From an uncultured delta proteobacterium (GTDB lineage: Bacteria > Myxococcota_A > Polyangia > Polyangiales > Polyangiaceae): a DNA stretch of 64,000 nucleotides. Both the position numbers and the translations under genes were made by a program. The notes under the pieces were generated by a model that did no database searches, was not told where the DNA came from, and was given only the letters and a program-made list of their open reading frames with translations. Location of the stretch: positions 736,001-800,000 of the forward strand of contig CAVOKF010000003.1 in assembly GCA_963696385.1 (NCBI GenBank). The letters are read 5' to 3'. Every line of letters begins with the position of its first letter. Position 1 is the first letter of the stretch. Shown in pieces: positions 1 through 64,000 of this stretch.

Positions 1-1419
1 GGTCAAGACGTTTCTTTCCCGCGAATGATGCAGCTGCAGACCCAGGTGAACCGCGTCTTGACCGCGGATCCAGACGTCGATCATTACGTCGCGTTCATCG
101 GGTCCGGCGGCCTCGGCACGAGCAACACGGGAAGTGCGTTCATCACGCTCAAACCACTTCCGCCGCGCGTGTTCAGCGCCGACCAGGTTTTGGGACGGCT
201 TCGCGCTCGGCTCTCACATATCGCTGGAATCATGACGTACATGCAATCGCGCCAGGACGTGAGCGTGGGCGGACGTCTCAGTCGAACGCAATATCAGTAT
301 ACGATCCAGGACGGCAACCTGGACGAGTTACGGACATGGGCACCGCGCCTATTCGACACGGTGCGCAAGCTGCCTCAAGTGAAGGACGTCTCGACCGATC
401 AGCAAAGCGCAGGCCTGCAGCTCGACGTCACCTTGGATCGCGACACGGCCTCGAGACTCGGTATCACCGCGCAGGCCGTGGACTCCGCGCTTTACGACGC
501 GTTCGGCCAAGAGTTCGTGGCGACGACGTTTACCCAGCTCAACGAGTACCACGTCGTCTTGGAGGTCGCCGGCGCATACCGTAGCGACCCCGGGGCGCTC
601 GACATGATTTACGTTCCAAGCCCCACCACGGGCGCTGCGGTTCCGCTCTCGGCTATCGCAAAGACCTCGACCAGCACGACGGCGTTGTCGGTCAACCATC
701 AAGGTCAATTCCCCTCGGTGACGATCTCGTTCAACCTCTCGCCCGGCGTCGCCCTCGGCGACGCCGTGGTCGCGATCGAGAAGGCGCAGGTCGCGATGCA
801 TCTGCCGCCGAGCGTCTTGCCGGCATTCCAGGGAACCGCCCAGGCGTTCAAGGCATCGTTTGCCAACGAGCCCCTCCTGGTGGGAGCGGCACTCATCACC
901 GTCTATATCGTGCTCGGCGTGCTCTACGAGAGTTACGTCCATCCGATCACGATCCTGTCGACCATTCCGTCGGCGGGGATCGGCGCGCTGATCGCGCTAC
1001 TGGTCACCGGCGGCCAGCTCGACGTCATCGCCATCGTGGGACTTCTTCTCCTCATCGGGATCGTGAAGAAAAACGCGATCCTGATGGTCGATTTTGCCAT
1101 CGAAGCGCAGCGCAAGGAGGGTACCGCGCCCGACGTGGCCATTCTCCACGCGGGGCTATTGCGATTTCGGCCCATCCTGATGACGACATGCGCCGCGCTG
1201 TTCGGCGCGCTGCCGCTCGCGTTCGGGCATGGCCTCGGTTCCGAGTTCCGTCGGCCCTTGGGGGTTGCCATCGTGGGAGGACTCATCGCTTCTCAGGCGC
1301 TGACGCTTTACACGACGCCGGTCGTCTATCTTTCGCTCGAACGCTGGCGGCGCGGGCGGTCGCGCCCACGCCGGGCGCCGCGACCGAAGGGGGCCCGCGC
1401 CGTTGCGCAACCGTCATGA
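1..1419 (+). CDS. RND efflux transporter permease subunit (MdtB/MdtC-like), 5' truncated by window edge
   Basis: Frame open from base 1; motifs NHQGQFPSVTISFNL, GIVKKNAILMVDFA, RFRPILMTT, RRPLGVAIVGG typical of the HAE1 RND C-terminal half. Confidence 0.93.
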   Translation, partial: GQDVSFPRMMQLQTQVNRVLTADPDVDHYVAFIGSGGLGTSNTGSAFITLKPLPPRVFSADQVLGRLRARLSHIAGIMTYMQSRQDVSVGGRLSRTQYQYTIQDGNLDELRTWAPRLFDTVRKLPQVKDVSTDQQSAGLQLDVTLDRDTASRLGITAQAVDSALYDAFGQEFVATTFTQLNEYHVVLEVAGAYRSDPGALDMIYVPSPTTGAAVPLSAIAKTSTSTTALSVNHQGQFPSVTISFNLSPGVALGDAVVAIEKAQVAMHLPPSVLPAFQGTAQAFKASFANEPLLVGAALITVYIVLGVLYESYVHPITILSTIPSAGIGALIALLVTGGQLDVIAIVGLLLLIGIVKKNAILMVDFAIEAQRKEGTAPDVAILHAGLLRFRPILMTTCAALFGALPLAFGHGLGSEFRRPLGVAIVGGLIASQALTLYTTPVVYLSLERWRRGRSRPRRAPRPKGARAVAQPS

Positions 1420-1729
1420 GCCCACGAGCTGTCGGCGCGGTCTACCTTTTCGCCCGGGGGTGGAGCCCTGGACAGCACCCGTATTTTTCGTCATCGAGCC
1501 GGCTCCCGCACCGCTAAGCGACCCGCTTCAGGCCGTGAACATCGACTCACTTGGCGAGCAACGCTAACATGCGCTGCTCCGCCGACCAATGGGGCCCGTC
1601 GTTCGCCCGCCCGGTTCGACGACATGGCTCGTGATGTTCTCCACTTGCCGCGCGCGCGCTGCGCGTCCGAATGAGGCGCCTCTGGACGGCCGCGCGTACG
1701 AAAATAGGGCGTACGCCGGCAACGAACCG

Positions 1730-2536
1730 TTACGGACTGCGCATGGCTCGCGCAGTCACCGCACCGCTTGACGACTCGACCTGCAGATGGACTCCGTTGG
1801 ACTCGCCGCGAAGACCGGTGCGCGGTACGGGTGTCAAACTCGGGCTTCCGCTGCGCCGGGACAGCGATTGCATCCTGCGAAGCGCCGATGCGTTGGCGAC
1901 GACCGCAATCAACGACACTGCGACGAGTATCGGAAGCGACGTGGCCCATACGGGAAGCGCGGAATCACGTGTGAACCACGCCCACGGCACCATCAGAGCC
2001 GTCGCGACACACATGCAGACTGCGCGTTCGGGCCGTCGCATAACCCCCGGGGGGACAGGCAAACCCATCGCCTCGGCCTTCGCGCTGCTGTAACTCACCA
2101 TGAAGGAACCTGCGATAGCGAGCAGCGTCATGACCAGACCGAAGGTGAACCCACGAAAATCGACGGTGAGACCGCCCAGCAGGAAGAACTCCTGATAGCG
2201 ATCGCCCGTGGCGTCGAGGAGCGCCCCGGCCGCCGAGGCCGTATGGCTCCGCCGAGCGACGATGCCGTCGAGGGCGTCGCCTAGGGACGCGATGACGATG
2301 ACCAAGGCGGCGGGTCCAAACTGGCCGAAGCCCAAAAAAACCCCGCCGACACACCCCAGCGCGATGCACGACACGGTGATCGCGTTCGCCGATATTCCGA
2401 CCGCGACCAGGCGCTGCGCCACGGAATCAAGCACCCGGAGTACCGCACTACAGGCTGCCTCCGGAAGGACGAGGGATGCGCGGGATGCACTTCGCGGCTG
2501 CGGTTGCGTAACGGTGCCCTGAAACTGGGTGGCCAT
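1730..2536 (-). CDS. CDP-alcohol phosphatidyltransferase family protein
   Basis: Signature DALDGIVARR...GALLDATGDRY; SYSSAKAEA and RPER motifs; several TM helices. Start set at ATG 2536 (ORF extends to 2776). Confidence 0.88.
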   Translation of the reverse strand: MATQFQGTVTQPQPRSASRASLVLPEAACSAVLRVLDSVAQRLVAVGISANAITVSCIALGCVGGVFLGFGQFGPAALVIVIASLGDALDGIVARRSHTASAAGALLDATGDRYQEFFLLGGLTVDFRGFTFGLVMTLLAIAGSFMVSYSSAKAEAMGLPVPPGVMRRPERAVCMCVATALMVPWAWFTRDSALPVWATSLPILVAVSLIAVVANASALRRMQSLSRRSGSPSLTPVPRTGLRGESNGVHLQVESSSGAVTARAMRSP

Positions 2537-3250
2537 CGTCGTATTCACGCCCGAAGCGTAAGATGCCGCTTCGCCTCCACCTATCGCTTTTTTTGCTGCA
2601 GACGAGCCGCGCGCATCCAGCGACGAGGGGCGCACGGGAAGCGACGAGCCGCTGCTCAAGATGGGCCCCGATTGACCCGTCGGCTTGTTCCCCTGCGAAG
2701 CGAGCTCCGGACGGACATCGGTGGGCGACACTCCTTCAGTCATCGTAGTGCGGGCGGCGCGAGGTCGATGCATCACCTATCCGAGTCCATGCAAGAGTCG
2801 GTGCATCCATGCAGGTGGCACAATCGCACAGGAATGCGCGCTCTGTCGCGTGGAAGCCGAATGAGCTCGTACAAACCTCGCTGCATGCAACCTCGGGTAC
2901 GCGGCATGCGTGTAAACGCCCGTACTCTCGTCCTATGCGACGCAAACCCTCTATGCGAGGAAAACGAGCCGGTCGAGTGCCCAGCGCCGCCAGAAGCGCC
3001 TCTACGGGGAGCCCATTAATTCGATCGACTTCGGTCCTTGTCTTGGGCGATAGTGATTCATTTGTCGTCGTGCCGGTGGGTACGACACGGCGAGATATCC
3101 GACCGAGCCGAAAACGCTCGCATCGATCCCATCGAACCGCGCAACCATCCTCGCACCCTCGTCCCTTCAAGCGGATCGTCGATGTTCCGGGTGGGCCCCG
3201 GGCTCGGCGCGCGTCTTGCGCGGCACAAGATCGGACCCTAAGCGTCATCC

Positions 3251-3814
3251 ATGGCGACCGAGTCGCTCGTTCACATCGCAGTCCTACGGAACGTCAGCCC
3301 ACGGCGGGGCGTCCTGACCATTCTCGGGGCGAGCGCCGCAACGCTCGCGGCCCTTTTGGTGGTCATCTACGGACACGGCCGCACCGAATCTCCGCCCGCT
3401 TGGATTGCATGGCTGCCCGCCGTCAATGCGTTCCTCAATGCGACGAGCGCCGCGCTGCTCATTGCGGGGGCGCTTGCGGTCCGCCGACGCGCATTTGCAC
3501 AGCATGCGCGGTTCATGCTCGCGGCGCTGTTCGCATCTGCCCTATTTCTTGTCTCGTACATCCTCTATCACGCGGTGCGCGGCGACACGCGGTTCCTGGG
3601 GCATGGCGCGGTGCGGCTCGCCTATTTCTTCGTTCTCGTCTCGCACGTCGTCTTGTCCGCGCTCGTGCTGCCGCTCATTTTTTCTAGCCTGTTCTTTTCT
3701 CTGTCGGGCCGCTTCCGTAATCACAGAAACATTTCCCGCTATACCCTTCCGGTCTGGCTCTACGTCTCAGTCACCGGTGTGGTCGTCTTCGTGATGTTGC
3801 GTCTCTACGGGTGA
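3251..3814 (+). CDS. DUF420 family membrane protein
   Basis: LPAVNAFLN, H..FM, FLVSY..YH, LVSHVVLS, H..ISRYTLPVWLYVSVTGVVV motifs; multiple TM helices. Confidence 0.85.
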   Translation: MATESLVHIAVLRNVSPRRGVLTILGASAATLAALLVVIYGHGRTESPPAWIAWLPAVNAFLNATSAALLIAGALAVRRRAFAQHARFMLAALFASALFLVSYILYHAVRGDTRFLGHGAVRLAYFFVLVSHVVLSALVLPLIFSSLFFSLSGRFRNHRNISRYTLPVWLYVSVTGVVVFVMLRLYG

Positions 3815-4696
3815 TCGAATCGTGCGGCGGCTGCGGCCACTGGCCACTTTTCTTTGGTCTCGCCGCGCGACGTGGTACCTACGCCGAATATCATCGATAT
3901 CGGCCGTAGGCACCGGGGTCTTCATCCTGAGCGATTCGAGCGTTTGCACCAAGATTGTGCCGATGGCGAGATTGCGAAACCATTTGCGATCGGCCGGGAT
4001 GACAAACCAGGGCGCGTTGTCCGTGCTCGTCCGGCTGAGGGCTTCGTCGTAGGCCTTCACGTACTCGGGCCATAATTTCCGCTCGATATAATCGGCCTCG
4101 CTAATTTTCCACTGACGCTTCGGATCGACCAGGCGTTGCTTGAAACGCCGAAGCTGCTCTTCATCGCTGATGTGCAGAAAGAATTTGAGGATGTGCGTGC
4201 CACCTTGAGCAAGATTTTTTTCGAAGTCGTTGATCCGGTCGTAGCGCTTCGACCAGACGTCTTTGGGGACGAGCCCGTGGACACGCGCGACCAGCACGTC
4301 TTCGTAGTGTGACCGATTGAAGACCACGACCTCGCCCCTCGCAGGCGCGTGTTGGTGCGCGCGCCACAAAAAGTCATGCGAAGCCTCGAGCGTGGAGGGC
4401 ACTTTGAACGCGTGCACGCGAGCACCCTGTGGGTTCATGGCGCCGAGAACGTGACGAATCGTACCGTCTTTGCCCGCGGCATCCAGCCCCTGCAAGCAGA
4501 TCAGAAGCGAGCGCCGGTTCTCGGCGTAAATCAAATACTGGAGCTCAGCGAGCCGCTGCACGCATCTTGCAAGATCGTCTTGCGAGGACGCCTTGCTATC
4601 GTGTGGTGCCTTGAAGCCCGGATCGATCGAAGAGAGATCGACCTTGCTCCCTGGCATTACCATCAAGTGCTTGCGATAGTCCATGTTCGACGCCAT
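3767..4696 (-). CDS. ppk2: Polyphosphate kinase 2 family (class III-like) polyphosphate:nucleotide phosphotransferase
   Basis: Walker A QGLDAAGKDGTIRHV, HDFLWR, FNRSHYEDVL, PWFVIPADRKWFR; AAGGAG RBS before ATG 4696. Confidence 0.93.
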   Translation of the reverse strand: MASNMDYRKHLMVMPGSKVDLSSIDPGFKAPHDSKASSQDDLARCVQRLAELQYLIYAENRRSLLICLQGLDAAGKDGTIRHVLGAMNPQGARVHAFKVPSTLEASHDFLWRAHQHAPARGEVVVFNRSHYEDVLVARVHGLVPKDVWSKRYDRINDFEKNLAQGGTHILKFFLHISDEEQLRRFKQRLVDPKRQWKISEADYIERKLWPEYVKAYDEALSRTSTDNAPWFVIPADRKWFRNLAIGTILVQTLESLRMKTPVPTADIDDIRRRYHVARRDQRKVASGRSRRTIRSPVETQHHEDDHTGD

Positions 4697-4716
4697 GACG
4701 CTCTCCTTCGGGTGGG

Positions 4717-5355
4717 TCAAGGTCGCCAGCGCTCCGCGTCGCGTTCAGGATCTCGACGACTCCCGGCGTCCAACGCGCCGTGATCGAGTTCACGGACGAC
4801 TCTGGCGGGCACGCCAGCAACGAGCGTGTTGGGCGCGACATCGCGCGTGACCACGGCGCCGGCAGCGACCACCGCGCCTTTGCCAACGCGGACACCCGGC
4901 AAGATCGTAACGCACGATGCGATCCACGCGCCGTCGCCGATGTCAATTGGCGCCATAACGGTCAACCCGCAACGGAAGTCGGGCGAGCCGATCTCATGGT
5001 TTCGCGTCAACAGGACCACGTGGTGCCCCAGACGCACCCGATTGCCGATGCGCACATGGGCTCCAAGGTCGACGTGAAGCGGGCCGGTAATGAATGTATC
5101 CGCGCCGATCGACAGGTGTTCAACGCTCGTCCCGGCTCCGGTGAGTTCGAGCGGGCCCATGAGGAGGGAGCGTGCGCCGATTCGAACGCCGGTGGCCCGA
5201 ACGACCGCGGTACGGGTGCGATTGAAGCTGAACTGCGGAAGGGCGCGTGAAATGACTCGGCCGATCGCCTTGCGCGGATCAAACCCGATCTCCTCGAGAA
5301 CGCGTTCGCGCATGGCCCTGAGGCGCTCCGGCACTCTCGAACCAACGGGTGGCAT
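4717..5355 (-). CDS. Hexapeptide-repeat (LbH) sugar O-acetyltransferase, maltose/galactoside acetyltransferase family
   Basis: LTRNHEIG, PIDIGDGAWIASCVTILPGVRVGKGAVVAAGAVVTRDV...GVPARVVR; start uncertain (5312-5391). Confidence 0.85.
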   Translation of the reverse strand: MPPVGSRVPERLRAMRERVLEEIGFDPRKAIGRVISRALPQFSFNRTRTAVVRATGVRIGARSLLMGPLELTGAGTSVEHLSIGADTFITGPLHVDLGAHVRIGNRVRLGHHVVLLTRNHEIGSPDFRCGLTVMAPIDIGDGAWIASCVTILPGVRVGKGAVVAAGAVVTRDVAPNTLVAGVPARVVRELDHGALDAGSRRDPERDAERWRP

Positions 5356-5467
5356 TTTTTGCCATGAACCATGAACTCGTCGCAAGCGCAAGGCCGGTGT
5401 GGCCCACTTGATGGCGACCTCGTCGTATGTTGCAGTTTCCCCCCTCGGAGGTCACGCTTGCTACTTC

Positions 5468-5908
5468 GTGATTCCGATCGCCCCTAGCGCCGCCCGTTCG
5501 AACGCCCATCCGGCCGTTCTCTTCGACGGGGTCTGCAAACTCTGCGATGCCGCGGTGCTCTTCTTGATCGACCGGGATCCTCGCGCGATCTTGAGGTTTG
5601 CGTCGCTCCAATCCGACACCGCACGCGAATTGCTCGAGAGCGTCGGCGGGACGGTGGAAACCGACCCGCCCAAGAGCATCCTCCTGGTGGAGAATGGACG
5701 GGTGTACGAACGATCTACGGCCGCGCTGCGCATCGCCCGCCACTTGGAGGGCGCCTGGAAGCTCTTGGGCCTGCTCCTCGTCGTTCCCGCTCCGGTGCGA
5801 GACCTCGTCTATCGATGGATCGCGTCCAACCGGTACCGTTGGTTCGGACGGTCGCCGACCTGCCGGGTCCCCACGCCGCAGATCCGCGCTCGGTTTCTCG
5901 ACGGATAG
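5468..5908 (+). CDS. DCC1/DUF393 thiol-disulfide oxidoreductase family protein
   Basis: VLFDGVCKLC (DxxCxxC), FASLQS, RDLVYRWIASNRYRWFG...C; start uncertain. Confidence 0.88.
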   Translation: MIPIAPSAARSNAHPAVLFDGVCKLCDAAVLFLIDRDPRAILRFASLQSDTARELLESVGGTVETDPPKSILLVENGRVYERSTAALRIARHLEGAWKLLGLLLVVPAPVRDLVYRWIASNRYRWFGRSPTCRVPTPQIRARFLDG

Positions 5909-6152
5909 CGTGTTCAACGGCCGTCGCAGAGCGATTCGAGGCTACGAAGGCCACGCGGTCGCGTAGGACGTACGTGGAGCGAGGCCGACCGACGCGTCGA
6001 ACCGGGCAGCAGGCCGTTGAACACGCTTTGAGCCGGGTGATCCGCTTGCCGGCACGCGCGAGCGCGATGGCGGAATGCGGTCGGGGTGACTCCTTCTCCG
6101 TTGCACGTCGCGTTCCGCGACAAATGACCACCGCCGCCCTCCGACGAAGTCG

Positions 6153-7236
6153 TCACCGGCTCAGCTCGAGAAGCAGATCGGCAATCCGGTTCGCATTTTT
6201 GTCCATGTCGAAGCAATCCTCGCCGACGCGTCTCGAGGACCGCCCCATGCGAGCACGTAGGTCCGGAGATGCCGCGAGACGCTCGAGGCGGTCCCGCAGC
6301 GCTTCGGCGTCGCCCGATTCGATGACGAAGCCGCTCTGCCCGTCCGTGATCGCCTCGGGAATGGCCGCGACGCGGGTGGTTACAATCGGAAGGCTCGAGG
6401 CCATGGCCTCGGAAAGAACGACTCCGAAGCAATCCGCACGGGTCGGGAAAGCGAACACGTCCGCTTCGGCATAAAGCGCGAGCAGAATCGGGCGAATGAG
6501 GCTTAATCCCGCGATAGCTCCACACGCCATCCCCGGTTGGAATGTCCGCGTTCGTCACCATGTGGAGCTCGCACGACCGTCGAAGATGCTTCCGGAAGAC
6601 GTCCAACAGGAGATCGCCCCCTTTGCGTACGAAATCGCCGCCCACGAAGAGAATGCGCATCGGACCGGGACGCCGGGGACCCCTCGTGCTCGGGTCCGGG
6701 AAGTTCGAAAGTGTCGTGCCCGGGGGGATGACCGAGACCGCATCCGCCGCGACTCCGTAATCGCGAACCAGCGAATCCTTGGCCCACTGCGACCACGTCG
6801 TAACCGTGCGCGCCCGCCGCATGACTGCGCGGTGGACGAGCAGCTTGGCACGCTCGACCCAACGGTTCTGCTTCTTGTGCCCGTACCAGGCCCCGAGCTC
6901 GTCGTAGTTCAGAGGAGTCGCGTCCAGCGACAGCATCGTCGGAATCGCGCGCATGTAGTCCAGCGACAGCAGGCCAATCATCGACGTGTGAACGAAGAGC
7001 GCGTCAAGCGGTCGCCTCCGATGCGCGCCGGCAATCTGGCGCCGCGCACGGACGTTTCCTCGCAGCGCATAGCTCTTGCCGAGCAGAGGGACGCGTCCGA
7101 ACCCTTCGTCGTCGAAGGAGACCTCGAGCCATTCGCACTCGATGTCGCCACGCTTCGAGAGGGCTTGCCGAAGGCTCATGCCGTACGCGACGTGACCAAG
7201 TGCCTGTTCGAGGACAAATCCGACGCGCGGCTTCAT
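6153..7236 (-). pseudogene. Glycosyltransferase family 4, split by a +1 frameshift near 6486 (pseudogene or sequencing error)
   Basis: N-part MKPRVGFVLEQALGH...RILFVGGDFVRKGG lies in one frame; C-part ADVFAFPTRADCFGVVLSEAMASSLPIV lies in another. Deleting one T (GATTCTG to GATCTG) restores a continuous ORF. Confidence 0.85.
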
Positions 7237-7426
7237 GTCGGCCGTGTCGAATCTACTGCAGTCACGGCTCGAATCAACGCGCACGGCCAAGTCCGCAAGC
7301 AACCTGCTGTAGACGAAACCCCCGCGTGCGGACTGGCCGGGGAGCGAGAGATTCCAATTCACGAGACACAAGCTGCCGTGCTTCTTGCGTTGAGTAACGT
7401 TGGCGACTAAAAAGACTCTTGCACAT

Positions 7427-8038
7427 ATGCGTTGGTCAGCGCGACGCCCGTTCTTGGTGGCGGGCTTGCTCGCCGCAGGGTTTGCCGCGAGCGGCTGCGC
7501 CGGCCCAGGCGCGTATGTTTGGTTCGAGTCCCTGCCGCCGGACACGGGACCGGCCAGTCACGAGTACCTCATTGGCATCGGCGACGTCGTCAGCATCCAC
7601 GTGTTCGGCCATGAAGAGATGACTCTCCGCCAACGCGTGCGGTCCGATGGCCGGGTGTCGGTGCTGCTGATCGGGGACGTCGAGGCCAAAGGAAAGCACC
7701 CGAGCGCGCTTAAAGCGGAGCTCGAAGGACGGTTGAAGGACTATTTCGTATCCCCCAGCGTGGTGGTCAACATCGAAGAAACGCAACCGCTGACCGTGCT
7801 GCTGATGGGCGAGGTTGCGCGACCCGGCGCTTATGCGCTCGATTTGGATCCGCGCCTGGCCCACGCGTTGGCGCTCGGCGGTGGCCTGACCGATTATGCA
7901 TCGCGGTCGAGCATCTTCGTCGTACGAAGCGACCCGACTCCGATGCGAATCCGATTCCGGTTCGAGTCCATTTACCGGAACATCGGAGGCGCAGGGGAAT
8001 TCCAACTGCATCGCGGGGACCTTGTGGAGGTCGAGTAG
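7427..8038 (+). CDS. wza: Short OPX/Wza polysaccharide export lipoprotein (EpsY-like, no C-terminal OM helix)
   Basis: Lipobox AASGC; Poly_export motif YLIGIGDVVSIHV...RVRSDGRVSVLLIGDVEAKG; SLBB motif ALALGGGLTDYA; ends LHRGDLVEVE, about 200 aa. Confidence 0.9.
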   Translation: MRWSARRPFLVAGLLAAGFAASGCAGPGAYVWFESLPPDTGPASHEYLIGIGDVVSIHVFGHEEMTLRQRVRSDGRVSVLLIGDVEAKGKHPSALKAELEGRLKDYFVSPSVVVNIEETQPLTVLLMGEVARPGAYALDLDPRLAHALALGGGLTDYASRSSIFVVRSDPTPMRIRFRFESIYRNIGGAGEFQLHRGDLVEVE

Positions 8039-8056
8039 CGCCGATCGCGCCCAATC

Positions 8057-9403
8057 ATGATCGCTCCCATCGTCCTGGTCGCCCAGTACAGAGGCACGAT
8101 CGACGTGTCCGACACGACGAGGGTCGACATGCGCGTGTCCCAACCGGCGCTGGTCATCACGGAGTCCTTACCGAACAACCCGCCCAATCCACCACAAAGG
8201 AAAGTCCTCATCGCAGCGGACCTTTCGACGAACCCTGTCGCCCGACTGGGCCTGCGCGACGCCCGGTGGGACTTCGGTTTGAGCTACACCCCCTCTCTGA
8301 CACTTCCGGACGTCGAGCTTGGCTTCAACTCGGAGGGACGGGGGGCCGACAATCCCCCTTTCCTGGCGATGCACAACGTGAACTCGGCGTTCGCATGGCA
8401 CAATCGCTTCACGCGGATAACGATTCGGGAAGCGGCAAGTTACGGCGAACTGCTCGACACACTGCCGGCAACGTCCGTGGCTGCCGCAACACCGGCCAGT
8501 ACGACACAGGGCGGCTCGCAGATGGGTACAGCGCAGGCCGGCCCGCCTTCGATGGCCATGTCGAGCACCTCGCTCACCCAACAGCTGCTCGTGGCGAAGG
8601 CTCTTGCGTACGGCTCGTCGGCCACGACGGCGAGCCTCGCCACCCAAGTCGGACGACGCGCGACTTTGTCGGTGTCGGGTGGCTTCCAAGTCGGTGGCGG
8701 ACTCAACTCGGAGTCATGGACGCAGATTGGATCGGAGCGCGGTCCCAACGCATCCGCGTCGTTTAGCTTCACTTTTTCCCGCCTCGATAGCCTCGGCGTG
8801 ACGGCGTCGGCCGAGGAGATCTACACGACCGTTTGCGCGCAGCTCGGAAACACCGGACCCCCGGTCCTTTGCCAGAAATATGCCCCCGACGGCCAGCTTG
8901 TTGCGACTTTTTCCCACAGGCTATCTCGCACGGCCGGGCTATCGTTCACGGCGGGGGCGGCCGGTTATTATGATGTAACGACCACGGACGAAGAGGAAAT
9001 CGTGATTCAACCCGTCGGAACGGCGACGCTCAGTGGGACCTTCGGCCCTCACGGCACGAGATCCTTTTCGCTGTCGGTCGCACTCGCTCCCTACATCGAC
9101 CCTATCACGGGATCACCCCGAGACCGGATCCAGGGCACGGGAAACCTCTCCGCGCCGCTTCCGAATCGGTTGGCCCTCAATGTAACGGCCGGGGTGCTGG
9201 AATCGGTTCCGTGGCCCACGGCCGACCCCAACCCACTCACCTCGATCACGTGCATGGCCGAGGTGCGAAGGCGCCTCAATCCGCGACTTGATGTCGCGAT
9301 CGGCGCGCAGGTCCTCTGGCAGAGCCAAATCGGCTATCCTAGCGTTGGTTCCGAGATCGGTTACATTTCTGTGTCGGCCACTTCGCCTACCCTCCGTTTC
9401 TAG
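8057..9403 (+). CDS. Putative outer-membrane beta-barrel polysaccharide translocon (EpsX-like)
   Basis: Alternating hydrophobic/polar beta-strand pattern, C-terminal Phe (PTLRF), located between short OPX and PCP. Confidence 0.65.
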   Translation: MIAPIVLVAQYRGTIDVSDTTRVDMRVSQPALVITESLPNNPPNPPQRKVLIAADLSTNPVARLGLRDARWDFGLSYTPSLTLPDVELGFNSEGRGADNPPFLAMHNVNSAFAWHNRFTRITIREAASYGELLDTLPATSVAAATPASTTQGGSQMGTAQAGPPSMAMSSTSLTQQLLVAKALAYGSSATTASLATQVGRRATLSVSGGFQVGGGLNSESWTQIGSERGPNASASFSFTFSRLDSLGVTASAEEIYTTVCAQLGNTGPPVLCQKYAPDGQLVATFSHRLSRTAGLSFTAGAAGYYDVTTTDEEEIVIQPVGTATLSGTFGPHGTRSFSLSVALAPYIDPITGSPRDRIQGTGNLSAPLPNRLALNVTAGVLESVPWPTADPNPLTSITCMAEVRRRLNPRLDVAIGAQVLWQSQIGYPSVGSEIGYISVSATSPTLRF

Positions 9404-9446
9404 CCCACAGCCACACGAACACTCGCGAGCCGCGATAGCCCTGGCC

Positions 9447-10991
9447 ATGGTCCAACAAGGTCCCAATTTCGGCGTGGATCGCGGCTTTTCGGACGAAGTC
9501 GAACCGGAAGGATTTAACCTCGAGCGTCTGATCGAACTCGGCGGGTTCATGCTTCGCGCCACGCGGCGACGAATCAAGCTTGCGCTCCTGACTTTCGTCC
9601 TCGTAGCCGCGGCGGGCGTCACCATCGCGGCTACGATGCCGAAGGCGTACGTGGCGCGGGTGAAGCTGCTCGCCCAGCGAGGGTCGGCCTTTCGAGAGCT
9701 GAGTAGCCCCCACCCGGGCATGGAGGCGGCTTACAACCCGACGAAAACGGTGGCCGCACTGATCCTGGGGCACGACAATCTGGTGGCGCTCGCCAAGGAT
9801 TCGAACCTCGTCGAGCGGTTTGAAGCGACGCGTTCGCCTGCCCTGCGGCTCAAGGACCGTCTCATGAGCCGGCTTTTCTCGCCGCCCTCCGCGGAGGACA
9901 GACTCCTGGGAATGGTTTACACGCTCGAGAAGCAGGTGGATGTGACACTCGACGAAGCGAACGTCACGATCACGGTCGAGTGGCCGAACCCGCAAATCGC
10001 GTACGACCTCGTCACACTTGTGCAGAAAAACTTCCTCGAAGCGCGCTACGACAGCGACGTTGCCGAGATCAACGACAGCCTGAGCGTCCTCGAAGACCAC
10101 GCGAAAACAGAGCTGGGGCACGTCGACGCGAAACTCGACGAGTATCAGAAGATCGAAGACGACAGGGCCGCGCGCCGTCGCGCTGCGGAAAAGCCCACGG
10201 CGGCCTCGCAAGTCTTCGTGATGCCTAGCCCCCGGAGCGGCGTTGGCGCTCAATCGTCTTTGCCGACCGATCCCGAACCCGCAAAAGCCCTGGAACAAGT
10301 CAGGCACCACATTCGCTCCCTCGAGGACGACCGGCAGCGCGAGGTGGACTCGGTGAGACAGCAGCTCATGCAGGCACAGCTGACGCTTACGCCCATGCAC
10401 CCGACCGTGATCGCGCTGCAACAGCAGCTCGCGGTCCTCAACCAACCGTCCCCGGAACTCACGCAACTCAGAGCGGACGAGCGCTCGGTCATGGCGCAGA
10501 TTGCGCCGCCGTTGCCGACGCTACCGAGCGTCTCAGTTCCGTCCGCCCCGGCGGCGGCTCCACCGTCGGGAACGAACGGCCTGGGCCTCTTGGCCGCAAG
10601 CGGACCTTCGGACGCGGGCGAGTCCGCTTCAAAGCCCCGCCTCGGGTCCGACAAGGACGCCAAAGTCGAGTTGGCGGAGAGCGAACTGTCGTCGGCGATA
10701 CGAGCCTACGAGGACGTGTTGTCTCGCATCGATTCGGCCAAGGTCGAGCTCGACATCACGCGCGCGGGCTACAAGCATCGCTACACGGTCATCGCTCCCC
10801 CCGAGGTGCCACGGACCCCCAAGAAGGCCACCGCACGGGCTCTTGGCGCCGCGTCGATCATTTTTGCTGCGCTTCTCGCTATTTTGTTGGCGACGGGCTT
10901 GGACATGCTGCCCGGAAAGATCATCGAGCCGTGGCAGGTTCGGCGACGTCTGAAGCTCGACGTCATCGGCGAACTCGATAATCCTTCGTAA
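9447..10991 (+). CDS. Polysaccharide co-polymerase (Wzc/Wzz-like, no fused kinase; EpsV-like)
   Basis: Two TM helices flanking a long coiled-coil; LTPMHPTVIAL motif; VIAPPEVP before TM2; short cytoplasmic tail. Confidence 0.85.
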   Translation: MVQQGPNFGVDRGFSDEVEPEGFNLERLIELGGFMLRATRRRIKLALLTFVLVAAAGVTIAATMPKAYVARVKLLAQRGSAFRELSSPHPGMEAAYNPTKTVAALILGHDNLVALAKDSNLVERFEATRSPALRLKDRLMSRLFSPPSAEDRLLGMVYTLEKQVDVTLDEANVTITVEWPNPQIAYDLVTLVQKNFLEARYDSDVAEINDSLSVLEDHAKTELGHVDAKLDEYQKIEDDRAARRRAAEKPTAASQVFVMPSPRSGVGAQSSLPTDPEPAKALEQVRHHIRSLEDDRQREVDSVRQQLMQAQLTLTPMHPTVIALQQQLAVLNQPSPELTQLRADERSVMAQIAPPLPTLPSVSVPSAPAAAPPSGTNGLGLLAASGPSDAGESASKPRLGSDKDAKVELAESELSSAIRAYEDVLSRIDSAKVELDITRAGYKHRYTVIAPPEVPRTPKKATARALGAASIIFAALLAILLATGLDMLPGKIIEPWQVRRRLKLDVIGELDNPS

Positions 10992-11091
10992 GGCGCGGGC
11001 GGTGCTCGACTCGTCCGGAGGACCCGTGTAAGAGTTGGTTTGGGCTCGGTGTTTCGCATACCGAGGACAAGACGCTCGTGACGAGGTTCGC

Positions 11092-11610
11092 GTGAAGGCT
11101 GATCAGGCTCCCTCGACAGCCCTGGTGCCGTTGGGTTCGCACCAGTCGGTGAACGTCTGGGACGACGTTCGCCTGCAGAAGCTTTGGCTCGGCGTAGAGC
11201 GGCGTGAATGGCGGTCGCTTGCCGTCATCAGCGCGAGCAAATCGGTCGAGACCATCCAGATCGCTGAACTGCTCGCACAACTCGCCTGGCGGTACCGCGG
11301 TCAGCCGTCCGGGGTTTGCGACTTGCGCGACCTCAGCATGCGCCTCATCGACTACGAGGTTCAGGAGATGCGCGCTCGCCTCGACGAGGGCATGAGGCTC
11401 GTGGTCGCCCTGCGATCGATTTTCGAAAATCCCACGTCGAGCTCGATTGCCAAACAGACGGACGCTGTCGTCCTGTGTATCGCCCTCGGCGAGACGAATT
11501 TCAAAGCTGCCGAAGAGACCATCGCGGCGGTCGGACGCGAGCGCGTCGTCGGATCCATCATTTTGCGACCTCGCCTCGCGAAACGCCGGACTCTGGTGAA
11601 CGGTCGATGA
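11092..11610 (+). CDS. Stand-alone BY-kinase-like (pseudokinase) partner of the PCP
   Basis: QKLW...WRSLAVISA, DAVVLCIALGET, VVGSII resemble the CapB/Wzc kinase fold but lack GxGKS/T; adjacent to the PCP gene. Confidence 0.65.
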   Translation: MKADQAPSTALVPLGSHQSVNVWDDVRLQKLWLGVERREWRSLAVISASKSVETIQIAELLAQLAWRYRGQPSGVCDLRDLSMRLIDYEVQEMRARLDEGMRLVVALRSIFENPTSSSIAKQTDAVVLCIALGETNFKAAEETIAAVGRERVVGSIILRPRLAKRRTLVNGR

Positions 11611-13755
11611 CGGCGGCCCCATTCCGCACGTCGTCGCGCCGGATTGGAAGAACTTGGGGGGTTGCAGCCCTGGGCATCCTGTGCGCGGCTTGCCCCGAAA
11701 CCCCGACGCGCACACCCGACGTAGCCCCGAGCAAGGCGCCGGAGCGGTGGGAGGTCGCCGAGTCGGCGTACGACGGCGCGATCAAGGCCGGGTGGCAAGA
11801 GTCCGGCTCGGCACCCAGAGACCTGAGCGCGGCCGGTCCGGCGAAGATCCACTTCGGTACCTCGGGCGAATGGGTGCTCACCAATCCCGGGCTCGACGGT
11901 CACTACAGCGGGCTGCTCTTTCGCGTCAAGGAGCCGGCCGGCGAAGGGGAGTTTCTGCAGGTTCGCCTTGGCTCGGACGATCGGCGCACCTTCCCCAACA
12001 TTAAGCTGAAGCCTGATCACCGCACGGAGATCGGCGACGGCTGGGCGCAAGTGTTCGTCCCGATGTCGGAGCTGAATCCAGCCGGAGCGCGGTTCGACCG
12101 CCTCATCTTCCAGCCCTTTCGGCCCTTCGCGGACGAGTGGGTGCCGATCGACGGCGTCGGGCTCGCCAAGGCCTCGGTCCCACCGAGCGTGGTCCAGGCT
12201 ACCGGTACCGCCAGCAGCAGCGCCGCTGCACCGAACGGCCGGCGGGTGCGATCTCGGATCGCCTGCGAGACAAAGGCCACCAAGATCAGCCCGTACATCT
12301 ACGGCATCGCCTTCGGCGACGACGGCTGGGACAGGATGCGCGTTACCGCTCGGCGCTGGGGCGGCAATCCGACGACTCGTTACAACTGGGAGACCCACTT
12401 CTCGAATGCGGCCCAGGATTGGTTCTTCGAGAATCGTTCCGGCGGTCCTTACACCGAATTTCTGTCGAGCAGCGCCGCGCATCAGGCCGCCTCCGCGCTC
12501 ACGATTCCGATGATCGGCTGGGTCGCAAAAGACGGAACGTCGTATTCGTTTCCGGTATCGGTGTTCGGGCCCCAGAACAAGACGGACCCGTGGCGTCTGG
12601 ATGCCGGCAACGGAGTCAGTCCATCCGGCGCGAACATCGCGCCTGGACCCCCCACTCGAACCAGTTCGCAAGCTCCCCCGGATTGGGCCAAGCGCTGGGT
12701 CGCGACCATCCGCGCGAACGACGCCAAGGCGGGAAGGCGGAGCGTTTACGAGTACATTCTCGACAACGAGCCGATGCTTTGGCACGCCACGCACCGCGAC
12801 GTCCATCCCGACCCAGTCGGGTACGACGAGCTCCTCGACCGCACCATTCAGTACGCGAGCGCCATCCGAGAAGGGGATTCTGACGCTCTCATCGCCGGTC
12901 CGGCCGAATGGGGATGGTCCGGCTATTTTTACTCTGCCCTGGATCTCGCTGGCGCTGGCCGCCGCGCGGACCGTCTGGCCCATGGGGACGTGCCGCTCGT
13001 GGCCTGGTACTTGCGTAAGCTCCACGAACGCGAGCAGAAGACGGGGACGCGCCTCCTGGACGTGCTCGATTTGCACTATTACCCACAGGCCTCCAACGTG
13101 TACGCAGGCGGCGTAGGAGGCTCGGACCGAGAGACCCAGCTTTTGCGGCTACGCTCCACGAGAAGTCTCTGGGATCCCACGTACGTCGACGAATCATGGA
13201 TCAAGGATACGATTCGCCTCTTGCCGCGAATGAGAGAATGGGTCGACACGAACTATCCTGGCAGAGGGATATCGATCGGCGAGTGGAACTTCGGCGGCGA
13301 GAAGGACATTACGGGCGCTCTCGCAACGGCCGAAGTGCTCGGGCGGTTCGCCCAGTTCGGCGTCACCTCGGCATTCTATTGGACGGCACCTCCTTGGGGC
13401 TCCCCTTCGAGCGTCGCATTCCTCGCCTATCGCAATTTCGATGGAAAAGGGGGCCATTTCCTCGACTGGTACGTCCCAACGACCTCCCCAGAGGGGGTAT
13501 CGCTCTTCGCCTCGCGAGATTCGGAGGGGAAGCACGTCGTCGTCGTGGCCATCAACATGTCGCCCAGTGCGCCGGTCGTCGCCGATCTCGGATCTGATCG
13601 GCTGCGGGACGATCACCTCTTGGCAGACCTACGTGTACGCCAGCGGCTCCCCGGGACTCGCGCTTCAAGCGAGCTCGGTGCCGGATGCCGGGGCCGCGGC
13701 CGAATGGCCGCTGCCCCCGTGGTCGATCGCAGTCCTCGACATCCACCTGCGATAG
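11607..13755 (+). CDS. Glycoside hydrolase family 44 lipoprotein; +1 frameshift near 13590 in the extreme C-terminus
   Basis: RWGGNPTTRYNWE, LDNEPMLW..THRDVHP, GPAEWGW, LDVLDLHYYPQ, RSLWDPTYVDESWI, IGEWNFGG; ATGA overlap with the upstream stop; a natural C-terminus (LPPWSIAVLDI) lies in another frame ending at 13755. Confidence 0.88.
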
Positions 13756-13770
13756 GGGGGCGTTAGCCAT

Positions 13771-14703
13771 ATGGTTGCAAGACGGCTTCGGACGGCTCCC
13801 CTTGCTCTTGTCCTGCTGCGTTTGAGCCTTGGCTGCGAACAAGGCCACCCCAGTGCGACGCCGTCCTCCCCCGGCTCCTCCCAGGGCGCGTCCTCCTCCG
13901 GTTCCGGCTCCTCGCAGGGCGCGGCCTCCTCCGGCTCCTCCAAGAATGCCTTCTCCGACGCCGCATCCCAGAGCGTCGCAAGTGGTGCAAACGTGATTTT
14001 CTCGGACGATTTTGCGAGCTCGACGTTGAGTGCGAGCTGGATCGCCCTCAGCCGGCACGGCGACTACGGCAACAATGAACTCCAATGCTATGTGCCCGCC
14101 GCCGCGTCTCTGACCGGCGGGGGCTTGGCGATCGAGTCACTGGCCGCCACCCAGACCTGCGGCGACTCAACGCACGCACCAACTCCCTCGGCCTACACCT
14201 CGGGCATGATCCAGTGGACCAACTTTCACTTTACGTACGGAACGGTGGCATTCAAGGCCAAGATGGCCGGTGGCCAAGGCACTTGGCCGGCCATCTGGCT
14301 CCTGGGGGCAAACTGCCAGGCTTCGAACGTGTTAACATCCGACAACGTCGGAAGCTGCGACTGGCCAACCCCCGGCTCGGACGAAATTGATATCACCGAG
14401 ATAGTTAATAGCGATCACGTGCACGTGAACCAGGCGTTGCACAGCGGCGCCACCAACACCAACTGCACGGCATCCACCACGGACGTAACCCAAAATTTTC
14501 ACGTGTACCGCCTCGTGTGGACCGCTCGGTCGCTCGTGTGGTCCATCGACGGAGCCGAGACCTGTACATTTTCGACCGGAGTCCCGTCGACGCCGATGTT
14601 CGTCATCATCAACACAGCTCTCGGCGGAGTAGGGGGCCCCGTGAGTTCCTCTACCCTGCCCCAAACCATGAACGTCGATTACATTACGGTGACCCAGCCA
14701 TGA
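13771..14703 (+). CDS. Glycoside hydrolase family 16 (laminarinase-like) lipoprotein
   Basis: Lipobox SLGC, Ser-rich linker, GNNELQCY, YTSG, GTWPAIWLLG, catalytic EIDITE, FHVYRLVW. Confidence 0.9.
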   Translation: MVARRLRTAPLALVLLRLSLGCEQGHPSATPSSPGSSQGASSSGSGSSQGAASSGSSKNAFSDAASQSVASGANVIFSDDFASSTLSASWIALSRHGDYGNNELQCYVPAAASLTGGGLAIESLAATQTCGDSTHAPTPSAYTSGMIQWTNFHFTYGTVAFKAKMAGGQGTWPAIWLLGANCQASNVLTSDNVGSCDWPTPGSDEIDITEIVNSDHVHVNQALHSGATNTNCTASTTDVTQNFHVYRLVWTARSLVWSIDGAETCTFSTGVPSTPMFVIINTALGGVGGPVSSSTLPQTMNVDYITVTQP

Positions 14704-14723
14704 TGGCATCGCGCGCCGCGCGT

Positions 14724-15725
14724 CTACCTGCCCAAGACACTTTTCGCAACCGCAAATCCTCGCGCACCGAGCGCCGCGCGAAGCGCTGAAATCCACAGCA
14801 TCCTCGAGCGCAGTGCACCCAGGGGTGCCTCCAGCGCCGTGGCCAACACGCGGTAGGCGGCCAGCCTTCGGCTGCGATGCGCGGCTTCGTTCACCGCATA
14901 GGCCTCAAAATGCGAGACGAAGGCTCGATCCTGCATGCCTCCGGTCCCGAGCCCGCGCCGCGCCCCTTTCGCGCACGCCTCGCTCAATATGGCCCTCACT
15001 TCCTTCGCGTTCCGGCGAATGCCCGCAAGCGCGACAGACATCTGTTGCCCGTGAACGCGGTAGCCATACAGAGCGAGCGGCGTGTACGCGAATCCACCTT
15101 CGATGGCGAGATCAAGCCACATCGCCAGATCCAGCGCCATCGCGATGTCGCGCCGATATCCACCGCACGCCCGATACGGCGCGGCCCGAATCATCGTCCC
15201 AGAATGGACGGGCCTTGCGTGGCCGTCGAAGATCAATCTCAATGCTTGCGCTGGGCCGCGCACAGTCTCCTCGCCAAACGACCTGTCGACAGTACTCTCA
15301 TTCGGACCGATCAATTCGACGCCGGAAAAACAAAAAGCGACCTGAGGGTGCCGCCTCATCAGGTCGATCTGAGTTGCAAACGCGTCCGGTCGAACAGCGA
15401 GATCGTCGGCGGAGATCACCATGAGAAGCTCGCCGCGCGAAAGCCGCTCCGTACCCTCGATCAACGATCGGGCGAAGCCCGCGTTTTTTTCGTGCGCCAC
15501 GAGCCTGACGCGGGCATCCAATTCCGCGAATCTGCGAACGACGCTTACCGAATCATCCTTCGAGCAATCGTCAATCACGATTAGTTCGAAATCTGAAAAG
15601 CTCTGCGCTAAAATGGATTCTATGCATCCCTTCAAGTAGCGCTCGTAATTGTAATTCAGAACGACGACTGAAAGGGTCGGCGTCGTCTCGCTTTTTCCAT
15701 TCACGTCTCGGTCCGTTTCCGTCAT
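14724..15725 (-). CDS. Glycosyltransferase family 2
   Basis: SVVVLNYNYERYL, ELIVIDDCSKD, ISADD. Confidence 0.9.
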   Translation of the reverse strand: MTETDRDVNGKSETTPTLSVVVLNYNYERYLKGCIESILAQSFSDFELIVIDDCSKDDSVSVVRRFAELDARVRLVAHEKNAGFARSLIEGTERLSRGELLMVISADDLAVRPDAFATQIDLMRRHPQVAFCFSGVELIGPNESTVDRSFGEETVRGPAQALRLIFDGHARPVHSGTMIRAAPYRACGGYRRDIAMALDLAMWLDLAIEGGFAYTPLALYGYRVHGQQMSVALAGIRRNAKEVRAILSEACAKGARRGLGTGGMQDRAFVSHFEAYAVNEAAHRSRRLAAYRVLATALEAPLGALRSRMLWISALRAALGARGFAVAKSVLGR

Positions 15726-15817
15726 GGCCCCCACATGGTTCGCATCGTCGCTGGACTCGGACGCACCGCGTGCGACCGGCGGACGACTGCCCGAAAGGTC
15801 AGGGCAAGAGCCAGGCA

Positions 15818-16615
15818 TCAATACCACTCCTCCCAACGATCGAAGACGCCGGTCATCAGCGCGGTGAAGATCAAATCTCCGTCGAAGCGCGTGACGAACG
15901 TGCGCGGAATCGTTCCGACTGGACGGGTTTCCTCCGCCTGAGCGTACACGACTTCGTACCCCACTTGGCGAGCTGCTTGCGCCGCTGAGGCCGGCCAGTT
16001 CAGCGATTGTCCGAAGGGTATCGCAAAGGTCTCCACCTTGATACCCAATCGATCTTCAATGACGCGTCTCGACGACCCCAATTCATCCATGATCCGAGGC
16101 AAGTCGAGATGTGTGAAGTCCGGATGGGTGGCCGAATGACTGCCGACTTCGACCCCCGCGGCGATCAGACGCTCAAGGTCCCGCCAACCGAGAAACACGT
16201 CATCGCCCCAAGGTCCCTTGCCGTCCGACCAATCCGAAACCACAAACAGCGACCATGGTATATTGTAGTCGGCTAGAATCGGCGCGGCGTTGCACATGAC
16301 GCTGCGGAGCCCGTCGTCGAAGGTAATCGCCACGTCCTTGGGGCCGCCGCCATCGCGCGCCAGATCCGAAGCGGGAACGAACCGCAGCCCAGCGCCAAGA
16401 GCCAGTTCGATGTGCCGTCTGAAGTGAGCCGGGCTGACGTCGTTCACGCCAAAGAGCGGCTGACCGACCGAATGGTAACAAAGAATCCTCCCGACTTTTC
16501 GTTCTCGCCGCCTACCCCACAAGGCCAGGGCATTGCGCTCGCAATACATCCGAGCGCTGGCCACATGCTGTCGCCGGAGACCCGTTTTACGAATCAGACC
16601 CGTCAATGTCTGCAT
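15818..16615 (-). CDS. Polysaccharide deacetylase (CE4/NodB family)
   Basis: ILCYHSV, AITFDDG, EVGSHSATH, FAIPFG. Confidence 0.9.
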   Translation of the reverse strand: MQTLTGLIRKTGLRRQHVASARMYCERNALALWGRRRERKVGRILCYHSVGQPLFGVNDVSPAHFRRHIELALGAGLRFVPASDLARDGGGPKDVAITFDDGLRSVMCNAAPILADYNIPWSLFVVSDWSDGKGPWGDDVFLGWRDLERLIAAGVEVGSHSATHPDFTHLDLPRIMDELGSSRRVIEDRLGIKVETFAIPFGQSLNWPASAAQAARQVGYEVVYAQAEETRPVGTIPRTFVTRFDGDLIFTALMTGVFDRWEEWY

Positions 16616-16642
16616 GTCGGCGCTCCCTGGCGCGGGCGGTCC

Positions 16643-17587
16643 CTAGGCATCGAGCTTTCCGGTCTCCCCCATGCGACGAAGCTTCGCACCGTCGACGTGG
16701 CCAACGTCCCCGGGGAGCCGCAGGCCATCGTAAAAGCCCTTGAGATGCGCCGCCCAATGTCGTATCCCGCGCGGTCGCTCGAGCCGGGCCATTTGAGCGA
16801 GCAATTTCCACGTCATCTCGCCGTGCTCGAGCGCGAAGTAGCCAGCGGCTCGCACGTCTCCGCGACGCACAAAGCGCCCCCAGTTCACACCGAGCCCATG
16901 GTCGTATTCGACGAAGAGTCTCAACGCATCCGAGTGCGATCGAAATCCATTGGTATGTATGACTTCGATATCGGGGTCAGCTATCCATTTGGCACCGCTT
17001 GCAAACACTTTGTAGGAGAGCGACGAGTCGTTGCTCTTTACCGCAGGGCGATTGGGCCCGAGGAGTTCATCGAAGCCGCCAATTCGACACAAAAATGCCT
17101 TGCGAGCGCTCATGTTGGCGCCCGCGCTGACCATCGCAACTCGACGTCGGCCGCGCTGTCGCTGCCAATCGAACGACGGCAGAAACTCAGGATACGATCC
17201 GCTTTGGCTCTCAGCACCTGGCGGCGCCTTCAGCTGTCCGAAGATGAACTGCAAGTTCGAATCTCGCTCGAACGCCACCAAGATGCGCTCGATCCACGTG
17301 GGCTGTGGGCAGCAGTCGTCGTCCAGAAACGCAACCAGGGGCGCCTGCGCGATCGCCGCGCCGAAATTTCGGGCAGGACACGCGCCCGGCCGCGGCATGC
17401 GGTGATGCTGAAAGCGCCCGTCCTGCATCGCCTCGACCACGTTCAAACTGTCCTTGGTGTCGCTCTGGTCCATGGCAAGAACCTGAACGTCTCGGTCCGC
17501 AGCAGCGACCCGCACGGCTTTCAGGCATTCCGCCAGATGCGTTGCGCGATTGCGGGTGGGGATAACAATCGAGATCGTCGGTGCCAT
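16643..17587 (-). CDS. Glycosyltransferase family 2
   Basis: SIVIPTRNR, DQS, ARNFGA, AFLDDDC, GGFDELLGP. Confidence 0.9.
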   Translation of the reverse strand: MAPTISIVIPTRNRATHLAECLKAVRVAAADRDVQVLAMDQSDTKDSLNVVEAMQDGRFQHHRMPRPGACPARNFGAAIAQAPLVAFLDDDCCPQPTWIERILVAFERDSNLQFIFGQLKAPPGAESQSGSYPEFLPSFDWQRQRGRRRVAMVSAGANMSARKAFLCRIGGFDELLGPNRPAVKSNDSSLSYKVFASGAKWIADPDIEVIHTNGFRSHSDALRLFVEYDHGLGVNWGRFVRRGDVRAAGYFALEHGEMTWKLLAQMARLERPRGIRHWAAHLKGFYDGLRLPGDVGHVDGAKLRRMGETGKLDA

Positions 17588-17798
17588 GGGAATGTCGCGA
17601 TTTCAGTCGCTTCGAGACAAGCCGATCGTTGGCTAGCCTAGCACGCTTACAGCCCTGTCGTCGCTCGCGAGAATCGGTCCCTCCTCACGTCCGAGAGAGC
17701 CTCCCGACCGTGGGTCACGAGCTCGCGGCGCGAGAAGGTGCCCGGGGACTGCACCCGGACGTGGTCGGCGCGAAGGAAGGGCGATGAGCGACGGGTGC

Positions 17799-19274
17799 TC
17801 ACTTGCGGTCCACCTTCCTCGACAGCGCCTCTCGCAGAAGCGCTACCTGATCTTTGCCAAGGCCGCCGACCGCCCATAGGCACAGGCCGTACGACGTCAC
17901 CGCCACGGGAGCGGCTACGAACGCCCACACGCGCGACAGCGACAGCGCCACGGCACCCATGACCCCACCGGCGACCAGACCGCGCACCATGCCGAGCGCC
18001 AGGCCACGATCGAAAATCCCCGCGGGCGCGAGCCAGACCCCTGCCACTACCATGAGCAGCTCACTCACGACGCTCGCCACACACACGCCGAGCCCGCCGT
18101 TGCCCATCCGTGACTGGAACCACGGAATGAGCAACGGATCGACCACACTACTTACAACGACGCAGAGGAACTGGGCTGCTGCCCACGCCTTTTGGCGCCC
18201 GGCAGCCAGGATCGAAATCCCAAGTGGCATGCTGACGTACATCAGCAGAAGAAAAGCAGAGAGAACGACGAGGTTCGCCTGGGCCGGACCATACGACTTT
18301 CGGCTAAAAAGCAGAATGCCGAGACCCGGATAGAGCGCACAACTGAGCGAAATGGGAATGGCGAGAACGATTGTTGCCCGAAGCGCGCTGCGGACGGTTT
18401 GCATGTAGCCCGCACGATCCCCGGCGTGCAGTCGCGACAAAGTGGGGTAAAGAGCGCCCACGATGAGGCTTGCGGGAAGAACGAGAGCGCCGATCAGCCG
18501 GCGCGCCACGGCGTGCCATCCCACCACTTCTGCTGGCGCGAGCTTCGACAGCAGGACGGCGTCGACGTTCGGTTGCAGTGCCATCGAGAAACCAAAGAGT
18601 AGAAATGGCGTGCCCTGAGTGACCAGAACCCGTAAGGCATCGCGGTCCGGTCGCAACCGTCCTACCCCGACCGACCCCAGAACGCGCGCAACGAGTAGCA
18701 ACACGATCGCTGAGGCCGCGGCTTGCGCCAAGAGCACTGCCCGGAGGCCCCCTCCGAGCCACAGCGTGGGCACAACGAATACGACGGCGAGCAACTGCTG
18801 CGCAACCTGACCGTACGCTCCGATGTCGGTTCGCTCGAACCCCCTCACCGTATCCTGGCACGCGCTCGTCAGGGTTTGAAAGAAGCATTGGGTTACGACG
18901 AGTGCCAGGACCAGTTGGAACTCGCGCGGATATCGCACGGCGGCGGAGCCCGCCGTCAACAAGCCGTAAACGACGAGTGCGACAGCAAAGCGCCAGAGCA
19001 AGGCCGTCCCGAGCAGCGCCCCGGCGCCGGAGCGATCGCGCGCGACGTTTCCGGTCAGAACGGCACCTTGACCCCATTCGACCACCAAAAATCCGAACGA
19101 GGTGAGCATCCAAGCCACGTAGATACGACCGAAGTCGCTGGCTCCCAGATAGCGAGCCATCACGGCCGTCAACAAGATCGAAAGCGGAGTCCCGACGACC
19201 TGCGCACCAAGTGAGACAAGCGTATTGCGGAGCACCAGGCGCCGTGGATTCGAGGAGACCGATTTCGCCGTCAA
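17799..19274 (-). CDS. wzx: Wzx flippase (polysaccharide biosynthesis/export)
   Basis: About 14 hydrophobic segments; LRNTL, ARYLGASDFG, NVDAVLLSKL...VVGWH, ALYPTLSRL; start uncertain (ORF to 19391). Confidence 0.9.
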   Translation of the reverse strand: MTAKSVSSNPRRLVLRNTLVSLGAQVVGTPLSILLTAVMARYLGASDFGRIYVAWMLTSFGFLVVEWGQGAVLTGNVARDRSGAGALLGTALLWRFAVALVVYGLLTAGSAAVRYPREFQLVLALVVTQCFFQTLTSACQDTVRGFERTDIGAYGQVAQQLLAVVFVVPTLWLGGGLRAVLLAQAAASAIVLLLVARVLGSVGVGRLRPDRDALRVLVTQGTPFLLFGFSMALQPNVDAVLLSKLAPAEVVGWHAVARRLIGALVLPASLIVGALYPTLSRLHAGDRAGYMQTVRSALRATIVLAIPISLSCALYPGLGILLFSRKSYGPAQANLVVLSAFLLLMYVSMPLGISILAAGRQKAWAAAQFLCVVVSSVVDPLLIPWFQSRMGNGGLGVCVASVVSELLMVVAGVWLAPAGIFDRGLALGMVRGLVAGGVMGAVALSLSRVWAFVAAPVAVTSYGLCLWAVGGLGKDQVALLREALSRKVDRK

Positions 19275-19735
19275 GAAGCCACCCCGCCCGCTGTCGTGCT
19301 CGCCCGAAACGATCTCCGATCCACCCTCATGTTCACCCGAAAGATCCCATAAGCGCATGAGCCTTGACGAGGGATTTCTTCTCTGCACCACGGCGGCTTC
19401 GGGCCGAGATCCACGACCGGATGGTCCGCCGAGCCGGCTTTCGGTTCACGCCTCCGTTGTGCATCGGACCCGACCGATCGCCCATGCACGGCCGCGCCCC
19501 GAGCAGCGTCCCGTGCCAAAAGCGGTTCGATCGCGGCATCGTGCGAGCCATCCAACGAGGAGAGGCGGAAGCGAACGACGGCCGGCGAGCCCCGGCGCCC
19601 CCGTGCCGCATTTGAACCCAACCCCGGCCCACCTTGAAGTATCCTGAAGGCCCTTTTCCGCGAGCCGCGCACCCCCGCGCGCCGCGAGATGTCATCCATC
19701 CCAGACGCATCGAGATCTGCGAAACCACGAAGCAC

Positions 19736-20608
19736 ATGGACATCTCTTTGGTGATATGCACGCGGAATCGCGCCTCTCAGCTCTCCGAAGCCTTGCGTCG
19801 ACTGGAGCGAATCGAGTCCGAAATACCCTGGGAGCTTGTCATCGTCGACAATGGATCGACCGACTCGACGGCCTCCGTTCTTCGGGAATTCCAATCGCGA
19901 GGCGGCTTGCGCGCCCGCGCGATCCTGGTTTTCGAAGGGCATCCCGGGCTCGGGCGCGCACGGAACACAGGCTGGAGAAAGGCGTCCGGGAAGATCATCG
20001 CGTTTTCCGACGACGACTGCTATCCGCAAGAGGACTACATCAGTCGTATGGTGGAGTGCTTTGCAGAGCGCGAGGTCGGATTCATCGGCGGGCGGGTGCT
20101 CTTGTTCGACAACACCGACATTCGGTTGACCATCCAGGAGCTGGGCGAACGAGTTGACCTTTTGCCGAGAACGTTCATCCGGGCGGGCCTGATTCAGGGC
20201 GCGAATTTTGCCGTGCGACGGGAGGTTCTCGAAGCCATCGGCGGATTCGACGATCGCTTCGGTGCGGGGACTCCGTTCGCATGCGAGGACGTCGACTTGC
20301 TTGCTCGCGCTTCGGCGCTCGGGTGGAAGGGCGCGTACGATCCACGGCCGGTCGTTTATCACCATCATGGTCGCAAATCGTGGCGATTCGAGGGTCGACG
20401 ACTCCTGAAGACATACGATATCGCGCGCGGAGCCTACTACACGAAGACGATACTCAATCGGCCCATGTCGCGCGTCTACCTACTCCGTTGGCTGGACTTG
20501 ATGACGAAGCAGAGTCCATTTCGCACCTTCCGCGAACTGGTGGGCGGCCTTCGGTTCCTTGTGGCTGAGTTCGCGTCGCATCAGGAGACCGGGGTCCCCA
20601 GGTCCTGA
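19736..20608 (+). CDS. Glycosyltransferase family 2
   Basis: MDISLVICTRNR, ELVIVDNGSTD, ARNTG, AFSDDDC, GANFAVRR, GGFDDRFGAG, EDVD. Confidence 0.92.
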   Translation: MDISLVICTRNRASQLSEALRRLERIESEIPWELVIVDNGSTDSTASVLREFQSRGGLRARAILVFEGHPGLGRARNTGWRKASGKIIAFSDDDCYPQEDYISRMVECFAEREVGFIGGRVLLFDNTDIRLTIQELGERVDLLPRTFIRAGLIQGANFAVRREVLEAIGGFDDRFGAGTPFACEDVDLLARASALGWKGAYDPRPVVYHHHGRKSWRFEGRRLLKTYDIARGAYYTKTILNRPMSRVYLLRWLDLMTKQSPFRTFRELVGGLRFLVAEFASHQETGVPRS

Positions 20609-20749
20609 GCAACGCCGTTTCCTGAACCGTGGCGATCGGGCGGGGCCCTTCCCAAGCTCGAGTCCCGGATGCGGCCGGTGTCCTGTGGGCGGGCGCAAGC
20701 CCACCCGAATGATGGGTCGGCGCCACGCCCCGGGCGGGCGCCCTCCTGC

Positions 20750-21841
20750 TCATCCGGCTGTGGGCACCGAACCATCGGACGCCGCGGCGCGACCGTCGAG
20801 CGACGCTTGGATCGCCCCGCTCACGTCGCCGCAAAATTTGTCGAGCGTATGGTGCTTCTCCACATAGGCTCGCGCGGCCCGCCCCATGGCGCTGGCGCGG
20901 TCCGGATCGTTCCACAGAGACACGATCGCCGCGCGCAGCGCAGAGGCATCCCCAACAGGAACGAACAGACCCGTCACCCCTTCCTGGATCACGTCCACCT
21001 GTCCTTTCGTGCGGGAGCAGATGACCGGCTTGCCCATAGCCATTGCTTCGAGGATTACGTTGACGCCGTTGTCCGTGTCCGTTCGGCTTAGCGGCACGAC
21101 CACGAACCGCGACTTCGCGTACGTTTCACGAAGGTCGGTGAGCGGCAGACGGCCGACGGTCACGTTGTCGCTTGCAAGACGGGCAAAGACTTCGGCGCTC
21201 ACGCGGTGTCCGAAGCCGAAACGATCCACTCGCACGTGATCGGTTGCGATGTGGCAACGGAGGTCGGTACCGCGTAGGGCATCGAGCAGTGTCGGATAAT
21301 CACGCATTTCGGCCCCTGCGCTGCTTATCATTTCGATCGACCGCTCACGCGGGCTCCAAAACAGCTGGTCGACGAAGTGCTTCACGAGGTAGATCTTGTC
21401 CGGGGCGATCCGAAGCCGCTCGATCGCGTAGGTCCGCTGCACCGAGCTCCAGGTCACAATCGCCTGAAGCCCGCTGCCAAACGCCTCAAGGACTGTCCGG
21501 ACGCTCGGTCTGGAAAACCAATAAAGCATCGCTACATGCGGCTTGCTTCCAGGCGAGAAACGATCGAGCGCCATCAAGGCCAAGGAGACGCGCTCGCTCC
21601 ATGTCACGATCACGTCGTATTCCTCGCGACGACGGCTCACTTCGGCCGCAAGCCTTGCCCATCCAGGAATCCTCGGTGCCATGAGGCGAGGTTTTACGTC
21701 ACCGAGAATCGATTCGTCGTACCGTCTTTCGAACAGATCGTCGAACAACTGCCAGCGGGGTGCAGTGGCCCCGGTGGCATCGCGCGGGGGACGGTCTGTC
21801 GTGCGGCCCTGTACGGCCAGAGCCATTCGTCGTCTCGTCAC
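20750..21841 (-). CDS. Glycosyltransferase family 4
   Basis: RDYPTL, VVVPL...GVNVILEAMAMGKPVI, GLFVPVGD; GGAGG RBS before GTG. Confidence 0.9.
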   Translation of the reverse strand: MTRRRMALAVQGRTTDRPPRDATGATAPRWQLFDDLFERRYDESILGDVKPRLMAPRIPGWARLAAEVSRRREEYDVIVTWSERVSLALMALDRFSPGSKPHVAMLYWFSRPSVRTVLEAFGSGLQAIVTWSSVQRTYAIERLRIAPDKIYLVKHFVDQLFWSPRERSIEMISSAGAEMRDYPTLLDALRGTDLRCHIATDHVRVDRFGFGHRVSAEVFARLASDNVTVGRLPLTDLRETYAKSRFVVVPLSRTDTDNGVNVILEAMAMGKPVICSRTKGQVDVIQEGVTGLFVPVGDASALRAAIVSLWNDPDRASAMGRAARAYVEKHHTLDKFCGDVSGAIQASLDGRAAASDGSVPTAG

Positions 21842-21893
21842 TCAAACGCCTCCCTATTCTCGGGATCCATACTCACAGACAGCACTCGGCGCC

Positions 21894-22710
21894 TCAAGTG
21901 CCGCCCTCGCCCGATCGCAACAGAGCCCGCCCGAGAACCAGCAGGAACTTCGGGTCGCGCACGAGATAGCGATACGACAAGCGTCGCGGCTCACGACATA
22001 GGCGAAAGAGCCACTCGAGCCCCGACCGTGCCATCCAGCGTGGAGCGCGAGGCGCTGTACCAGCTAGGAAGTCCAGCGAAGCGCCGACGCCGAGCAAGAC
22101 CGCCGGGCGTAGGTCGTCGCGAGCACGGTCGATCCGAGATCTCCTGCTTTGGCGCCCCGAACGCGACGAGCACAAGGTCAGGGTGCGCCGCCCGGACGCG
22201 CTCGACGACGTGGGCCTGACGCCCGAGCGGTTCGTCCGCATCGAAACGGGGAGAATCGACGCCAACGATCTTGAGATCGGGAAGCTGCTCTCCGAGCCTC
22301 TGGCGCGCCATCTCGCCGACGCCGGGCGCGCCACCCAGGAGATACACGCCCCACCCGCGGGCGGCCGATCGGGCCAGGAGGAGCGGAACGAAGTCGGATC
22401 CGGCAACCCGCTCCGGAATGGGAGAACGAAGCAAATGGGACGCCCAAACAATCGGCATGCCGTCCGCAATGCAGAGATCCGCCCGGCCGTAAGCCGATCG
22501 CATGGCGGGATCTTCGTGAGCAATCATCACGTGGTCGACGTTCGGCGTAAACACCGCACCGCCCCTGCCCTTCGCGATGAGCGCCTCGACCACGTCCAGA
22601 GCCTCGCCTTGCGTGACCGAGTCGATCCGCACCGGGCCAAGCTGCAGGAACCGCCTCGGGCTCACCGAGCTAGCTCCGGCTCCGTCGAGCGCCCCGCGGG
22701 CCGGTGTCAT
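21894..22710 (-). pseudogene. WecB/TagA/CpsF (GT26) glycosyltransferase split by a +1 frameshift at about 22136 (pseudogene or sequencing error)
   Basis: FTPNVDH, ADGMPIVW, ERVAGSD, VAFGAPKQE in frame A; GVGASLDFLAG..RAPRWM..GLEWLFRL..EPRRL..RY in frame B. TCGG to TGG restores KQEIWI. Confidence 0.9.
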
Positions 22711-23333
22711 GTCTCGGAATCCAAGGGCGCAGGCCTTTCTCCCGCCAAGCGCGACGAGACAGAAGGGACCGGCGCTTGAACGATGGAGTCTGGCGGAACC
22801 GACGTTCGGACAAAACAGTTCGCCGTAACCTTCGAACGTGCACCGAGTGTGATCGGTCCCACGATCGTGCTTCCTGCCCCCACGTGAACACCGGTCGCAA
22901 CGACCGGCGCCCCAATCTTTCCACTGCGCGGGTCCGCACTCATTCCGAGCGTAACGTTCTGGAAGAGTATCGCTCCACGCTCGACGCGCGCGGCGCGACT
23001 GACCGCGAGGCCCATGCCATGAACGAGCACAATCCCGGGCTCGAACTGCGCTTGCCAATGAATGTCGGATCCGTAGGCGTGACGAATCAGCCTCGAGGCG
23101 ATCTGAGGTGCAAGGGGAAGTCCGGCTTCGACGAAAAAGCGCATGGTTCGGTACGCTGCCAGCATCTGAAAGCCGACACGGGTCACGAGGTCTCTCGCCA
23201 ATACCGATTCACCAGGGAACCGCTCGGCCCCGTATTTCGCGTCGTAATAGCAGAGCATTCTATGGTCTTCGCGAACCGCGTCCACCATAGCGCGCCATGC
23301 GCGGACGATACCCACCGGCCCGGGACGAGTCAC
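22707..23333 (-). CDS. Serine O-acetyltransferase-like LbH acyltransferase
   Basis: YGSDIHWQAQFEPGIVLVHGMGLAV, ILFQNVTLG, APVVATGVHVGAGSTIVGPITLG; GTGA and ATGA overlaps with both neighbours. Confidence 0.85.
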   Translation of the reverse strand: MTRPGPVGIVRAWRAMVDAVREDHRMLCYYDAKYGAERFPGESVLARDLVTRVGFQMLAAYRTMRFFVEAGLPLAPQIASRLIRHAYGSDIHWQAQFEPGIVLVHGMGLAVSRAARVERGAILFQNVTLGMSADPRSGKIGAPVVATGVHVGAGSTIVGPITLGARSKVTANCFVRTSVPPDSIVQAPVPSVSSRLAGERPAPLDSET

Positions 23334-24163
23334 GGGGACAAACCCGCGCCGCTCGCCTTGCGACGTTGAACGGCCTCTACGTGATCCATGAGCTCGCGAA
23401 TCGAGCGCACGGCTCTCACCTGGTCCTCCGCCAACGCGACGCCGATCTCTTCCTCGAGTGCCACGATGAGGCGCAGTGCGCCGAGGGAATCCCATTGCGG
23501 GATCTGGCCCGGGCCATCCTGCACGTCCGGAACACGGGATAGACCGAGCACGTGCATGACGAGCGCCGGCACGTCCCGTGGGAGGACGTCCGCGTGGTTG
23601 TCGCGATCCAACCGTGTCCGCGCGGGATTCCCCTCCACGACTGCGCCATCGGGAACGTCACCGGAGACTACGCTCCCAGCCCGCACCACCACGCCGCACC
23701 CAATCGTCGACCCCGGAAGAACGACGACGCGGTGGCCAAGCGTAGAGCCCTTGCCGACGCACACGCGCTTCGGAGCGGCGTTGCTCCTGAAATCCTCGGC
23801 CACGTGAAAGTTCGAGTCCAAGATGATCGAGAAGGCGCCGATTGACACGCCGTCCTGAATCTCCATTTCGCCGATGCACGAAATAGCTGCGCCTGCTCCG
23901 ATGCGAACTCGATTCCCAATGCGAAGGCTGCCGCTGACGAAAAGGTGCGACCGAACGGGACGGCTATTCAGCCGGAAATCGTCGCCGATGAGCAACGTCC
24001 CTGAATTGTGCACGAACGGGGAGCCGCCAAGCGCGGGCCGAGCGCCCACTCCAGTGCACCGGCGCAACCGGTATCGATCGACGGTTTCGGTGTAGCGGTC
24101 GCGCAGATGCCCGATCCAACCGCTGCCGCCCGCTCGGCTCCTCGCCATCGGCGTTAGCGTCAC
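23330..24163 (-). CDS. LbH acyltransferase fused to a C-terminal acyl carrier protein domain
   Basis: Hexapeptide repeats (IGNRVRIGAG, ILDSNFH, VVEGNPAR) followed by ACP signature IPQWDSLGALRLIVALEEEIGVAL; GTG overlaps the upstream TGA. Confidence 0.85.
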   Translation of the reverse strand: MTLTPMARSRAGGSGWIGHLRDRYTETVDRYRLRRCTGVGARPALGGSPFVHNSGTLLIGDDFRLNSRPVRSHLFVSGSLRIGNRVRIGAGAAISCIGEMEIQDGVSIGAFSIILDSNFHVAEDFRSNAAPKRVCVGKGSTLGHRVVVLPGSTIGCGVVVRAGSVVSGDVPDGAVVEGNPARTRLDRDNHADVLPRDVPALVMHVLGLSRVPDVQDGPGQIPQWDSLGALRLIVALEEEIGVALAEDQVRAVRSIRELMDHVEAVQRRKASGAGLSP

Positions 24164-26544
24164 GCGATGAGCTCCAGAGAAATGGCCTCGGGGATCGGAA
24201 ATTCGCGGCGGGTGTCCCAAATAAAGCGCGTGGGCAGTTCGCGCTGGAAGCTCGAACGTTCCCAAAATTCAAGACAAGGCTTGTTCTTCGGGGTCGTTAC
24301 CAGGTCCGCGATGACGACGTCCAGCGACAGCTTCCTGGCGGTGTCCACGGCGATGTGCGCCATCGTCTCCTCGACACGACGACCCATGACCCGGCAACTC
24401 AGAACGAAGTCGACGACACGCGCAGCGCCTCCCTGCGCCTCCAAACTGAGGACGCCTGTCAAGCCGGCATCGCCCAGGCGGTCCGACACCGACAGTGCCC
24501 ACAGCCAACGCCCCTTCTGCGTTGCCCATGCGAGCAGCTCGCCCTCCGTCAGCCGCCGGGTGGCCAGGTTCATCTGATTGGTTTTGTTCAGTAGCTGCGT
24601 CGCGCGCGACAGGTTCGCGGCGTTCAACGGCTCGGCGCGGACACGTATTCCGAGGCCCTTGAGCCACTCGTCGAGGGAGCCAACCTGAGCGCGGAGCTCC
24701 TCACGCTTGCGGTCCGACGCATACATTTCGGTGCGGACGGCGTCCTCCGCACTGCGCGTCGGAGTGTCGAAGCAGCGCAGCGACAGGAGCGTGCTTGCGT
24801 AGGCGAGCTTATCGTCCGGCCAATCCGGAACGAATACTTCGGGCAACGCCTCACGCACCCGCGCCCGCTCGAAAGGATTGTCGTCGATGAACACCGTCGA
24901 CTGGAGCCCCAGGTTCACACTGGATACGATTTCGGCGACGTTCTTGGCCTTGTCTTGCCAGTTGATCCGCCACGCGACGAAATCATCCTCTTTCAGGACC
25001 ATCGCGGCGTGATTGCGAATCGCCTCGAGTGCGACGGTCTCTTCGTTTTTGCTCACCATGGCGAGCAAAATGCCACGCCGCTTGAGGCTCTTTAGCGCGC
25101 GTTGAAAGTCGACGAACGCCTCTCCGACGCTGTCGTGACCGCCGAGGCGCAGTTGTTCCCAGCCGACGTCGCCGACGATTCCACCCCAAAGCGTGTCGTC
25201 GAGATCGACCACGACGAGCTTGCGCGTCAGGCCGGTCATGCTGGCGATTGCAGCTCTGATGTCCCCGGCTGCCTGTTCGAAGACCCCCGAGTGAAAGGGG
25301 ACCTTGCCCATGTACCAAAGCTTGGCGCTGTACGCGCCGCGGCCGACGTGTTCGAACCATCGCTGGGCGTTGAGTACGAAGATGCTCGGCGCCCCATCGA
25401 GCTGCGCGACGAGCCGATGATTGATGGCGTAGAGAGCGCGCGTTATCCCATGAGGGCGTGAATCGGCGAGACCCAACCCCCGCCGCCACGGCGCAACCGT
25501 CCACGAAGGCACGAACGCGAACCGGTACGATTGCAGGCCCTCCCGCAGCAGTTTGACGAAGGCGTCGACTTCCGAGAGAAGGACTTCCTCCTCGACCTGC
25601 TCGAACTCCAGAACGCGAGCGAAGGAGGGCAAAACGCCTTCGGGTCGGGTCCATACAACCGCGTAGTCGTGCTCCGAGTTCCTCGCCGACATCAGCGTGG
25701 GGACGACTTGACCGTAAGGCGCAACTGTCGCAGCAACCGGAGCGCTCTCGCCACCGGCTTCGAGGAAACGAGCCAACTCGTCGATCGTGAAATCCGACAC
25801 GAGAAGACCCCGATGAGCCGCCTCAGGACGTGCGCCGCCTGATGCTTTTGCGGTCCCGTTCTGGAGCCCCCGGTCACCCTCGACCTCCCGCATCGAGGCG
25901 CCGTTCGCGCCGACCGCTCCCGTCGATTGGACGACGGCGGCGCCACGGTCGAGATACCGAAGAACACGCGCCGGGTTGCCTCCGGCAACGACCCTCGGCG
26001 GCACCTCGCCGGTGACGACGCTGCCGGCGGTGATGACGGCGCCATGACCGATACGGGCGCCCGGCAGCACCGTCACGCGACTCGCCAGCCACACGCCGTC
26101 GCCAATCTCGACCGGCTCCGCGCCGATGCCCTCAGGGCCTTCGGGGTCCCCCAGTTCGGTGTCCGAGACGATGCAGTACGGGCCGATGGCGACACGGTCA
26201 CCGATCGTGACGCGGAGGTTCGCGCTGATGACGCTGCCAAAGTTGATGGACCCTTGCCCACCGATGCGAATGGCGCCGTTGGGGCCCGTCATAAGTTCGA
26301 CGGGGGCGAAGTCGCATACCAGCTTCGTGCGGCTGCCGATGTCGATGCGCCCCCGGTTGTCGACATGGACCCGGCCGATCACGCGAACCCAAGCGCCAAC
26401 GGTATTGCAGTTTCGAAACTGCAAGCGACCGGAAGCGGCTTCGGCGATGTATGCGGCGTCCTCCCTCAGGCGTGTCAAAAGAGCCTGGTCGCGCTGACGG
26501 ACCAGCCGCTCGCGCAGGAGAGAAAGAAACTGGTTCACGGCCAT
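24160..26544 (-). CDS. N-terminal LbH domain fused to an FkbH-like (HAD-IIIC phosphatase/glyceryl-ACP transferase) domain
   Basis: LbH in the first ~200 aa (IGDGVWLASRVTVLPGARIG...GGNPARV); FkbH motifs KLVVVDLDDTLWGGIVGD, SKNE, INWQDK, FIDDNPFER, QLLNKTNQMNL, LSCRVMGRRVE. Confidence 0.9.
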   Translation of the reverse strand: MAVNQFLSLLRERLVRQRDQALLTRLREDAAYIAEAASGRLQFRNCNTVGAWVRVIGRVHVDNRGRIDIGSRTKLVCDFAPVELMTGPNGAIRIGGQGSINFGSVISANLRVTIGDRVAIGPYCIVSDTELGDPEGPEGIGAEPVEIGDGVWLASRVTVLPGARIGHGAVITAGSVVTGEVPPRVVAGGNPARVLRYLDRGAAVVQSTGAVGANGASMREVEGDRGLQNGTAKASGGARPEAAHRGLLVSDFTIDELARFLEAGGESAPVAATVAPYGQVVPTLMSARNSEHDYAVVWTRPEGVLPSFARVLEFEQVEEEVLLSEVDAFVKLLREGLQSYRFAFVPSWTVAPWRRGLGLADSRPHGITRALYAINHRLVAQLDGAPSIFVLNAQRWFEHVGRGAYSAKLWYMGKVPFHSGVFEQAAGDIRAAIASMTGLTRKLVVVDLDDTLWGGIVGDVGWEQLRLGGHDSVGEAFVDFQRALKSLKRRGILLAMVSKNEETVALEAIRNHAAMVLKEDDFVAWRINWQDKAKNVAEIVSSVNLGLQSTVFIDDNPFERARVREALPEVFVPDWPDDKLAYASTLLSLRCFDTPTRSAEDAVRTEMYASDRKREELRAQVGSLDEWLKGLGIRVRAEPLNAANLSRATQLLNKTNQMNLATRRLTEGELLAWATQKGRWLWALSVSDRLGDAGLTGVLSLEAQGGAARVVDFVLSCRVMGRRVEETMAHIAVDTARKLSLDVVIADLVTTPKNKPCLEFWERSSFQRELPTRFIWDTRREFPIPEAISLELIA

Positions 26545-26719
26545 TAATCCAGTAGCGTCTGCATGGGCTCAGATCAAGGCCGTGCGTGCGCACCCTCGTT
26601 GCCTCTGCAGGGCTCATCTTGTCGCCCACGGCATCGATGGCGTATCCTCCGAGATTGCGCGCTCCGGCGTAGCGGTGAGGCGGGATGCGACGCCGGCCCG
26701 ACGAGCAAGGAGACACCTT

Positions 26720-27868
26720 ATGACCGCCGAACCGCCGCACACGGCGCCCACCGTTGGCGCAAACCCGACCGAGGCCAGGCCCACGGTAAGCGTGGTTCTC
26801 GCGACCTACAATCGTCTCGACTCCCTTCTCCGGCTGCTGTCGTGTCTGACCGGTCAGACGCTGTCGCCCAGCCGGTTCGAGGTCGTCGTCGTGGACGACG
26901 GATCGACGATCCCGGTACGCGAGCACGTGACAGCGCGACGGTATCCGTTCCCGGTGTCGGTTCTCGAGCAGATCAACGCTGGGCCATCGGCGGCACGCCA
27001 CCGCGGCGTCCTCCAGGCGCGCGGCGACGTTTTGGTGCTCGTCGACGACGACATGGATCTGCCCTCGCACTTTCTGGAGACTCACCTCCGGTATCACACG
27101 AGCGGCCGCCCTACGGCGGTCTTCGGCCGCTACGTCTCGGATCCAAACATCGGTGCCAAGGCCCTCTTCGAGCGCTATCACGGCTTGAAGTGGGACGAGC
27201 TCTCGCGCGCCGTGGCGAGCGGACGGGTCAAAGTGGATGGGACCCTTCTGGCAACTGGCAACGCATCGATGCGTCGGCAAGACTACCTCCGAGTGGGAGG
27301 GCTCGATCTGTCCTTGCCGCGCGCAGAGGACGTGGCCCTTGGGCTGGATCTCGAGGAGCTCGGCGTCGATCTCGTCTTCTCGGACGCCGCCTACTCCGTG
27401 CATTTGTCGGACCATTCTCAGCCTGAAAAATGGCGGGCGCGGGCGCTCCTGCACGGGAGGCTCGAACCACGAATCGCACGCAAGCATCCAGCGATGGCGC
27501 ACGCCGACCCATGGAGGTTTGCCTTCTCGCTTCCTTTGGCCGGTCGCGTCCTTTGCCTGCCTGCCTTACTCGCTCCGTCGCTCGGCGAGAAGGTCGCGAC
27601 CCTCACCTACGAGGCCGCCGAACGCGCCGATGAGCTCGGCTTCGAGCGCCTCGCCATGCGCGCAACCGGACTCGTATTCGGGATGGAATATTTCCGCGGG
27701 TTGCGGCAAGAAGCCGGGTCGATCCGCGGGGTCGCCACGGGTTGTCTCAACTTCCTAAGAAAGGCCGCCGCCTCCGATCGACCCGTCGCGGGAGTGCCGC
27801 CCTGGCTGGCACGCGGCGTCCGCGCCCTTACCGACGGCTGGGATCGGCCGACGGACTCTGCCGATTAG
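26720..27868 (+). CDS. Glycosyltransferase family 2
   Basis: SVVLATYNR, FEVVVVDDGS, NAGPSAARHRG, VLVDDDM, TGNAS, AEDV; AAGGAG RBS. Confidence 0.9.
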   Translation: MTAEPPHTAPTVGANPTEARPTVSVVLATYNRLDSLLRLLSCLTGQTLSPSRFEVVVVDDGSTIPVREHVTARRYPFPVSVLEQINAGPSAARHRGVLQARGDVLVLVDDDMDLPSHFLETHLRYHTSGRPTAVFGRYVSDPNIGAKALFERYHGLKWDELSRAVASGRVKVDGTLLATGNASMRRQDYLRVGGLDLSLPRAEDVALGLDLEELGVDLVFSDAAYSVHLSDHSQPEKWRARALLHGRLEPRIARKHPAMAHADPWRFAFSLPLAGRVLCLPALLAPSLGEKVATLTYEAAERADELGFERLAMRATGLVFGMEYFRGLRQEAGSIRGVATGCLNFLRKAAASDRPVAGVPPWLARGVRALTDGWDRPTDSAD

Positions 27869-29358
27869 GGCGACTGCAGGTAGCTTGGGTCCGCCCCGGG
27901 CCCCTCGAGAGCCTGCATGAACGCCACCAGATCACGCTGATCGAGGTCGGTCAAGCCGATCGGGTGGATCTCGGACGTGCCCGGATACCCACTGATGTTG
28001 CCCCCCATGTTGAAGAACGCGACGACTGCCGCGAGCGAGCCCATTTGGCCCGTATGCATCCATGTCGGCCTCATGCTCACGCACCGCAGCGTCGGCGTCC
28101 GAAAGGCGCCTAGCCTCTGCGGCGAGACCGTCGCCGGCAAGCGTCCGTCGCTCCCGTCACTGAAGATACCCAACGAATTGAGCGGGTCAGCGATGGCCTC
28201 AGCGATCCCTGTGGCGGCCCCCTGATCGTTCGCGTCGATGAATGCTTGCTGCACAATCTGCGGCTCTAGCCCGACGTTGTGAAACTGTTGGTCGGACATG
28301 AAAGGGCCAGCATGACACTGGACGCAACCACCTTTCCCGACAAACACGGCGGCCCCTCGCTGGGCAGAGCGGGACACGGCCGTCGTACTTCCGTGCATCC
28401 ACGCATCGAAGGGGGACGGGCCACACGTCAGAAGGCGCTCGAAAGCGCCGATCGCCTTTCCGGCATTGACCACCACGGTGGTGACGGCCAATTGGTTGCT
28501 CGCCGTCATGCCATCGAATTCGGCGTGGTCTCCCGGCATGCCATGGTACGTCCCGTCGCATACCGGCTGCGGTGCAGCAGGATTCTGCGGCTGGCACCCA
28601 GTCAACTGGGCGCTGAGCACCGGGAACTGGCTCGCGTCGTCCAACGGCGGCATCGGACCGAAGAGCGCCTCGTAGTCGGCCTGATAGCGCGCGAAAATTT
28701 GCTCCGCCGCATAGAGGCGCGAACTGTTCATCTCCACGACGGTCTCCAGCGGGCCGAAGATCTGGTTGTAGAGCGCATCCCGCCGGCCGTCCCACATAAG
28801 AAGCGTCGCCTGGCCTACGTCGAGCAGCGGCAAGGCGCGCCGCCGACCCCAACCGGCTCCAAGAGAAATCTGGCGCTGAAACGACCTCGTATCCGAGAAA
28901 CCGCTGGTGGGAATGTGACACCCGGCGCAGGCCACACGGCCGGTCTGACCGACCGTTCCCAGAGTGTCCGGACTGCCATCGTTGTCGGTATCCAGGAGAG
29001 GCCCTGAGAACGACGGATCGTAGAATAACCTTTGACCCAGAGCTGCCGCCGCTGGACTGTCCGCAAAGCGATTGGTCGCATCCGGCGGAGACGGGGGCAA
29101 CGGGTCCGGGGAGAGAGCTTGCAGCGCGGACCACTGATCCGCGCTAATCACGGCATCCGGGTCGTCCGCGTCCGAGGCCGCTTCCTCGAGATCCCCGTCG
29201 ACGGCCGCTGCGTCACTCGTTGCCGCGTCCTCCGCCACGTCATCGCGCGGTCCGTCGGCGCCTTCAGCCACGGCGGCGGCCCGATTCGTCCCCGACGAGC
29301 CGCATCCGATCGCGCCGCACGCGAGCGTCATCAGTGTCGCGTTCAATAGGCGCCGCAC
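27865..29358 (-). CDS. Di-heme cytochrome c peroxidase/MauG superfamily lipoprotein
   Basis: Lipobox AIGC; LGQRLFYD..FS, CAGCH, MWDGR, RGAAVF.GKGGCVQCHAGP, FHNVG, FRTPTLR, MHTG. Confidence 0.88.
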   Translation of the reverse strand: MRRLLNATLMTLACGAIGCGSSGTNRAAAVAEGADGPRDDVAEDAATSDAAAVDGDLEEAASDADDPDAVISADQWSALQALSPDPLPPSPPDATNRFADSPAAAALGQRLFYDPSFSGPLLDTDNDGSPDTLGTVGQTGRVACAGCHIPTSGFSDTRSFQRQISLGAGWGRRRALPLLDVGQATLLMWDGRRDALYNQIFGPLETVVEMNSSRLYAAEQIFARYQADYEALFGPMPPLDDASQFPVLSAQLTGCQPQNPAAPQPVCDGTYHGMPGDHAEFDGMTASNQLAVTTVVVNAGKAIGAFERLLTCGPSPFDAWMHGSTTAVSRSAQRGAAVFVGKGGCVQCHAGPFMSDQQFHNVGLEPQIVQQAFIDANDQGAATGIAEAIADPLNSLGIFSDGSDGRLPATVSPQRLGAFRTPTLRCVSMRPTWMHTGQMGSLAAVVAFFNMGGNISGYPGTSEIHPIGLTDLDQRDLVAFMQALEGPGADPSYLQSP

Positions 29359-31523
29359 GGCAACTGAGTCTCGTCCCAGGTTGGAGCCGCCGCACCACTC
29401 TTGAACGCGAGGTCATCAAAATGACGCTTGGTCTCCTCGCATTGATGCGCGTAGAGGAAAGAGTATGGCCGCGCCTGATAGCAGATGAGCTCGTCCGGAG
29501 CCCCTTCGTGATACAGCACGTCGCCGAAGGTCACGGTCACCGCCCCCTGCAGCGTGAAGCCACTGGGAAACAGCGAGCAACCAGCAGGCGTTCCGTCGAG
29601 GAAAACGTACATCCGTTGCGAGGACACGTAGAGGTCGAAGCGCGTCATCCGGTCGACCCCCGCATGCTCGAACGGCGGCTCGGTGGGTATCGTGACGCTT
29701 CCCGGCTGAGCCATGTCGTAATCGATGAAGCGATGCTCAGAGGCCTGGTTGTTCACGTCCCAGGGACTGCCGTTGACCAATCCATGAATCGCTTCGGCTT
29801 CAATGCGCATCGACGGCCCAAGAATCGGTTGAATCAGAAGCGTGTTGTTGTTCGGGAGCGACAGTGCTTCTTGAACGGGAGCGTCCTGATCGGAGATGAT
29901 GAGCTGGGGGTAACGTCGGTCCGTACTGACGATGTCCACGGACATCGTGGCATGCAGGAACGTGGTGGGGTCCGCATCGATGTTCGCCTTTTGAAGAGCG
30001 GTAAAGCGCACTTTGCCCGTCGTGTCCTGGGCGTAGTCATCGTAGGCTACCCAGAGCTGTCCCAGCACCTGCCCATAGGTGAAGACCATGACGCCGCCCG
30101 GCTCATCGAGCCGATATGCGCTGAAGTCAAAAGCGGAGGACTGCCAGCGCCCACAGTTGAAGTCCGTGCAGCCTGGAACGGCGGTGACTGTGCCGAAGTC
30201 GCTGCCGACCGTGAAGCCCTGATACCAGTCCCAATCGGCAGGATCGTGCGGCGCTGGGGCGACCTGAATGAACGAACGTGCCACGGGAATCGGGGAAGCG
30301 GTCGGGGTCCGCAACGCCGAAGCACCGCCGTCGACGAAGAAGGTCTCGATCGGAATGCCGGGCCGGTCGTACTGGCCGTTGACAAAGACTTCGCCCGCAG
30401 GCGTTGCCTCCGTCAAGTCGGCAAGGGTCAAGAACGTCTGGTGCGGCGGGGCGTCGAGATGCTGAGGCGAAAGGAAGCCCTGAAACGGACACCCCGAGGC
30501 AAGAGCTTCCACGACGAGCGTGGTCGGCTGCGTGATCCCCGACCACTCAAGGTGCCAGAGCGGACCGGTTGCGCCTTGCGTGGTCGCACGGTTGTAGCGC
30601 TCTTGCCCCACCGCAAGTTCGACGTGTGAGTCGGGCGGCTGGTACGTCACCGCCATCAGAGGCTTCGTTTCGGCCGCCTGGGCCGTGAGCACCTGAAAGG
30701 CCGCCGCGGGCGCGGTCGTGTCCCCGGAGTGCGAGGCGAGATCGGCGCTGGCGAAATAGTACCTTGCGTATTGAGTCCAATCCTGCCCCGGTTGGACCGC
30801 GGCCGTCTGGGACGAGTATACCGTGCTCGTCGCGGCGCTCGCCGCGGCCGGCGCGTAGAATACGATACCGTCGTCGCGCCAGCCCTGGCTCAGAAACGCT
30901 TGCCGCTCGCTCGCGTCGGTCGTGTACACTTTGAGGCGACTCTCCCTCCAGCCGACCTCACCGCCGGTCGTGTACCCAGCAACCGCGTAGACGGGCACGC
31001 GATCCGCGCCCGGCGAAACGTACACGTAGCCGAGAGTCGGGTCTGTGCTGACTTCGCCCGTCCACGAATACTGCCCAGACGCGGTGACGAGACCCGAGTT
31101 GTTGGAGGTGAGATTCGTCGGCAAGTCGTAGGTCTGACGCACGCCTGCGCAGCGGTAGATGGCATTCTGTATGGACACCGATCCGTCGGGATTGACTGTG
31201 ATGTCTTGATCGTTGGGTAAGGGGTAGACCCGGTAATCGATGGCTCCGTCGAACGGATCGAAGTCGATCCCTACGGAGTCTTCCCTCTGCGTCGCCGTCA
31301 CATTCGTCAGCGGCGCCAGCGAGGGCAGCTTCGTCGCAACGCCCCCTTCGATTTGCGCGATGATGGTGCCAAAGCTCGTCGCCCCCGAGTCGACCTGAGG
31401 CTGCGTCACCGTGGTGCTCGCGACCACATCCGGGACCGCACCGCCGTCGCGTGGCGCCGAACCCTCCGACGACGAGCAACCGAAAATGCTCAGACCGATC
31501 AGCCAGTGCCAGTTCTCTCTCAT
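29343..31523 (-). CDS. Large secreted lipoprotein of unknown function (possible DUF5648-like segment; C-terminal beta-sandwich)
   Basis: 726-aa ORF, lipobox IFGC; segment VYTTDASERQAFLSQGWRDDGIVFY resembles DUF5648 repeats; 16-bp overlap with the di-heme gene. Confidence 0.7.
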   Translation of the reverse strand: MRENWHWLIGLSIFGCSSSEGSAPRDGGAVPDVVASTTVTQPQVDSGATSFGTIIAQIEGGVATKLPSLAPLTNVTATQREDSVGIDFDPFDGAIDYRVYPLPNDQDITVNPDGSVSIQNAIYRCAGVRQTYDLPTNLTSNNSGLVTASGQYSWTGEVSTDPTLGYVYVSPGADRVPVYAVAGYTTGGEVGWRESRLKVYTTDASERQAFLSQGWRDDGIVFYAPAAASAATSTVYSSQTAAVQPGQDWTQYARYYFASADLASHSGDTTAPAAAFQVLTAQAAETKPLMAVTYQPPDSHVELAVGQERYNRATTQGATGPLWHLEWSGITQPTTLVVEALASGCPFQGFLSPQHLDAPPHQTFLTLADLTEATPAGEVFVNGQYDRPGIPIETFFVDGGASALRTPTASPIPVARSFIQVAPAPHDPADWDWYQGFTVGSDFGTVTAVPGCTDFNCGRWQSSAFDFSAYRLDEPGGVMVFTYGQVLGQLWVAYDDYAQDTTGKVRFTALQKANIDADPTTFLHATMSVDIVSTDRRYPQLIISDQDAPVQEALSLPNNNTLLIQPILGPSMRIEAEAIHGLVNGSPWDVNNQASEHRFIDYDMAQPGSVTIPTEPPFEHAGVDRMTRFDLYVSSQRMYVFLDGTPAGCSLFPSGFTLQGAVTVTFGDVLYHEGAPDELICYQARPYSFLYAHQCEETKRHFDDLAFKSGAAAPTWDETQLPCGAY

Positions 31524-31743
31524 CGATCGAGATCTTCCCCCGTGCTCGGCTAGCCTGCCTCATACCGGCCCCGAATCCAAGTCCTGTCAACCGCGTGCCT
31601 CGACCGCCGTTCGCGGTTGATGTGTTACTCCAGACTCCAAGACCGGCGGCGACGACTCTAGGGCCGTGTCCCCCCCACAGGACGCGACGCCATCGTACCG
31701 CTCGGGCCCTTGCACACCGCAGAATCGTAACCCCGACGGCCTC

Positions 31744-31923
31744 TCACTCGATCGAAACCAACTGGGGGTACCAGCGTAGGCACATAACCGCCCACACGAC
31801 GATGAACGCGAGGACGATTCCCTGCGCGCGGCGCAGGGCACTCCGTGGCCTCCGCGCCCTCGCCAAGCGCATGGGAACGGCGAAACTGACCAGCACGATC
31901 GATAAAATGATGAGCTTTGCCAC
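31744..31923 (-). CDS. Small 59-aa two-TM membrane protein downstream of wzy (absent from the ORF track)
   Basis: Manual translation MAKLIILSIVLVSFAVPMRLARARRPRSALRRAQGIVLAFIVVWAVMCLRWYPQLVSIE*; GTG start with GGGAG RBS, 15 nt after the wzy stop. Confidence 0.75.
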   Translation of the reverse strand: MAKLIILSIVLVSFAVPMRLARARRPRSALRRAQGIVLAFIVVWAVMCLRWYPQLVSIE

Positions 31924-31938
31924 CGACTCCCCCCACTC

Positions 31939-33249
31939 CTACCGAACTCCGGCCGGCGGTGTCGGATTAGGTGCGTTCCATACGCCTGCGATTTGTGGCA
32001 AGCGCAACGCCATCGCATAACTGACGGCCATGACGTACATCGTTTGGATGGATCGGATGCCCATGTCACCATAGAGCTGGTTGGCGCAGACCACCAGCTG
32101 AGCAGCGCCGATGAGAGCGGCACTCCGGGCTTTCCAAGAATTGCCCATGCTCGCCACTCGCGCGTTCAAGAACACGGCGGTGGGCAGTGCGAGCCAGAAC
32201 CCGGCAAATCCGAGGATACCGGTAAACGCCAGGAGCCCGAGGATGCTGTTGTGCGGGACGTACTGCCACAGCTCGAATTCGGACGATATATCGTATTTCA
32301 TCGTGAGGGCAGCATAGGGGTGTCCCCACCCGCTCCCCGTCAGTGCGCTGGTGTAGTTCGCGGTGGCGATGAGACCCAAGTTTTCCGCATTCCGAGCCAA
32401 CGTCGACGCATCCTCGTTTGTCGAAACACTCGAGATGGATCGGAGTGGAAGGAAGATTGGATTCATTCGTCCCCAGCCGACGATCACGTAGACGGTCAGA
32501 GCCGGAATTGCGAAGATGAGCGCCCGGCGGCTCATGCGTTTCATCGCACCGCTCTGCGGGATGAGAAAGTACAGCATGACGAGACCCATGGCGAGAGACA
32601 CCCAGGCAAGCCTTCGGCTGTTGAACTGGAGCGCTCCCAGCAAAAACAGGGTGACCGCTCCGTTGCGCAAGACAACGAGTGGCGTCCTCTTCTGAACCGC
32701 TTGAACCACCAGGATCAGAATGGATACAACCCACGGAATGGTGTCGTCGTGAAGGGTCAGAAAGGCACCGCTACTGCCAACGAGGTGGCGCCCCCACGTA
32801 TAATACGAGACCCAACACATGAACGCGCGATAGATAGCGGCCGCCACAACCCATTTCGATAAACTGCAAAAATGCGCCGCGGTCCGAAACGTTGCCGCGA
32901 TCGCAAAGGTCAATAGTATCGTGCTGAGGATGAGGTACGTCTGCCAACTGGCGGAGCGAGCATCTCCGCCGCGCACAATTCCGAAAACATACCACACGAC
33001 CGTCGTGGCAAGCATCAAGAGGAGCGCGTTCTTCATGGGCGCAACGTGCGGCCCGCGTCCATCGCGCCTGGCGGAGCCCACGACCAGAATGGCGAGCGCG
33101 ATCAGGTCGAACGGGCGGATTTTGATGGGCGTGGGCTCCAACAACCATGCGTTGACCCACTCCATAGGCGCGAACAGATGCGTCTTGTAAGCGCACGCGG
33201 ACTCGTCCACGAATAGCAAGAAGAGAAGCAATCCGATGAACCGGGTCAC
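31939..33249 (-). CDS. wzy: Wzy polymerase / O-antigen ligase family protein
   Basis: About 11 TM helices; NSRRLAW, periplasmic loop STLARNAEN...GSGWG...VPHNSILGL (Wzy_C HNS motif). Confidence 0.82.
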   Translation of the reverse strand: MTRFIGLLLFLLFVDESACAYKTHLFAPMEWVNAWLLEPTPIKIRPFDLIALAILVVGSARRDGRGPHVAPMKNALLLMLATTVVWYVFGIVRGGDARSASWQTYLILSTILLTFAIAATFRTAAHFCSLSKWVVAAAIYRAFMCWVSYYTWGRHLVGSSGAFLTLHDDTIPWVVSILILVVQAVQKRTPLVVLRNGAVTLFLLGALQFNSRRLAWVSLAMGLVMLYFLIPQSGAMKRMSRRALIFAIPALTVYVIVGWGRMNPIFLPLRSISSVSTNEDASTLARNAENLGLIATANYTSALTGSGWGHPYAALTMKYDISSEFELWQYVPHNSILGLLAFTGILGFAGFWLALPTAVFLNARVASMGNSWKARSAALIGAAQLVVCANQLYGDMGIRSIQTMYVMAVSYAMALRLPQIAGVWNAPNPTPPAGVR

Positions 33250-33349
33250 GTTGGCACCGTAGGCAAGCCGAAAGGGATGCGCAACCGTCGAATGGCTGCG
33301 TGCCGCTCAGCCGAGGCCGGAACGGCGCCGGACCGTGCTAGGTAACACG

Positions 33350-34261
33350 TCACACCGGCCGGTAGACGAACCGGGCCGCATCAATCGGATGACGAAGCGA
33401 TCGGACGACACCCACCAGCATTCCACCGACGAAACGGAGATTGGTCGGGCGTCGTCCCAGAATCGCGTTGCGCACCGCGGCCGTACCGTGGCTCGTGATC
33501 CAGCTTGCGAGCAGGTGGACGCCATCCTTGGTGCCAAGGCGGACGTGCTTCGCGAGGGCGGCCCCGATGGCCACGCCGTATCCCCCAACCAGAGCGGACG
33601 CGTCTTGCCCCTCGCGCACGCCCAGATGAAGGACCGATACCTCGACCGCATTCAGAACCTTCATCCCTGCTGCAAGGGCACGAATCGTCAGATCGTATTC
33701 CTCGGCTGCGGGGAACTTCGCCCCCGCACCGAGCAAGGTGTCAAATTTCCCGACCCCATCGAAGACCGATCGACGAAACGCCATGTTGGCGCCGATTCCC
33801 CATGGCTCGTTGGCCTGCGGAAAGCTATGGTGGTATTCGCGGGTGGTGGGCTCGAACTGAGCGGCATACCCGCGATGGCCGATCGTATCCGAGGGGACCG
33901 TCACGCGCCCGAAGACAACTGCGGCATCCGGATTTGCGCTGAACACCTCGATTAAACTTGGAATCCAATTTTCAGGAACCCTGCAGTCGTCGTCCGTGAA
34001 GGCGATGATCGGCGCGCGGGTCGCCTCGATTCCGAGGTTCCGAGAGTTCGATAACCCTCGCGAGTCGCTTCGAATATAGCGAAAGCGGGGGTCGGCGAAG
34101 AAAGGCGACAAGGCCTCTTTGGTTGCGTCGGTGTCACTCTGATCGATGACCACGACCTCGAACATGTCTCCCAGATTCGCCAAAATGGATTGCACGCAGG
34201 GACCGGCGTCGTGTGCTCGGTTTCGGGTTGCGACGACCACGGAAATACGACTCGAGTTCAC
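33350..34261 (-). CDS. Glycosyltransferase family 2
   Basis: SVVVATRNR, VIDQS, GLSNSRNLG, AFTDDDC, GANMAFRR, FDTLLGAG. Confidence 0.92.
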   Translation of the reverse strand: MNSSRISVVVATRNRAHDAGPCVQSILANLGDMFEVVVIDQSDTDATKEALSPFFADPRFRYIRSDSRGLSNSRNLGIEATRAPIIAFTDDDCRVPENWIPSLIEVFSANPDAAVVFGRVTVPSDTIGHRGYAAQFEPTTREYHHSFPQANEPWGIGANMAFRRSVFDGVGKFDTLLGAGAKFPAAEEYDLTIRALAAGMKVLNAVEVSVLHLGVREGQDASALVGGYGVAIGAALAKHVRLGTKDGVHLLASWITSHGTAAVRNAILGRRPTNLRFVGGMLVGVVRSLRHPIDAARFVYRPV

Positions 34262-34395
34262 GGCACCTCAATGAGTATTCCGGCCAAGGGGGACCCGGAA
34301 CGGGCGAGCAAAAAAACTAGGCCATGTTTTAGCTTGGCGTGTGGGGTATGTCATCGAGTGTCGTGGCGGCCCCGGCTCCCCTTCACTGGCTGAGG

Positions 34396-35586
34396 TCATT
34401 TGTTCAGGATGGCTTCGTAGGCGACGCGCGCATCGCCGGCCATCCTGTAGGGATTGAAATAGTCGAGAACGCGTGACCTGCCATGAGCTCCCATCCTCGC
34501 GCGAAGCTCACGGTCGGTGAGCAAGGTGACGAGGTGACCGGCGAGCGCGGCGACATCGAAGGGAGCCGCCAACAGGCCCGATCGACCGTGCTCGACGACT
34601 TCCGGGGTGCCGCCGTTGTTCAGCGCGACCACGGGCCGGCCCATGGCCATGGCTTCCAAGAAGACCAGGCCGAACGGCTCCTCGAAGCTCGGCATGCTGA
34701 AGACATCGCAGGCAGCCATAATTTGGGGGATATCCGAGCGTCCGCCGGTGAACACGACACGCTCGCTTACACCGAGGTCTCTCGCAAGGACTTTGAGTTC
34801 TTCGGTAAATGAGCTTCCGTGCACGTGCACGTCGTCATCGCCGACAATCAACAGTCGGACCTCAGGCACTTCCGGCAATATGAGCGCCAGGGCTCGCAGG
34901 AGCTCGCGCTGCCCCTTCTGGCCGAAGAGTCGGGATACCGAAGCCAGCAGCGGGGCGTTCGCAGGGATGCCAAACTCACGACGGACGCCGCTCCCATCGA
35001 TGCTCGGATCCCACCTGGACGGGTCGACGCAGTTCAGGATCGTGTGAACGCGCTCGCCCGCCGTACCCGTTGCGACGACCGTTTGAGCCACGAACCGGGA
35101 GATGCAGAAGACGGCATCCGCGCTCCGAACCCCCCATTTGGCTGGACCGCTGTACCCGTCGGACCATGCCACGTGAACGTGTACCACCGACCGGGCGCCG
35201 GTCAGCCTGCCGAGAACGACGGAGTAGACGGCGTCGCGGGGGCGGTCGGTCCCGTGGATGATGTCGACGCGTTCCCGCCGTATGTAGCGGATCAGGCCAA
35301 CGAGGTCCGCCGGAAACGCCGCCGCGGCGCGGACGCCGCGCATCGTCGTCTTTAGGCTGCGATGACGAAACCCCGGTGCAAACGTCGTGGGCCGCAAACG
35401 GATGTCGGGAATACCTCCGAACTTGACGAGTGCGTCGGGAACACCCGAGCCGTCTCCGCGGCTGCTCGCCACGTGAACGACGAAGCGATCTCGATCGAGG
35501 TAGCGCATCAGGTGCGCGTGGATCGCGGAGTCTGCGCCGAAGCCGTTCTGCGAGTGCAGGAAGAGAACGTTGATCTTGTCCGGCAT
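34396..35586 (-). CDS. Glycosyltransferase family 4
   Basis: SRLFGQKGQ, DVFSMPSFEEPFGLVFLEAMAMGRPVV, GGTPEVV. Confidence 0.93.
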   Translation of the reverse strand: MPDKINVLFLHSQNGFGADSAIHAHLMRYLDRDRFVVHVASSRGDGSGVPDALVKFGGIPDIRLRPTTFAPGFRHRSLKTTMRGVRAAAAFPADLVGLIRYIRRERVDIIHGTDRPRDAVYSVVLGRLTGARSVVHVHVAWSDGYSGPAKWGVRSADAVFCISRFVAQTVVATGTAGERVHTILNCVDPSRWDPSIDGSGVRREFGIPANAPLLASVSRLFGQKGQRELLRALALILPEVPEVRLLIVGDDDVHVHGSSFTEELKVLARDLGVSERVVFTGGRSDIPQIMAACDVFSMPSFEEPFGLVFLEAMAMGRPVVALNNGGTPEVVEHGRSGLLAAPFDVAALAGHLVTLLTDRELRARMGAHGRSRVLDYFNPYRMAGDARVAYEAILNK

Positions 35587-35598
35587 CTCAGGTCTCGG

Positions 35599-37098
35599 TC
35601 AAAGGTCCCCGGCTCGGATTTGTTGGGCTAGATGATGTCCCGCCCGAGCCCCGAGCGCCATGGCCGTCAATACGGGGTTCTTCTCGGGGCCCGTCGTGAA
35701 GACGGCGGAATCAGCGACGACAACGTTGGGCACGGCGTGCAAGCAACTCCAGCCGTCGACCATCCCGAATTGCGGCAACCGATGCATCCGACAAGTGCCT
35801 CCGTAGTGAACCGATTCGCACGCCCGCTCGTAATGCCACGTGCGGACCCTCGGCTTCAAACCGGCGCGGCTCAACACGTCAACCAGGTCGTCTCGCGCCT
35901 TGTCCAAAGCTGGCCTTGCCTGCGGCGGGTGCCGAATGTGCAAGGTCAACGCGGCTGAACCGTCCGGGCCTCGCTGCTTCCGATCCAACGCAATCCAATT
36001 GTCCGGGACCGGCGCCATCGTTCCAAAGACGTTGAAGCCGAGCCACGGGAGCCGAGCCGGATGGCGCTGCAGAACGCTGCGAGCCAGGAGCGCCACGCCA
36101 CTCCACTGCATGCAGGCCGCGGCGTAGAGTGGCGGAGCCTTCTCGAGCCTCGGACGCGTCAAGTACGATGGCGGATGAAATGAAAGGGGAGTCCCCAAAT
36201 CGACCACGAGTTTCGCAAGCGGATGGTCATGCAGATAGCGCCCGAGCACGCCGTGACTGTTTCCGAGCCCATCGGGAAATTCTGCGCTCGACGATCGGAA
36301 TAGGACTTCCGGCGTACGAATGGCGCCCGCGGCGAGGACCACCGCGCGGCAAGCCAGTCGGCTTTCGGACCCCGTGCGCGCGTCGCGGCACAGCACCGCC
36401 TCGACGCGTCGGGTTTTCGGTGAGAATTCGAGGCGGACGACGTGGGCGCCAAACCGCACCGTCAAGCGCCCGGCGCGGAGCTCGGGTTGTACCAGCCTCA
36501 CGAACGAATTGAAGACCGTGCCGCTAGGGGTCAGAGTGGTTTCCGCGCCGTACGCAAAGGGCATCGGAGCCAGGGTGCGGCCACCGCACTGCGCCTGATT
36601 GGCCATCTCAGCCCAGTCCGGCCCCAGCACCCGCGCGTGCCGTACCCGATTCGCTGGAAGCTGCGACGATCCCTCGGCCGCGCCGGCAATGTGAAGGAGC
36701 GACTCGATTTGGTCGTACCACGGGGCGACATCGTCGTACCCGATCGGCCACGTGTACGGTTCGCCGGCACGCTCCGCATCGGCAAAGTCCTCGGGCGCGA
36801 ATCGTGGAACGGCGCAGCTCCAATGGTTGGACAGGCCTCCCGGCGCGAGCTCTTCGAACAGGCCCGCGTCCGGATCGGCCGTCGCAACGACGCCTTCCCG
36901 TCTCTTCAGCGGCGGGTGCGCCCGAAAGACCGTAATCCCCCGAACTCGCACGGTCATTCCACGCGCCGCGTGCTTCGACCCGGACTCAAGCAATAGGACG
37001 TCCGCGCCGGCCCTGCTCAGAAACACGGCCGCCGCTGCGCCCGCAGGACCGCTGCCGACGACGACGACGCGCCCAGCCTCTTTCACGCCGAGCAGCAT
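35599..37098 (-). CDS. GMC family FAD oxidoreductase
   Basis: VVVVGSGPAG, GGLSNHW, WPIGYDDVAPWY, VVLAAGA, GVLGRYLHDH, HYGGTCRM, NPVLTAMAL. Confidence 0.9.
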   Translation of the reverse strand: MLLGVKEAGRVVVVGSGPAGAAAAVFLSRAGADVLLLESGSKHAARGMTVRVRGITVFRAHPPLKRREGVVATADPDAGLFEELAPGGLSNHWSCAVPRFAPEDFADAERAGEPYTWPIGYDDVAPWYDQIESLLHIAGAAEGSSQLPANRVRHARVLGPDWAEMANQAQCGGRTLAPMPFAYGAETTLTPSGTVFNSFVRLVQPELRAGRLTVRFGAHVVRLEFSPKTRRVEAVLCRDARTGSESRLACRAVVLAAGAIRTPEVLFRSSSAEFPDGLGNSHGVLGRYLHDHPLAKLVVDLGTPLSFHPPSYLTRPRLEKAPPLYAAACMQWSGVALLARSVLQRHPARLPWLGFNVFGTMAPVPDNWIALDRKQRGPDGSAALTLHIRHPPQARPALDKARDDLVDVLSRAGLKPRVRTWHYERACESVHYGGTCRMHRLPQFGMVDGWSCLHAVPNVVVADSAVFTTGPEKNPVLTAMALGARAGHHLAQQIRAGDL

Positions 37099-37236
37099 AC
37101 ACGAGCCGCAGCGTTGGCCACGAGCGTGCGTGCCGCCCGCCGCACCCGTCCCCGCAAAATGACATGGGCTGCGTTCGCACCCGAGATCGCGCGCAATCCG
37201 CTTCCCTCGGAGCTTCGCTGGAGGAATACTGCGACA

Positions 37237-38208
37237 GTGCAAACTCGCGCGTTCGGTAAAACGGATCTAAGGGTCTCCTCATTGGGGCTCGGTTGTGCGC
37301 GAATCGGCGGAATCTTTCAGCGTGATACCGCCGGTTTCCTCAACCTTTTGTCGGTCGCGCGCGACGCCGGAATCAATTTTTTCGATACTTCCGATATGTA
37401 CTCTCAGGGAGAGAGTGAAGTGCTCATCGGAAAAGCATTTCGGCGCCTTCGGGGCACTGTCATCATCGCAAGCAAGGCGGGATATCGCTTGCCGACCCGA
37501 CGTAAGCTCGCCGCGAGACTGAAGCCCCTGTTGCGGCCCGCCATCCGGTTGCTCAGGATCCGCCGAGACCGTCTGTCTGCCGCCACACGAGGCTCGCTGG
37601 CTCAGGACTTCTCGGCACCCTACCTGCGACGAGCGATCGAAGGCAGTCTTCGGCGCCTCCACACCGACTACTTGGATCTCTTCCAGTTGCACAGCCCGCC
37701 GCTCCAGGTCGTCGAGCGGGGCGAGTGGGAGCCCGCGCTCGAGGCGCTCAAGAAAGAGGGCAAAATCCGATACTACGGAGTGTCGTGCGACACGATCGAA
37801 GCCGGCCTAGCCGCCCTGCGCTATCCAGGCGTTTCGTCGCTCCAGTTCACGCTGAGCCTGCTCGAGCGGCGGGCGGTCGAAGCGCTTCTGCCTGGGGCCA
37901 TGGCGACCGGGGTCGCCTGCATCGCGCGGGAATGCCTGGCCAATGGTCTATTGGCCAAGAATGCGGACGAACTCGATCTAAGCGCTTACTGCCCCGCCCC
38001 GGAGGAACGGACGCTGCGAGAATCGCAGCTTGCACAATTTCGACGACAGGCGCTGGAAGACGGCACCTCGCTGACGCGCATCGCCATCGAGTACGCAGCG
38101 GGCGCAACGGGCGTGTCCGTCGCCCTCGTTGGCGCACGAACGGTCGATCAGCTGCGAGGCCTACTTGCGCATGTCTCTCGCGGCACGCTGACCAACGCTC
38201 GCGCTTGA
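37237..38208 (+). CDS. Aldo/keto reductase
   Basis: RAFGKTDLRVSSLGLGC, GINFFDTSDMY, IASK, SLRRLHTDYLDLFQLH, GKIRYYGVS; GGAGG RBS before GTG. Confidence 0.92.
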   Translation: MQTRAFGKTDLRVSSLGLGCARIGGIFQRDTAGFLNLLSVARDAGINFFDTSDMYSQGESEVLIGKAFRRLRGTVIIASKAGYRLPTRRKLAARLKPLLRPAIRLLRIRRDRLSAATRGSLAQDFSAPYLRRAIEGSLRRLHTDYLDLFQLHSPPLQVVERGEWEPALEALKKEGKIRYYGVSCDTIEAGLAALRYPGVSSLQFTLSLLERRAVEALLPGAMATGVACIARECLANGLLAKNADELDLSAYCPAPEERTLRESQLAQFRRQALEDGTSLTRIAIEYAAGATGVSVALVGARTVDQLRGLLAHVSRGTLTNARA

Positions 38209-38235
38209 TCCTGTTGGAACGCGCTTCGGCCGACT

Positions 38236-39504
38236 CTACGGAGCGCGGCGGCCCGGCAACGGCGCGGGAACCAGCGTCTCTGCCGTGCCACCGGAGACCG
38301 GCCCGCGCCCCCTCCAGGATCTCGGGGCAGACCTTCCCATGAATGGCTCCTCGAATACCCGAAAAAAACCATACGAAAAGCCAAGTATCGAAAGTGCGCC
38401 GGGACCCATGAGCGCCGCGAACATGACGGCCGCACTCAAATGGGCCGGCGCCAGAATGTACTGCCATAGCATCTGTAGGAGCGGCGCATGGATCAAATAC
38501 AAACTGTACGAGAAAGTCCCGACGAAGACCAGCGGTCTCCACGATAAAATGCGCGTAGCGACGCTCGATTTATCGATCGACGTGAAAACGAGCACGCACA
38601 GCGCGGCAACGGCCACAGGACAGTCGAGCACGTAGAATCGCTCTACGGCCCGCTGCCAACCCCAGAAATCGCTGAGCGCCACGACCCACGCAACGCACAG
38701 GAGCGTCACCGAGCGCCAGGGGACGCGTCTTCGCAAGACTACGATGGCCGTGTCTTCGCTCCGCACCAAGTAGGCTGCCAGCATCCCGAGGGCGAAGAGC
38801 CCGATATACTGCGGGGCGGCCCGCGCGACACGCGTATGTCCGAGTCCCAATCGCAGCGCATATCCGACGGCGAGTGCCGAGAAAACGGTGACGGTCGGAC
38901 CCAGGCGACGCCAAGACCAAACCAGCAGCGGGAATATGAAGTAGATCTGCCACTCGACCGCGATGGACCAAAAAACGTAGTTGATCTTGCCGGTGCCGAA
39001 CAGATCTTGCAGCAGCACGAGATGACTGAGAATGGCGACCCTGTTGCTCTCGATCGGAACGTCCCAAAGGGTACCGGTGGGCTTGCCAATGACCGTCCAG
39101 ATCGCGAGTAGGCAAAATGCTAGCGCCCCGTAGTATGGCGGCAAAATGCGACGGGCGCGTCGCTTGAAAAATGCGACCGCGCCTCCTCGAAGGCGATTGC
39201 CCGCCCCCACCACGGGAAGCATCAGACAAAACCCCGAGACCACAATAAATACCGTCACCGAAAGGTGGCCTGCCACGAGCGAGTACGTGAACGGCGAAAG
39301 AAGCCACGGCGGGAATTGCGCTCGACCCGGATTCCACACTTGGGCGTACGCGTGATTGATGAAGACGACGTACGCCGCGAGCGCGCGAATGCCCTCGACC
39401 TGCGTCAGGTGAATCGGCTTGCTGGCGCGCGGAGGATTGCCGCTCGACAACGAATCGACGTTGGCGCGCGAAGGATCTGCCGCCGGAGAAGGAGTCAGGA
39501 CCAT
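38236..39504 (-). CDS. Acyltransferase family 3 (OafA-like) membrane O-acyltransferase
   Basis: VEGIRALAA, VFIVVSGF, FFKRRARRILPPYY, WSIAVEWQIY, GTFSYSLYLIH. Confidence 0.92.
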   Translation of the reverse strand: MVLTPSPAADPSRANVDSLSSGNPPRASKPIHLTQVEGIRALAAYVVFINHAYAQVWNPGRAQFPPWLLSPFTYSLVAGHLSVTVFIVVSGFCLMLPVVGAGNRLRGGAVAFFKRRARRILPPYYGALAFCLLAIWTVIGKPTGTLWDVPIESNRVAILSHLVLLQDLFGTGKINYVFWSIAVEWQIYFIFPLLVWSWRRLGPTVTVFSALAVGYALRLGLGHTRVARAAPQYIGLFALGMLAAYLVRSEDTAIVVLRRRVPWRSVTLLCVAWVVALSDFWGWQRAVERFYVLDCPVAVAALCVLVFTSIDKSSVATRILSWRPLVFVGTFSYSLYLIHAPLLQMLWQYILAPAHLSAAVMFAALMGPGALSILGFSYGFFRVFEEPFMGRSAPRSWRGRGPVSGGTAETLVPAPLPGRRAP

Positions 39505-39593
39505 CCCCTTGTGACGCTACTTCCCCCTCAAGGCTTCGTCCACGTCGAGGTTTCTGTGGGGACGACTCGGTGTCGCCCTCCACCTTGGCGGCA

Positions 39594-40721
39594 TCACGCC
39601 CCTGCGACAGACAGACGCCGCCGCACTGCCGCACACGGTCTCTCCACCAGGCGATACATGGTCCACGAGATCGCGAACGACACGAGCAACGCCACGACGG
39701 CGCGCGAAACGCCGCCCAATCGAGAATGCTGCTCGACGGCCGCCAATACGACTTGGTGCACGAGGTACAGAGAATACGACAGCGTGCCTACAAACTTCAT
39801 CGGGCGCCAATTGAGCGGTCGAAAGATCGACCAATGAGGAAAGCGTACGGACGCCACGAATACCGGCGTAAGGGCGATGCCCTGAAGGCTGTAACGAACG
39901 GTCTCGCGAAAATCGCCGGATCGGACGACGAACGTCAGGATCAGCACGCCGAGACTCCCGACGAGAAGGGCGAGACGTCGCCACGCGGATATGCGAGCGT
40001 CCTTGTCGACTACGTCGAGGGCGGGATTGTTCCAGACCGCGAGGGCGCTCCCGAACAGGATCGAGTCCACGCGCGTGTCGGAACAGATGTAGGTGCGGTC
40101 CACCCTGGCTTGAAAGAGCAGGACCAGCGCACACCGCCACGCAAGAACCGCCGCGCACGCTCCCCAAAAGCAAGCCGCCTTCTGCGAGCCCGTGAGCCGC
40201 AAGCGGCCGAGCAAAAGAAACGCCGCGGGGAAGAGCAGGTAGAAGTGCTCCTCGACAGCGAGCGACCAGTAGACGCCGGTGCCCGCAGCGATGCCGCTCC
40301 ACCCGTGGAAGGCGAGCCAGTAGTTGGAAACGTGAAGGACCTGCGCGGCCACCGGCAAGATCTGGGGCGGGGGGTCGGAATGGACAAAGCCGGCCTTGCC
40401 CAGCCCGGTTGCTCCGAGCAGTACGATGTAAAAGGGCGGGAGGATTCGGAGCGCCCGCCGCAAGTAAAAGTGATCTAGCCTCACGCGTCCGGTCGTCTCG
40501 GCCTCGATCCGCATGAGCGTCGTAATCAAATAGCCGCTCAGGAAAAAGAAGACCGTTACGCCGAAGCCGCCGGGAATCTGGGAAAGCCCCGCGTGCGCAA
40601 GGAACACGGCGAAGAACGAAGCGGCGCGCAATCCATCCAGCGACGGGATGTGAAGCGCGGGCCGTGGGGGACCTGCCACCGCCTTCGGCTGCACCGTAGG
40701 AGGCAAACCCACCGCGGCCAT
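39594..40721 (-). CDS. Acyltransferase family 3 (OafA-like) membrane O-acyltransferase
   Basis: LDGLRA, GVTVFFFLSGYLIT, FYLRRALRILP, WSLAVEEHFY, GTLSYSLYLVH. Confidence 0.92.
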   Translation of the reverse strand: MAAVGLPPTVQPKAVAGPPRPALHIPSLDGLRAASFFAVFLAHAGLSQIPGGFGVTVFFFLSGYLITTLMRIEAETTGRVRLDHFYLRRALRILPPFYIVLLGATGLGKAGFVHSDPPPQILPVAAQVLHVSNYWLAFHGWSGIAAGTGVYWSLAVEEHFYLLFPAAFLLLGRLRLTGSQKAACFWGACAAVLAWRCALVLLFQARVDRTYICSDTRVDSILFGSALAVWNNPALDVVDKDARISAWRRLALLVGSLGVLILTFVVRSGDFRETVRYSLQGIALTPVFVASVRFPHWSIFRPLNWRPMKFVGTLSYSLYLVHQVVLAAVEQHSRLGGVSRAVVALLVSFAISWTMYRLVERPCAAVRRRLSVAGA

Positions 40722-41126
40722 CGCCGCGGCGTATACCCTGGCCTCGGACGAGCCGCCACGACCCCAAGCCCACACGCTTGGAAGATTCGCAGAGCCCGCT
40801 GATGGCCATCTCTCGACACGGTATATCGCGATCGGGCCGGCATCGACAAAGCCCGCCCCCATGCGATCACCAGACCGCTCATCGACGGCGCAGCCGCGGC
40901 GTGGATCGCACACGACGACGTCGGCATCCCGAAGCGACCGGCCGCACAGGATTCGGACGCCGGAGCGCGGCGCGAAACGTCCGGCCGCACGAGAGCGGTC
41001 AAGCCCCGTACGCGTGCCCGGACGCGCCCGCTTTCACTCGAGCGCCATCGCGTGCTACACGTCACGCTGACGCGTACGCTTTTACGCGGCTGCTACTCGA
41101 TCATCGAGGCCTTCGGGGTAGACTTC

Positions 41127-42389
41127 GTGCAGACCTTTCTGATCCGAAACCGCAATGCCGTGTTCGGCGCCGCACTGGCCATCCTCGCACCGGGATGCAG
41201 CTCCGGGGGCCATGGATCGCCTTCCATCGCCACCGGCCATGCACATACGGACTCCGGCACCGGCGGAACTTCATCGGTCTCGTCCAGCAGTTCCGCTGGA
41301 AGTTCGGGCACCGGCGGTGCTGACTCCGGTACCATCTCGGACGGCGGACCGGGGCCTGAGGATGGCGCCGACGGCGGCGCCGAGGCCGCAGTGGAGACCG
41401 AGGCGGGGACCGAGGCGGGGACCGAGGCGGGGATCCCGGTCGGCGACAGCGGCCCGGATGCCGCGAGCTGCCAGACGAAAGGTGCCGGCCTGAACGACTG
41501 TGGACCGGCCAGCGAGAGCTGCTGCACGAGCCTGGGGGTGCCTGGGGGCACCTACGCTCGGACCTACACGAACAGCGGCACCGGGGCGACGGGCTTGGCG
41601 GACGGGGCAACGGTCAGTGCGTTCCGGCTGGACAAGTACCTCGTGACCGTGGCTCGCTTTCGGCAGTTCGTGACCTACTTGACCGGCAGCGCGGGCGCGC
41701 CACCGGCTAACGGCAGTGGCATTCACACGCACCTGAATGGGGGCAGCGGTTTGGCCAACGCCGCGGCACCGGGGACCTACGAGACGGGATGGGACGCCAC
41801 GGATTGGAATGCCGACATCGCAACGGGGGCGGGCGCAATCGGCACGTGGAACACGAATCTGGCGTGCGGTCCATTCAGCACCTGGACGAGCGCGGCGGGG
41901 AGCCAGGAGACGCTGCCGATCAGTTGCGTGAACTGGTACGAGGCGTACGCGTTCTGCATTTGGGACGGCGGTTTCCTGCCCAGTGAGGCAGAATGGGAAT
42001 ACGTCGCGGCCGGGGGGAGCCAACAGTTGGAGTATCCCTGGGGTTCCACGGCTCCGGGGACGGGGACGCAGTACGCGATCTACGACTGCAACTACGGGGC
42101 ATGTACGAACGCATTGAACAGCATCGCACCCGTGGGAACGGCGACGCTGGGGCTTGCCAGCTGCGGTCAGCTCGATATGGCCGGCGAAGTTTGGGAGTGG
42201 AACCTGGATTGGGACCTCACCTATGTCGACCCTTGCACGGATTGCGCCTATCTCACCGCAACCTCTTACCGCGTGATCCGGGGCGGCGATTTCTTCGACG
42301 GCGCAATGAACTTCCTGCCCCCATCCCGCAGCGGCGACCCCCCAACGACACGCACGAACATCGGGATTCGTTGCGCCAGGACGCCCTGA
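41127..42389 (+). CDS. Formylglycine-generating enzyme (SUMF1/FGE-sulfatase) domain lipoprotein
   Basis: Lipobox APGC, Gly/Ser/Asp linker; FRLDKYLVT, PISCVNWYEAYAFC, LPSEAEWEY.A.GG, YPWG, DMAGEVWEW, RVIRGG, GIRCAR; start uncertain. Confidence 0.88.
   Translation: MQTFLIRNRNAVFGAALAILAPGCSSGGHGSPSIATGHAHTDSGTGGTSSVSSSSSAGSSGTGGADSGTISDGGPGPEDGADGGAEAAVETEAGTEAGTEAGIPVGDSGPDAASCQTKGAGLNDCGPASESCCTSLGVPGGTYARTYTNSGTGATGLADGATVSAFRLDKYLVTVARFRQFVTYLTGSAGAPPANGSGIHTHLNGGSGLANAAAPGTYETGWDATDWNADIATGAGAIGTWNTNLACGPFSTWTSAAGSQETLPISCVNWYEAYAFCIWDGGFLPSEAEWEYVAAGGSQQLEYPWGSTAPGTGTQYAIYDCNYGACTNALNSIAPVGTATLGLASCGQLDMAGEVWEWNLDWDLTYVDPCTDCAYLTATSYRVIRGGDFFDGAMNFLPPSRSGDPPTTRTNIGIRCARTP
41397..41432 (+). 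repeat. In-frame 12-bp tandem repeat x3 (ACCGAGGCGGGG) encoding TEAG in a linker
   Basis: Three exact copies read directly from the sequence. Confidence 0.9.
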
Positions 42390-43013
42390 CGGATTCGTCG
42401 CGCGAGTTGTGACCGCATCGCTGTCCGCGCCTCCAAATCGGAACGCTTCGTGCCGGAAAAGGCGCGATCTTCATCGGGCGACGACGCGGACGTCCCGTCG
42501 CTCGGCGGCGTCGGCGATGCGGTGCGCACCGTGAGGAAATGGGTTTACCGTTAGGGCGCGTCGGCCCGCAAGGAGCCACATCGCGACCCCTCCGCCTACA
42601 GTCCCGGCCCGGCCGAGCGACGTGGCGGAGTGACGTCGAGCCCTGACGTTGCGCGCCTTTGCGCGCCCTCACTTGCATTCGGCGCAGACGTGACCCCCTC
42701 TCGGTCCTGTCCGGGTAACCAACGACATCCCTTCCCATCGGCCCCTCTCTCGAACCCAGGACGCCGCCACCGTCTCCGGTCTTCAGCCGACCGTCGTTTG
42801 AATTAACGACTGAATGAATGTGGCCGTACCACGTGCGAACCAAAGGCACGTACGCCCGGCAGGCGAATCGGAATAGCCACGAACGCGCCGCCGTGGTACC
42901 GATTCGTATTGCAGAATGCCCATTCCCATGGTTGGGGGCAGCCGCACGCGCTCGTTGCAACGTAGCCCGCTGCAGACCGTGGTTGGACATCGACCCCATT
43001 GAGAGCACATATC

Positions 43014-44360
43014 ATGAATCCCATTGCAAAGGCGTCCGCTTGGGTCTCTTTGGTTGCGGGGTGTGGCGGAGATCCCTCTGCGGCTGTTCCTGCGAAGACC
43101 GCGACCCAAAGCGCCGATTCGGGATCGCCTTCCTCGGTGGCCGCCCGACTCGCGTCTCCGAGCTCCGGTGTGTCCTATGACTCTGGCGTCGCACACGCCG
43201 CAGCGAGCGGATCGACTTCCGTGCCGAGCCCATCGGCACCGTTCGTTCCCCCGACATGTCCGGTCGATGGCGGACTGGGTGGTGCCACAGGTGCGACGCC
43301 GACGCTCACGGCGGGTATGTGGGCCACGATCAGCCCCCCTTCCGTTAGCTTTCCCGGCGCGGGCAGCGACTCCGTCTTTACGCAGGGAATGGCGCTGGAT
43401 CCGTGCAATCCCTACACTGTCTACGTGACGGTCGGTGGCTTCAACACCTCTACGTTTGCGGCCGTTCCGGGCGGGCTCTTCCGCACCACCGATGGCGGGT
43501 CGACTTGGACGACGCTCGGGCACTTCCAATCTCCCATCAACATCCGCATCGATCCGGGAAACCCGGCGCACATGTACCTATGTGACGGAGTCCGAGGAAG
43601 CACCAATGGCTTTTGGGTCAGCACCGACGGCGGACAGACCTGGGCCATGCCGGCCGGCTTCCAATCGGTCGCTCAATCGCTCAACGATTTCGATGTTTAC
43701 CACATCGATGTGGATCCGTCGGATTTCAGCCATGTGCTAATTACGTTTCATTGGTATTGGAACAGCGGCAGCGATTTTGGATTCGGGGCCGATAACTCGG
43801 GGGTCCTCGAGAGCTCCGATGGCGGCAACACGTGGACCACGCACAATCCAAACGCTGCCTGGGCTGGAACGGGCGGGTACGATGTCTTCTTCTTGTACAA
43901 TCCCGCGTTGGGAATCGGAGACAAGAACACCTGGTTGTTTGGAACGCAGGGGGCAGGCTTTTGGCGCACTACCGACGCCGGCACGACGTGGACGCAAGTG
44001 TCCACGAACAATATGCAGCACGGTGGGGGCACGATCTATTACACAGCTTCGGGCGCTCTGTACGTGTCCGGTACGCCCCACATTCTTCTCAGCATGGACA
44101 ACGGGCAGACCTGGACGGCCGTGGCGCCCCTGAGCGGCTACTCGAGCGTCATCGGCGATGGGACTACCCTTTACACCGGCGCGTACATCGGTCCTATGTC
44201 GTATCTCGCGGCTCCCGAGAGCACGGGCACGGTTTGGACCAACGCGGGCACCCAACAGTTCATCAACGGGCCGTTCCAGATGGCTTTCGATTCGACGCAC
44301 CGAATTCTTTACGCCGCAAGCTGGAATGCCGGATTGTTGGCGCTTAAAGTCACGCCCTAG
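43014..44360 (+). CDS. BNR/Asp-box beta-propeller lipoprotein (GH74/sialidase-like fold)
   Basis: Lipobox VAGC; repeats TTDGGSTW, STDGGQTW, SSDGGNTW, TTDAGTTW, SMDNGQTW. Confidence 0.8.
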   Translation: MNPIAKASAWVSLVAGCGGDPSAAVPAKTATQSADSGSPSSVAARLASPSSGVSYDSGVAHAAASGSTSVPSPSAPFVPPTCPVDGGLGGATGATPTLTAGMWATISPPSVSFPGAGSDSVFTQGMALDPCNPYTVYVTVGGFNTSTFAAVPGGLFRTTDGGSTWTTLGHFQSPINIRIDPGNPAHMYLCDGVRGSTNGFWVSTDGGQTWAMPAGFQSVAQSLNDFDVYHIDVDPSDFSHVLITFHWYWNSGSDFGFGADNSGVLESSDGGNTWTTHNPNAAWAGTGGYDVFFLYNPALGIGDKNTWLFGTQGAGFWRTTDAGTTWTQVSTNNMQHGGGTIYYTASGALYVSGTPHILLSMDNGQTWTAVAPLSGYSSVIGDGTTLYTGAYIGPMSYLAAPESTGTVWTNAGTQQFINGPFQMAFDSTHRILYAASWNAGLLALKVTP

Positions 44361-44471
44361 AGCCGCGTGCGACATTCAACCGTGAGCCCTGTGAACGACC
44401 TCTGACGCGCGGCGGCAGCCGGCCGTTCGACCGAGTTCGACGACGTCGTACGCCGCCGGCCGGGCTGCGAC

Positions 44472-45809
44472 TCAATCGTCCGCACTGAGCCACGGGAAAC
44501 TGAAGATCGCATCCGACTGCACGGGTTCGTTGCCGCTAAAGGTGTAGCAATCCTGGTACCAAATGTAAAAGGAGCCACCCGAGTACACGAGTCCGGTGGG
44601 CACTGCGTTTCCCGCATCCGAAAGCGCAGGATAGACAGCGCTCGCCGGATTCCAAGTCGCCCCGTTGTCCCGAGAGACCACGACGTACTGCGGCCCGAGC
44701 GTGGCCAGAAGGCCGCCGGGAAGCTCCACGGGATGAGCGGTGGTGATCGCGCCAGGGTCGGTGGTCACGTTGTCCACCCACGTGGCGCCGTCCGAAGTTC
44801 CTTTCGCCATTCCGCCCCCGGTGGGACTCGCCCAGTAGATCGATCCATCCGACGCCCACAAGGGCGCGCTTGCCCCGCCACTGGATGTAACGATACCCCA
44901 ATGCATGCCACCGTCCGTCGTCCGATATACGCCGCCCTTCGTGCACCCGACGAGGTAGACTGTGGGACTGATGACTAGGGGGTATGTGCAGGAAATGGCA
45001 GGCAGACTCGCACCGACGTTGTTCCAGGTATTTCCGCCGTCCGTTGATAGATAGAGGGCCTGCTGTCCCATTGTTTCGTGACCCCCGGCAAGAAGCGTGT
45101 TCCGATCGGAACCGGAAAAATCGACGCTGACCAGATCGCTGCCCAACGCCAGAGGCGTGTTCGCAGTGTTGGTGCCGAGCCCGGTGAATGTGTTCCCACC
45201 GTCCGTGGTGATGTACACGGCATAGCCGTTTGCATAGATTCCAGATTCCCAATATTGAAGCGGGTTCACGGGATCGTAAACGAGGGCCGTTGGCCGATTC
45301 GTGATGCACTCGGAGTCCGGGGGCATGGCCGACGAGCACACGGCCGCGTTGCCCATGTCCAGCTCAGACCAGCCGCCTCCATCGGGGTCGCCGTTGGGGC
45401 TGCTGCTTGCCCAGAGTCCGTTGTCCGCAATGCCGGCGATCACGAGATTCTCGTTGGGGTTCGTGAAGACGGTCTGCACGGTTCCGCACACCGAAGGCAT
45501 GCCCGCGAGCTCCCCTGTAACGTTTACCCACATGCCGGGCAGCGGCATCGCGCTGACCGTCGTGTCTCCGCCGGTAGAGCTCTCGATCTCGGCGTCTCCG
45601 CCGGCAGAGCTCTCGATCTCGGCGTCTCCGCCGGCTGCCGCATCCGAGTCGCCCGCGTTGAGGTCAATGACGCAGCCCGCGCCGAGCGCCCAGACCAACG
45701 AGCTGAACACCGCAGCGCCCAGGCGCTGGCGCGCTTGCCTTCCCGTGCGCCCGCGATCGTCGACGTTCGGTCCGAGCGAAGGGTTCATGCCTCGTCTCCA
45801 GAGGCTCAT
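44472..45809 (-). CDS. BNR/Asp-box beta-propeller lipoprotein
   Basis: Lipobox GAGC; repeats TTDGGNTF, STDGGNTW, TTDGGMHW, TSDGATW, SRDNGATW. Confidence 0.8.
   Translation of the reverse strand: MSLWRRGMNPSLGPNVDDRGRTGRQARQRLGAAVFSSLVWALGAGCVIDLNAGDSDAAAGGDAEIESSAGGDAEIESSTGGDTTVSAMPLPGMWVNVTGELAGMPSVCGTVQTVFTNPNENLVIAGIADNGLWASSSPNGDPDGGGWSELDMGNAAVCSSAMPPDSECITNRPTALVYDPVNPLQYWESGIYANGYAVYITTDGGNTFTGLGTNTANTPLALGSDLVSVDFSGSDRNTLLAGGHETMGQQALYLSTDGGNTWNNVGASLPAISCTYPLVISPTVYLVGCTKGGVYRTTDGGMHWGIVTSSGGASAPLWASDGSIYWASPTGGGMAKGTSDGATWVDNVTTDPGAITTAHPVELPGGLLATLGPQYVVVSRDNGATWNPASAVYPALSDAGNAVPTGLVYSGGSFYIWYQDCYTFSGNEPVQSDAIFSFPWLSADD
45564..45635. repeat. In-frame 30-bp tandem repeat (2.4 copies) encoding GGDAEIESS[A/T] in a linker
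   Basis: gtctccgccgg[t/c]agagctctcgatctcggc twice plus a 12-bp partial copy. Confidence 0.9.
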
Positions 45810-45861
45810 TGTACACGTTGCGTACCGTGGCGCGACCGCTCGACCGTCACGGGGGGGAGAC

Positions 45862-47274
45862 TTACTCCACGGGCATTTCGAAGGAGAGCGCGTAGTTGTA
45901 CTGAGGCAACCTCGAGTCGTACCCCACGAGAGGGTCCGAATCGCGCAACTGGCCGATGCGCCCGGTGGCCAGTCCGCCGAGCGAACCTATCCCGTCCTGG
46001 GTGACAGCATAACGCACGACCAGATCGGTCGCCGCCGGCGCGGTCGCCAGGTGAATGAGTATGGAGTCGTCCTTTATCGCGACGGAGTCGATCGCCAGTT
46101 CGCCTTCCCGGCCCTCGACCTCAAAGCCTCTGCCTTTGGACCACGCGGAGTGCAACGTCTGGTGCGGGGCCGGCATTCGCTCGTCCCATACGAGGGGCGG
46201 AACGGGAACGTGAAATTTCACCGTGATGACGCTGGCGCGCCGGACGGCCGCGGTTGGTTGTAGCGGTTGCCAGCGTCGACCGAGAACCACCCGCTCGTAG
46301 TACACTTCCGCGTATTTCTCGCCGAGCTGATCGTAACCATTCGCGATCAGATGAAGGTGATCGCTCGCGTAAGGGTACTGATACTTGGGGCCCACGCACA
46401 CGATGTCGCCGCCATGGTCGACGCCGATCTTCCACTGCGCGATCAGCGACGACGCCTTCGAGTCGTCGCCGGGACGCGTTTGCTGCTGCGTCAAAAGAAG
46501 CGGAATCCTCGTCTTCTGGCCGGTGATGGCCCGGATGTCCGTGTTGAAGTCGGCGAGAAGCCGCGCGACGTCGCTCTCGTACTCGTCGTCATTGCCGTCG
46601 GTTTCGCCGTGGGTCAAGACGATCGCGGCAACGCCGTATGATTTGCCGGCGGTCGACGCGAGACGCTTGAGCGCCGCGACCTCGAAGAGGGCCGCGGCGT
46701 ACGCGTGCCCGGTCGTCGACGTTACGATCGCACCTTTGTCAATCGCATGGATCCCTTGACCGGATTCGCCGACGACCGTGTGCACCGTGACGTAATCGCC
46801 TCGTCCGGCATTCGCGTAGAGAAACGAAATTTGGTCCGCCATCGCGGTGTGGGGCGTCTCTCCGTAGATATTGAACGGGTAGGCACTCGGGTAGCGTGTC
46901 GCCTCTCGACGAATGGGCTCGACGAGTGGAACGAGCGACAGCGCCGGCGCATTCGCGTCATACGGCGGGCTATCGAAATCGCTACCGCCGAGCGACAGCT
47001 TCAAGTTCTTGAAGTGCTGCGTCTTCATGGTTACGTCGCGTGCCTCGGCTCCGACCGAAAGACTCTGACCGGTCCCGATCACGCCGTTCCAATCCCAAGC
47101 CGGAGGTGCGGCTTCCCGATCCGCCGTTCCTCCAATCGATTGGCTATCGTGAACCCGCCCGCGCGGTTCTTGACGTTGCCAACACCCGGCAAGCCCAGTA
47201 AGGCTCAGCGCGGCAAGAGCTGCGACGCGGAGCGCGATATTGGAGCGAAGCTGGCCAGTTCGTCTCCGACACAC
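45862..47274 (-). CDS. SGNH-type (SASA/CE6-like) carbohydrate esterase lipoprotein
   Basis: Lipobox LAGC; GTGQSLS (block I), VLTHGETD (block III), DHLHL (DxxH); start uncertain (ORF to 47355). Confidence 0.7.
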   Translation of the reverse strand: MCRRRTGQLRSNIALRVAALAALSLTGLAGCWQRQEPRGRVHDSQSIGGTADREAAPPAWDWNGVIGTGQSLSVGAEARDVTMKTQHFKNLKLSLGGSDFDSPPYDANAPALSLVPLVEPIRREATRYPSAYPFNIYGETPHTAMADQISFLYANAGRGDYVTVHTVVGESGQGIHAIDKGAIVTSTTGHAYAAALFEVAALKRLASTAGKSYGVAAIVLTHGETDGNDDEYESDVARLLADFNTDIRAITGQKTRIPLLLTQQQTRPGDDSKASSLIAQWKIGVDHGGDIVCVGPKYQYPYASDHLHLIANGYDQLGEKYAEVYYERVVLGRRWQPLQPTAAVRRASVITVKFHVPVPPLVWDERMPAPHQTLHSAWSKGRGFEVEGREGELAIDSVAIKDDSILIHLATAPAATDLVVRYAVTQDGIGSLGGLATGRIGQLRDSDPLVGYDSRLPQYNYALSFEMPVE

Positions 47275-47426
47275 GTCGAGCGGGCCAACCTCACCGTTCG
47301 TCCGACATCGACAGGAGGCAACACCTCTCACGCTCATGAGCATAGGGGATAGCATCGCCCCCGTACCGGGCCGCCGGCCTATTCCCGATGCGGTCGGCGA
47401 CGCTCACCAGGAAACGCCGCAGCGTA

Positions 47427-48596
47427 TCATTGCGCGTTCGCCTCACACGCGTCACGCAGGGCTTGGCTGACGTACACTTGCTCGTCATCGGTCATCTGCG
47501 GGAAGAGTGGCAAGATGATGCGTCGGTCCTGGGCGCGCTCGGAATGGGGAAGCCAGTAAGAATCCCCGCGTCGGTACGGCGCTTCCCTGTGCGAACACAT
47601 GATGCCCCGACGACTCGCAATCCCGCGATCCAGTAGAGCCTGCATGATGGTCCGTTGGTCGCAGTGACTCGGTAGCTCGACCCAGAAGCTCTGCCAATTG
47701 GAGCGTGCCCAGGCTGGCTCGAAGGGGAGGCCAAGACCTTCGACGTCGGCGAGAAGCTCGCGATATCGATCGGCGAGGCGTCGACGCGTCATCACAATCT
47801 CGGGTAGCCGCTCCAGCTGAACCCGCCCCACCGCCGCCTGGATGTCGGTCATCCGATAGTTGAACCCAAGCACCGAGTGTTCCTCGAACACGACCTCGTC
47901 GGCGCCGTGTCGAACCCGATCGCTGACACTCATTCCATGCTGGCGAAGAAGGCGAAAGAGTTCGTCGTGACGCGCATGATTCGTCGTAAGCATACCTCCG
48001 TCACCCGTGCTAATCACCTTACGCGGGTGAAATGAAAATGTGGCGATGTCGGCGTGCGGACGTCCAACTCGCTCAACGACGCCGTCGAATACGAACTCGC
48101 TGCCGCTCGCGCAGGCCGCATCTTCGACTACGGGCAGGCCGTGCTTGGCGGCGACCGCGACGATCGCCGGAACGTCGCATGGCATACCCATCTGGTGGAC
48201 GCAGAGAACGCTGCGCGTCTTAGGCGTGATTGCGCGCTCGATCAGAGCCGGATCCATGTTGCTCGTCGCCGCATCCACGTCAATGAACACGGGTTGTGCG
48301 CCGCAGTACCGGACGCTGTTCGCCGTCGCGATGTACGAGTGGCTGACCGTGATCACTTCGTCACCCGGCTCGACGCCCACGGCGAGCAGAGCCAGGTGCA
48401 GTGCCGTCGTGCAATTCGATACGGCGCACGCATGGCGCGCGCCGACAAATGCGGCGAACTCACGTTCGAAAGCGGCTACCTCGGGCCCCTGCGTGAGCCA
48501 GCCGGACATAATGGGCCGCCGGGCAGCGTCGGCTTCCGCCTCCCCGGTAACGGGTCTGGCAAGCGGAATGCTGCGGGGCGGCCGAGGCCGACTCAT
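47427..48596 (-). CDS. DegT/DnrJ/EryC1/StrS PLP aminotransferase
   Basis: GWLTQGPEV, SNCTTALHLAL, VEDAACA, FSFHPRKVISTGDGGM, GFNYRMTDIQAAVG; ATGA overlap with the upstream gene. Confidence 0.95.
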   Translation of the reverse strand: MSRPRPPRSIPLARPVTGEAEADAARRPIMSGWLTQGPEVAAFEREFAAFVGARHACAVSNCTTALHLALLAVGVEPGDEVITVSHSYIATANSVRYCGAQPVFIDVDAATSNMDPALIERAITPKTRSVLCVHQMGMPCDVPAIVAVAAKHGLPVVEDAACASGSEFVFDGVVERVGRPHADIATFSFHPRKVISTGDGGMLTTNHARHDELFRLLRQHGMSVSDRVRHGADEVVFEEHSVLGFNYRMTDIQAAVGRVQLERLPEIVMTRRRLADRYRELLADVEGLGLPFEPAWARSNWQSFWVELPSHCDQRTIMQALLDRGIASRRGIMCSHREAPYRRGDSYWLPHSERAQDRRIILPLFPQMTDDEQVYVSQALRDACEANAQ

Positions 48597-49573
48597 GCGG
48601 ATGCCCGACCCTTCTCCGAACGCCACCACGCAACGAGACGGCGCAGCCCTTCGTCGAGGCCGACCTTGGCCTCGAAACCGAGCCGGCGAGCCGCATTTCC
48701 GACTTCTGCGAGTCGCCGCGGAACGGCGTTCACCTTGCGCGCCGGACCGTATTCCGGCTGCAAATTCGACCCCATCACCCGCAACAGAGCTATGGCCAGA
48801 TCGTTCAAGCTTGTCTCAACGCCACTCGCAACGTTGAACACCTCATCGCTCAGCGTCGACTTCATGGCGAGCATGTTGGCTCGCGCGATATCCTCCACGT
48901 GTACGAAGTCCATTGTTTGGGTGCCATCGCCGAATATGAGAGGAGGCTTTCCTTCGAGAATTCGGTCCATCCAGCGAATCAACACCTCCGTGTAAGCGCC
49001 ATGTATATCCATGCGCTCCCCGTATACGTTGAAGTATCGGAGTGCCAGATATTCGAGCCCGAACATATCGTTGAAGCTCCGTAGTAGGCCTTCGTTGAAG
49101 GCTTTGGCAGCCCCGTACAACGTTCGGTTGTTGTACGGATGGTGGCGCTCGGTCGTCGGAAACTCCTCAGCAAGCCCCAGAACCGATGCTGAAGACGCGG
49201 CCACGACGCGCTTGACTCGCGCCGCCACAGCGGCTTCGAGCACGTTGAAGGTGCCGTCCACCAAGACCTCTAGCGCGAGACGCGGCTCCTCCGCACACTG
49301 CGTAATGCGAATGGCGGCCTGGTGGAACACTTGGTCGACGCCCTGCATGACGTTCTTGAGCAGAGGGCGATCACGAATGTCACCCTCCACGATCGTCACC
49401 GGACCCCGCGTCAGGGCGGCAGCAAGATTCTCGCGACGGCCGCGCACGAAATTGTCGACAACGAGGATCTCGCCAATCGAGCCGCGTTCGCGGTCACGAA
49501 CCAAAAGGTCCACGATGTGCGATCCGATGAGGCCAGCGCCCCCCGTAACCAGAACACGCGTCGCTGAGGACAT
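48593..49573 (-). CDS. NAD-dependent sugar-nucleotide epimerase/dehydratase (extended SDR)
   Basis: VTGGAGLIGSH, FHQAA, ASSAS, YGAAK, LRYFNVYG, GDGTQTMDFVHVED. Confidence 0.93.
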   Translation of the reverse strand: MSSATRVLVTGGAGLIGSHIVDLLVRDRERGSIGEILVVDNFVRGRRENLAAALTRGPVTIVEGDIRDRPLLKNVMQGVDQVFHQAAIRITQCAEEPRLALEVLVDGTFNVLEAAVAARVKRVVAASSASVLGLAEEFPTTERHHPYNNRTLYGAAKAFNEGLLRSFNDMFGLEYLALRYFNVYGERMDIHGAYTEVLIRWMDRILEGKPPLIFGDGTQTMDFVHVEDIARANMLAMKSTLSDEVFNVASGVETSLNDLAIALLRVMGSNLQPEYGPARKVNAVPRRLAEVGNAARRLGFEAKVGLDEGLRRLVAWWRSEKGRASA

Positions 49574-49579
49574 GTGGGC

Positions 49580-50680
49580 CTACCGCTCCGGCCAATCGCG
49601 TAGCGCGCCGACGACCTGCTCGACCTGGACCTGGGCGAGCTCCGGAAACATGGGCAACGACAACGTTTCGTTCGCAGCGCGCTCAGCATGCGGAAAATCA
49701 CCGGGCTTGTGCCCGAGTTCGACGAAGCAACGTTGTAGGTGAACCGGGATGGGATAGTGAATGCCGGTCCCAATGCCGCGCTGCGTCAGGTACCCCTGCA
49801 GCGCATCGCGCCTCGAATGCCGGATCGCATAGACGTGGTAGACGGCGCGCAATTCGGTGGAGGATGAAGGGCCACGATACACGCTACCGCCCAACAGCGC
49901 GTCGTATTGCGCAGCGTGCCGGCGCCGGGCCTCCGTCCAGTCTTCGATATACTTCATTTTTACGCCGAGGACGGCGCCCTGAATGCCTTCCATTCGATAG
50001 TTGAAGCCCTTGATGTCGTGATGGTACCTGCGCTCGCTGCCCCAGTCCCGCAACATTCTGAGCGTCTTCGCGTAACCCGAATCATGGGTCGTGACGGCGC
50101 CGCCCTCGCCGTAAGCGCCCAGGTTCTTGCCGGGGTAGAAGCTGAAGCAGCCGAGCTCGCCCATGCTCCCGGCTCGCCGACCCCTGTATTCGGCGCCGTG
50201 CGCCTGCGCCGCGTCCTCGATCACCGGAATGCCGCGCCGGCGCGCCACGGCCAGAATGGGATCCATGTCGGCCGGCCGGCCGTGCAAGTGTACGGGCAGG
50301 ATCGCCTTAGTCCGCGAAGTGATCGCCGCTTCGATTTTGGCAGGGTCAATCGTGAGCGTCTCGGGATCGATGTCGACGAAAACCGGTTTGGCCCCGGCAT
50401 AGTCGATCGCAGACACAGTCGCGACGAACGTAAAGGGTGTCGTGATGACTTCATCCCCACGCCCCACGCCCACCGCAAGCAAGGCGAGGTGTAAGGCGCT
50501 CGTGCCGCTATTCACGGCAATCGCGTGCTCGGTCGAGCAGTAACTCGCGAAGGCCTTCTCGAACGAAGCCACCGCCGTTCCTAACACGAACTGCGTGCTT
50601 TCTAGGACACCGAGGACTGCGGCGTCAATTTCTTGCTTGATCGACAAATATTGGGTCTTCAGATCGACGAACGGGATCAC
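49580..50680 (-). CDS. DegT/DnrJ/EryC1/StrS aminotransferase (WbpE/FdtB-like)
   Basis: IPFVDLK, NSGTSALHLAL, IEDAAQAHGA, FSFYPGKNLGAYGEGG, IHYPIPVH, LSLPMFPEL; GAGGAG RBS. Confidence 0.95.
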   Translation of the reverse strand: MIPFVDLKTQYLSIKQEIDAAVLGVLESTQFVLGTAVASFEKAFASYCSTEHAIAVNSGTSALHLALLAVGVGRGDEVITTPFTFVATVSAIDYAGAKPVFVDIDPETLTIDPAKIEAAITSRTKAILPVHLHGRPADMDPILAVARRRGIPVIEDAAQAHGAEYRGRRAGSMGELGCFSFYPGKNLGAYGEGGAVTTHDSGYAKTLRMLRDWGSERRYHHDIKGFNYRMEGIQGAVLGVKMKYIEDWTEARRRHAAQYDALLGGSVYRGPSSSTELRAVYHVYAIRHSRRDALQGYLTQRGIGTGIHYPIPVHLQRCFVELGHKPGDFPHAERAANETLSLPMFPELAQVQVEQVVGALRDWPER

Positions 50681-50693
50681 GTTGTTTTGCTCC

Positions 50694-51707
50694 TCACCGG
50701 GTGAGCTGAACGGGTTGACCGTGTTGTGCGACTGACTTCGACGCAGCTTCGAGAATACGTACGACGCGCAGGCCCGCCTGGCCGTCTGTCGTTGGTCGCC
50801 GTCCGCTGCCGATGCAGTCGATGAAATGACGTGCTTCGACCTGCAGCGCTTCGACATTGTTCAAGTGCGGCGCCCACATGTCACCCGCACGGTAGCCGAC
50901 CTTGAGCTGATAGACGCCCTCCGGCCCGCTGTTGATGGTGATGCCCTTGTCATAAATACGCAGTTTTTCACTGAGTTGCATATCATCCCATTCAATCATC
51001 TTGTGGGATCCACCAATCATCGTGCGACGAATCTTGACGGGTGCGAGCCAGTTGACGTGAAAATGAGCGATCAAATTGTCGTCAAAAAAGCAGGTGAGGT
51101 ACGCGAGGCTTTCGGGTTGCCCAGGAACGCTCGCAACGCCGGTCGCCGCGACCATCCTCGGCGGCTTTCCCAACACAAAGTCCATGATCGACAAGTCGTG
51201 GACCGCGAGGTCCCAAAGTACGTTCACATCGTGCTGAAAGAGACCGAGATTCACACGCACCGAATCATAATAAAAAAGCTGACCGAGGCTTCCTTGTTCG
51301 ATGAGCTCTTTGATCTTTCGAACAACCGTCGTGTAAACGAAGGTGTGATCCACCATCAGGATCAGACGACGCTTCTCAGCTTCACCGATGAGCTGCGACG
51401 CTTGCTCGGAGGTCGTCGTGATGGGTTTCTCGATCAACACATGCTTGCCCGCCTCGAGCGTCGCCATTCCCAGCTCAAAATGCGACGACACGGGAGTGGC
51501 AATGGCGACCGCGTCGACACCCGAGTCTGCGAGCATCTCTCGTGCATCGGCGAACGTTTTCACGGCGGGATAATGTGCCTCCACCTGTGCGCGTCGCGCC
51601 GGCGACTGATCGCACACGCCGACGACCCGTGCGCCATCGGTCAAGTTGAAGTTGCGAACCAGGTTCGGACCCCAGTAGCCGTATCCAATTACGCCGATGC
51701 CTATCAT
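50694..51707 (-). CDS. Gfo/Idh/MocA oxidoreductase (WbpB/WlbA-like sugar-nucleotide dehydrogenase)
   Basis: GVIGYGYWGPNL, AIATP, GKHVLIEKP, WDLAVHDLS. Confidence 0.92.
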   Translation of the reverse strand: MIGIGVIGYGYWGPNLVRNFNLTDGARVVGVCDQSPARRAQVEAHYPAVKTFADAREMLADSGVDAVAIATPVSSHFELGMATLEAGKHVLIEKPITTTSEQASQLIGEAEKRRLILMVDHTFVYTTVVRKIKELIEQGSLGQLFYYDSVRVNLGLFQHDVNVLWDLAVHDLSIMDFVLGKPPRMVAATGVASVPGQPESLAYLTCFFDDNLIAHFHVNWLAPVKIRRTMIGGSHKMIEWDDMQLSEKLRIYDKGITINSGPEGVYQLKVGYRAGDMWAPHLNNVEALQVEARHFIDCIGSGRRPTTDGQAGLRVVRILEAASKSVAQHGQPVQLTR

Positions 51708-52285
51708 TGTCGCTTCTCCCTTTGCGCCTGAGACGCTTCCTGTTCCGAACGCGTCAGCGCCACCGCTTCCTCTTGCGAACTGCAACGCGTACCGTCTGCG
51801 CTGACCCAGCCGATCACGCGCCCCGGATTCCCAACCACAAGGGCGTGATCGGGAACGTCCTTGGTCACGACCGATCCCGATCCAATCATCGCCCAACGCC
51901 CGATCGTAACGCCCGTCACCACGACAGCGCAGGCTCCAATCGCGGCGCCGTAGCGTACCCGCGTCGAACCGACGGTCCAGTCGGCCGGGCCTCTCAGCGA
52001 TCCGTCCGGATTGATGCCTCGGGGCACCTTGTCGTTCGTGAATACGACATGGGGCCCCACAAACACGCCATCGTCCAGTTCGAGTCCGTTGTACAGAGAC
52101 GCGTTGTTCTGGATCTTCACCTGGTTTCCGACAACCACGCCATACTCAACGTACACACCTTGCCCGACTATGCAGTTTCGTCCGATCCGAGCTTTTTCCC
52201 GAATCTGAGCATTGCGCCAGATGACCGTGCCATCGCCCACGTCTGCTTCTGGAGAGACCTGAGCGTCGGGGTGGATCTTGATCAT
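51704..52285 (-). CDS. LbH N-acyltransferase (WbpD/WlbB/FdtC-like)
   Basis: IHPDAQV, IGRNCIVG, VKIQNN, FVGPHVVFTND..PR, IGRWAMIGSGSVVTKDV...GNPGR. Confidence 0.9.
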   Translation of the reverse strand: MIKIHPDAQVSPEADVGDGTVIWRNAQIREKARIGRNCIVGQGVYVEYGVVVGNQVKIQNNASLYNGLELDDGVFVGPHVVFTNDKVPRGINPDGSLRGPADWTVGSTRVRYGAAIGACAVVVTGVTIGRWAMIGSGSVVTKDVPDHALVVGNPGRVIGWVSADGTRCSSQEEAVALTRSEQEASQAQREKRQ

Positions 52286-52549
52286 GAAATTGCCTCGGTG
52301 AGGGCGCGCGTCAGCGCCCGCGGAGCCCAAGCGCTACCGCATTTAGTGTTTGATACGACAGCCTCCTCATGTTGGCAACGTCTCTCAAGGTGCCTGAGAT
52401 TTTTCATTTCCGAGCACCCTTCTTCGGAGAATGGCTCCCCTCTCGACGGACGACATACTCCTGACCGATTCCGCCGGTAGCCCCACGGCCCCGTGAGGCT
52501 GCGCCTGGCCATGGGCAGAGTCTGGGAATAGGTTATGGCCCCGCAAAAC

Positions 52550-52570
52550 GCTCCAATTAGCAATTGGAGC
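52550..52570. promoter_or_regulatory. Perfect 9-bp inverted repeat (GCTCCAATT-agc-AATTGGAGC), candidate operator in a divergent intergenic region
   Basis: Dyad read directly; lies between the divergent genes starting at 52285(-) and 52940(+). Confidence 0.4.
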
Positions 52571-52939
52571 TCGTCCCGAGTTCCAATGCTACGCTCGTCC
52601 CATCACGACCGTAAGCTAAATCGAGTTCCGACCGCAGGCGATCCAAAAAAATGATGCTTTCGGGCGGTAACAGACGCCGTGGGTTCGAGGGCGCGAATGT
52701 GGCCACCGCGGCGCTATCGTCATGTCAGCGACGCCTCCGGCAGCACGCCTCGCGCGAAGTTCGCGCGACTCGGGAGCACTATTGGCTTCTCGCAATCGCG
52801 CAAAGCCGGGCCAAGCGCACTTCGGCACCAAGATGATTACCCTAAGTCCGGCGCGCTGCGCGACAACGGTGTGTTCCATCCGACTGCCGTCGGGGATACG
52901 ATCCGCTCTCGGCCGGAGCGGCGATTGGGAGAGTGTCTC

Positions 52940-54565
52940 ATGGATGGCGCCGGCAGGAAGAGGGAGACGCGCGTGAGTGCCCATGCTCGCGCCATTGCAG
53001 CCAGTCTGGCTCTTCTCGGGTCCGACTGCGGGTCGGACGCGCCAGACACGGACCCGCAGGTGCACCCGTCCAGCGCGGCCGGTTCGTCTGCGACGACCGA
53101 CGCCGGGGTGACAGCCAGCGGCGGCCTCTCAAACGCCACGGGTTCGGACGGTTCGTCCTCTGCGCCGGGTCCCGGGTGCGGCCTCGAGGCGACCGCGTTC
53201 TGCGACACGTTCGATGCCCTCTCAACCACACGTGGCCGCGCCGGAGAGCTCGATCCACAGAAGTGGAGCGGGAGCCGTTTGGTCGTGCAGCTGCCGACGA
53301 CCGGCGGCAATCCCTTCCCGATCATGCCCGCCGCGATCGACAACTGCCGATCGGGCCTTCTTCTCACCGCATTTCCGGACAACGACACGCTGATCTGCGA
53401 CCCCAGCGCAACGGTGGCGAGTCCGCACTTGCTCGTCGCCGTGGCCGCGCAAAACTACGGAGAGAACTCTTACCGCATCCGGCAACCGTTCGATTTCGCC
53501 GGGCGGACCGGCACCATCGTCTTCGACGCCGAAGCTTTCAACCTTCCATTGTTGGGATGGATCTCGCTCGACGTAACCGCGGATCCGATCGCCGTTCCGT
53601 CGTTCGCCATCCGTTTCAACGACGAGGGTGCGGTGATTCCGCAGAATGCCTTCGAGGTGCAGCTGTCCAACTCGTGCGGCGCCGCCGCGACCACCGTTTC
53701 GCCCACAGGCAGCTTCACACTCGATTCTATTCAGGTGTTCCAGAACTATGTGGATACGGTCCTGTCGCCGGCGCAAGCTTCACCTTGCTTGCCAACGCTC
53801 CAGGGAGCCCTCAATCATTTCGAGGTGCAGGTATCGCAGCAAAACATCGCCGTTTTCGCGACCCCTTTCTCACCGGATGGCGTGACGTTCGAAACACCCC
53901 AGCTTGTCTATAGCGTGGACGTCGACCTGCCGTTCACCCGCGGCTACGTTCATATCACCACGCACAATCATGCCACCCTCAAGTACAGTCCCGATAACCA
54001 GCTTCAATCCTGGTCCGCGCACTGGGACAATGTCGGCTTCGATGGTCCGGTTATCGCGAATTGGCGCGAATACGAGGTTCCGGATTCGTTGGTTGCCTTT
54101 TCCGGTGCTCCATTCGGATTCAGCGCCCCCCCTCAGGGCTCGGTCGATGTAGGTTACGTGGTGGCAGACGCGACGCAGGGTCCCAACGCAAGTTTGCATT
54201 TTTCGGGTGTCGATCTCACGGGCGTGACCACTGCCCGCATTGCGCTGTCGAGCTGGTACGACATCAACGGCGGCACACCCTCTCAATTTTCTTTGCAGTA
54301 TCGGCTAAACGGCGGAGCCTGGATCGATCGATCCCTGACGGCTGCCGAGCTGACGCTCACCATGGTTTCGCCCGGAGGCCCACAGATCATCCAAGGCACC
54401 ACCACGTTCACGAGCCAGATGTGGGGCGCATTCGGCCAGATGCTGGAGGTCCCCGTTGCGGATCTCGTCGCCGGCGACAACACAATCGAATTCGTTACGG
54501 CGAACGTGCCCCAGTCGTACCCGCCGGCCGTTGCGAACGTCGATCTCATCCTCGGCATGCCGTGA
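52940..54565 (+). CDS. Secreted protein of unknown function, probable lipoprotein with beta-sandwich domain
   Basis: Hydrophobic N-terminal segment followed by Cys (ALLGSDC), Ser/Gly linker, FCDTFD...KWS, HWDNVGFDG; start uncertain. Confidence 0.68.
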   Translation: MDGAGRKRETRVSAHARAIAASLALLGSDCGSDAPDTDPQVHPSSAAGSSATTDAGVTASGGLSNATGSDGSSSAPGPGCGLEATAFCDTFDALSTTRGRAGELDPQKWSGSRLVVQLPTTGGNPFPIMPAAIDNCRSGLLLTAFPDNDTLICDPSATVASPHLLVAVAAQNYGENSYRIRQPFDFAGRTGTIVFDAEAFNLPLLGWISLDVTADPIAVPSFAIRFNDEGAVIPQNAFEVQLSNSCGAAATTVSPTGSFTLDSIQVFQNYVDTVLSPAQASPCLPTLQGALNHFEVQVSQQNIAVFATPFSPDGVTFETPQLVYSVDVDLPFTRGYVHITTHNHATLKYSPDNQLQSWSAHWDNVGFDGPVIANWREYEVPDSLVAFSGAPFGFSAPPQGSVDVGYVVADATQGPNASLHFSGVDLTGVTTARIALSSWYDINGGTPSQFSLQYRLNGGAWIDRSLTAAELTLTMVSPGGPQIIQGTTTFTSQMWGAFGQMLEVPVADLVAGDNTIEFVTANVPQSYPPAVANVDLILGMP

Positions 54566-54613
54566 TTCAGCGCGCTAAAACAAGAGCGGCACTCTCCAGC
54601 CGTGGCTCTTGGG

Positions 54614-55480
54614 TCAAGGGGTGGCGTACCCCTTATTCCCGAACAGCGATCTCACAAATCGGTAAGCGGAATAGGTGAACGGTGCCATCACGAACGTTCG
54701 CTCGCGCATTCGCCCGAGCACCGTAGGTCGGTACCAGTTCTCGTAAAACATCATCTTGCCCTCGTTCACCTTAAACGGATCTCGACGCTGCACTTCGGAC
54801 TGCTCTTGACCGAAGACCAATGCAATCATCGGACGCGGAAGAGCTGTGCGATTCGGCATTCCCCGGTGCCAAAGACTCGAGGTTCTCACGAGGACGTCTC
54901 CTTGATTCATCGGGAGCCGCTTGCTGAAGCGCTGTGGCCTTTCCAAGGCGAAGCGCCAGTACTTGTAAAATTGTTTGTGAGTCCCGGGGACGACTTCAAT
55001 GGCGCCATTCACCACGTCGGTGTCGACGACGGCAACGTTCACGACCATGAAGGCGTCGAGGTAGCTGCTGTCCACGTGGTAATGTTGTGCTACGCTGTCG
55101 GGGAGATTCAAGTTGCATCCGACGTTCGGAGTAACGAACGGGCGAGGGTATATTTCCTTCACCACGTCGACAATCCCGCGTTCGCAAACCGCCTCGTAGG
55201 CAAAGCGAGACTCTTCACCGGGAAAGCTGTTGAGGTGCCCGCTTATGCCACCTCCGCCGTCAATGAGACGGCCGGAACGTTTGGTGCGCTCGAACTCCTC
55301 GACGATTCTCGTCCGAAGAAGCGCAAGCTTCTCTCTGGACACCACATTCTTGACGATGAAGTAACCGTCCTCGGCGTACGATCGCTTGAGGGCCTCGCGC
55401 TCGCTCGAAGACAGCGGCGGAAGGGCCGCCGCGCCCTCGCCTTCCGACGATGATGCCTGCGGATTGGTTGCTTGCGTCAT
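54614..55480 (-). CDS. Phytanoyl-CoA dioxygenase (PhyH) family Fe(II)/2OG oxygenase
   Basis: YAEDGYFIV, QHYHVDS (HxD), GAIEVVPGTH, GDVLVR...LWHRG, PRPM. Confidence 0.85.
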   Translation of the reverse strand: MTQATNPQASSSEGEGAAALPPLSSSEREALKRSYAEDGYFIVKNVVSREKLALLRTRIVEEFERTKRSGRLIDGGGGISGHLNSFPGEESRFAYEAVCERGIVDVVKEIYPRPFVTPNVGCNLNLPDSVAQHYHVDSSYLDAFMVVNVAVVDTDVVNGAIEVVPGTHKQFYKYWRFALERPQRFSKRLPMNQGDVLVRTSSLWHRGMPNRTALPRPMIALVFGQEQSEVQRRDPFKVNEGKMMFYENWYRPTVLGRMRERTFVMAPFTYSAYRFVRSLFGNKGYATP

Positions 55481-55634
55481 CGGACTCCCCATACCATTCG
55501 GTGTACACACGCAACCCGATGCCCCATCGCACGCACCGATTCGAGAGCGTAACGAACATGGTGGACGTGCGCAAGGTGCGTTCGAACTCGCGGCGGTCGA
55601 ACTAGGTTGGCGACGAACGTGGCCCGGGTCGATG

Positions 55635-56417
55635 TCACTTCGCCATTGTGGACAAGACGGGCAGGAGAATCTGGTTCAGCGCCGCGTTCAGCGCCGCGTA
55701 GCCGGGCGGCGAGATATGAAGGTAATCGACCTGATAGGCGCGCTGTATCTCGCCTCGTGGATCGGCCAACACCGCGTTCGCGTCGAAGAGGACGACACCC
55801 TCTCGGACGAGGCTTGGCAGGAACGCGTTGACGTCCCGTACGGCGACGCGCACCTCAGGCGACCAAAAGGGTCTTCGCCAAAGCGCTACGTCGCCGATGC
55901 CGAAAACGTTCACGAGCACCACGTCCGCGCCGATTCGACGGCACTCGTCGACGATGCGCGCGAGGTTGACCTTGCAGTCCGCGACGATCTCGTCGCGTCG
56001 ATCCGGGAATTCGGCAATTGTCTTGAGGTCGTTGACACCGGCCTCCACGACGACGACGTTGGGGCGTAGCGGAGCAAGGTCCTTGTCGAGGCGCAGCAGA
56101 ATCTGAGCCGTGGTTTGGTAGCCTATACCCCTGTTCACGACGCGGTATCCGGACGGCATCGGCGGCGCGGGCCACATGGCCGCACGGGAGTCGCCGAAGA
56201 GCACCAGCAGTGGCCCGTTGCCGCGAGGCTTCGGGCGCTCGGTCGCGTATACTTTCAGTCCGGCCGGGTCGAGCCGAACGGCGTTTGTCTCTTCCACGTA
56301 TCGGCGCGCCGTGTGAACGAGAACCGCATTGACACCGAGGGACGTCAGCAGGAGCGCGCCGAGAATCGCAATGAACGTCGGCGTTCGAACCGCCAACTTC
56401 GATCGGTCTGCCGTCAA
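55635..56417 (-). CDS. SGNH/GDSL hydrolase (putative polysaccharide esterase/acyltransferase), N-terminal TM
   Basis: FGDSRA, NRGIGYQTT, AGVND, DYLH; overlaps the upstream GT2 stop by 4 nt. Confidence 0.88.
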   Translation of the reverse strand: MTADRSKLAVRTPTFIAILGALLLTSLGVNAVLVHTARRYVEETNAVRLDPAGLKVYATERPKPRGNGPLLVLFGDSRAAMWPAPPMPSGYRVVNRGIGYQTTAQILLRLDKDLAPLRPNVVVVEAGVNDLKTIAEFPDRRDEIVADCKVNLARIVDECRRIGADVVLVNVFGIGDVALWRRPFWSPEVRVAVRDVNAFLPSLVREGVVLFDANAVLADPRGEIQRAYQVDYLHISPPGYAALNAALNQILLPVLSTMAK

Positions 56418-57664
56418 GGCTTTTCTCGCTCCTCACGCGTCGTGCGAACCCACTCACGCTCTTGCGCCGACGACAAGCGCCTGGCCAGTGCCAACTTCCA
56501 AACGAGATAAACCGGCACCCAGAGCAAATCCAGTATGCCTCGTATGCCTGTGCCCGACAGCCACACGCCTCGAATGACGTAGACGGCGAGTCCAGCCAAT
56601 GCGACACACCACGGAGCGAACGACCACCACGTGCCATGACCCAGCGCAACCCATACAGCAGACGCGCCGGCTCCGCTGACTGCAGCCAGCGCAACGTAGG
56701 TCAATGGCGGAATGAGCAGATCGGCAGCCAAATCCAGCAACACCAAACTTCGCCGGCGTAACGCTTCGCCGAGCAGCTGCCGTGCCTGCCGGCGTGCGAG
56801 CGCCCACCTTCCGCCCTCCCAGCGCTGCCTTTGGCTGCGCGATCCCCGCTCCGAGGAGACCATCTCACCAAGCACGTGGGCTTCTCCGGCATACTGAACC
56901 CGATGTCCGGCGAGGCCGAGCCGTATCCCATACTCGACATCCTCAACCAGAGAAAATGCGTCATACGGGACCTCGTGCAGGGTGGCGAGGGGGAATGCCA
57001 TGCCGTTGCCTCGAAGGCCCGCTGAAGCACCCAACCGCTCGCGAGCGCGCGAACGCACGTCGTGAAACAGGGTGAACGCGATGTGCATCAACCGAGTTCT
57101 CCAGGATGCTTGGCGATTTGCGACCGCGTACTGTACCTGAACCGCGCGCGCGCCAGCCTGCAGGCGCGCATCCAACACCCGAAGGAGATTCGACCCGACG
57201 GTCGTGTCCGCGTCGACAACGACGACTGCGTCGGCGCGTCCTTCGCGCAGCACGCGCTCGAATGCATGCGCGAGTGCATAGCCCTTTCCCCGACGGGCCG
57301 GGTCATTGCGCTCGACGACGACGGCACCTGCCTCGGTTGCGCGGATCACCGTCCGGTCGGTGCAATTGTCCGCCACCACCACGACTCGCCGGAGCTCCTG
57401 AGGGTATTCCGCAGCCAGGAGACTCGCCACCGTTGCCGAAATGCCACGCTCTTCGTCGTGAGCCGGCACGATGACCTCGAACCGAATCCGAGGGGCTCCT
57501 GTCGATTGGGAAGTCGGATTGGCTCGAGACAGCAGCGCAAGCAACGCGAGATACGCAGTCCAGCAAAGGACCGGCAGCGAACAGACGGCGAGTGCAACAC
57601 TCACGATCACGAGCTGCCCCGCCTCGCGAGGCAACGATCGCGACGCGCGCCATCTGTGCAACAC
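56414..57664 (-). CDS. Membrane-bound glycosyltransferase family 2 with QxxRW motif
   Basis: VPAHDEE, ADNCTD, GKGYAL, DADT, EDVE, QRQRW; N- and C-terminal TM helices; start uncertain. Confidence 0.9.
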   Translation of the reverse strand: MLHRWRASRSLPREAGQLVIVSVALAVCSLPVLCWTAYLALLALLSRANPTSQSTGAPRIRFEVIVPAHDEERGISATVASLLAAEYPQELRRVVVVADNCTDRTVIRATEAGAVVVERNDPARRGKGYALAHAFERVLREGRADAVVVVDADTTVGSNLLRVLDARLQAGARAVQVQYAVANRQASWRTRLMHIAFTLFHDVRSRARERLGASAGLRGNGMAFPLATLHEVPYDAFSLVEDVEYGIRLGLAGHRVQYAGEAHVLGEMVSSERGSRSQRQRWEGGRWALARRQARQLLGEALRRRSLVLLDLAADLLIPPLTYVALAAVSGAGASAVWVALGHGTWWSFAPWCVALAGLAVYVIRGVWLSGTGIRGILDLLWVPVYLVWKLALARRLSSAQEREWVRTTREEREKP

Positions 57665-57690
57665 CCCATGGTCAACGCCCTAGGACGCCG

Positions 57691-58632
57691 TCAGCCCGCG
57701 AGCAATCGCCTGAAGTAGGCGATCGTCTCCTTCAGGCCATCTTCGAGCGCGACCTTGGGGACCCAGTTCAGCCGTGAGGTGGCAAGCGCAATGTCCGGCT
57801 TGCGCTGGCGGGGATCATCCGCCGGCAACGGCTTGCTCGCCAGCCGCGATTTGGAACCGGTCAGCTGCAAGACTCGTTCTGCGAGTTCGCGCATCGTGAA
57901 CTCGCCCGGATTTCCAAGGTTGACGGGACCATAGAAACCACTTTCGGAATCCATCATCCGGATCATGCCATCGATCAGATCGTCTACATAACAAAACGAG
58001 CGAGTCTGATGACCGTCCCCGTAGATGGTAATGTCTTCGCCGCGCAGCGCTTGTACGATAAAATTGCTGACAACGCGGCCGTCGTTCGGATGCATGCGCG
58101 GACCGTACGTATTGAAAATACGAATGACCTTTATTTCAAGGCCGTGCTGTCGCTGATAATCAAAAAACAACGTCTCGGCGCACCGCTTGCCCTCGTCGTA
58201 GCAGCTACGTTGACCCACGCAATTGACGCGGCCCCAGTACGTCTCTGGCTGCGGATGTACTTCGGGGTCCCCGTACACCTCCGAAGTCGAAGCTTGTAAA
58301 ATTCTGGCCTTTACCCGCTTGGCTAAGCCGAGCATGTTGATGGCGCCGTGCACGCTCGTCTTGGTCGTTTGAACGGGATCGAATTGATAGTGAATGGGAG
58401 ACGCGGGACACGCGAGATTGAAGATGCGTTCCACTTCGACATAAAGGGGGAACGTCACGTCGTGACGCATCAATTCGAACATCGGAGAGCGAATCAGGTG
58501 CTCGACATTGCGCTTCGAGCCCGTGAAAAAATTGTCGACGCAGAGGACGTCGTGACCGATTGCGATTAGCCTCTCGCATAGGTGAGACCCCAAGAAGCCC
58601 GCTCCACCGGTCACTAGGATCTTTCTATCCAT
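57691..58632 (-). CDS. uxs: UDP-glucuronate decarboxylase (UDP-xylose synthase)
   Basis: [65 protein letters not shown]. Confidence 0.95.
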
Positions 58633-58803
58633 GCACCCTAACCTCTCCGAGACCAAGGAGTCTAGCGGACCGTCGGTACAGATGGCACTCAAAACACGCG
58701 GGCAGGCAAAGTCCGCCGAAGACCGCAGCGGCGCTGCCGTTTGGCGATTACCGCCGCTTTGCGCTCGCGTTCACTGGACCGACCCGACGAAAGTGCACGT
58801 CTC

Positions 58804-59847
58804 ATGAAGACGTTGCTCCGCAGCTTCGCGGTGTTCTCGGCGATCGCCTATCCGACAGCGCTCCTCGGAGTGGTCTTGGCGTTCCGATTTGTTGGGGAGC
58901 GCTGGTGGCTCACCGGTGCGGCACTCTATCTTCCGCGACTCGGATTCGCCGTGCCTTTGCCCTTCGTGGTCATTGCTCTCGTTCGCTATCGCATGCGATT
59001 GCTCCTTCTCGCGCAGCTCGCCGCGGGCGGCTTGGTTCTTTTTCCGCTCATGGGACTCGTGCTACCCAGCGCTCGCTCGCCCGCCGGCAGCGGACCGAGG
59101 ATGCGCGTGCTCAGCCTCAATGCCAACTCCGGATACTCGGGCACACGGGCTTTGCTCGAGGCCGTCGACCATTACTCCCCAGACCTTCTCGTCATGCAGG
59201 AGCTCGCCATCGGCGCGGACGATCCACTCATCCGAGAGCTCCAAGCTCGCTACGCGGCCGTGAATGCGACAGGACAATTCGTCGTCGCAAGCCGGTTTCC
59301 CCTGTCCAGCATTCAGGAGCCCCAAAAATTCCTTTACGGCAATCAGATGCACTCGCCCCGATACATGCGCTACGTCAGCGAGACGCCTCTCGGCAGGGTA
59401 GCAATTTACAATATCCATCCGGTCTCGCCCCGACAAGGCTTTTACCGAATCCGGGGCGCCGGGCTTCGCAATGAAATCGCCTCGGGACGATTGTTCGAAG
59501 GCGCAGCCGGCCCGGATGTTCAAGCCAACAGCGAGCTTCGAAAGGGCGAGCTTGACGTTCTCGCGGCGAGCACCCGCGCCGAAACGCTGCCCGTTCTCAT
59601 CGTCGGCGACACGAACCTGCCGGCGTTGAGCCCGTTGCTGGCGCAGTTCAACGACAGGTACCAAGACGGATTTCGCGAGGCAGGTTGGGGATTCGGTTAC
59701 ACCTTCCCGTCCAAACGCCCATGGATGCGCATCGATCGGATGTTCGCGGACTCAGCGCTGCGTTTCGAAGATTTCGAGGTCGGCTGCGCGGAGACTTCGG
59801 ACCACCTTTGCATCGTTGCGGATGTGAGCGCGCGCTCGTCGCGCTAG
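58804..59847 (+). CDS. Endonuclease/exonuclease/phosphatase (EEP) family membrane protein
   Basis: Three N-terminal TM helices; VLSLN, DLLVMQE, VGDTN, GYTFP, RIDR, SDH. Confidence 0.85.
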   Translation: MKTLLRSFAVFSAIAYPTALLGVVLAFRFVGERWWLTGAALYLPRLGFAVPLPFVVIALVRYRMRLLLLAQLAAGGLVLFPLMGLVLPSARSPAGSGPRMRVLSLNANSGYSGTRALLEAVDHYSPDLLVMQELAIGADDPLIRELQARYAAVNATGQFVVASRFPLSSIQEPQKFLYGNQMHSPRYMRYVSETPLGRVAIYNIHPVSPRQGFYRIRGAGLRNEIASGRLFEGAAGPDVQANSELRKGELDVLAASTRAETLPVLIVGDTNLPALSPLLAQFNDRYQDGFREAGWGFGYTFPSKRPWMRIDRMFADSALRFEDFEVGCAETSDHLCIVADVSARSSR

Positions 59848-59853
59848 CTATAG

Positions 59854-60282
59854 CTAGACGGGTGGCGGAACGCCGGTACGCCGCAACCGACGAACGCTCG
59901 GTCGGCTTGCGTGCTGCCCGTCGAGAAGCGTATCGACGTATTTGAGCAGCCGCTCGCGCGTGAATGGCTTCTTGAGAAACGCATTCGCACCGACCTCTTC
60001 GGCATGCGCCATGTCCTCGGGCGAACTGCGGTCACTTATGACCAGGACGGGAACGGCCTCAAACCTGGGATCCCTGCGAATGTACTCGCACAGCTCGAAG
60101 CCGGACTCTCGGGGCAACGCGAGGTCGAGGCAAACGAGGTGCGGCACCGAGCTCGCCAAGTAATTCACTGCTGCGCGATAATCCGCCACCATGTCGACTT
60201 GAAAGTGCTTCGCAAGCAGAATCCGGCGAATCTTTTCGCGAATTGGCGGATGATCTTGAACCAGCAGCACCGTCCTCGTCAT
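59854..60282 (-). CDS. Single-domain response regulator receiver (CheY-like, EpsW-like context)
   Basis: VLLVQDH, VCLDLALPRESGFELC, PVLVIS, GANAFLKKPF. Confidence 0.88.
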   Translation of the reverse strand: MTRTVLLVQDHPPIREKIRRILLAKHFQVDMVADYRAAVNYLASSVPHLVCLDLALPRESGFELCEYIRRDPRFEAVPVLVISDRSSPEDMAHAEEVGANAFLKKPFTRERLLKYVDTLLDGQHASRPSVRRLRRTGVPPPV

Positions 60283-60438
60283 GTCCCAATCCAACGCTTG
60301 ACGCTCGACACATCCATAGTCAGCCCCCCGGCGCGCGGCAGGCGCGCGCAGGTCCGTATCGTATTCGGTATGAGGCTACGCCGCCGTGTCCAGGTTGCGC
60401 AAGGCCCGACCTCCACGTTCGTCCCACCGGGACGAGCG

Positions 60439-61365
60439 TCAGCGTGGGTCGAGCCGCGAGCGCGCTTCCGACAGGACGTCCGCAAGCGCCTCCCGGATTG
60501 CGTGCTTTGGCTTCCAGCCGAGCCCCCGCAGTCTCGACGGATCGCCAACGAGGCTTGGAATGTCGACGGGACGGACGCGCTCGGGATCCAGCTCGATCCG
60601 AGCATCAAGACCGGACACCACGATGAGCTCTTCCACGATGCTGCGCATCGTGCGCCCTTCTCCGCTGCACACGTTGTACGCTTCACCCGACACCCCGCGC
60701 TCGACAAGCAGCCGATATGCCGCCACGACGTCTCGCACGTGCGAGAAATCGCGAATTGAAGAGAGATTTCCTACGCTGAGCACCCCCAGACCGCCCCTCA
60801 GGCGAACGTCCTCAAGCTGACGAGCGAAGGACGGTACCGAAAAATCCGTCCGCTGGCCACGGCCCAAATGGTTGAACGGCCGAGCCGCAACCACATCGAG
60901 TCCGTTCGATCGTCGAAATGCGAAGGCCGCAATCTCCGCTCCGGCCTTCGCGGCCGCGTATGGGCTCGTCGGCTCGAGCGGATCCGATTCGACTGCGCGC
61001 ACTCCGGGACGACCCTGCCCGTACATCTCACCGGAACCGACGACCAGCAGTCGCGCCTTCGGGGCTGCATCGCGCATCACGGCGCATAGGTTGATGACCC
61101 CGAGAAGGTTCACCCGAAATGTCTCCACAGGCATCACATGGCTTTGCGAGACCGAGCTCACGCCAGCGAGATTGATGACGGCGTCGGGCGCGAAGGGCGC
61201 GATAGCCTTGCGGAGCGCGATCCCATCGAGAACGTCCACGACGCGGTCCGCGCTCGACGTCGAGCCTGGTCCCGGGAGCGCTAAAACCTCGTCGCCGCAC
61301 ACCGTCAGGTGCTCAACGAGGTGAGGGCCGACAAAGCCCTCAGCGCCCGTGACGACGACACGCAT
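60439..61365 (-). CDS. rmd: GDP-4-keto-6-deoxy-D-mannose reductase-like SDR
   Basis: VTGAEGFVG, NLAGVSSV, GSGEMYG, PYAAAK, RPFNHLG, VGNL...RDF; directly downstream of gmd. Confidence 0.75.
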   Translation of the reverse strand: MRVVVTGAEGFVGPHLVEHLTVCGDEVLALPGPGSTSSADRVVDVLDGIALRKAIAPFAPDAVINLAGVSSVSQSHVMPVETFRVNLLGVINLCAVMRDAAPKARLLVVGSGEMYGQGRPGVRAVESDPLEPTSPYAAAKAGAEIAAFAFRRSNGLDVVAARPFNHLGRGQRTDFSVPSFARQLEDVRLRGGLGVLSVGNLSSIRDFSHVRDVVAAYRLLVERGVSGEAYNVCSGEGRTMRSIVEELIVVSGLDARIELDPERVRPVDIPSLVGDPSRLRGLGWKPKHAIREALADVLSEARSRLDPR

Positions 61366-61368
61366 CCG

Positions 61369-62388
<1,020 letters not shown>

Positions 62389-62510
62389 TCAACCGCAGAG
62401 GACCTCGCGTCCCAAACCGCGAGCGCGACCTTCGACTCTCCAACCGGGCGAGGCCCCCCCCTCTGACTCCCGCGCCAGCGCACAAAATGTTTGGCTCGGC
62501 GTCCGCGGAG

Positions 62511-62933
62511 CTAGCCTCGCCGCAGACGCCGCACGCTCGGCCGGCTTTCGTGCGGACCATCGAGCAGCGTGATCACGTATCGGAGCAATTTCTCGCGCGT
62601 GAACGGTTTCTTGAGAAACGCGTTTGCGCCAACATACTCGGCGTGCGCCATGTCCTCGGGCGACCCGCGTTCACTCATCAACAGCACGGGCAGGACCCGA
62701 AGCCGAGCGTCGCTCCGAATGTACTCGCATAGCTCGAATCCAGATTCTCTCGGCAGGGTGAGCTCCAAGCAGACGAGCGATGGAACAAATTTGGATAAAT
62801 ACTCGACGGCTCCATGGTAGTCCATCGCGGTCTCGACGTGAAAGTCTTGTCCGACCAGAGCCCTACGAATCATCTCGCGCTCGGGCGGGTGATCCTCCAC
62901 GAGCAGCACCGTCCGCTTCGCGTCTAGTTGCAT
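62511..62933 (-). CDS. Single-domain receiver, atypical (phosphoacceptor Asp replaced by Glu)
   Basis: VLLVEDH, VCLELTLPRESGFELC, GANAFLKKPF; close paralogue of 59854-60282. Confidence 0.85.
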   Translation of the reverse strand: MQLDAKRTVLLVEDHPPEREMIRRALVGQDFHVETAMDYHGAVEYLSKFVPSLVCLELTLPRESGFELCEYIRSDARLRVLPVLLMSERGSPEDMAHAEYVGANAFLKKPFTREKLLRYVITLLDGPHESRPSVRRLRRG

Positions 62934-62953
62934 CGCCTTCTACCCGCCGGCGT

Positions 62954-64000
62954 TCAGCTCGCGCCGCGCCCTGTCAGGACGACCGGTACCGTCTTCAAGA
63001 TCAGCTCGAAGTCATGCGCGAGACTCCAGTGATCGATATACTGCATATCCAAGTACATCCATTCCTCGAACGAGATCTGATTGCGACCACTGACTTGCCA
63101 GACGCACGTGAGGCCAGGACGAACGGACAGCCGGCGGCGCTGCCAAGCCTCGTACCGTGCCAGCTCCGATGGAACGGGGGGCCTGGGGCCGACGATGCTC
63201 ATCTCGCCGCGCACGACGTTAATGAGCTGCGGCAGCTCATCGATACTGAACTTCCGAATGAAACGACCGATTGCGGTGATGCGGGGATCCCGGGTCATCT
63301 TGAACACAGGCCCGGTCTGCTCGTTGTGCGACATCAACTTCGCCTTGAGCTCCTCGGCATTGACCACCATCGAACGGAACTTCAGCATGTTGAAGGGGCG
63401 CCCGTGGCGACCCGCGCGAACTTGCTTGAAAAGCACAGGGCCGCGCGACGTCATTTTGACCAGCACGGCCACAACGACCATCAGCGGCGACAGCAGCAAC
63501 AGCGCCAGCGACGCCGAAGTGATATCGAACAGCCGTTTGAACGCGAGCTGTACGGGTTTGTGGCGAATGCTGAGATAGTGAATGTACCCGTCGGCCACGG
63601 CCTTTTCGTGCTCGGGCCGCGCACGGCCGAAACGGAATCCTGCTGCTGGCAGCGCGAACGGAATGCCGAAGCGCTCAAGGACCCGAATGGCCGACTGCAT
63701 CTCGGTTCGGTGCGAGTCACTATTGCCGGCAATGAAGACTTCGCCAACAACATGCTTTTTCAGCACTTCCTCCAAGTCGTTCGCAACCCCGATGACCTCC
63801 GCGGGGAGTCGATCGTGAATGGGCTCGTCATTGAAACGCAGGTAGCCGACGACGCGGGTTTGACTATCCCGGTCGACGATTTCGAGGCCAGTGTGCCTAC
63901 CGAGGGGACCGGTCCCCATAATGAGAACCGGCTGCACCGGCTTCTCGCGCCTACGCAGCCACATGATCGTAAGCCGAAGCCAAATGATGCCCGGAACCGC
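62954..64000 (-). CDS. Polyprenyl-phosphate hexose-1-phosphate transferase (WcaJ/EpsZ-like initiating transferase), 5' truncated
   Basis: KRLFDI, KFRSM, DPRIT.IGRFIRKFSIDELPQLINV..GEMSIVGPRP, PGLTCVWQVSGR; frame open to the window edge. Confidence 0.95.
   Translation of the reverse strand, partial: AVPGIIWLRLTIMWLRRREKPVQPVLIMGTGPLGRHTGLEIVDRDSQTRVVGYLRFNDEPIHDRLPAEVIGVANDLEEVLKKHVVGEVFIAGNSDSHRTEMQSAIRVLERFGIPFALPAAGFRFGRARPEHEKAVADGYIHYLSIRHKPVQLAFKRLFDITSASLALLLLSPLMVVVAVLVKMTSRGPVLFKQVRAGRHGRPFNMLKFRSMVVNAEELKAKLMSHNEQTGPVFKMTRDPRITAIGRFIRKFSIDELPQLINVVRGEMSIVGPRPPVPSELARYEAWQRRRLSVRPGLTCVWQVSGRNQISFEEWMYLDMQYIDHWSLAHDFELILKTVPVVLTGRGAS

Follow-up and report, generated by a model that had tools for sequence, protein, structure and literature searches.

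Carrier-bound acyl groups in described systems

The LbH fold, with its hexapeptide repeats, is known from acyl-CoA-dependent sugar acyltransferases that act on oxygen (MAT, GAT, WbbJ, WcaF) or on nitrogen (WlbB, PerB, QdtC, AntD); AntD uses 3-hydroxybutyryl-CoA, and some of the N-acyltransferases need no catalytic base. LpxA and LpxD, the LbH acyltransferases of lipid A, take their acyl group from acyl-ACP. Dlt-type D-alanylation acylates its polymer by means of a carrier protein plus an MBOAT, and among the tetronate genes of Vibrio cholerae O1 are those for an ACP and for an LbH transferase. N-acylation of O1-antigen perosamine with tetronate is described for VC0248-VC0252 (PMC3441752). Glyceryl-ACP synthases of the FkbH/OzmB type, each with its dedicated ACP, belong to methoxymalonyl-ACP and tetronate pathways, as described for Mad14/Mad12 and Mad7/Mad8 in the case of tetromadurin (PMC7489565). 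An FkbH-domain gene, cj1302, also lies in the flagellin-glycosylation locus of Campylobacter jejuni, whose pseudaminic acid can carry dimethylglyceric acid (DMGA); a strain with a cj1302 pseudogene is one of two strains without DMGA glycans, which is a correlation only (PMC7099621).

The window analysed here, a 64,000-nucleotide stretch of DNA from a soil myxobacterium so far known from metagenomes only, contains a locus of Polyangiaceae that corresponds to the eps (Wzx/Wzy) genes of Myxococcus xanthus (EpsZ, EpsD, EpsC, EpsA, Wzx, Wzy, EpsV, EpsY; PMC7484181). The pathway type is the same: a Wzx is present together with homologues of EpsZ, EpsD, EpsC, EpsA, EpsE, EpsV and Wzy_EPS, all of these homologues scoring below the equivalog cut-offs. 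In the window an FkbH/ACP pair separates the EpsD-like gene from the EpsC-like one, whereas the available portion of the M. xanthus report names neither an FkbH nor a carrier protein.

Like the FkbH/OzmB systems as far as the source describes them, this pair has an FkbH above the TIGR01686 cut-off with the same HAD and Cys motifs, an adjacently encoded dedicated carrier and, as predicted product, glyceryl-S-ACP formed from 1,3-bisphosphoglycerate. Unlike them, the block is without PKS, FabH-like, FkbG/I/K-like or other downstream genes, its enzyme and its carrier are each fused to an LbH domain, and it lies in a Wzx/Wzy locus with a putatively coupled glycosyltransferase. With C. jejuni it shares an FkbH-domain gene in a glycan locus and, by prediction, a glycan with a glycerate-derived acyl group, but the acceptor there is a nonulosonic acid on protein rather than EPS, and the available part of that report mentions no fusion. 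As in the Dlt and V. cholerae O1 systems, the acyl group would be built or held on dedicated machinery and then placed on a cell-surface polymer; unlike in those systems, the window is without an MBOAT or an adenylating enzyme, and the transfer is predicted to be cytoplasmic and performed by an LbH domain.

A four-gene block in the eps-like locus

The block consists of four minus-strand genes: gene 1, an LbH-FkbH fusion of 794 aa (26544..24160); gene 2, an LbH-ACP fusion of 277 aa with a GTG start (24163..23330); gene 3, an EpsC/CysE-like LbH acyltransferase of 208 aa, also with a GTG start (23333..22707); and gene 4, a WecG/TagA/CpsF (EpsA-like) glycosyltransferase with an ATG start (22710..21894; PF03808). 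As read from the sequence, stop and start codons overlap at each junction (GTGA at 24163-24160 for genes 1 and 2, GTGA at 23333-23330 for genes 2 and 3, ATGA at 22710-22707 for genes 3 and 4), an arrangement that is consistent with translational coupling; an RNA-library contig spans the junction of genes 2 and 3, which is weak evidence. No hydrophobic segments were found in the products of genes 1-4, which thus appear to be soluble proteins. Gene 3 remains below the curated cut-offs for NF041874 (93 bits, cut-off 150) and TIGR01172 (84 bits, cut-off 210.65).

The PF03808 match of gene 4 is split over two frames, with profile positions 1-111 in one and 113-168 in the other, and comparison with a 94%-identical relative locates the break at one extra base, 22136. 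Three DNA runs from three studies were inspected, two of the runs possibly made from the source sample, and each yields contigs without that base (depth 7.34/7.34 in X1, 7.79/7.79 in X3, 2.7/2.7 in X8). We therefore consider the break an assembly error and gene 4 intact in the population. An earlier sequence-only reading of the window had listed the four genes with their GTGA/ATGA overlaps, among them a CysE-like LbH and a WecB/TagA glycosyltransferase; these assignments stand, gene 3 with the sub-threshold scores just given, while the frame shift in gene 4 had escaped it.

The divergent neighbour is an EpsD-like GT2 (26582..27868, plus strand; NF041875 310 bits, cut-off 370) whose real start probably lies about 40-70 codons 3' of the GTG that was listed. 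Downstream of the block lie a GT4 glycosyltransferase, weakly EpsE-like by profile matches (20750..21841, minus strand), and a Wzx-type flippase recognized by Polysacc_synt and many hydrophobic peaks (17799..19391, minus strand). Pfam matches to PKS, NRPS or MBOAT were absent from the ORFs scanned, namely 65 of the 107 window ORFs of at least 200 aa, which the other 42 overlap in other frames, and all 88 ORFs of 120-199 aa; the same absence had been claimed from the sequence alone and holds within this set.

The LbH-FkbH fusion

Gene 1 runs from an N-terminal helix through the LbH domain, an Ala/Gly-rich linker (~aa 200-245) and the FkbH N-domain to a HAD-IIIC core and a C-terminal Cys domain, with a Hexapep match of 38.4 bits at residues 145-179 (Pfam cut-off 27) and a TIGR01686 match of 283.3 bits at residues 440-768 (NCBIfam cut-off 146.65). 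Residues 363-597 match PDB 3slr, the uncharacterised BF1531 of B. fragilis (E 6e-44). The FkbH core (24241..25227, minus strand) contains HAD motif I, D447-x-D449-x-T451, within VDLDDTLWGG (codons 25206-25192), together with S498 K499 N500, D554 D555 and S716 C717 R718, the last within LSCRV (Cys codon 24394-24396). All 11 diverse FkbH-like proteins compared and all 45 fused forms have the DxDxT, SKN, DD and SCR motifs without variation, and C717 is presumably catalytic, as in work on OzmB. Of the 120 database relatives that match gene 1 best, 118 are FkbH-like proteins of ~720-910 aa with a Hexapep domain, so that the LbH-FkbH architecture is far beyond chance. The own genome encodes no FkbH besides gene 1.

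The carrier-bound group might be something other than plain glycerate, either another phosphorylated acid or a glyceryl-S-ACP that is oxidised, dehydrated, reduced or methylated before transfer, in which case the EPS would bear a different C3 or derived group. Elsewhere the gene after FkbH encodes a MaoC-dehydratase/SDR fusion (L017, L020, L022, L026), or FkbH precedes a methyltransferase and a glyoxalase-fold protein (L015, L019), and the DMGA on Campylobacter pseudaminic acid is a described case of such a derivative (PMC7099621). We consider this distinctly unlikely for the present locus: MaoC/SDR, methyltransferase and glyoxalase-fold genes are absent from the four-gene block, the window ORFs scanned gave no match to MaoC, VOC or a methyltransferase, and the gene 1 core is 46-60% identical to the FkbH of other glycan loci, with the same invariant residues.

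The LbH-ACP fusion

In gene 2, which scores 32.1 bits for Hexapep and 22.6 bits for PP-binding (cut-off 20.8), an LbH domain (here g2 type; 23609..24031, minus strand) precedes an ACP domain (~aa 195-275; 23339..23581, minus strand). The phosphopantetheine-attachment residue, Ser226 in WDSLG (codon 23486-23488), is invariant in 56 of 56 sequences and aligns with the equally invariant Ser of stand-alone ACPs from 9 other loci; of the 14 loci outside Myxococcota, 9 have a small ACP-like ORF immediately before FkbH. The ACP forms a helical bundle in the AF2 model (pLDDT ~89-97; mean for the whole protein 81.4). Both fusions therefore have the composition first proposed from sequence, namely LbH with a full FkbH domain (DLDDTLWGG, LSCRV) and LbH with an ACP (WDSL).

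Relatives of gene 2 number 223 at E<=1e-5, with 85 representatives at E<=1e-30. Within the LDSNFH motif of the g2-type LbH, D116 and H120 (codon 23804-23806) are invariant in 56/56, as are S72 and H73 among plain LbH-ACP proteins, and His120 aligns with a His of NFHH, a loop in the galactoside O-acetyltransferase from S. aureus. The best PDB sequence match is the N-acetyltransferase WlbB (E 6e-11) with O-acetyltransferases close behind, and the best fold matches are maltose O-acetyltransferases; sequence and fold comparison give no distinction between O- and N-acylation by this domain.

Despite the common fold, scores far below the curated cut-offs place the LbH domains in none of the named acyl-CoA families, and the predicted donor for gene 2 is a covalently attached acyl-ACP. 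The sequence-only reading had taken acylation from acyl-CoA as the rule for LbH enzymes, which holds for the sugar acyltransferases named above but not for LpxA and LpxD. These two, acylating a sugar on oxygen or nitrogen from acyl-ACP, offer a mechanistic precedent, though they use the free housekeeping AcpP and a hydroxy fatty acid, and their sequence relation to the present proteins is negligible (LpxA 24 bits, cut-off 231; LpxD 33 bits, cut-off 207).

The g2-type LbH-ACP unit is also found joined in one chain to an adenylating enzyme (P0294, P0317, P0339, P0285), to an acetoacetate-CoA-ligase-like part (P0322; 660 bits, cut-off 639) or to a FemAB-like GNAT, and all 11 g2-type sequences compared, these other fusion forms included, retain H120, D116, W224 and S226. 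Since the loaders differ, the LbH beside the ACP is the constant carrier partner, and LbH-ACP is, on this comparison, a predicted carrier-plus-transferase module with swappable loaders. Alternatively, the LbH domains would be ordinary acetyl-CoA O-acetyltransferases merely fused to FkbH and ACP, with the cargo going to another enzyme, but domains that ignore the ACP would hardly account for a fusion conserved across different loaders. Their closest named relatives (WbbJ, WcaF, maltose and galactoside O-acetyltransferases) do use acetyl-CoA, but no further acyltransferase of the MBOAT, GNAT or condensation type to take the cargo was found among the window ORFs scanned, and we regard this explanation as highly improbable.

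Two unequal LbH domains

The LbH domain of gene 1 (g1 type; ~aa 45-200; 25945..26412, minus strand), defined from an alignment of 45 sequences, has galactoside and maltose O-acetyltransferases as its nearest solved structures (E ~6e-17). N63, N101, D128 and W152 are invariant in 45/45 fused forms, and no His or other base is conserved among them at the loop matching gene 2 His120. LbH domains had been proposed from sequence as the transferase; the domains are indeed present, but the two are unequal, and only the ACP-fused one keeps an invariant His.

The strong conservation of the g1 type and its position directly behind the WecG C-terminus in one genome (G195) raise the tentative possibility that it may itself be the real or a second transferase, acting on the WecG product, with the gene 2 LbH being structural or placing a second glyceryl elsewhere. 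For it speak also the co-occurrence of the two types in 11 of 11 loci and the LbH N-acyltransferases that do without a catalytic base. Against it stand the lack of a conserved base at the H120 loop, the single-chain LbH-ACP-ligase proteins, which contain the g2-type LbH only, and the loci outside Myxococcota, where an LbH gene near FkbH (5 of 14 loci) is always one and never two; on balance we find this unlikely.

Related loci

LbH-FkbH and LbH-ACP are adjacent in all 11 related loci (L002-L007, L013, L014, L040-L042; for the L007 partner the LbH part was detected and the ACP was not). Glycan genes lie within ~6 kb in nine of these, L005 and L014 being the two without, and a PKS or NRPS lies beside none of them; the fusions are thus not found mainly beside PKS clusters, nor did the literature search show them characterised in another role. 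FkbH loci outside Myxococcota comprise 9 glycan loci out of 14 and a single one next to a PKS, and FkbH relatives are paired with an ACP and an MBOAT in L047, L044 and L027. The fused form is rare, occurring in 3 of 401 sampled Myxococcota genomes, the own genome included. In concordance with the sequence-only reading, which knew of no characterised pathway with such fusions, our literature search returned none with LbH-FkbH or LbH-ACP; it gave only a passing mention of an FkbH gene among those for the flagellin glycan of Campylobacter. New here is the double LbH fusion.

Genome G195 has two fusions of WecG with LbH-FkbH (991 and 1009 aa) and the gene order EpsD-like, SAT-like, WecG-LbH-FkbH, LbH-ACP, which we counted as Rosetta-stone support for a glycan role. 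In the congeneric G225 (97% complete), the EpsD-like and GT4 neighbours stand side by side and the four-gene block is absent there, which we counted for cassette behaviour.

These observations also weigh on whether the module serves EPS at all, or whether glyceryl-S-ACP goes into a small molecule, a lipid or the modification of a protein, the eps position being incidental. Two other Myxococcota genomes do have FkbH domains within ACP-...-reductase megaenzymes that lie next to adenylating enzymes (L049, L050), one FkbH adjoins a PKS (L010), and L005 and L014 are without glycan neighbours. These thiotemplate FkbHs are, however, only ~35% identical, versus 46-60% for glycan-locus FkbHs. Together with the WecG-LbH-FkbH fusion, the putative translational coupling of the block with a glycosyltransferase and the joint loss of all four genes in G225, this makes a role outside EPS very unlikely.

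Proposed function

The most likely function, to which we assign a probability of roughly 0.55, is that an EPS sugar is glyceroylated in the cytoplasm via glyceryl-S-ACP, with the His-bearing LbH of gene 2 as the predicted transferase and the four genes forming an accessory tailoring cassette. The sequence-only reading had proposed glyceryl-S-ACP as donor and transfer by an LbH domain; the in-silico tests, on the FkbH motifs, the ACP Ser and the non-PKS context among others, all support this, and from them we infer the chemistry, with glycerate as the acyl group.

In this glyceroylation route, a PPTase, which the own genome encodes, would convert the gene 2 ACP to its holo form. The FkbH of gene 1 would take 1,3-bisphosphoglycerate, dephosphorylate it on the HAD domain and hold D-glycerate as a thioester on Cys717, from which it would pass to the phosphopantetheine on Ser226. 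The LbH domain directly upstream of the ACP would receive the glyceryl-pantetheine arm in the groove used by acyl-CoA in ordinary LbH enzymes and, with His120, move glycerate onto a sugar hydroxyl or amine. The acceptor would be a nucleotide sugar or an undecaprenyl-PP-linked repeat unit in the cytoplasm, before Wzx flipping, and the modified residue may be the sugar that the co-transcribed WecG-type enzyme adds or one adjoining it. The His-less LbH on FkbH would most likely be a trimerising or docking domain that holds the loader near the carrier, and gene 3 may, like EpsC of M. xanthus, encode an acyl-CoA O-acetyltransferase that works separately.

Gellan, the best-known glycerate-bearing EPS, contains L-glycerate. 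As FkbH chemistry gives the D form, some glyceryl polysaccharides may be made without the FkbH route. If the proposed function is true, a three-carbon acid from glycolysis would be bound to a carrier and attached to the exported sugar polymer of a slime cluster.

The four-gene cassette is intact and lies in an eps-like locus

The sequence-only reading had proposed four genes joined by stop-start overlaps, and this arrangement is borne out: on the minus strand, from 26544 to 21894, the overlaps GTGA (24163-24160), GTGA (23333-23330) and ATGA (22710-22707) can be read directly from the sequence. Gene 1 (794 aa) encodes an N-terminal left-handed beta-helix (LbH, hexapeptide) domain, an Ala/Gly-rich linker and a complete FkbH unit, and gene 2 (277 aa) an LbH domain followed by an acyl carrier protein (ACP). 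Gene 3 (208 aa) encodes a CysE/EpsC-like LbH protein whose scores fall under curated cut-offs, and gene 4, by profile match, encodes a glycosyltransferase of the WecG/TagA/CpsF type (EpsA-like).

In the window sequence (G+C ~63%), the WecG profile match of gene 4 is split over two frames. The contig of locus L002, labelled Polyangiaceae, aligns to the window with 94% identity and full synteny, and relative to it the window has an extra base at 22136 within gene 4 (minus strand). This base is absent at full depth from the contigs of DNA sequencing runs X1, X3 and X8, which come from three studies, two of which may represent the window's source sample. The indel is an assembly error, not the mark of a pseudogene; since the contigs of all three runs omit the base, gene 4 is intact in nature. 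The four-gene cassette is real and intact. A second gene also appears split, a GT4 glycosyltransferase at 5914-7545 (minus) whose Glycos_transf_1 C-terminal domain lies in another frame at 6153-6530, which is probably another assembly indel error.

A hydrophobicity scan found no hydrophobic segment in the products of genes 1-4 or in the CE4 deacetylase encoded nearby, and many in the Wzx control, so the four cassette proteins and the CE4 protein should act in the cytoplasm. Scans of 20600-27000 for promoters (one promoter-like site, 0.6 expected) and terminators (three terminator-like sites, 4.2 expected) were uninformative. The DNA runs that contain the stretch are labelled as soil, wetland and peat metagenomes. 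Two contigs of the metatranscriptome library X20 match the cassette with 100% identity (23184-23442, bridging the junction of genes 2 and 3, and 24565-24759); they are compatible with expression, though DNA carry-over could also produce them.

A large Wzx/Wzy polysaccharide locus, akin to the eps locus of Myxococcus xanthus, makes up the window. It contains an EpsZ-like phosphotransferase (62954-63964, 581 bits), an EpsD-like GT2 divergent from gene 1 (26582-27868), a Wzy_EPS-like protein (31939-33249), an EpsV-like protein (9288-10991), Wzx (17799-19391), a Wza-like protein (7400-8038) and the CE4 deacetylase (15818-16615), together with more glycosyltransferases, two Acyl_transf_3 proteins, two DegT aminotransferases, a UDP-GlcNAc-3-dehydrogenase-like oxidoreductase and a GDP-mannose dehydratase. 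In M. xanthus the EpsD, EpsC, EpsB and EpsA genes adjoin, and the accessible text on that locus names no FkbH or carrier protein (PMC7484181). Scored against the corresponding equivalog profiles, gene 4 gave 151.4 and 72.5 bits in its two frames (EpsA, cut-off 500), gene 3 gave 93.2 bits (EpsC, cut-off 150) and the GT2 at 26582-27868 gave 310.1 bits (EpsD, cut-off 370). The counterparts in the window are homologues from the same type of locus, not equivalogs.

Two further features of the locus were observed. Single-domain response regulators at 59854-60294 (-) and 62511-62933 (-) flank sugar-nucleotide genes beside the EpsZ-like phosphotransferase. Between the EpsD-like and Wzy-like genes, at 27865-31523 (-), sit two genes, one for a di-haem protein like cytochrome c peroxidase/MauG and one for a protein of 726 aa that has a DUF5648 stretch; the pair is conserved in the congeneric genome G225 and partly in the related locus L006.

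The FkbH part of gene 1 is a predicted glyceryl-ACP synthase

Gene 1 scored 283.3 bits against the FkbH family TIGR01686 (cut-off 146.65) over residues 440-768, covering profile positions 2-321 of 323, and 64.4 bits against HAD-IIIC (cut-off 35.75). When the whole genome (6.9 Mb, 8 contigs) was searched, the locus in the window was the only FkbH locus. The HAD motif residues D447, D449, T451, S498, K499, N500, D554 and D555 and the residues S716-C717-R718 are invariant in 45 of 45 fused relatives, and both sets are also invariant in 11 of 11 diverse FkbH-like proteins drawn from glycan loci, an MBOAT (membrane acyltransferase) locus and a PKS-adjacent locus. C717, in the C-terminal domain, is the putative cysteine that holds the glyceryl thioester, a role reported in work on OzmB. 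Among solved structures, only that of a Bacteroides fragilis protein, itself uncharacterised, is related to the FkbH part (3slr; residues 363-597, E 6e-44). Because of this family membership and these invariant residues, gene 1 is predicted to be a glyceryl-ACP synthase that would take D-glycerate from 1,3-bisphosphoglycerate and charge a partner ACP, in this case the ACP of gene 2.

Gene 2 joins a carrier protein to a His-bearing LbH domain

The carrier part of gene 2 exceeds the PP-binding cut-off (PF00550; 22.6 bits, cut-off 20.8) through a match to profile positions 30-67 only. It contains a WDSLG motif with Ser226, and W224, D225 and S226 are kept in 56 of 56 LbH-ACP relatives, the serine being invariant. 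An AlphaFold2 model built with 56 homologues (mean pLDDT 81.4) begins with a helix, continues as a beta-helix that runs to about residue 183, and has a confidently predicted four-helix ACP at 195-275 (pLDDT ~89-97). The genome encodes one PPTase, located outside the locus in the window.

The LbH domains of genes 1 and 2 matched Hexapep with 38.4 and 32.1 bits, respectively. The nearest solved relatives of the gene 1 domain are galactoside and maltose O-acetyltransferases (E ~6e-17), and a fold search with the gene 2 model confirmed the LbH fold, with maltose O-acetyltransferases as top matches; this search does not tell O- from N-acyltransferases. Against the named families, among them sugar O-acetyltransferases of the MAT, GAT, WbbJ and WcaF type, all scores are far under their cut-offs.

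The two domain types differ in their conserved residues. In LbH domains fused to ACP, as in gene 2, D116 and H120 are invariant (H120 in 56 of 56) within a loop motif (L/M)D(S/T)(N/D)(F/Y)H, and H120 lines up with a histidine in the NFHH loop of the solved Staphylococcus aureus O-acetyltransferase SACOL2570. In LbH domains fused to FkbH, as in gene 1, N63, N101, D128 and W152 are kept across 45 fused relatives; the position of the gene 2 His is variable in this type and no His is conserved. A tree of LbH domains separates the two types, with the ACP-fused one forming a clade (88/98) and the FkbH-fused one weakly supported (49/92); the tree does not resolve the relations among these and stand-alone LbH domains and gives no ancestral type.

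Acyl-ACP-dependent LbH enzymes have a precedent in LpxA and LpxD. The LbH domains in the window do not belong to that family (LpxA, 24.1 bits against a cut-off of 231; LpxD, NF002060, 32.6 against 207), and the resemblance is mechanistic only. In structures of LbH enzymes with CoA, the C-terminal end of the beta-helix is close to the nucleotide portion of the cofactor. Since the ACP of gene 2 is attached at that same end, we infer that its pantetheine arm could fill the groove otherwise occupied by CoA.

The double fusion is patchy in Myxococcota and mostly found beside glycan genes

The fused architecture of gene 1 is abundant in metagenomes. Among the sequences scored, 1475 relatives of gene 1 were found at E<=1e-3, and Hexapep is present in 118 of the best 120; source names among the fused relatives include Aggregicoccus, Polyangiaceae and Myxococcaceae. 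For LbH-ACP there are 223 relatives at E<=1e-5 and, in a 50%-identity library, 85 representatives at E<=1e-30. LbH-ACP corresponds to three Hexapep+PP-binding clusters of the ESM Atlas, commonest in Myxococcota. The full fusion occurs in 3 of 401 sampled Myxococcota genomes, counting that of the window, and its distribution is therefore patchy.

An LbH-ACP gene adjoins LbH-FkbH in all 11 related loci (L002-L007, L013, L014 and L040-L042), the partner in L007 being detected by its LbH part only. Glycan genes lie within ~6 kb in nine of the 11. A methoxymalonyl-ACP or tetronate pathway, in which FkbG/I/K-type genes or a FabH-like enzyme and a PKS would accompany FkbH and its ACP, was considered and, for the ORFs scanned in the window, rejected. 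These comprised 65 of the 107 of at least 200 aa and all 88 of 120-199 aa, the other 42 long ones overlapping scanned ORFs in other frames. The scanned ORFs include no ketosynthase, acyltransferase, acyl-CoA dehydrogenase or O-methyltransferase of such a pathway, and none of the 11 fused loci lies beside a PKS or NRPS, which also answers the earlier question of whether these fusions are PKS-adjacent. The Pfam scan of the same ORFs gave no match to ketosynthase, NRPS, AMP-ligase or MBOAT, in agreement with the earlier statement that PKS, NRPS and MBOAT are missing from the window. Acylation through a carrier and an MBOAT, as in Dlt systems, was rejected likewise, with neither an MBOAT nor an AMP-binding match among these ORFs.

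Genome G195 carries a five-gene set twice, in the order EpsD-like, SAT-like, WecG, LbH-FkbH and LbH-ACP. In both copies WecG is fused to LbH-FkbH as a triple fusion followed by LbH-ACP (L042, 8016-10991 (-), 991 aa; L041, 6890-9919 (+), 1009 aa), and L041 additionally has the EpsD-like GT2 and the SAT-like LbH joined in one protein of 666 aa. G225, which is 97% complete, has no gene 1 match at E<=1e-20; its EpsD-like gene directly adjoins the GT4 neighbour, with none of the four genes at that site, which indicates that the four were gained or lost as one cassette.

FkbH-like domains also occur elsewhere in Myxococcota. In L049 (3705-8348 (-)) and L050 (4598-9253 (-)) such a domain (~35% identity) lies inside ACP-...-thioester-reductase proteins of ~1550 aa, adjoining adenylation-ACP-reductase proteins. 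In these two loci an FkbH-like domain is put to a thiotemplate use outside the glycan setting.

LbH-ACP occurs with other loaders, and FkbH with other partners

In several single chains, LbH-ACP of the gene 2 type is followed by an adenylating enzyme (P0294, P0317, P0339 and P0285). In P0322 it is followed by an acetoacetate-CoA-ligase-like part (660 bits, NCBIfam cut-off 639), which hints at a 3-oxo- or 3-hydroxybutyryl decoration by the module. In five others (P0262, P0271, P0312, P0324 and P0337) a FemAB-like GNAT (Acetyltransf_6) stands ahead of LbH-ACP, with two matched Acetyltransf_6 stretches in P0337 (1203 aa). H120, D116, W224 and S226 are kept in 11 of 11 LbH-ACP proteins that include these other fusion forms. 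As LbH-ACP is fused to different enzymes with these residues kept, the adjoining LbH is the partner that stays with the carrier as the loaders change.

Beyond Myxococcota, the FkbH part of gene 1 is matched on its own, mostly in glycan loci, with 46-60% identity. Glycosyltransferase, Wzx, Wzy, deacetylase, sugar-transferase or nonulosonic-acid genes are present in nine of 14 such loci, a stand-alone LbH lies near FkbH in five, and a PKS adjoins it in one (L010). The ACP domain of gene 2 aligns, with its Ser invariant, to small ORFs directly upstream of FkbH in 9/14.

The partners of FkbH in these loci are diverse. An MBOAT accompanies it in three polysaccharide loci, L047 (6294-9751 (-)), L044 (58-4925 (-)) and L027 (15602-17029); L047 also has a small ACP, and L027 an ACP-like ORF. 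The layout resembles that of Dlt systems, with FkbH as the loader in place of the adenylating enzyme. GNAT-type enzymes are the partners in L021, L024 and L043. A MaoC-dehydratase/SDR fusion lies directly downstream of FkbH in L017 (4151-5872), L020 (4111-5889), L022 (2780-4630) and L026 (12697-14328), which belong to different phyla, and may turn glyceryl-ACP into a different C3 acyl group; bryostatin offers a parallel in its FkbH-DH-KR loading module. Methyltransferase and glyoxalase-fold proteins are found in L015 and L019. The latter (2294-13106, a Thermodesulfovibrionales MAG) is a nonulosonic-acid cluster encoding PseB-like, DegT, ACP, FkbH, methyltransferase, glyoxalase-fold (VOC), LbH, NeuB, NeuC and formyltransferase proteins, and is a candidate locus for making a methylglyceroyl nonulosonic acid that resembles the Campylobacter compound.

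Proposed function and significance

Taken from sequence and gene context, the cassette is most likely a carrier-protein route that would put glycerate on exopolysaccharide (EPS). After loading by gene 1, the LbH domain of gene 2 would move glycerate from its own ACP to an EPS sugar. This transfer step is proposed because the LbH-ACP fusion is conserved, its His is invariant, the scanned ORFs of the window include no other acyltransferase for the cargo, and LpxA and LpxD set the precedent.

The WecG fusion points to an acceptor that would be the sugar added by the WecG glycosyltransferase or an intermediate that it makes; WecG-family enzymes transfer ManNAc-type sugars. As to the linkage, the His and the likeness to WbbJ, WcaF and MAT slightly favour an O-ester. 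An N-linked glyceroyl group may also be formed, because genes for two sugar aminotransferases and for a 3-dehydrogenase-like enzyme lie in the window, with no N-acetyltransferase beside these genes in the ORF scan, and a cytoplasmic CE4 deacetylase is encoded there too.

A broader reading, which we consider unlikely to hold as a whole, would make LbH-ACP a thiotemplate module that bacteria use generally to decorate their glycans, and in which the carrier is fused to its own transferase. Loaders would be interchangeable, FkbH supplying glycerate and adenylating enzymes other acids. The His-less paralogous LbH of the loader would co-trimerise with LbH-ACP, in some species together with WecG, so that one loader-carrier-transferase-glycosyltransferase particle would channel a glycolytic intermediate directly onto the lipid-linked repeat unit. 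Such modules would also supply the genetic basis that is lacking for sugars with glyceroyl and related hydroxyacyl groups, such as Pse7Gra of Tannerella or DMGA-Pse of Campylobacter.

Our search of the open literature, with subscription journals outside it, found no paper on carrier-protein glyceroylation of sugars and no characterised pathway with these fusions, as had been supposed. Within it, an FkbH-domain gene in a glycan locus is named only, and in passing, in the accessible part of a study of a Campylobacter flagellin-glycan locus (PMC7099621). According to that part, the strain in which this gene is a pseudogene is one of two without dimethylglyceric-acid pseudaminic acid, a correlation given without mechanism (PMC7099621). 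CMP-linked 2,3-di-O-methylglyceroyl nonulosonic acids were seen again in 2026, as the available text states (bioRxiv 10.64898/2026.04.20.719630). For Pse5Am7Gra of Tannerella, a 2017 study described the genetic basis of its N-glyceroyl group as 'a major challenge' (PMC5378307, in the text available). Gellan bears O-L-glycerate (PMC9104527, accessible part), and none of the 12 gellan papers listed by the search contains the word acyltransferase.

The double LbH fusion is new here, as are a relative's fusion of WecG, the presence or absence of the cassette among close relatives, and LbH-ACP as a module with interchangeable loaders. With two soluble proteins of the cassette, the question is open to a direct mass-spectrometric test. 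Where bacterial surface sugars bear glyceroyl or other hydroxyacyl groups, these shape antigenicity, recognition by phages and the physics of the polymer. That LbH-ACP combines with exchangeable loaders suggests that glycan tailoring more widely follows a PKS/NRPS-like logic that has gone unrecognised, one that could be mined and used to place new acyl groups on polysaccharides.
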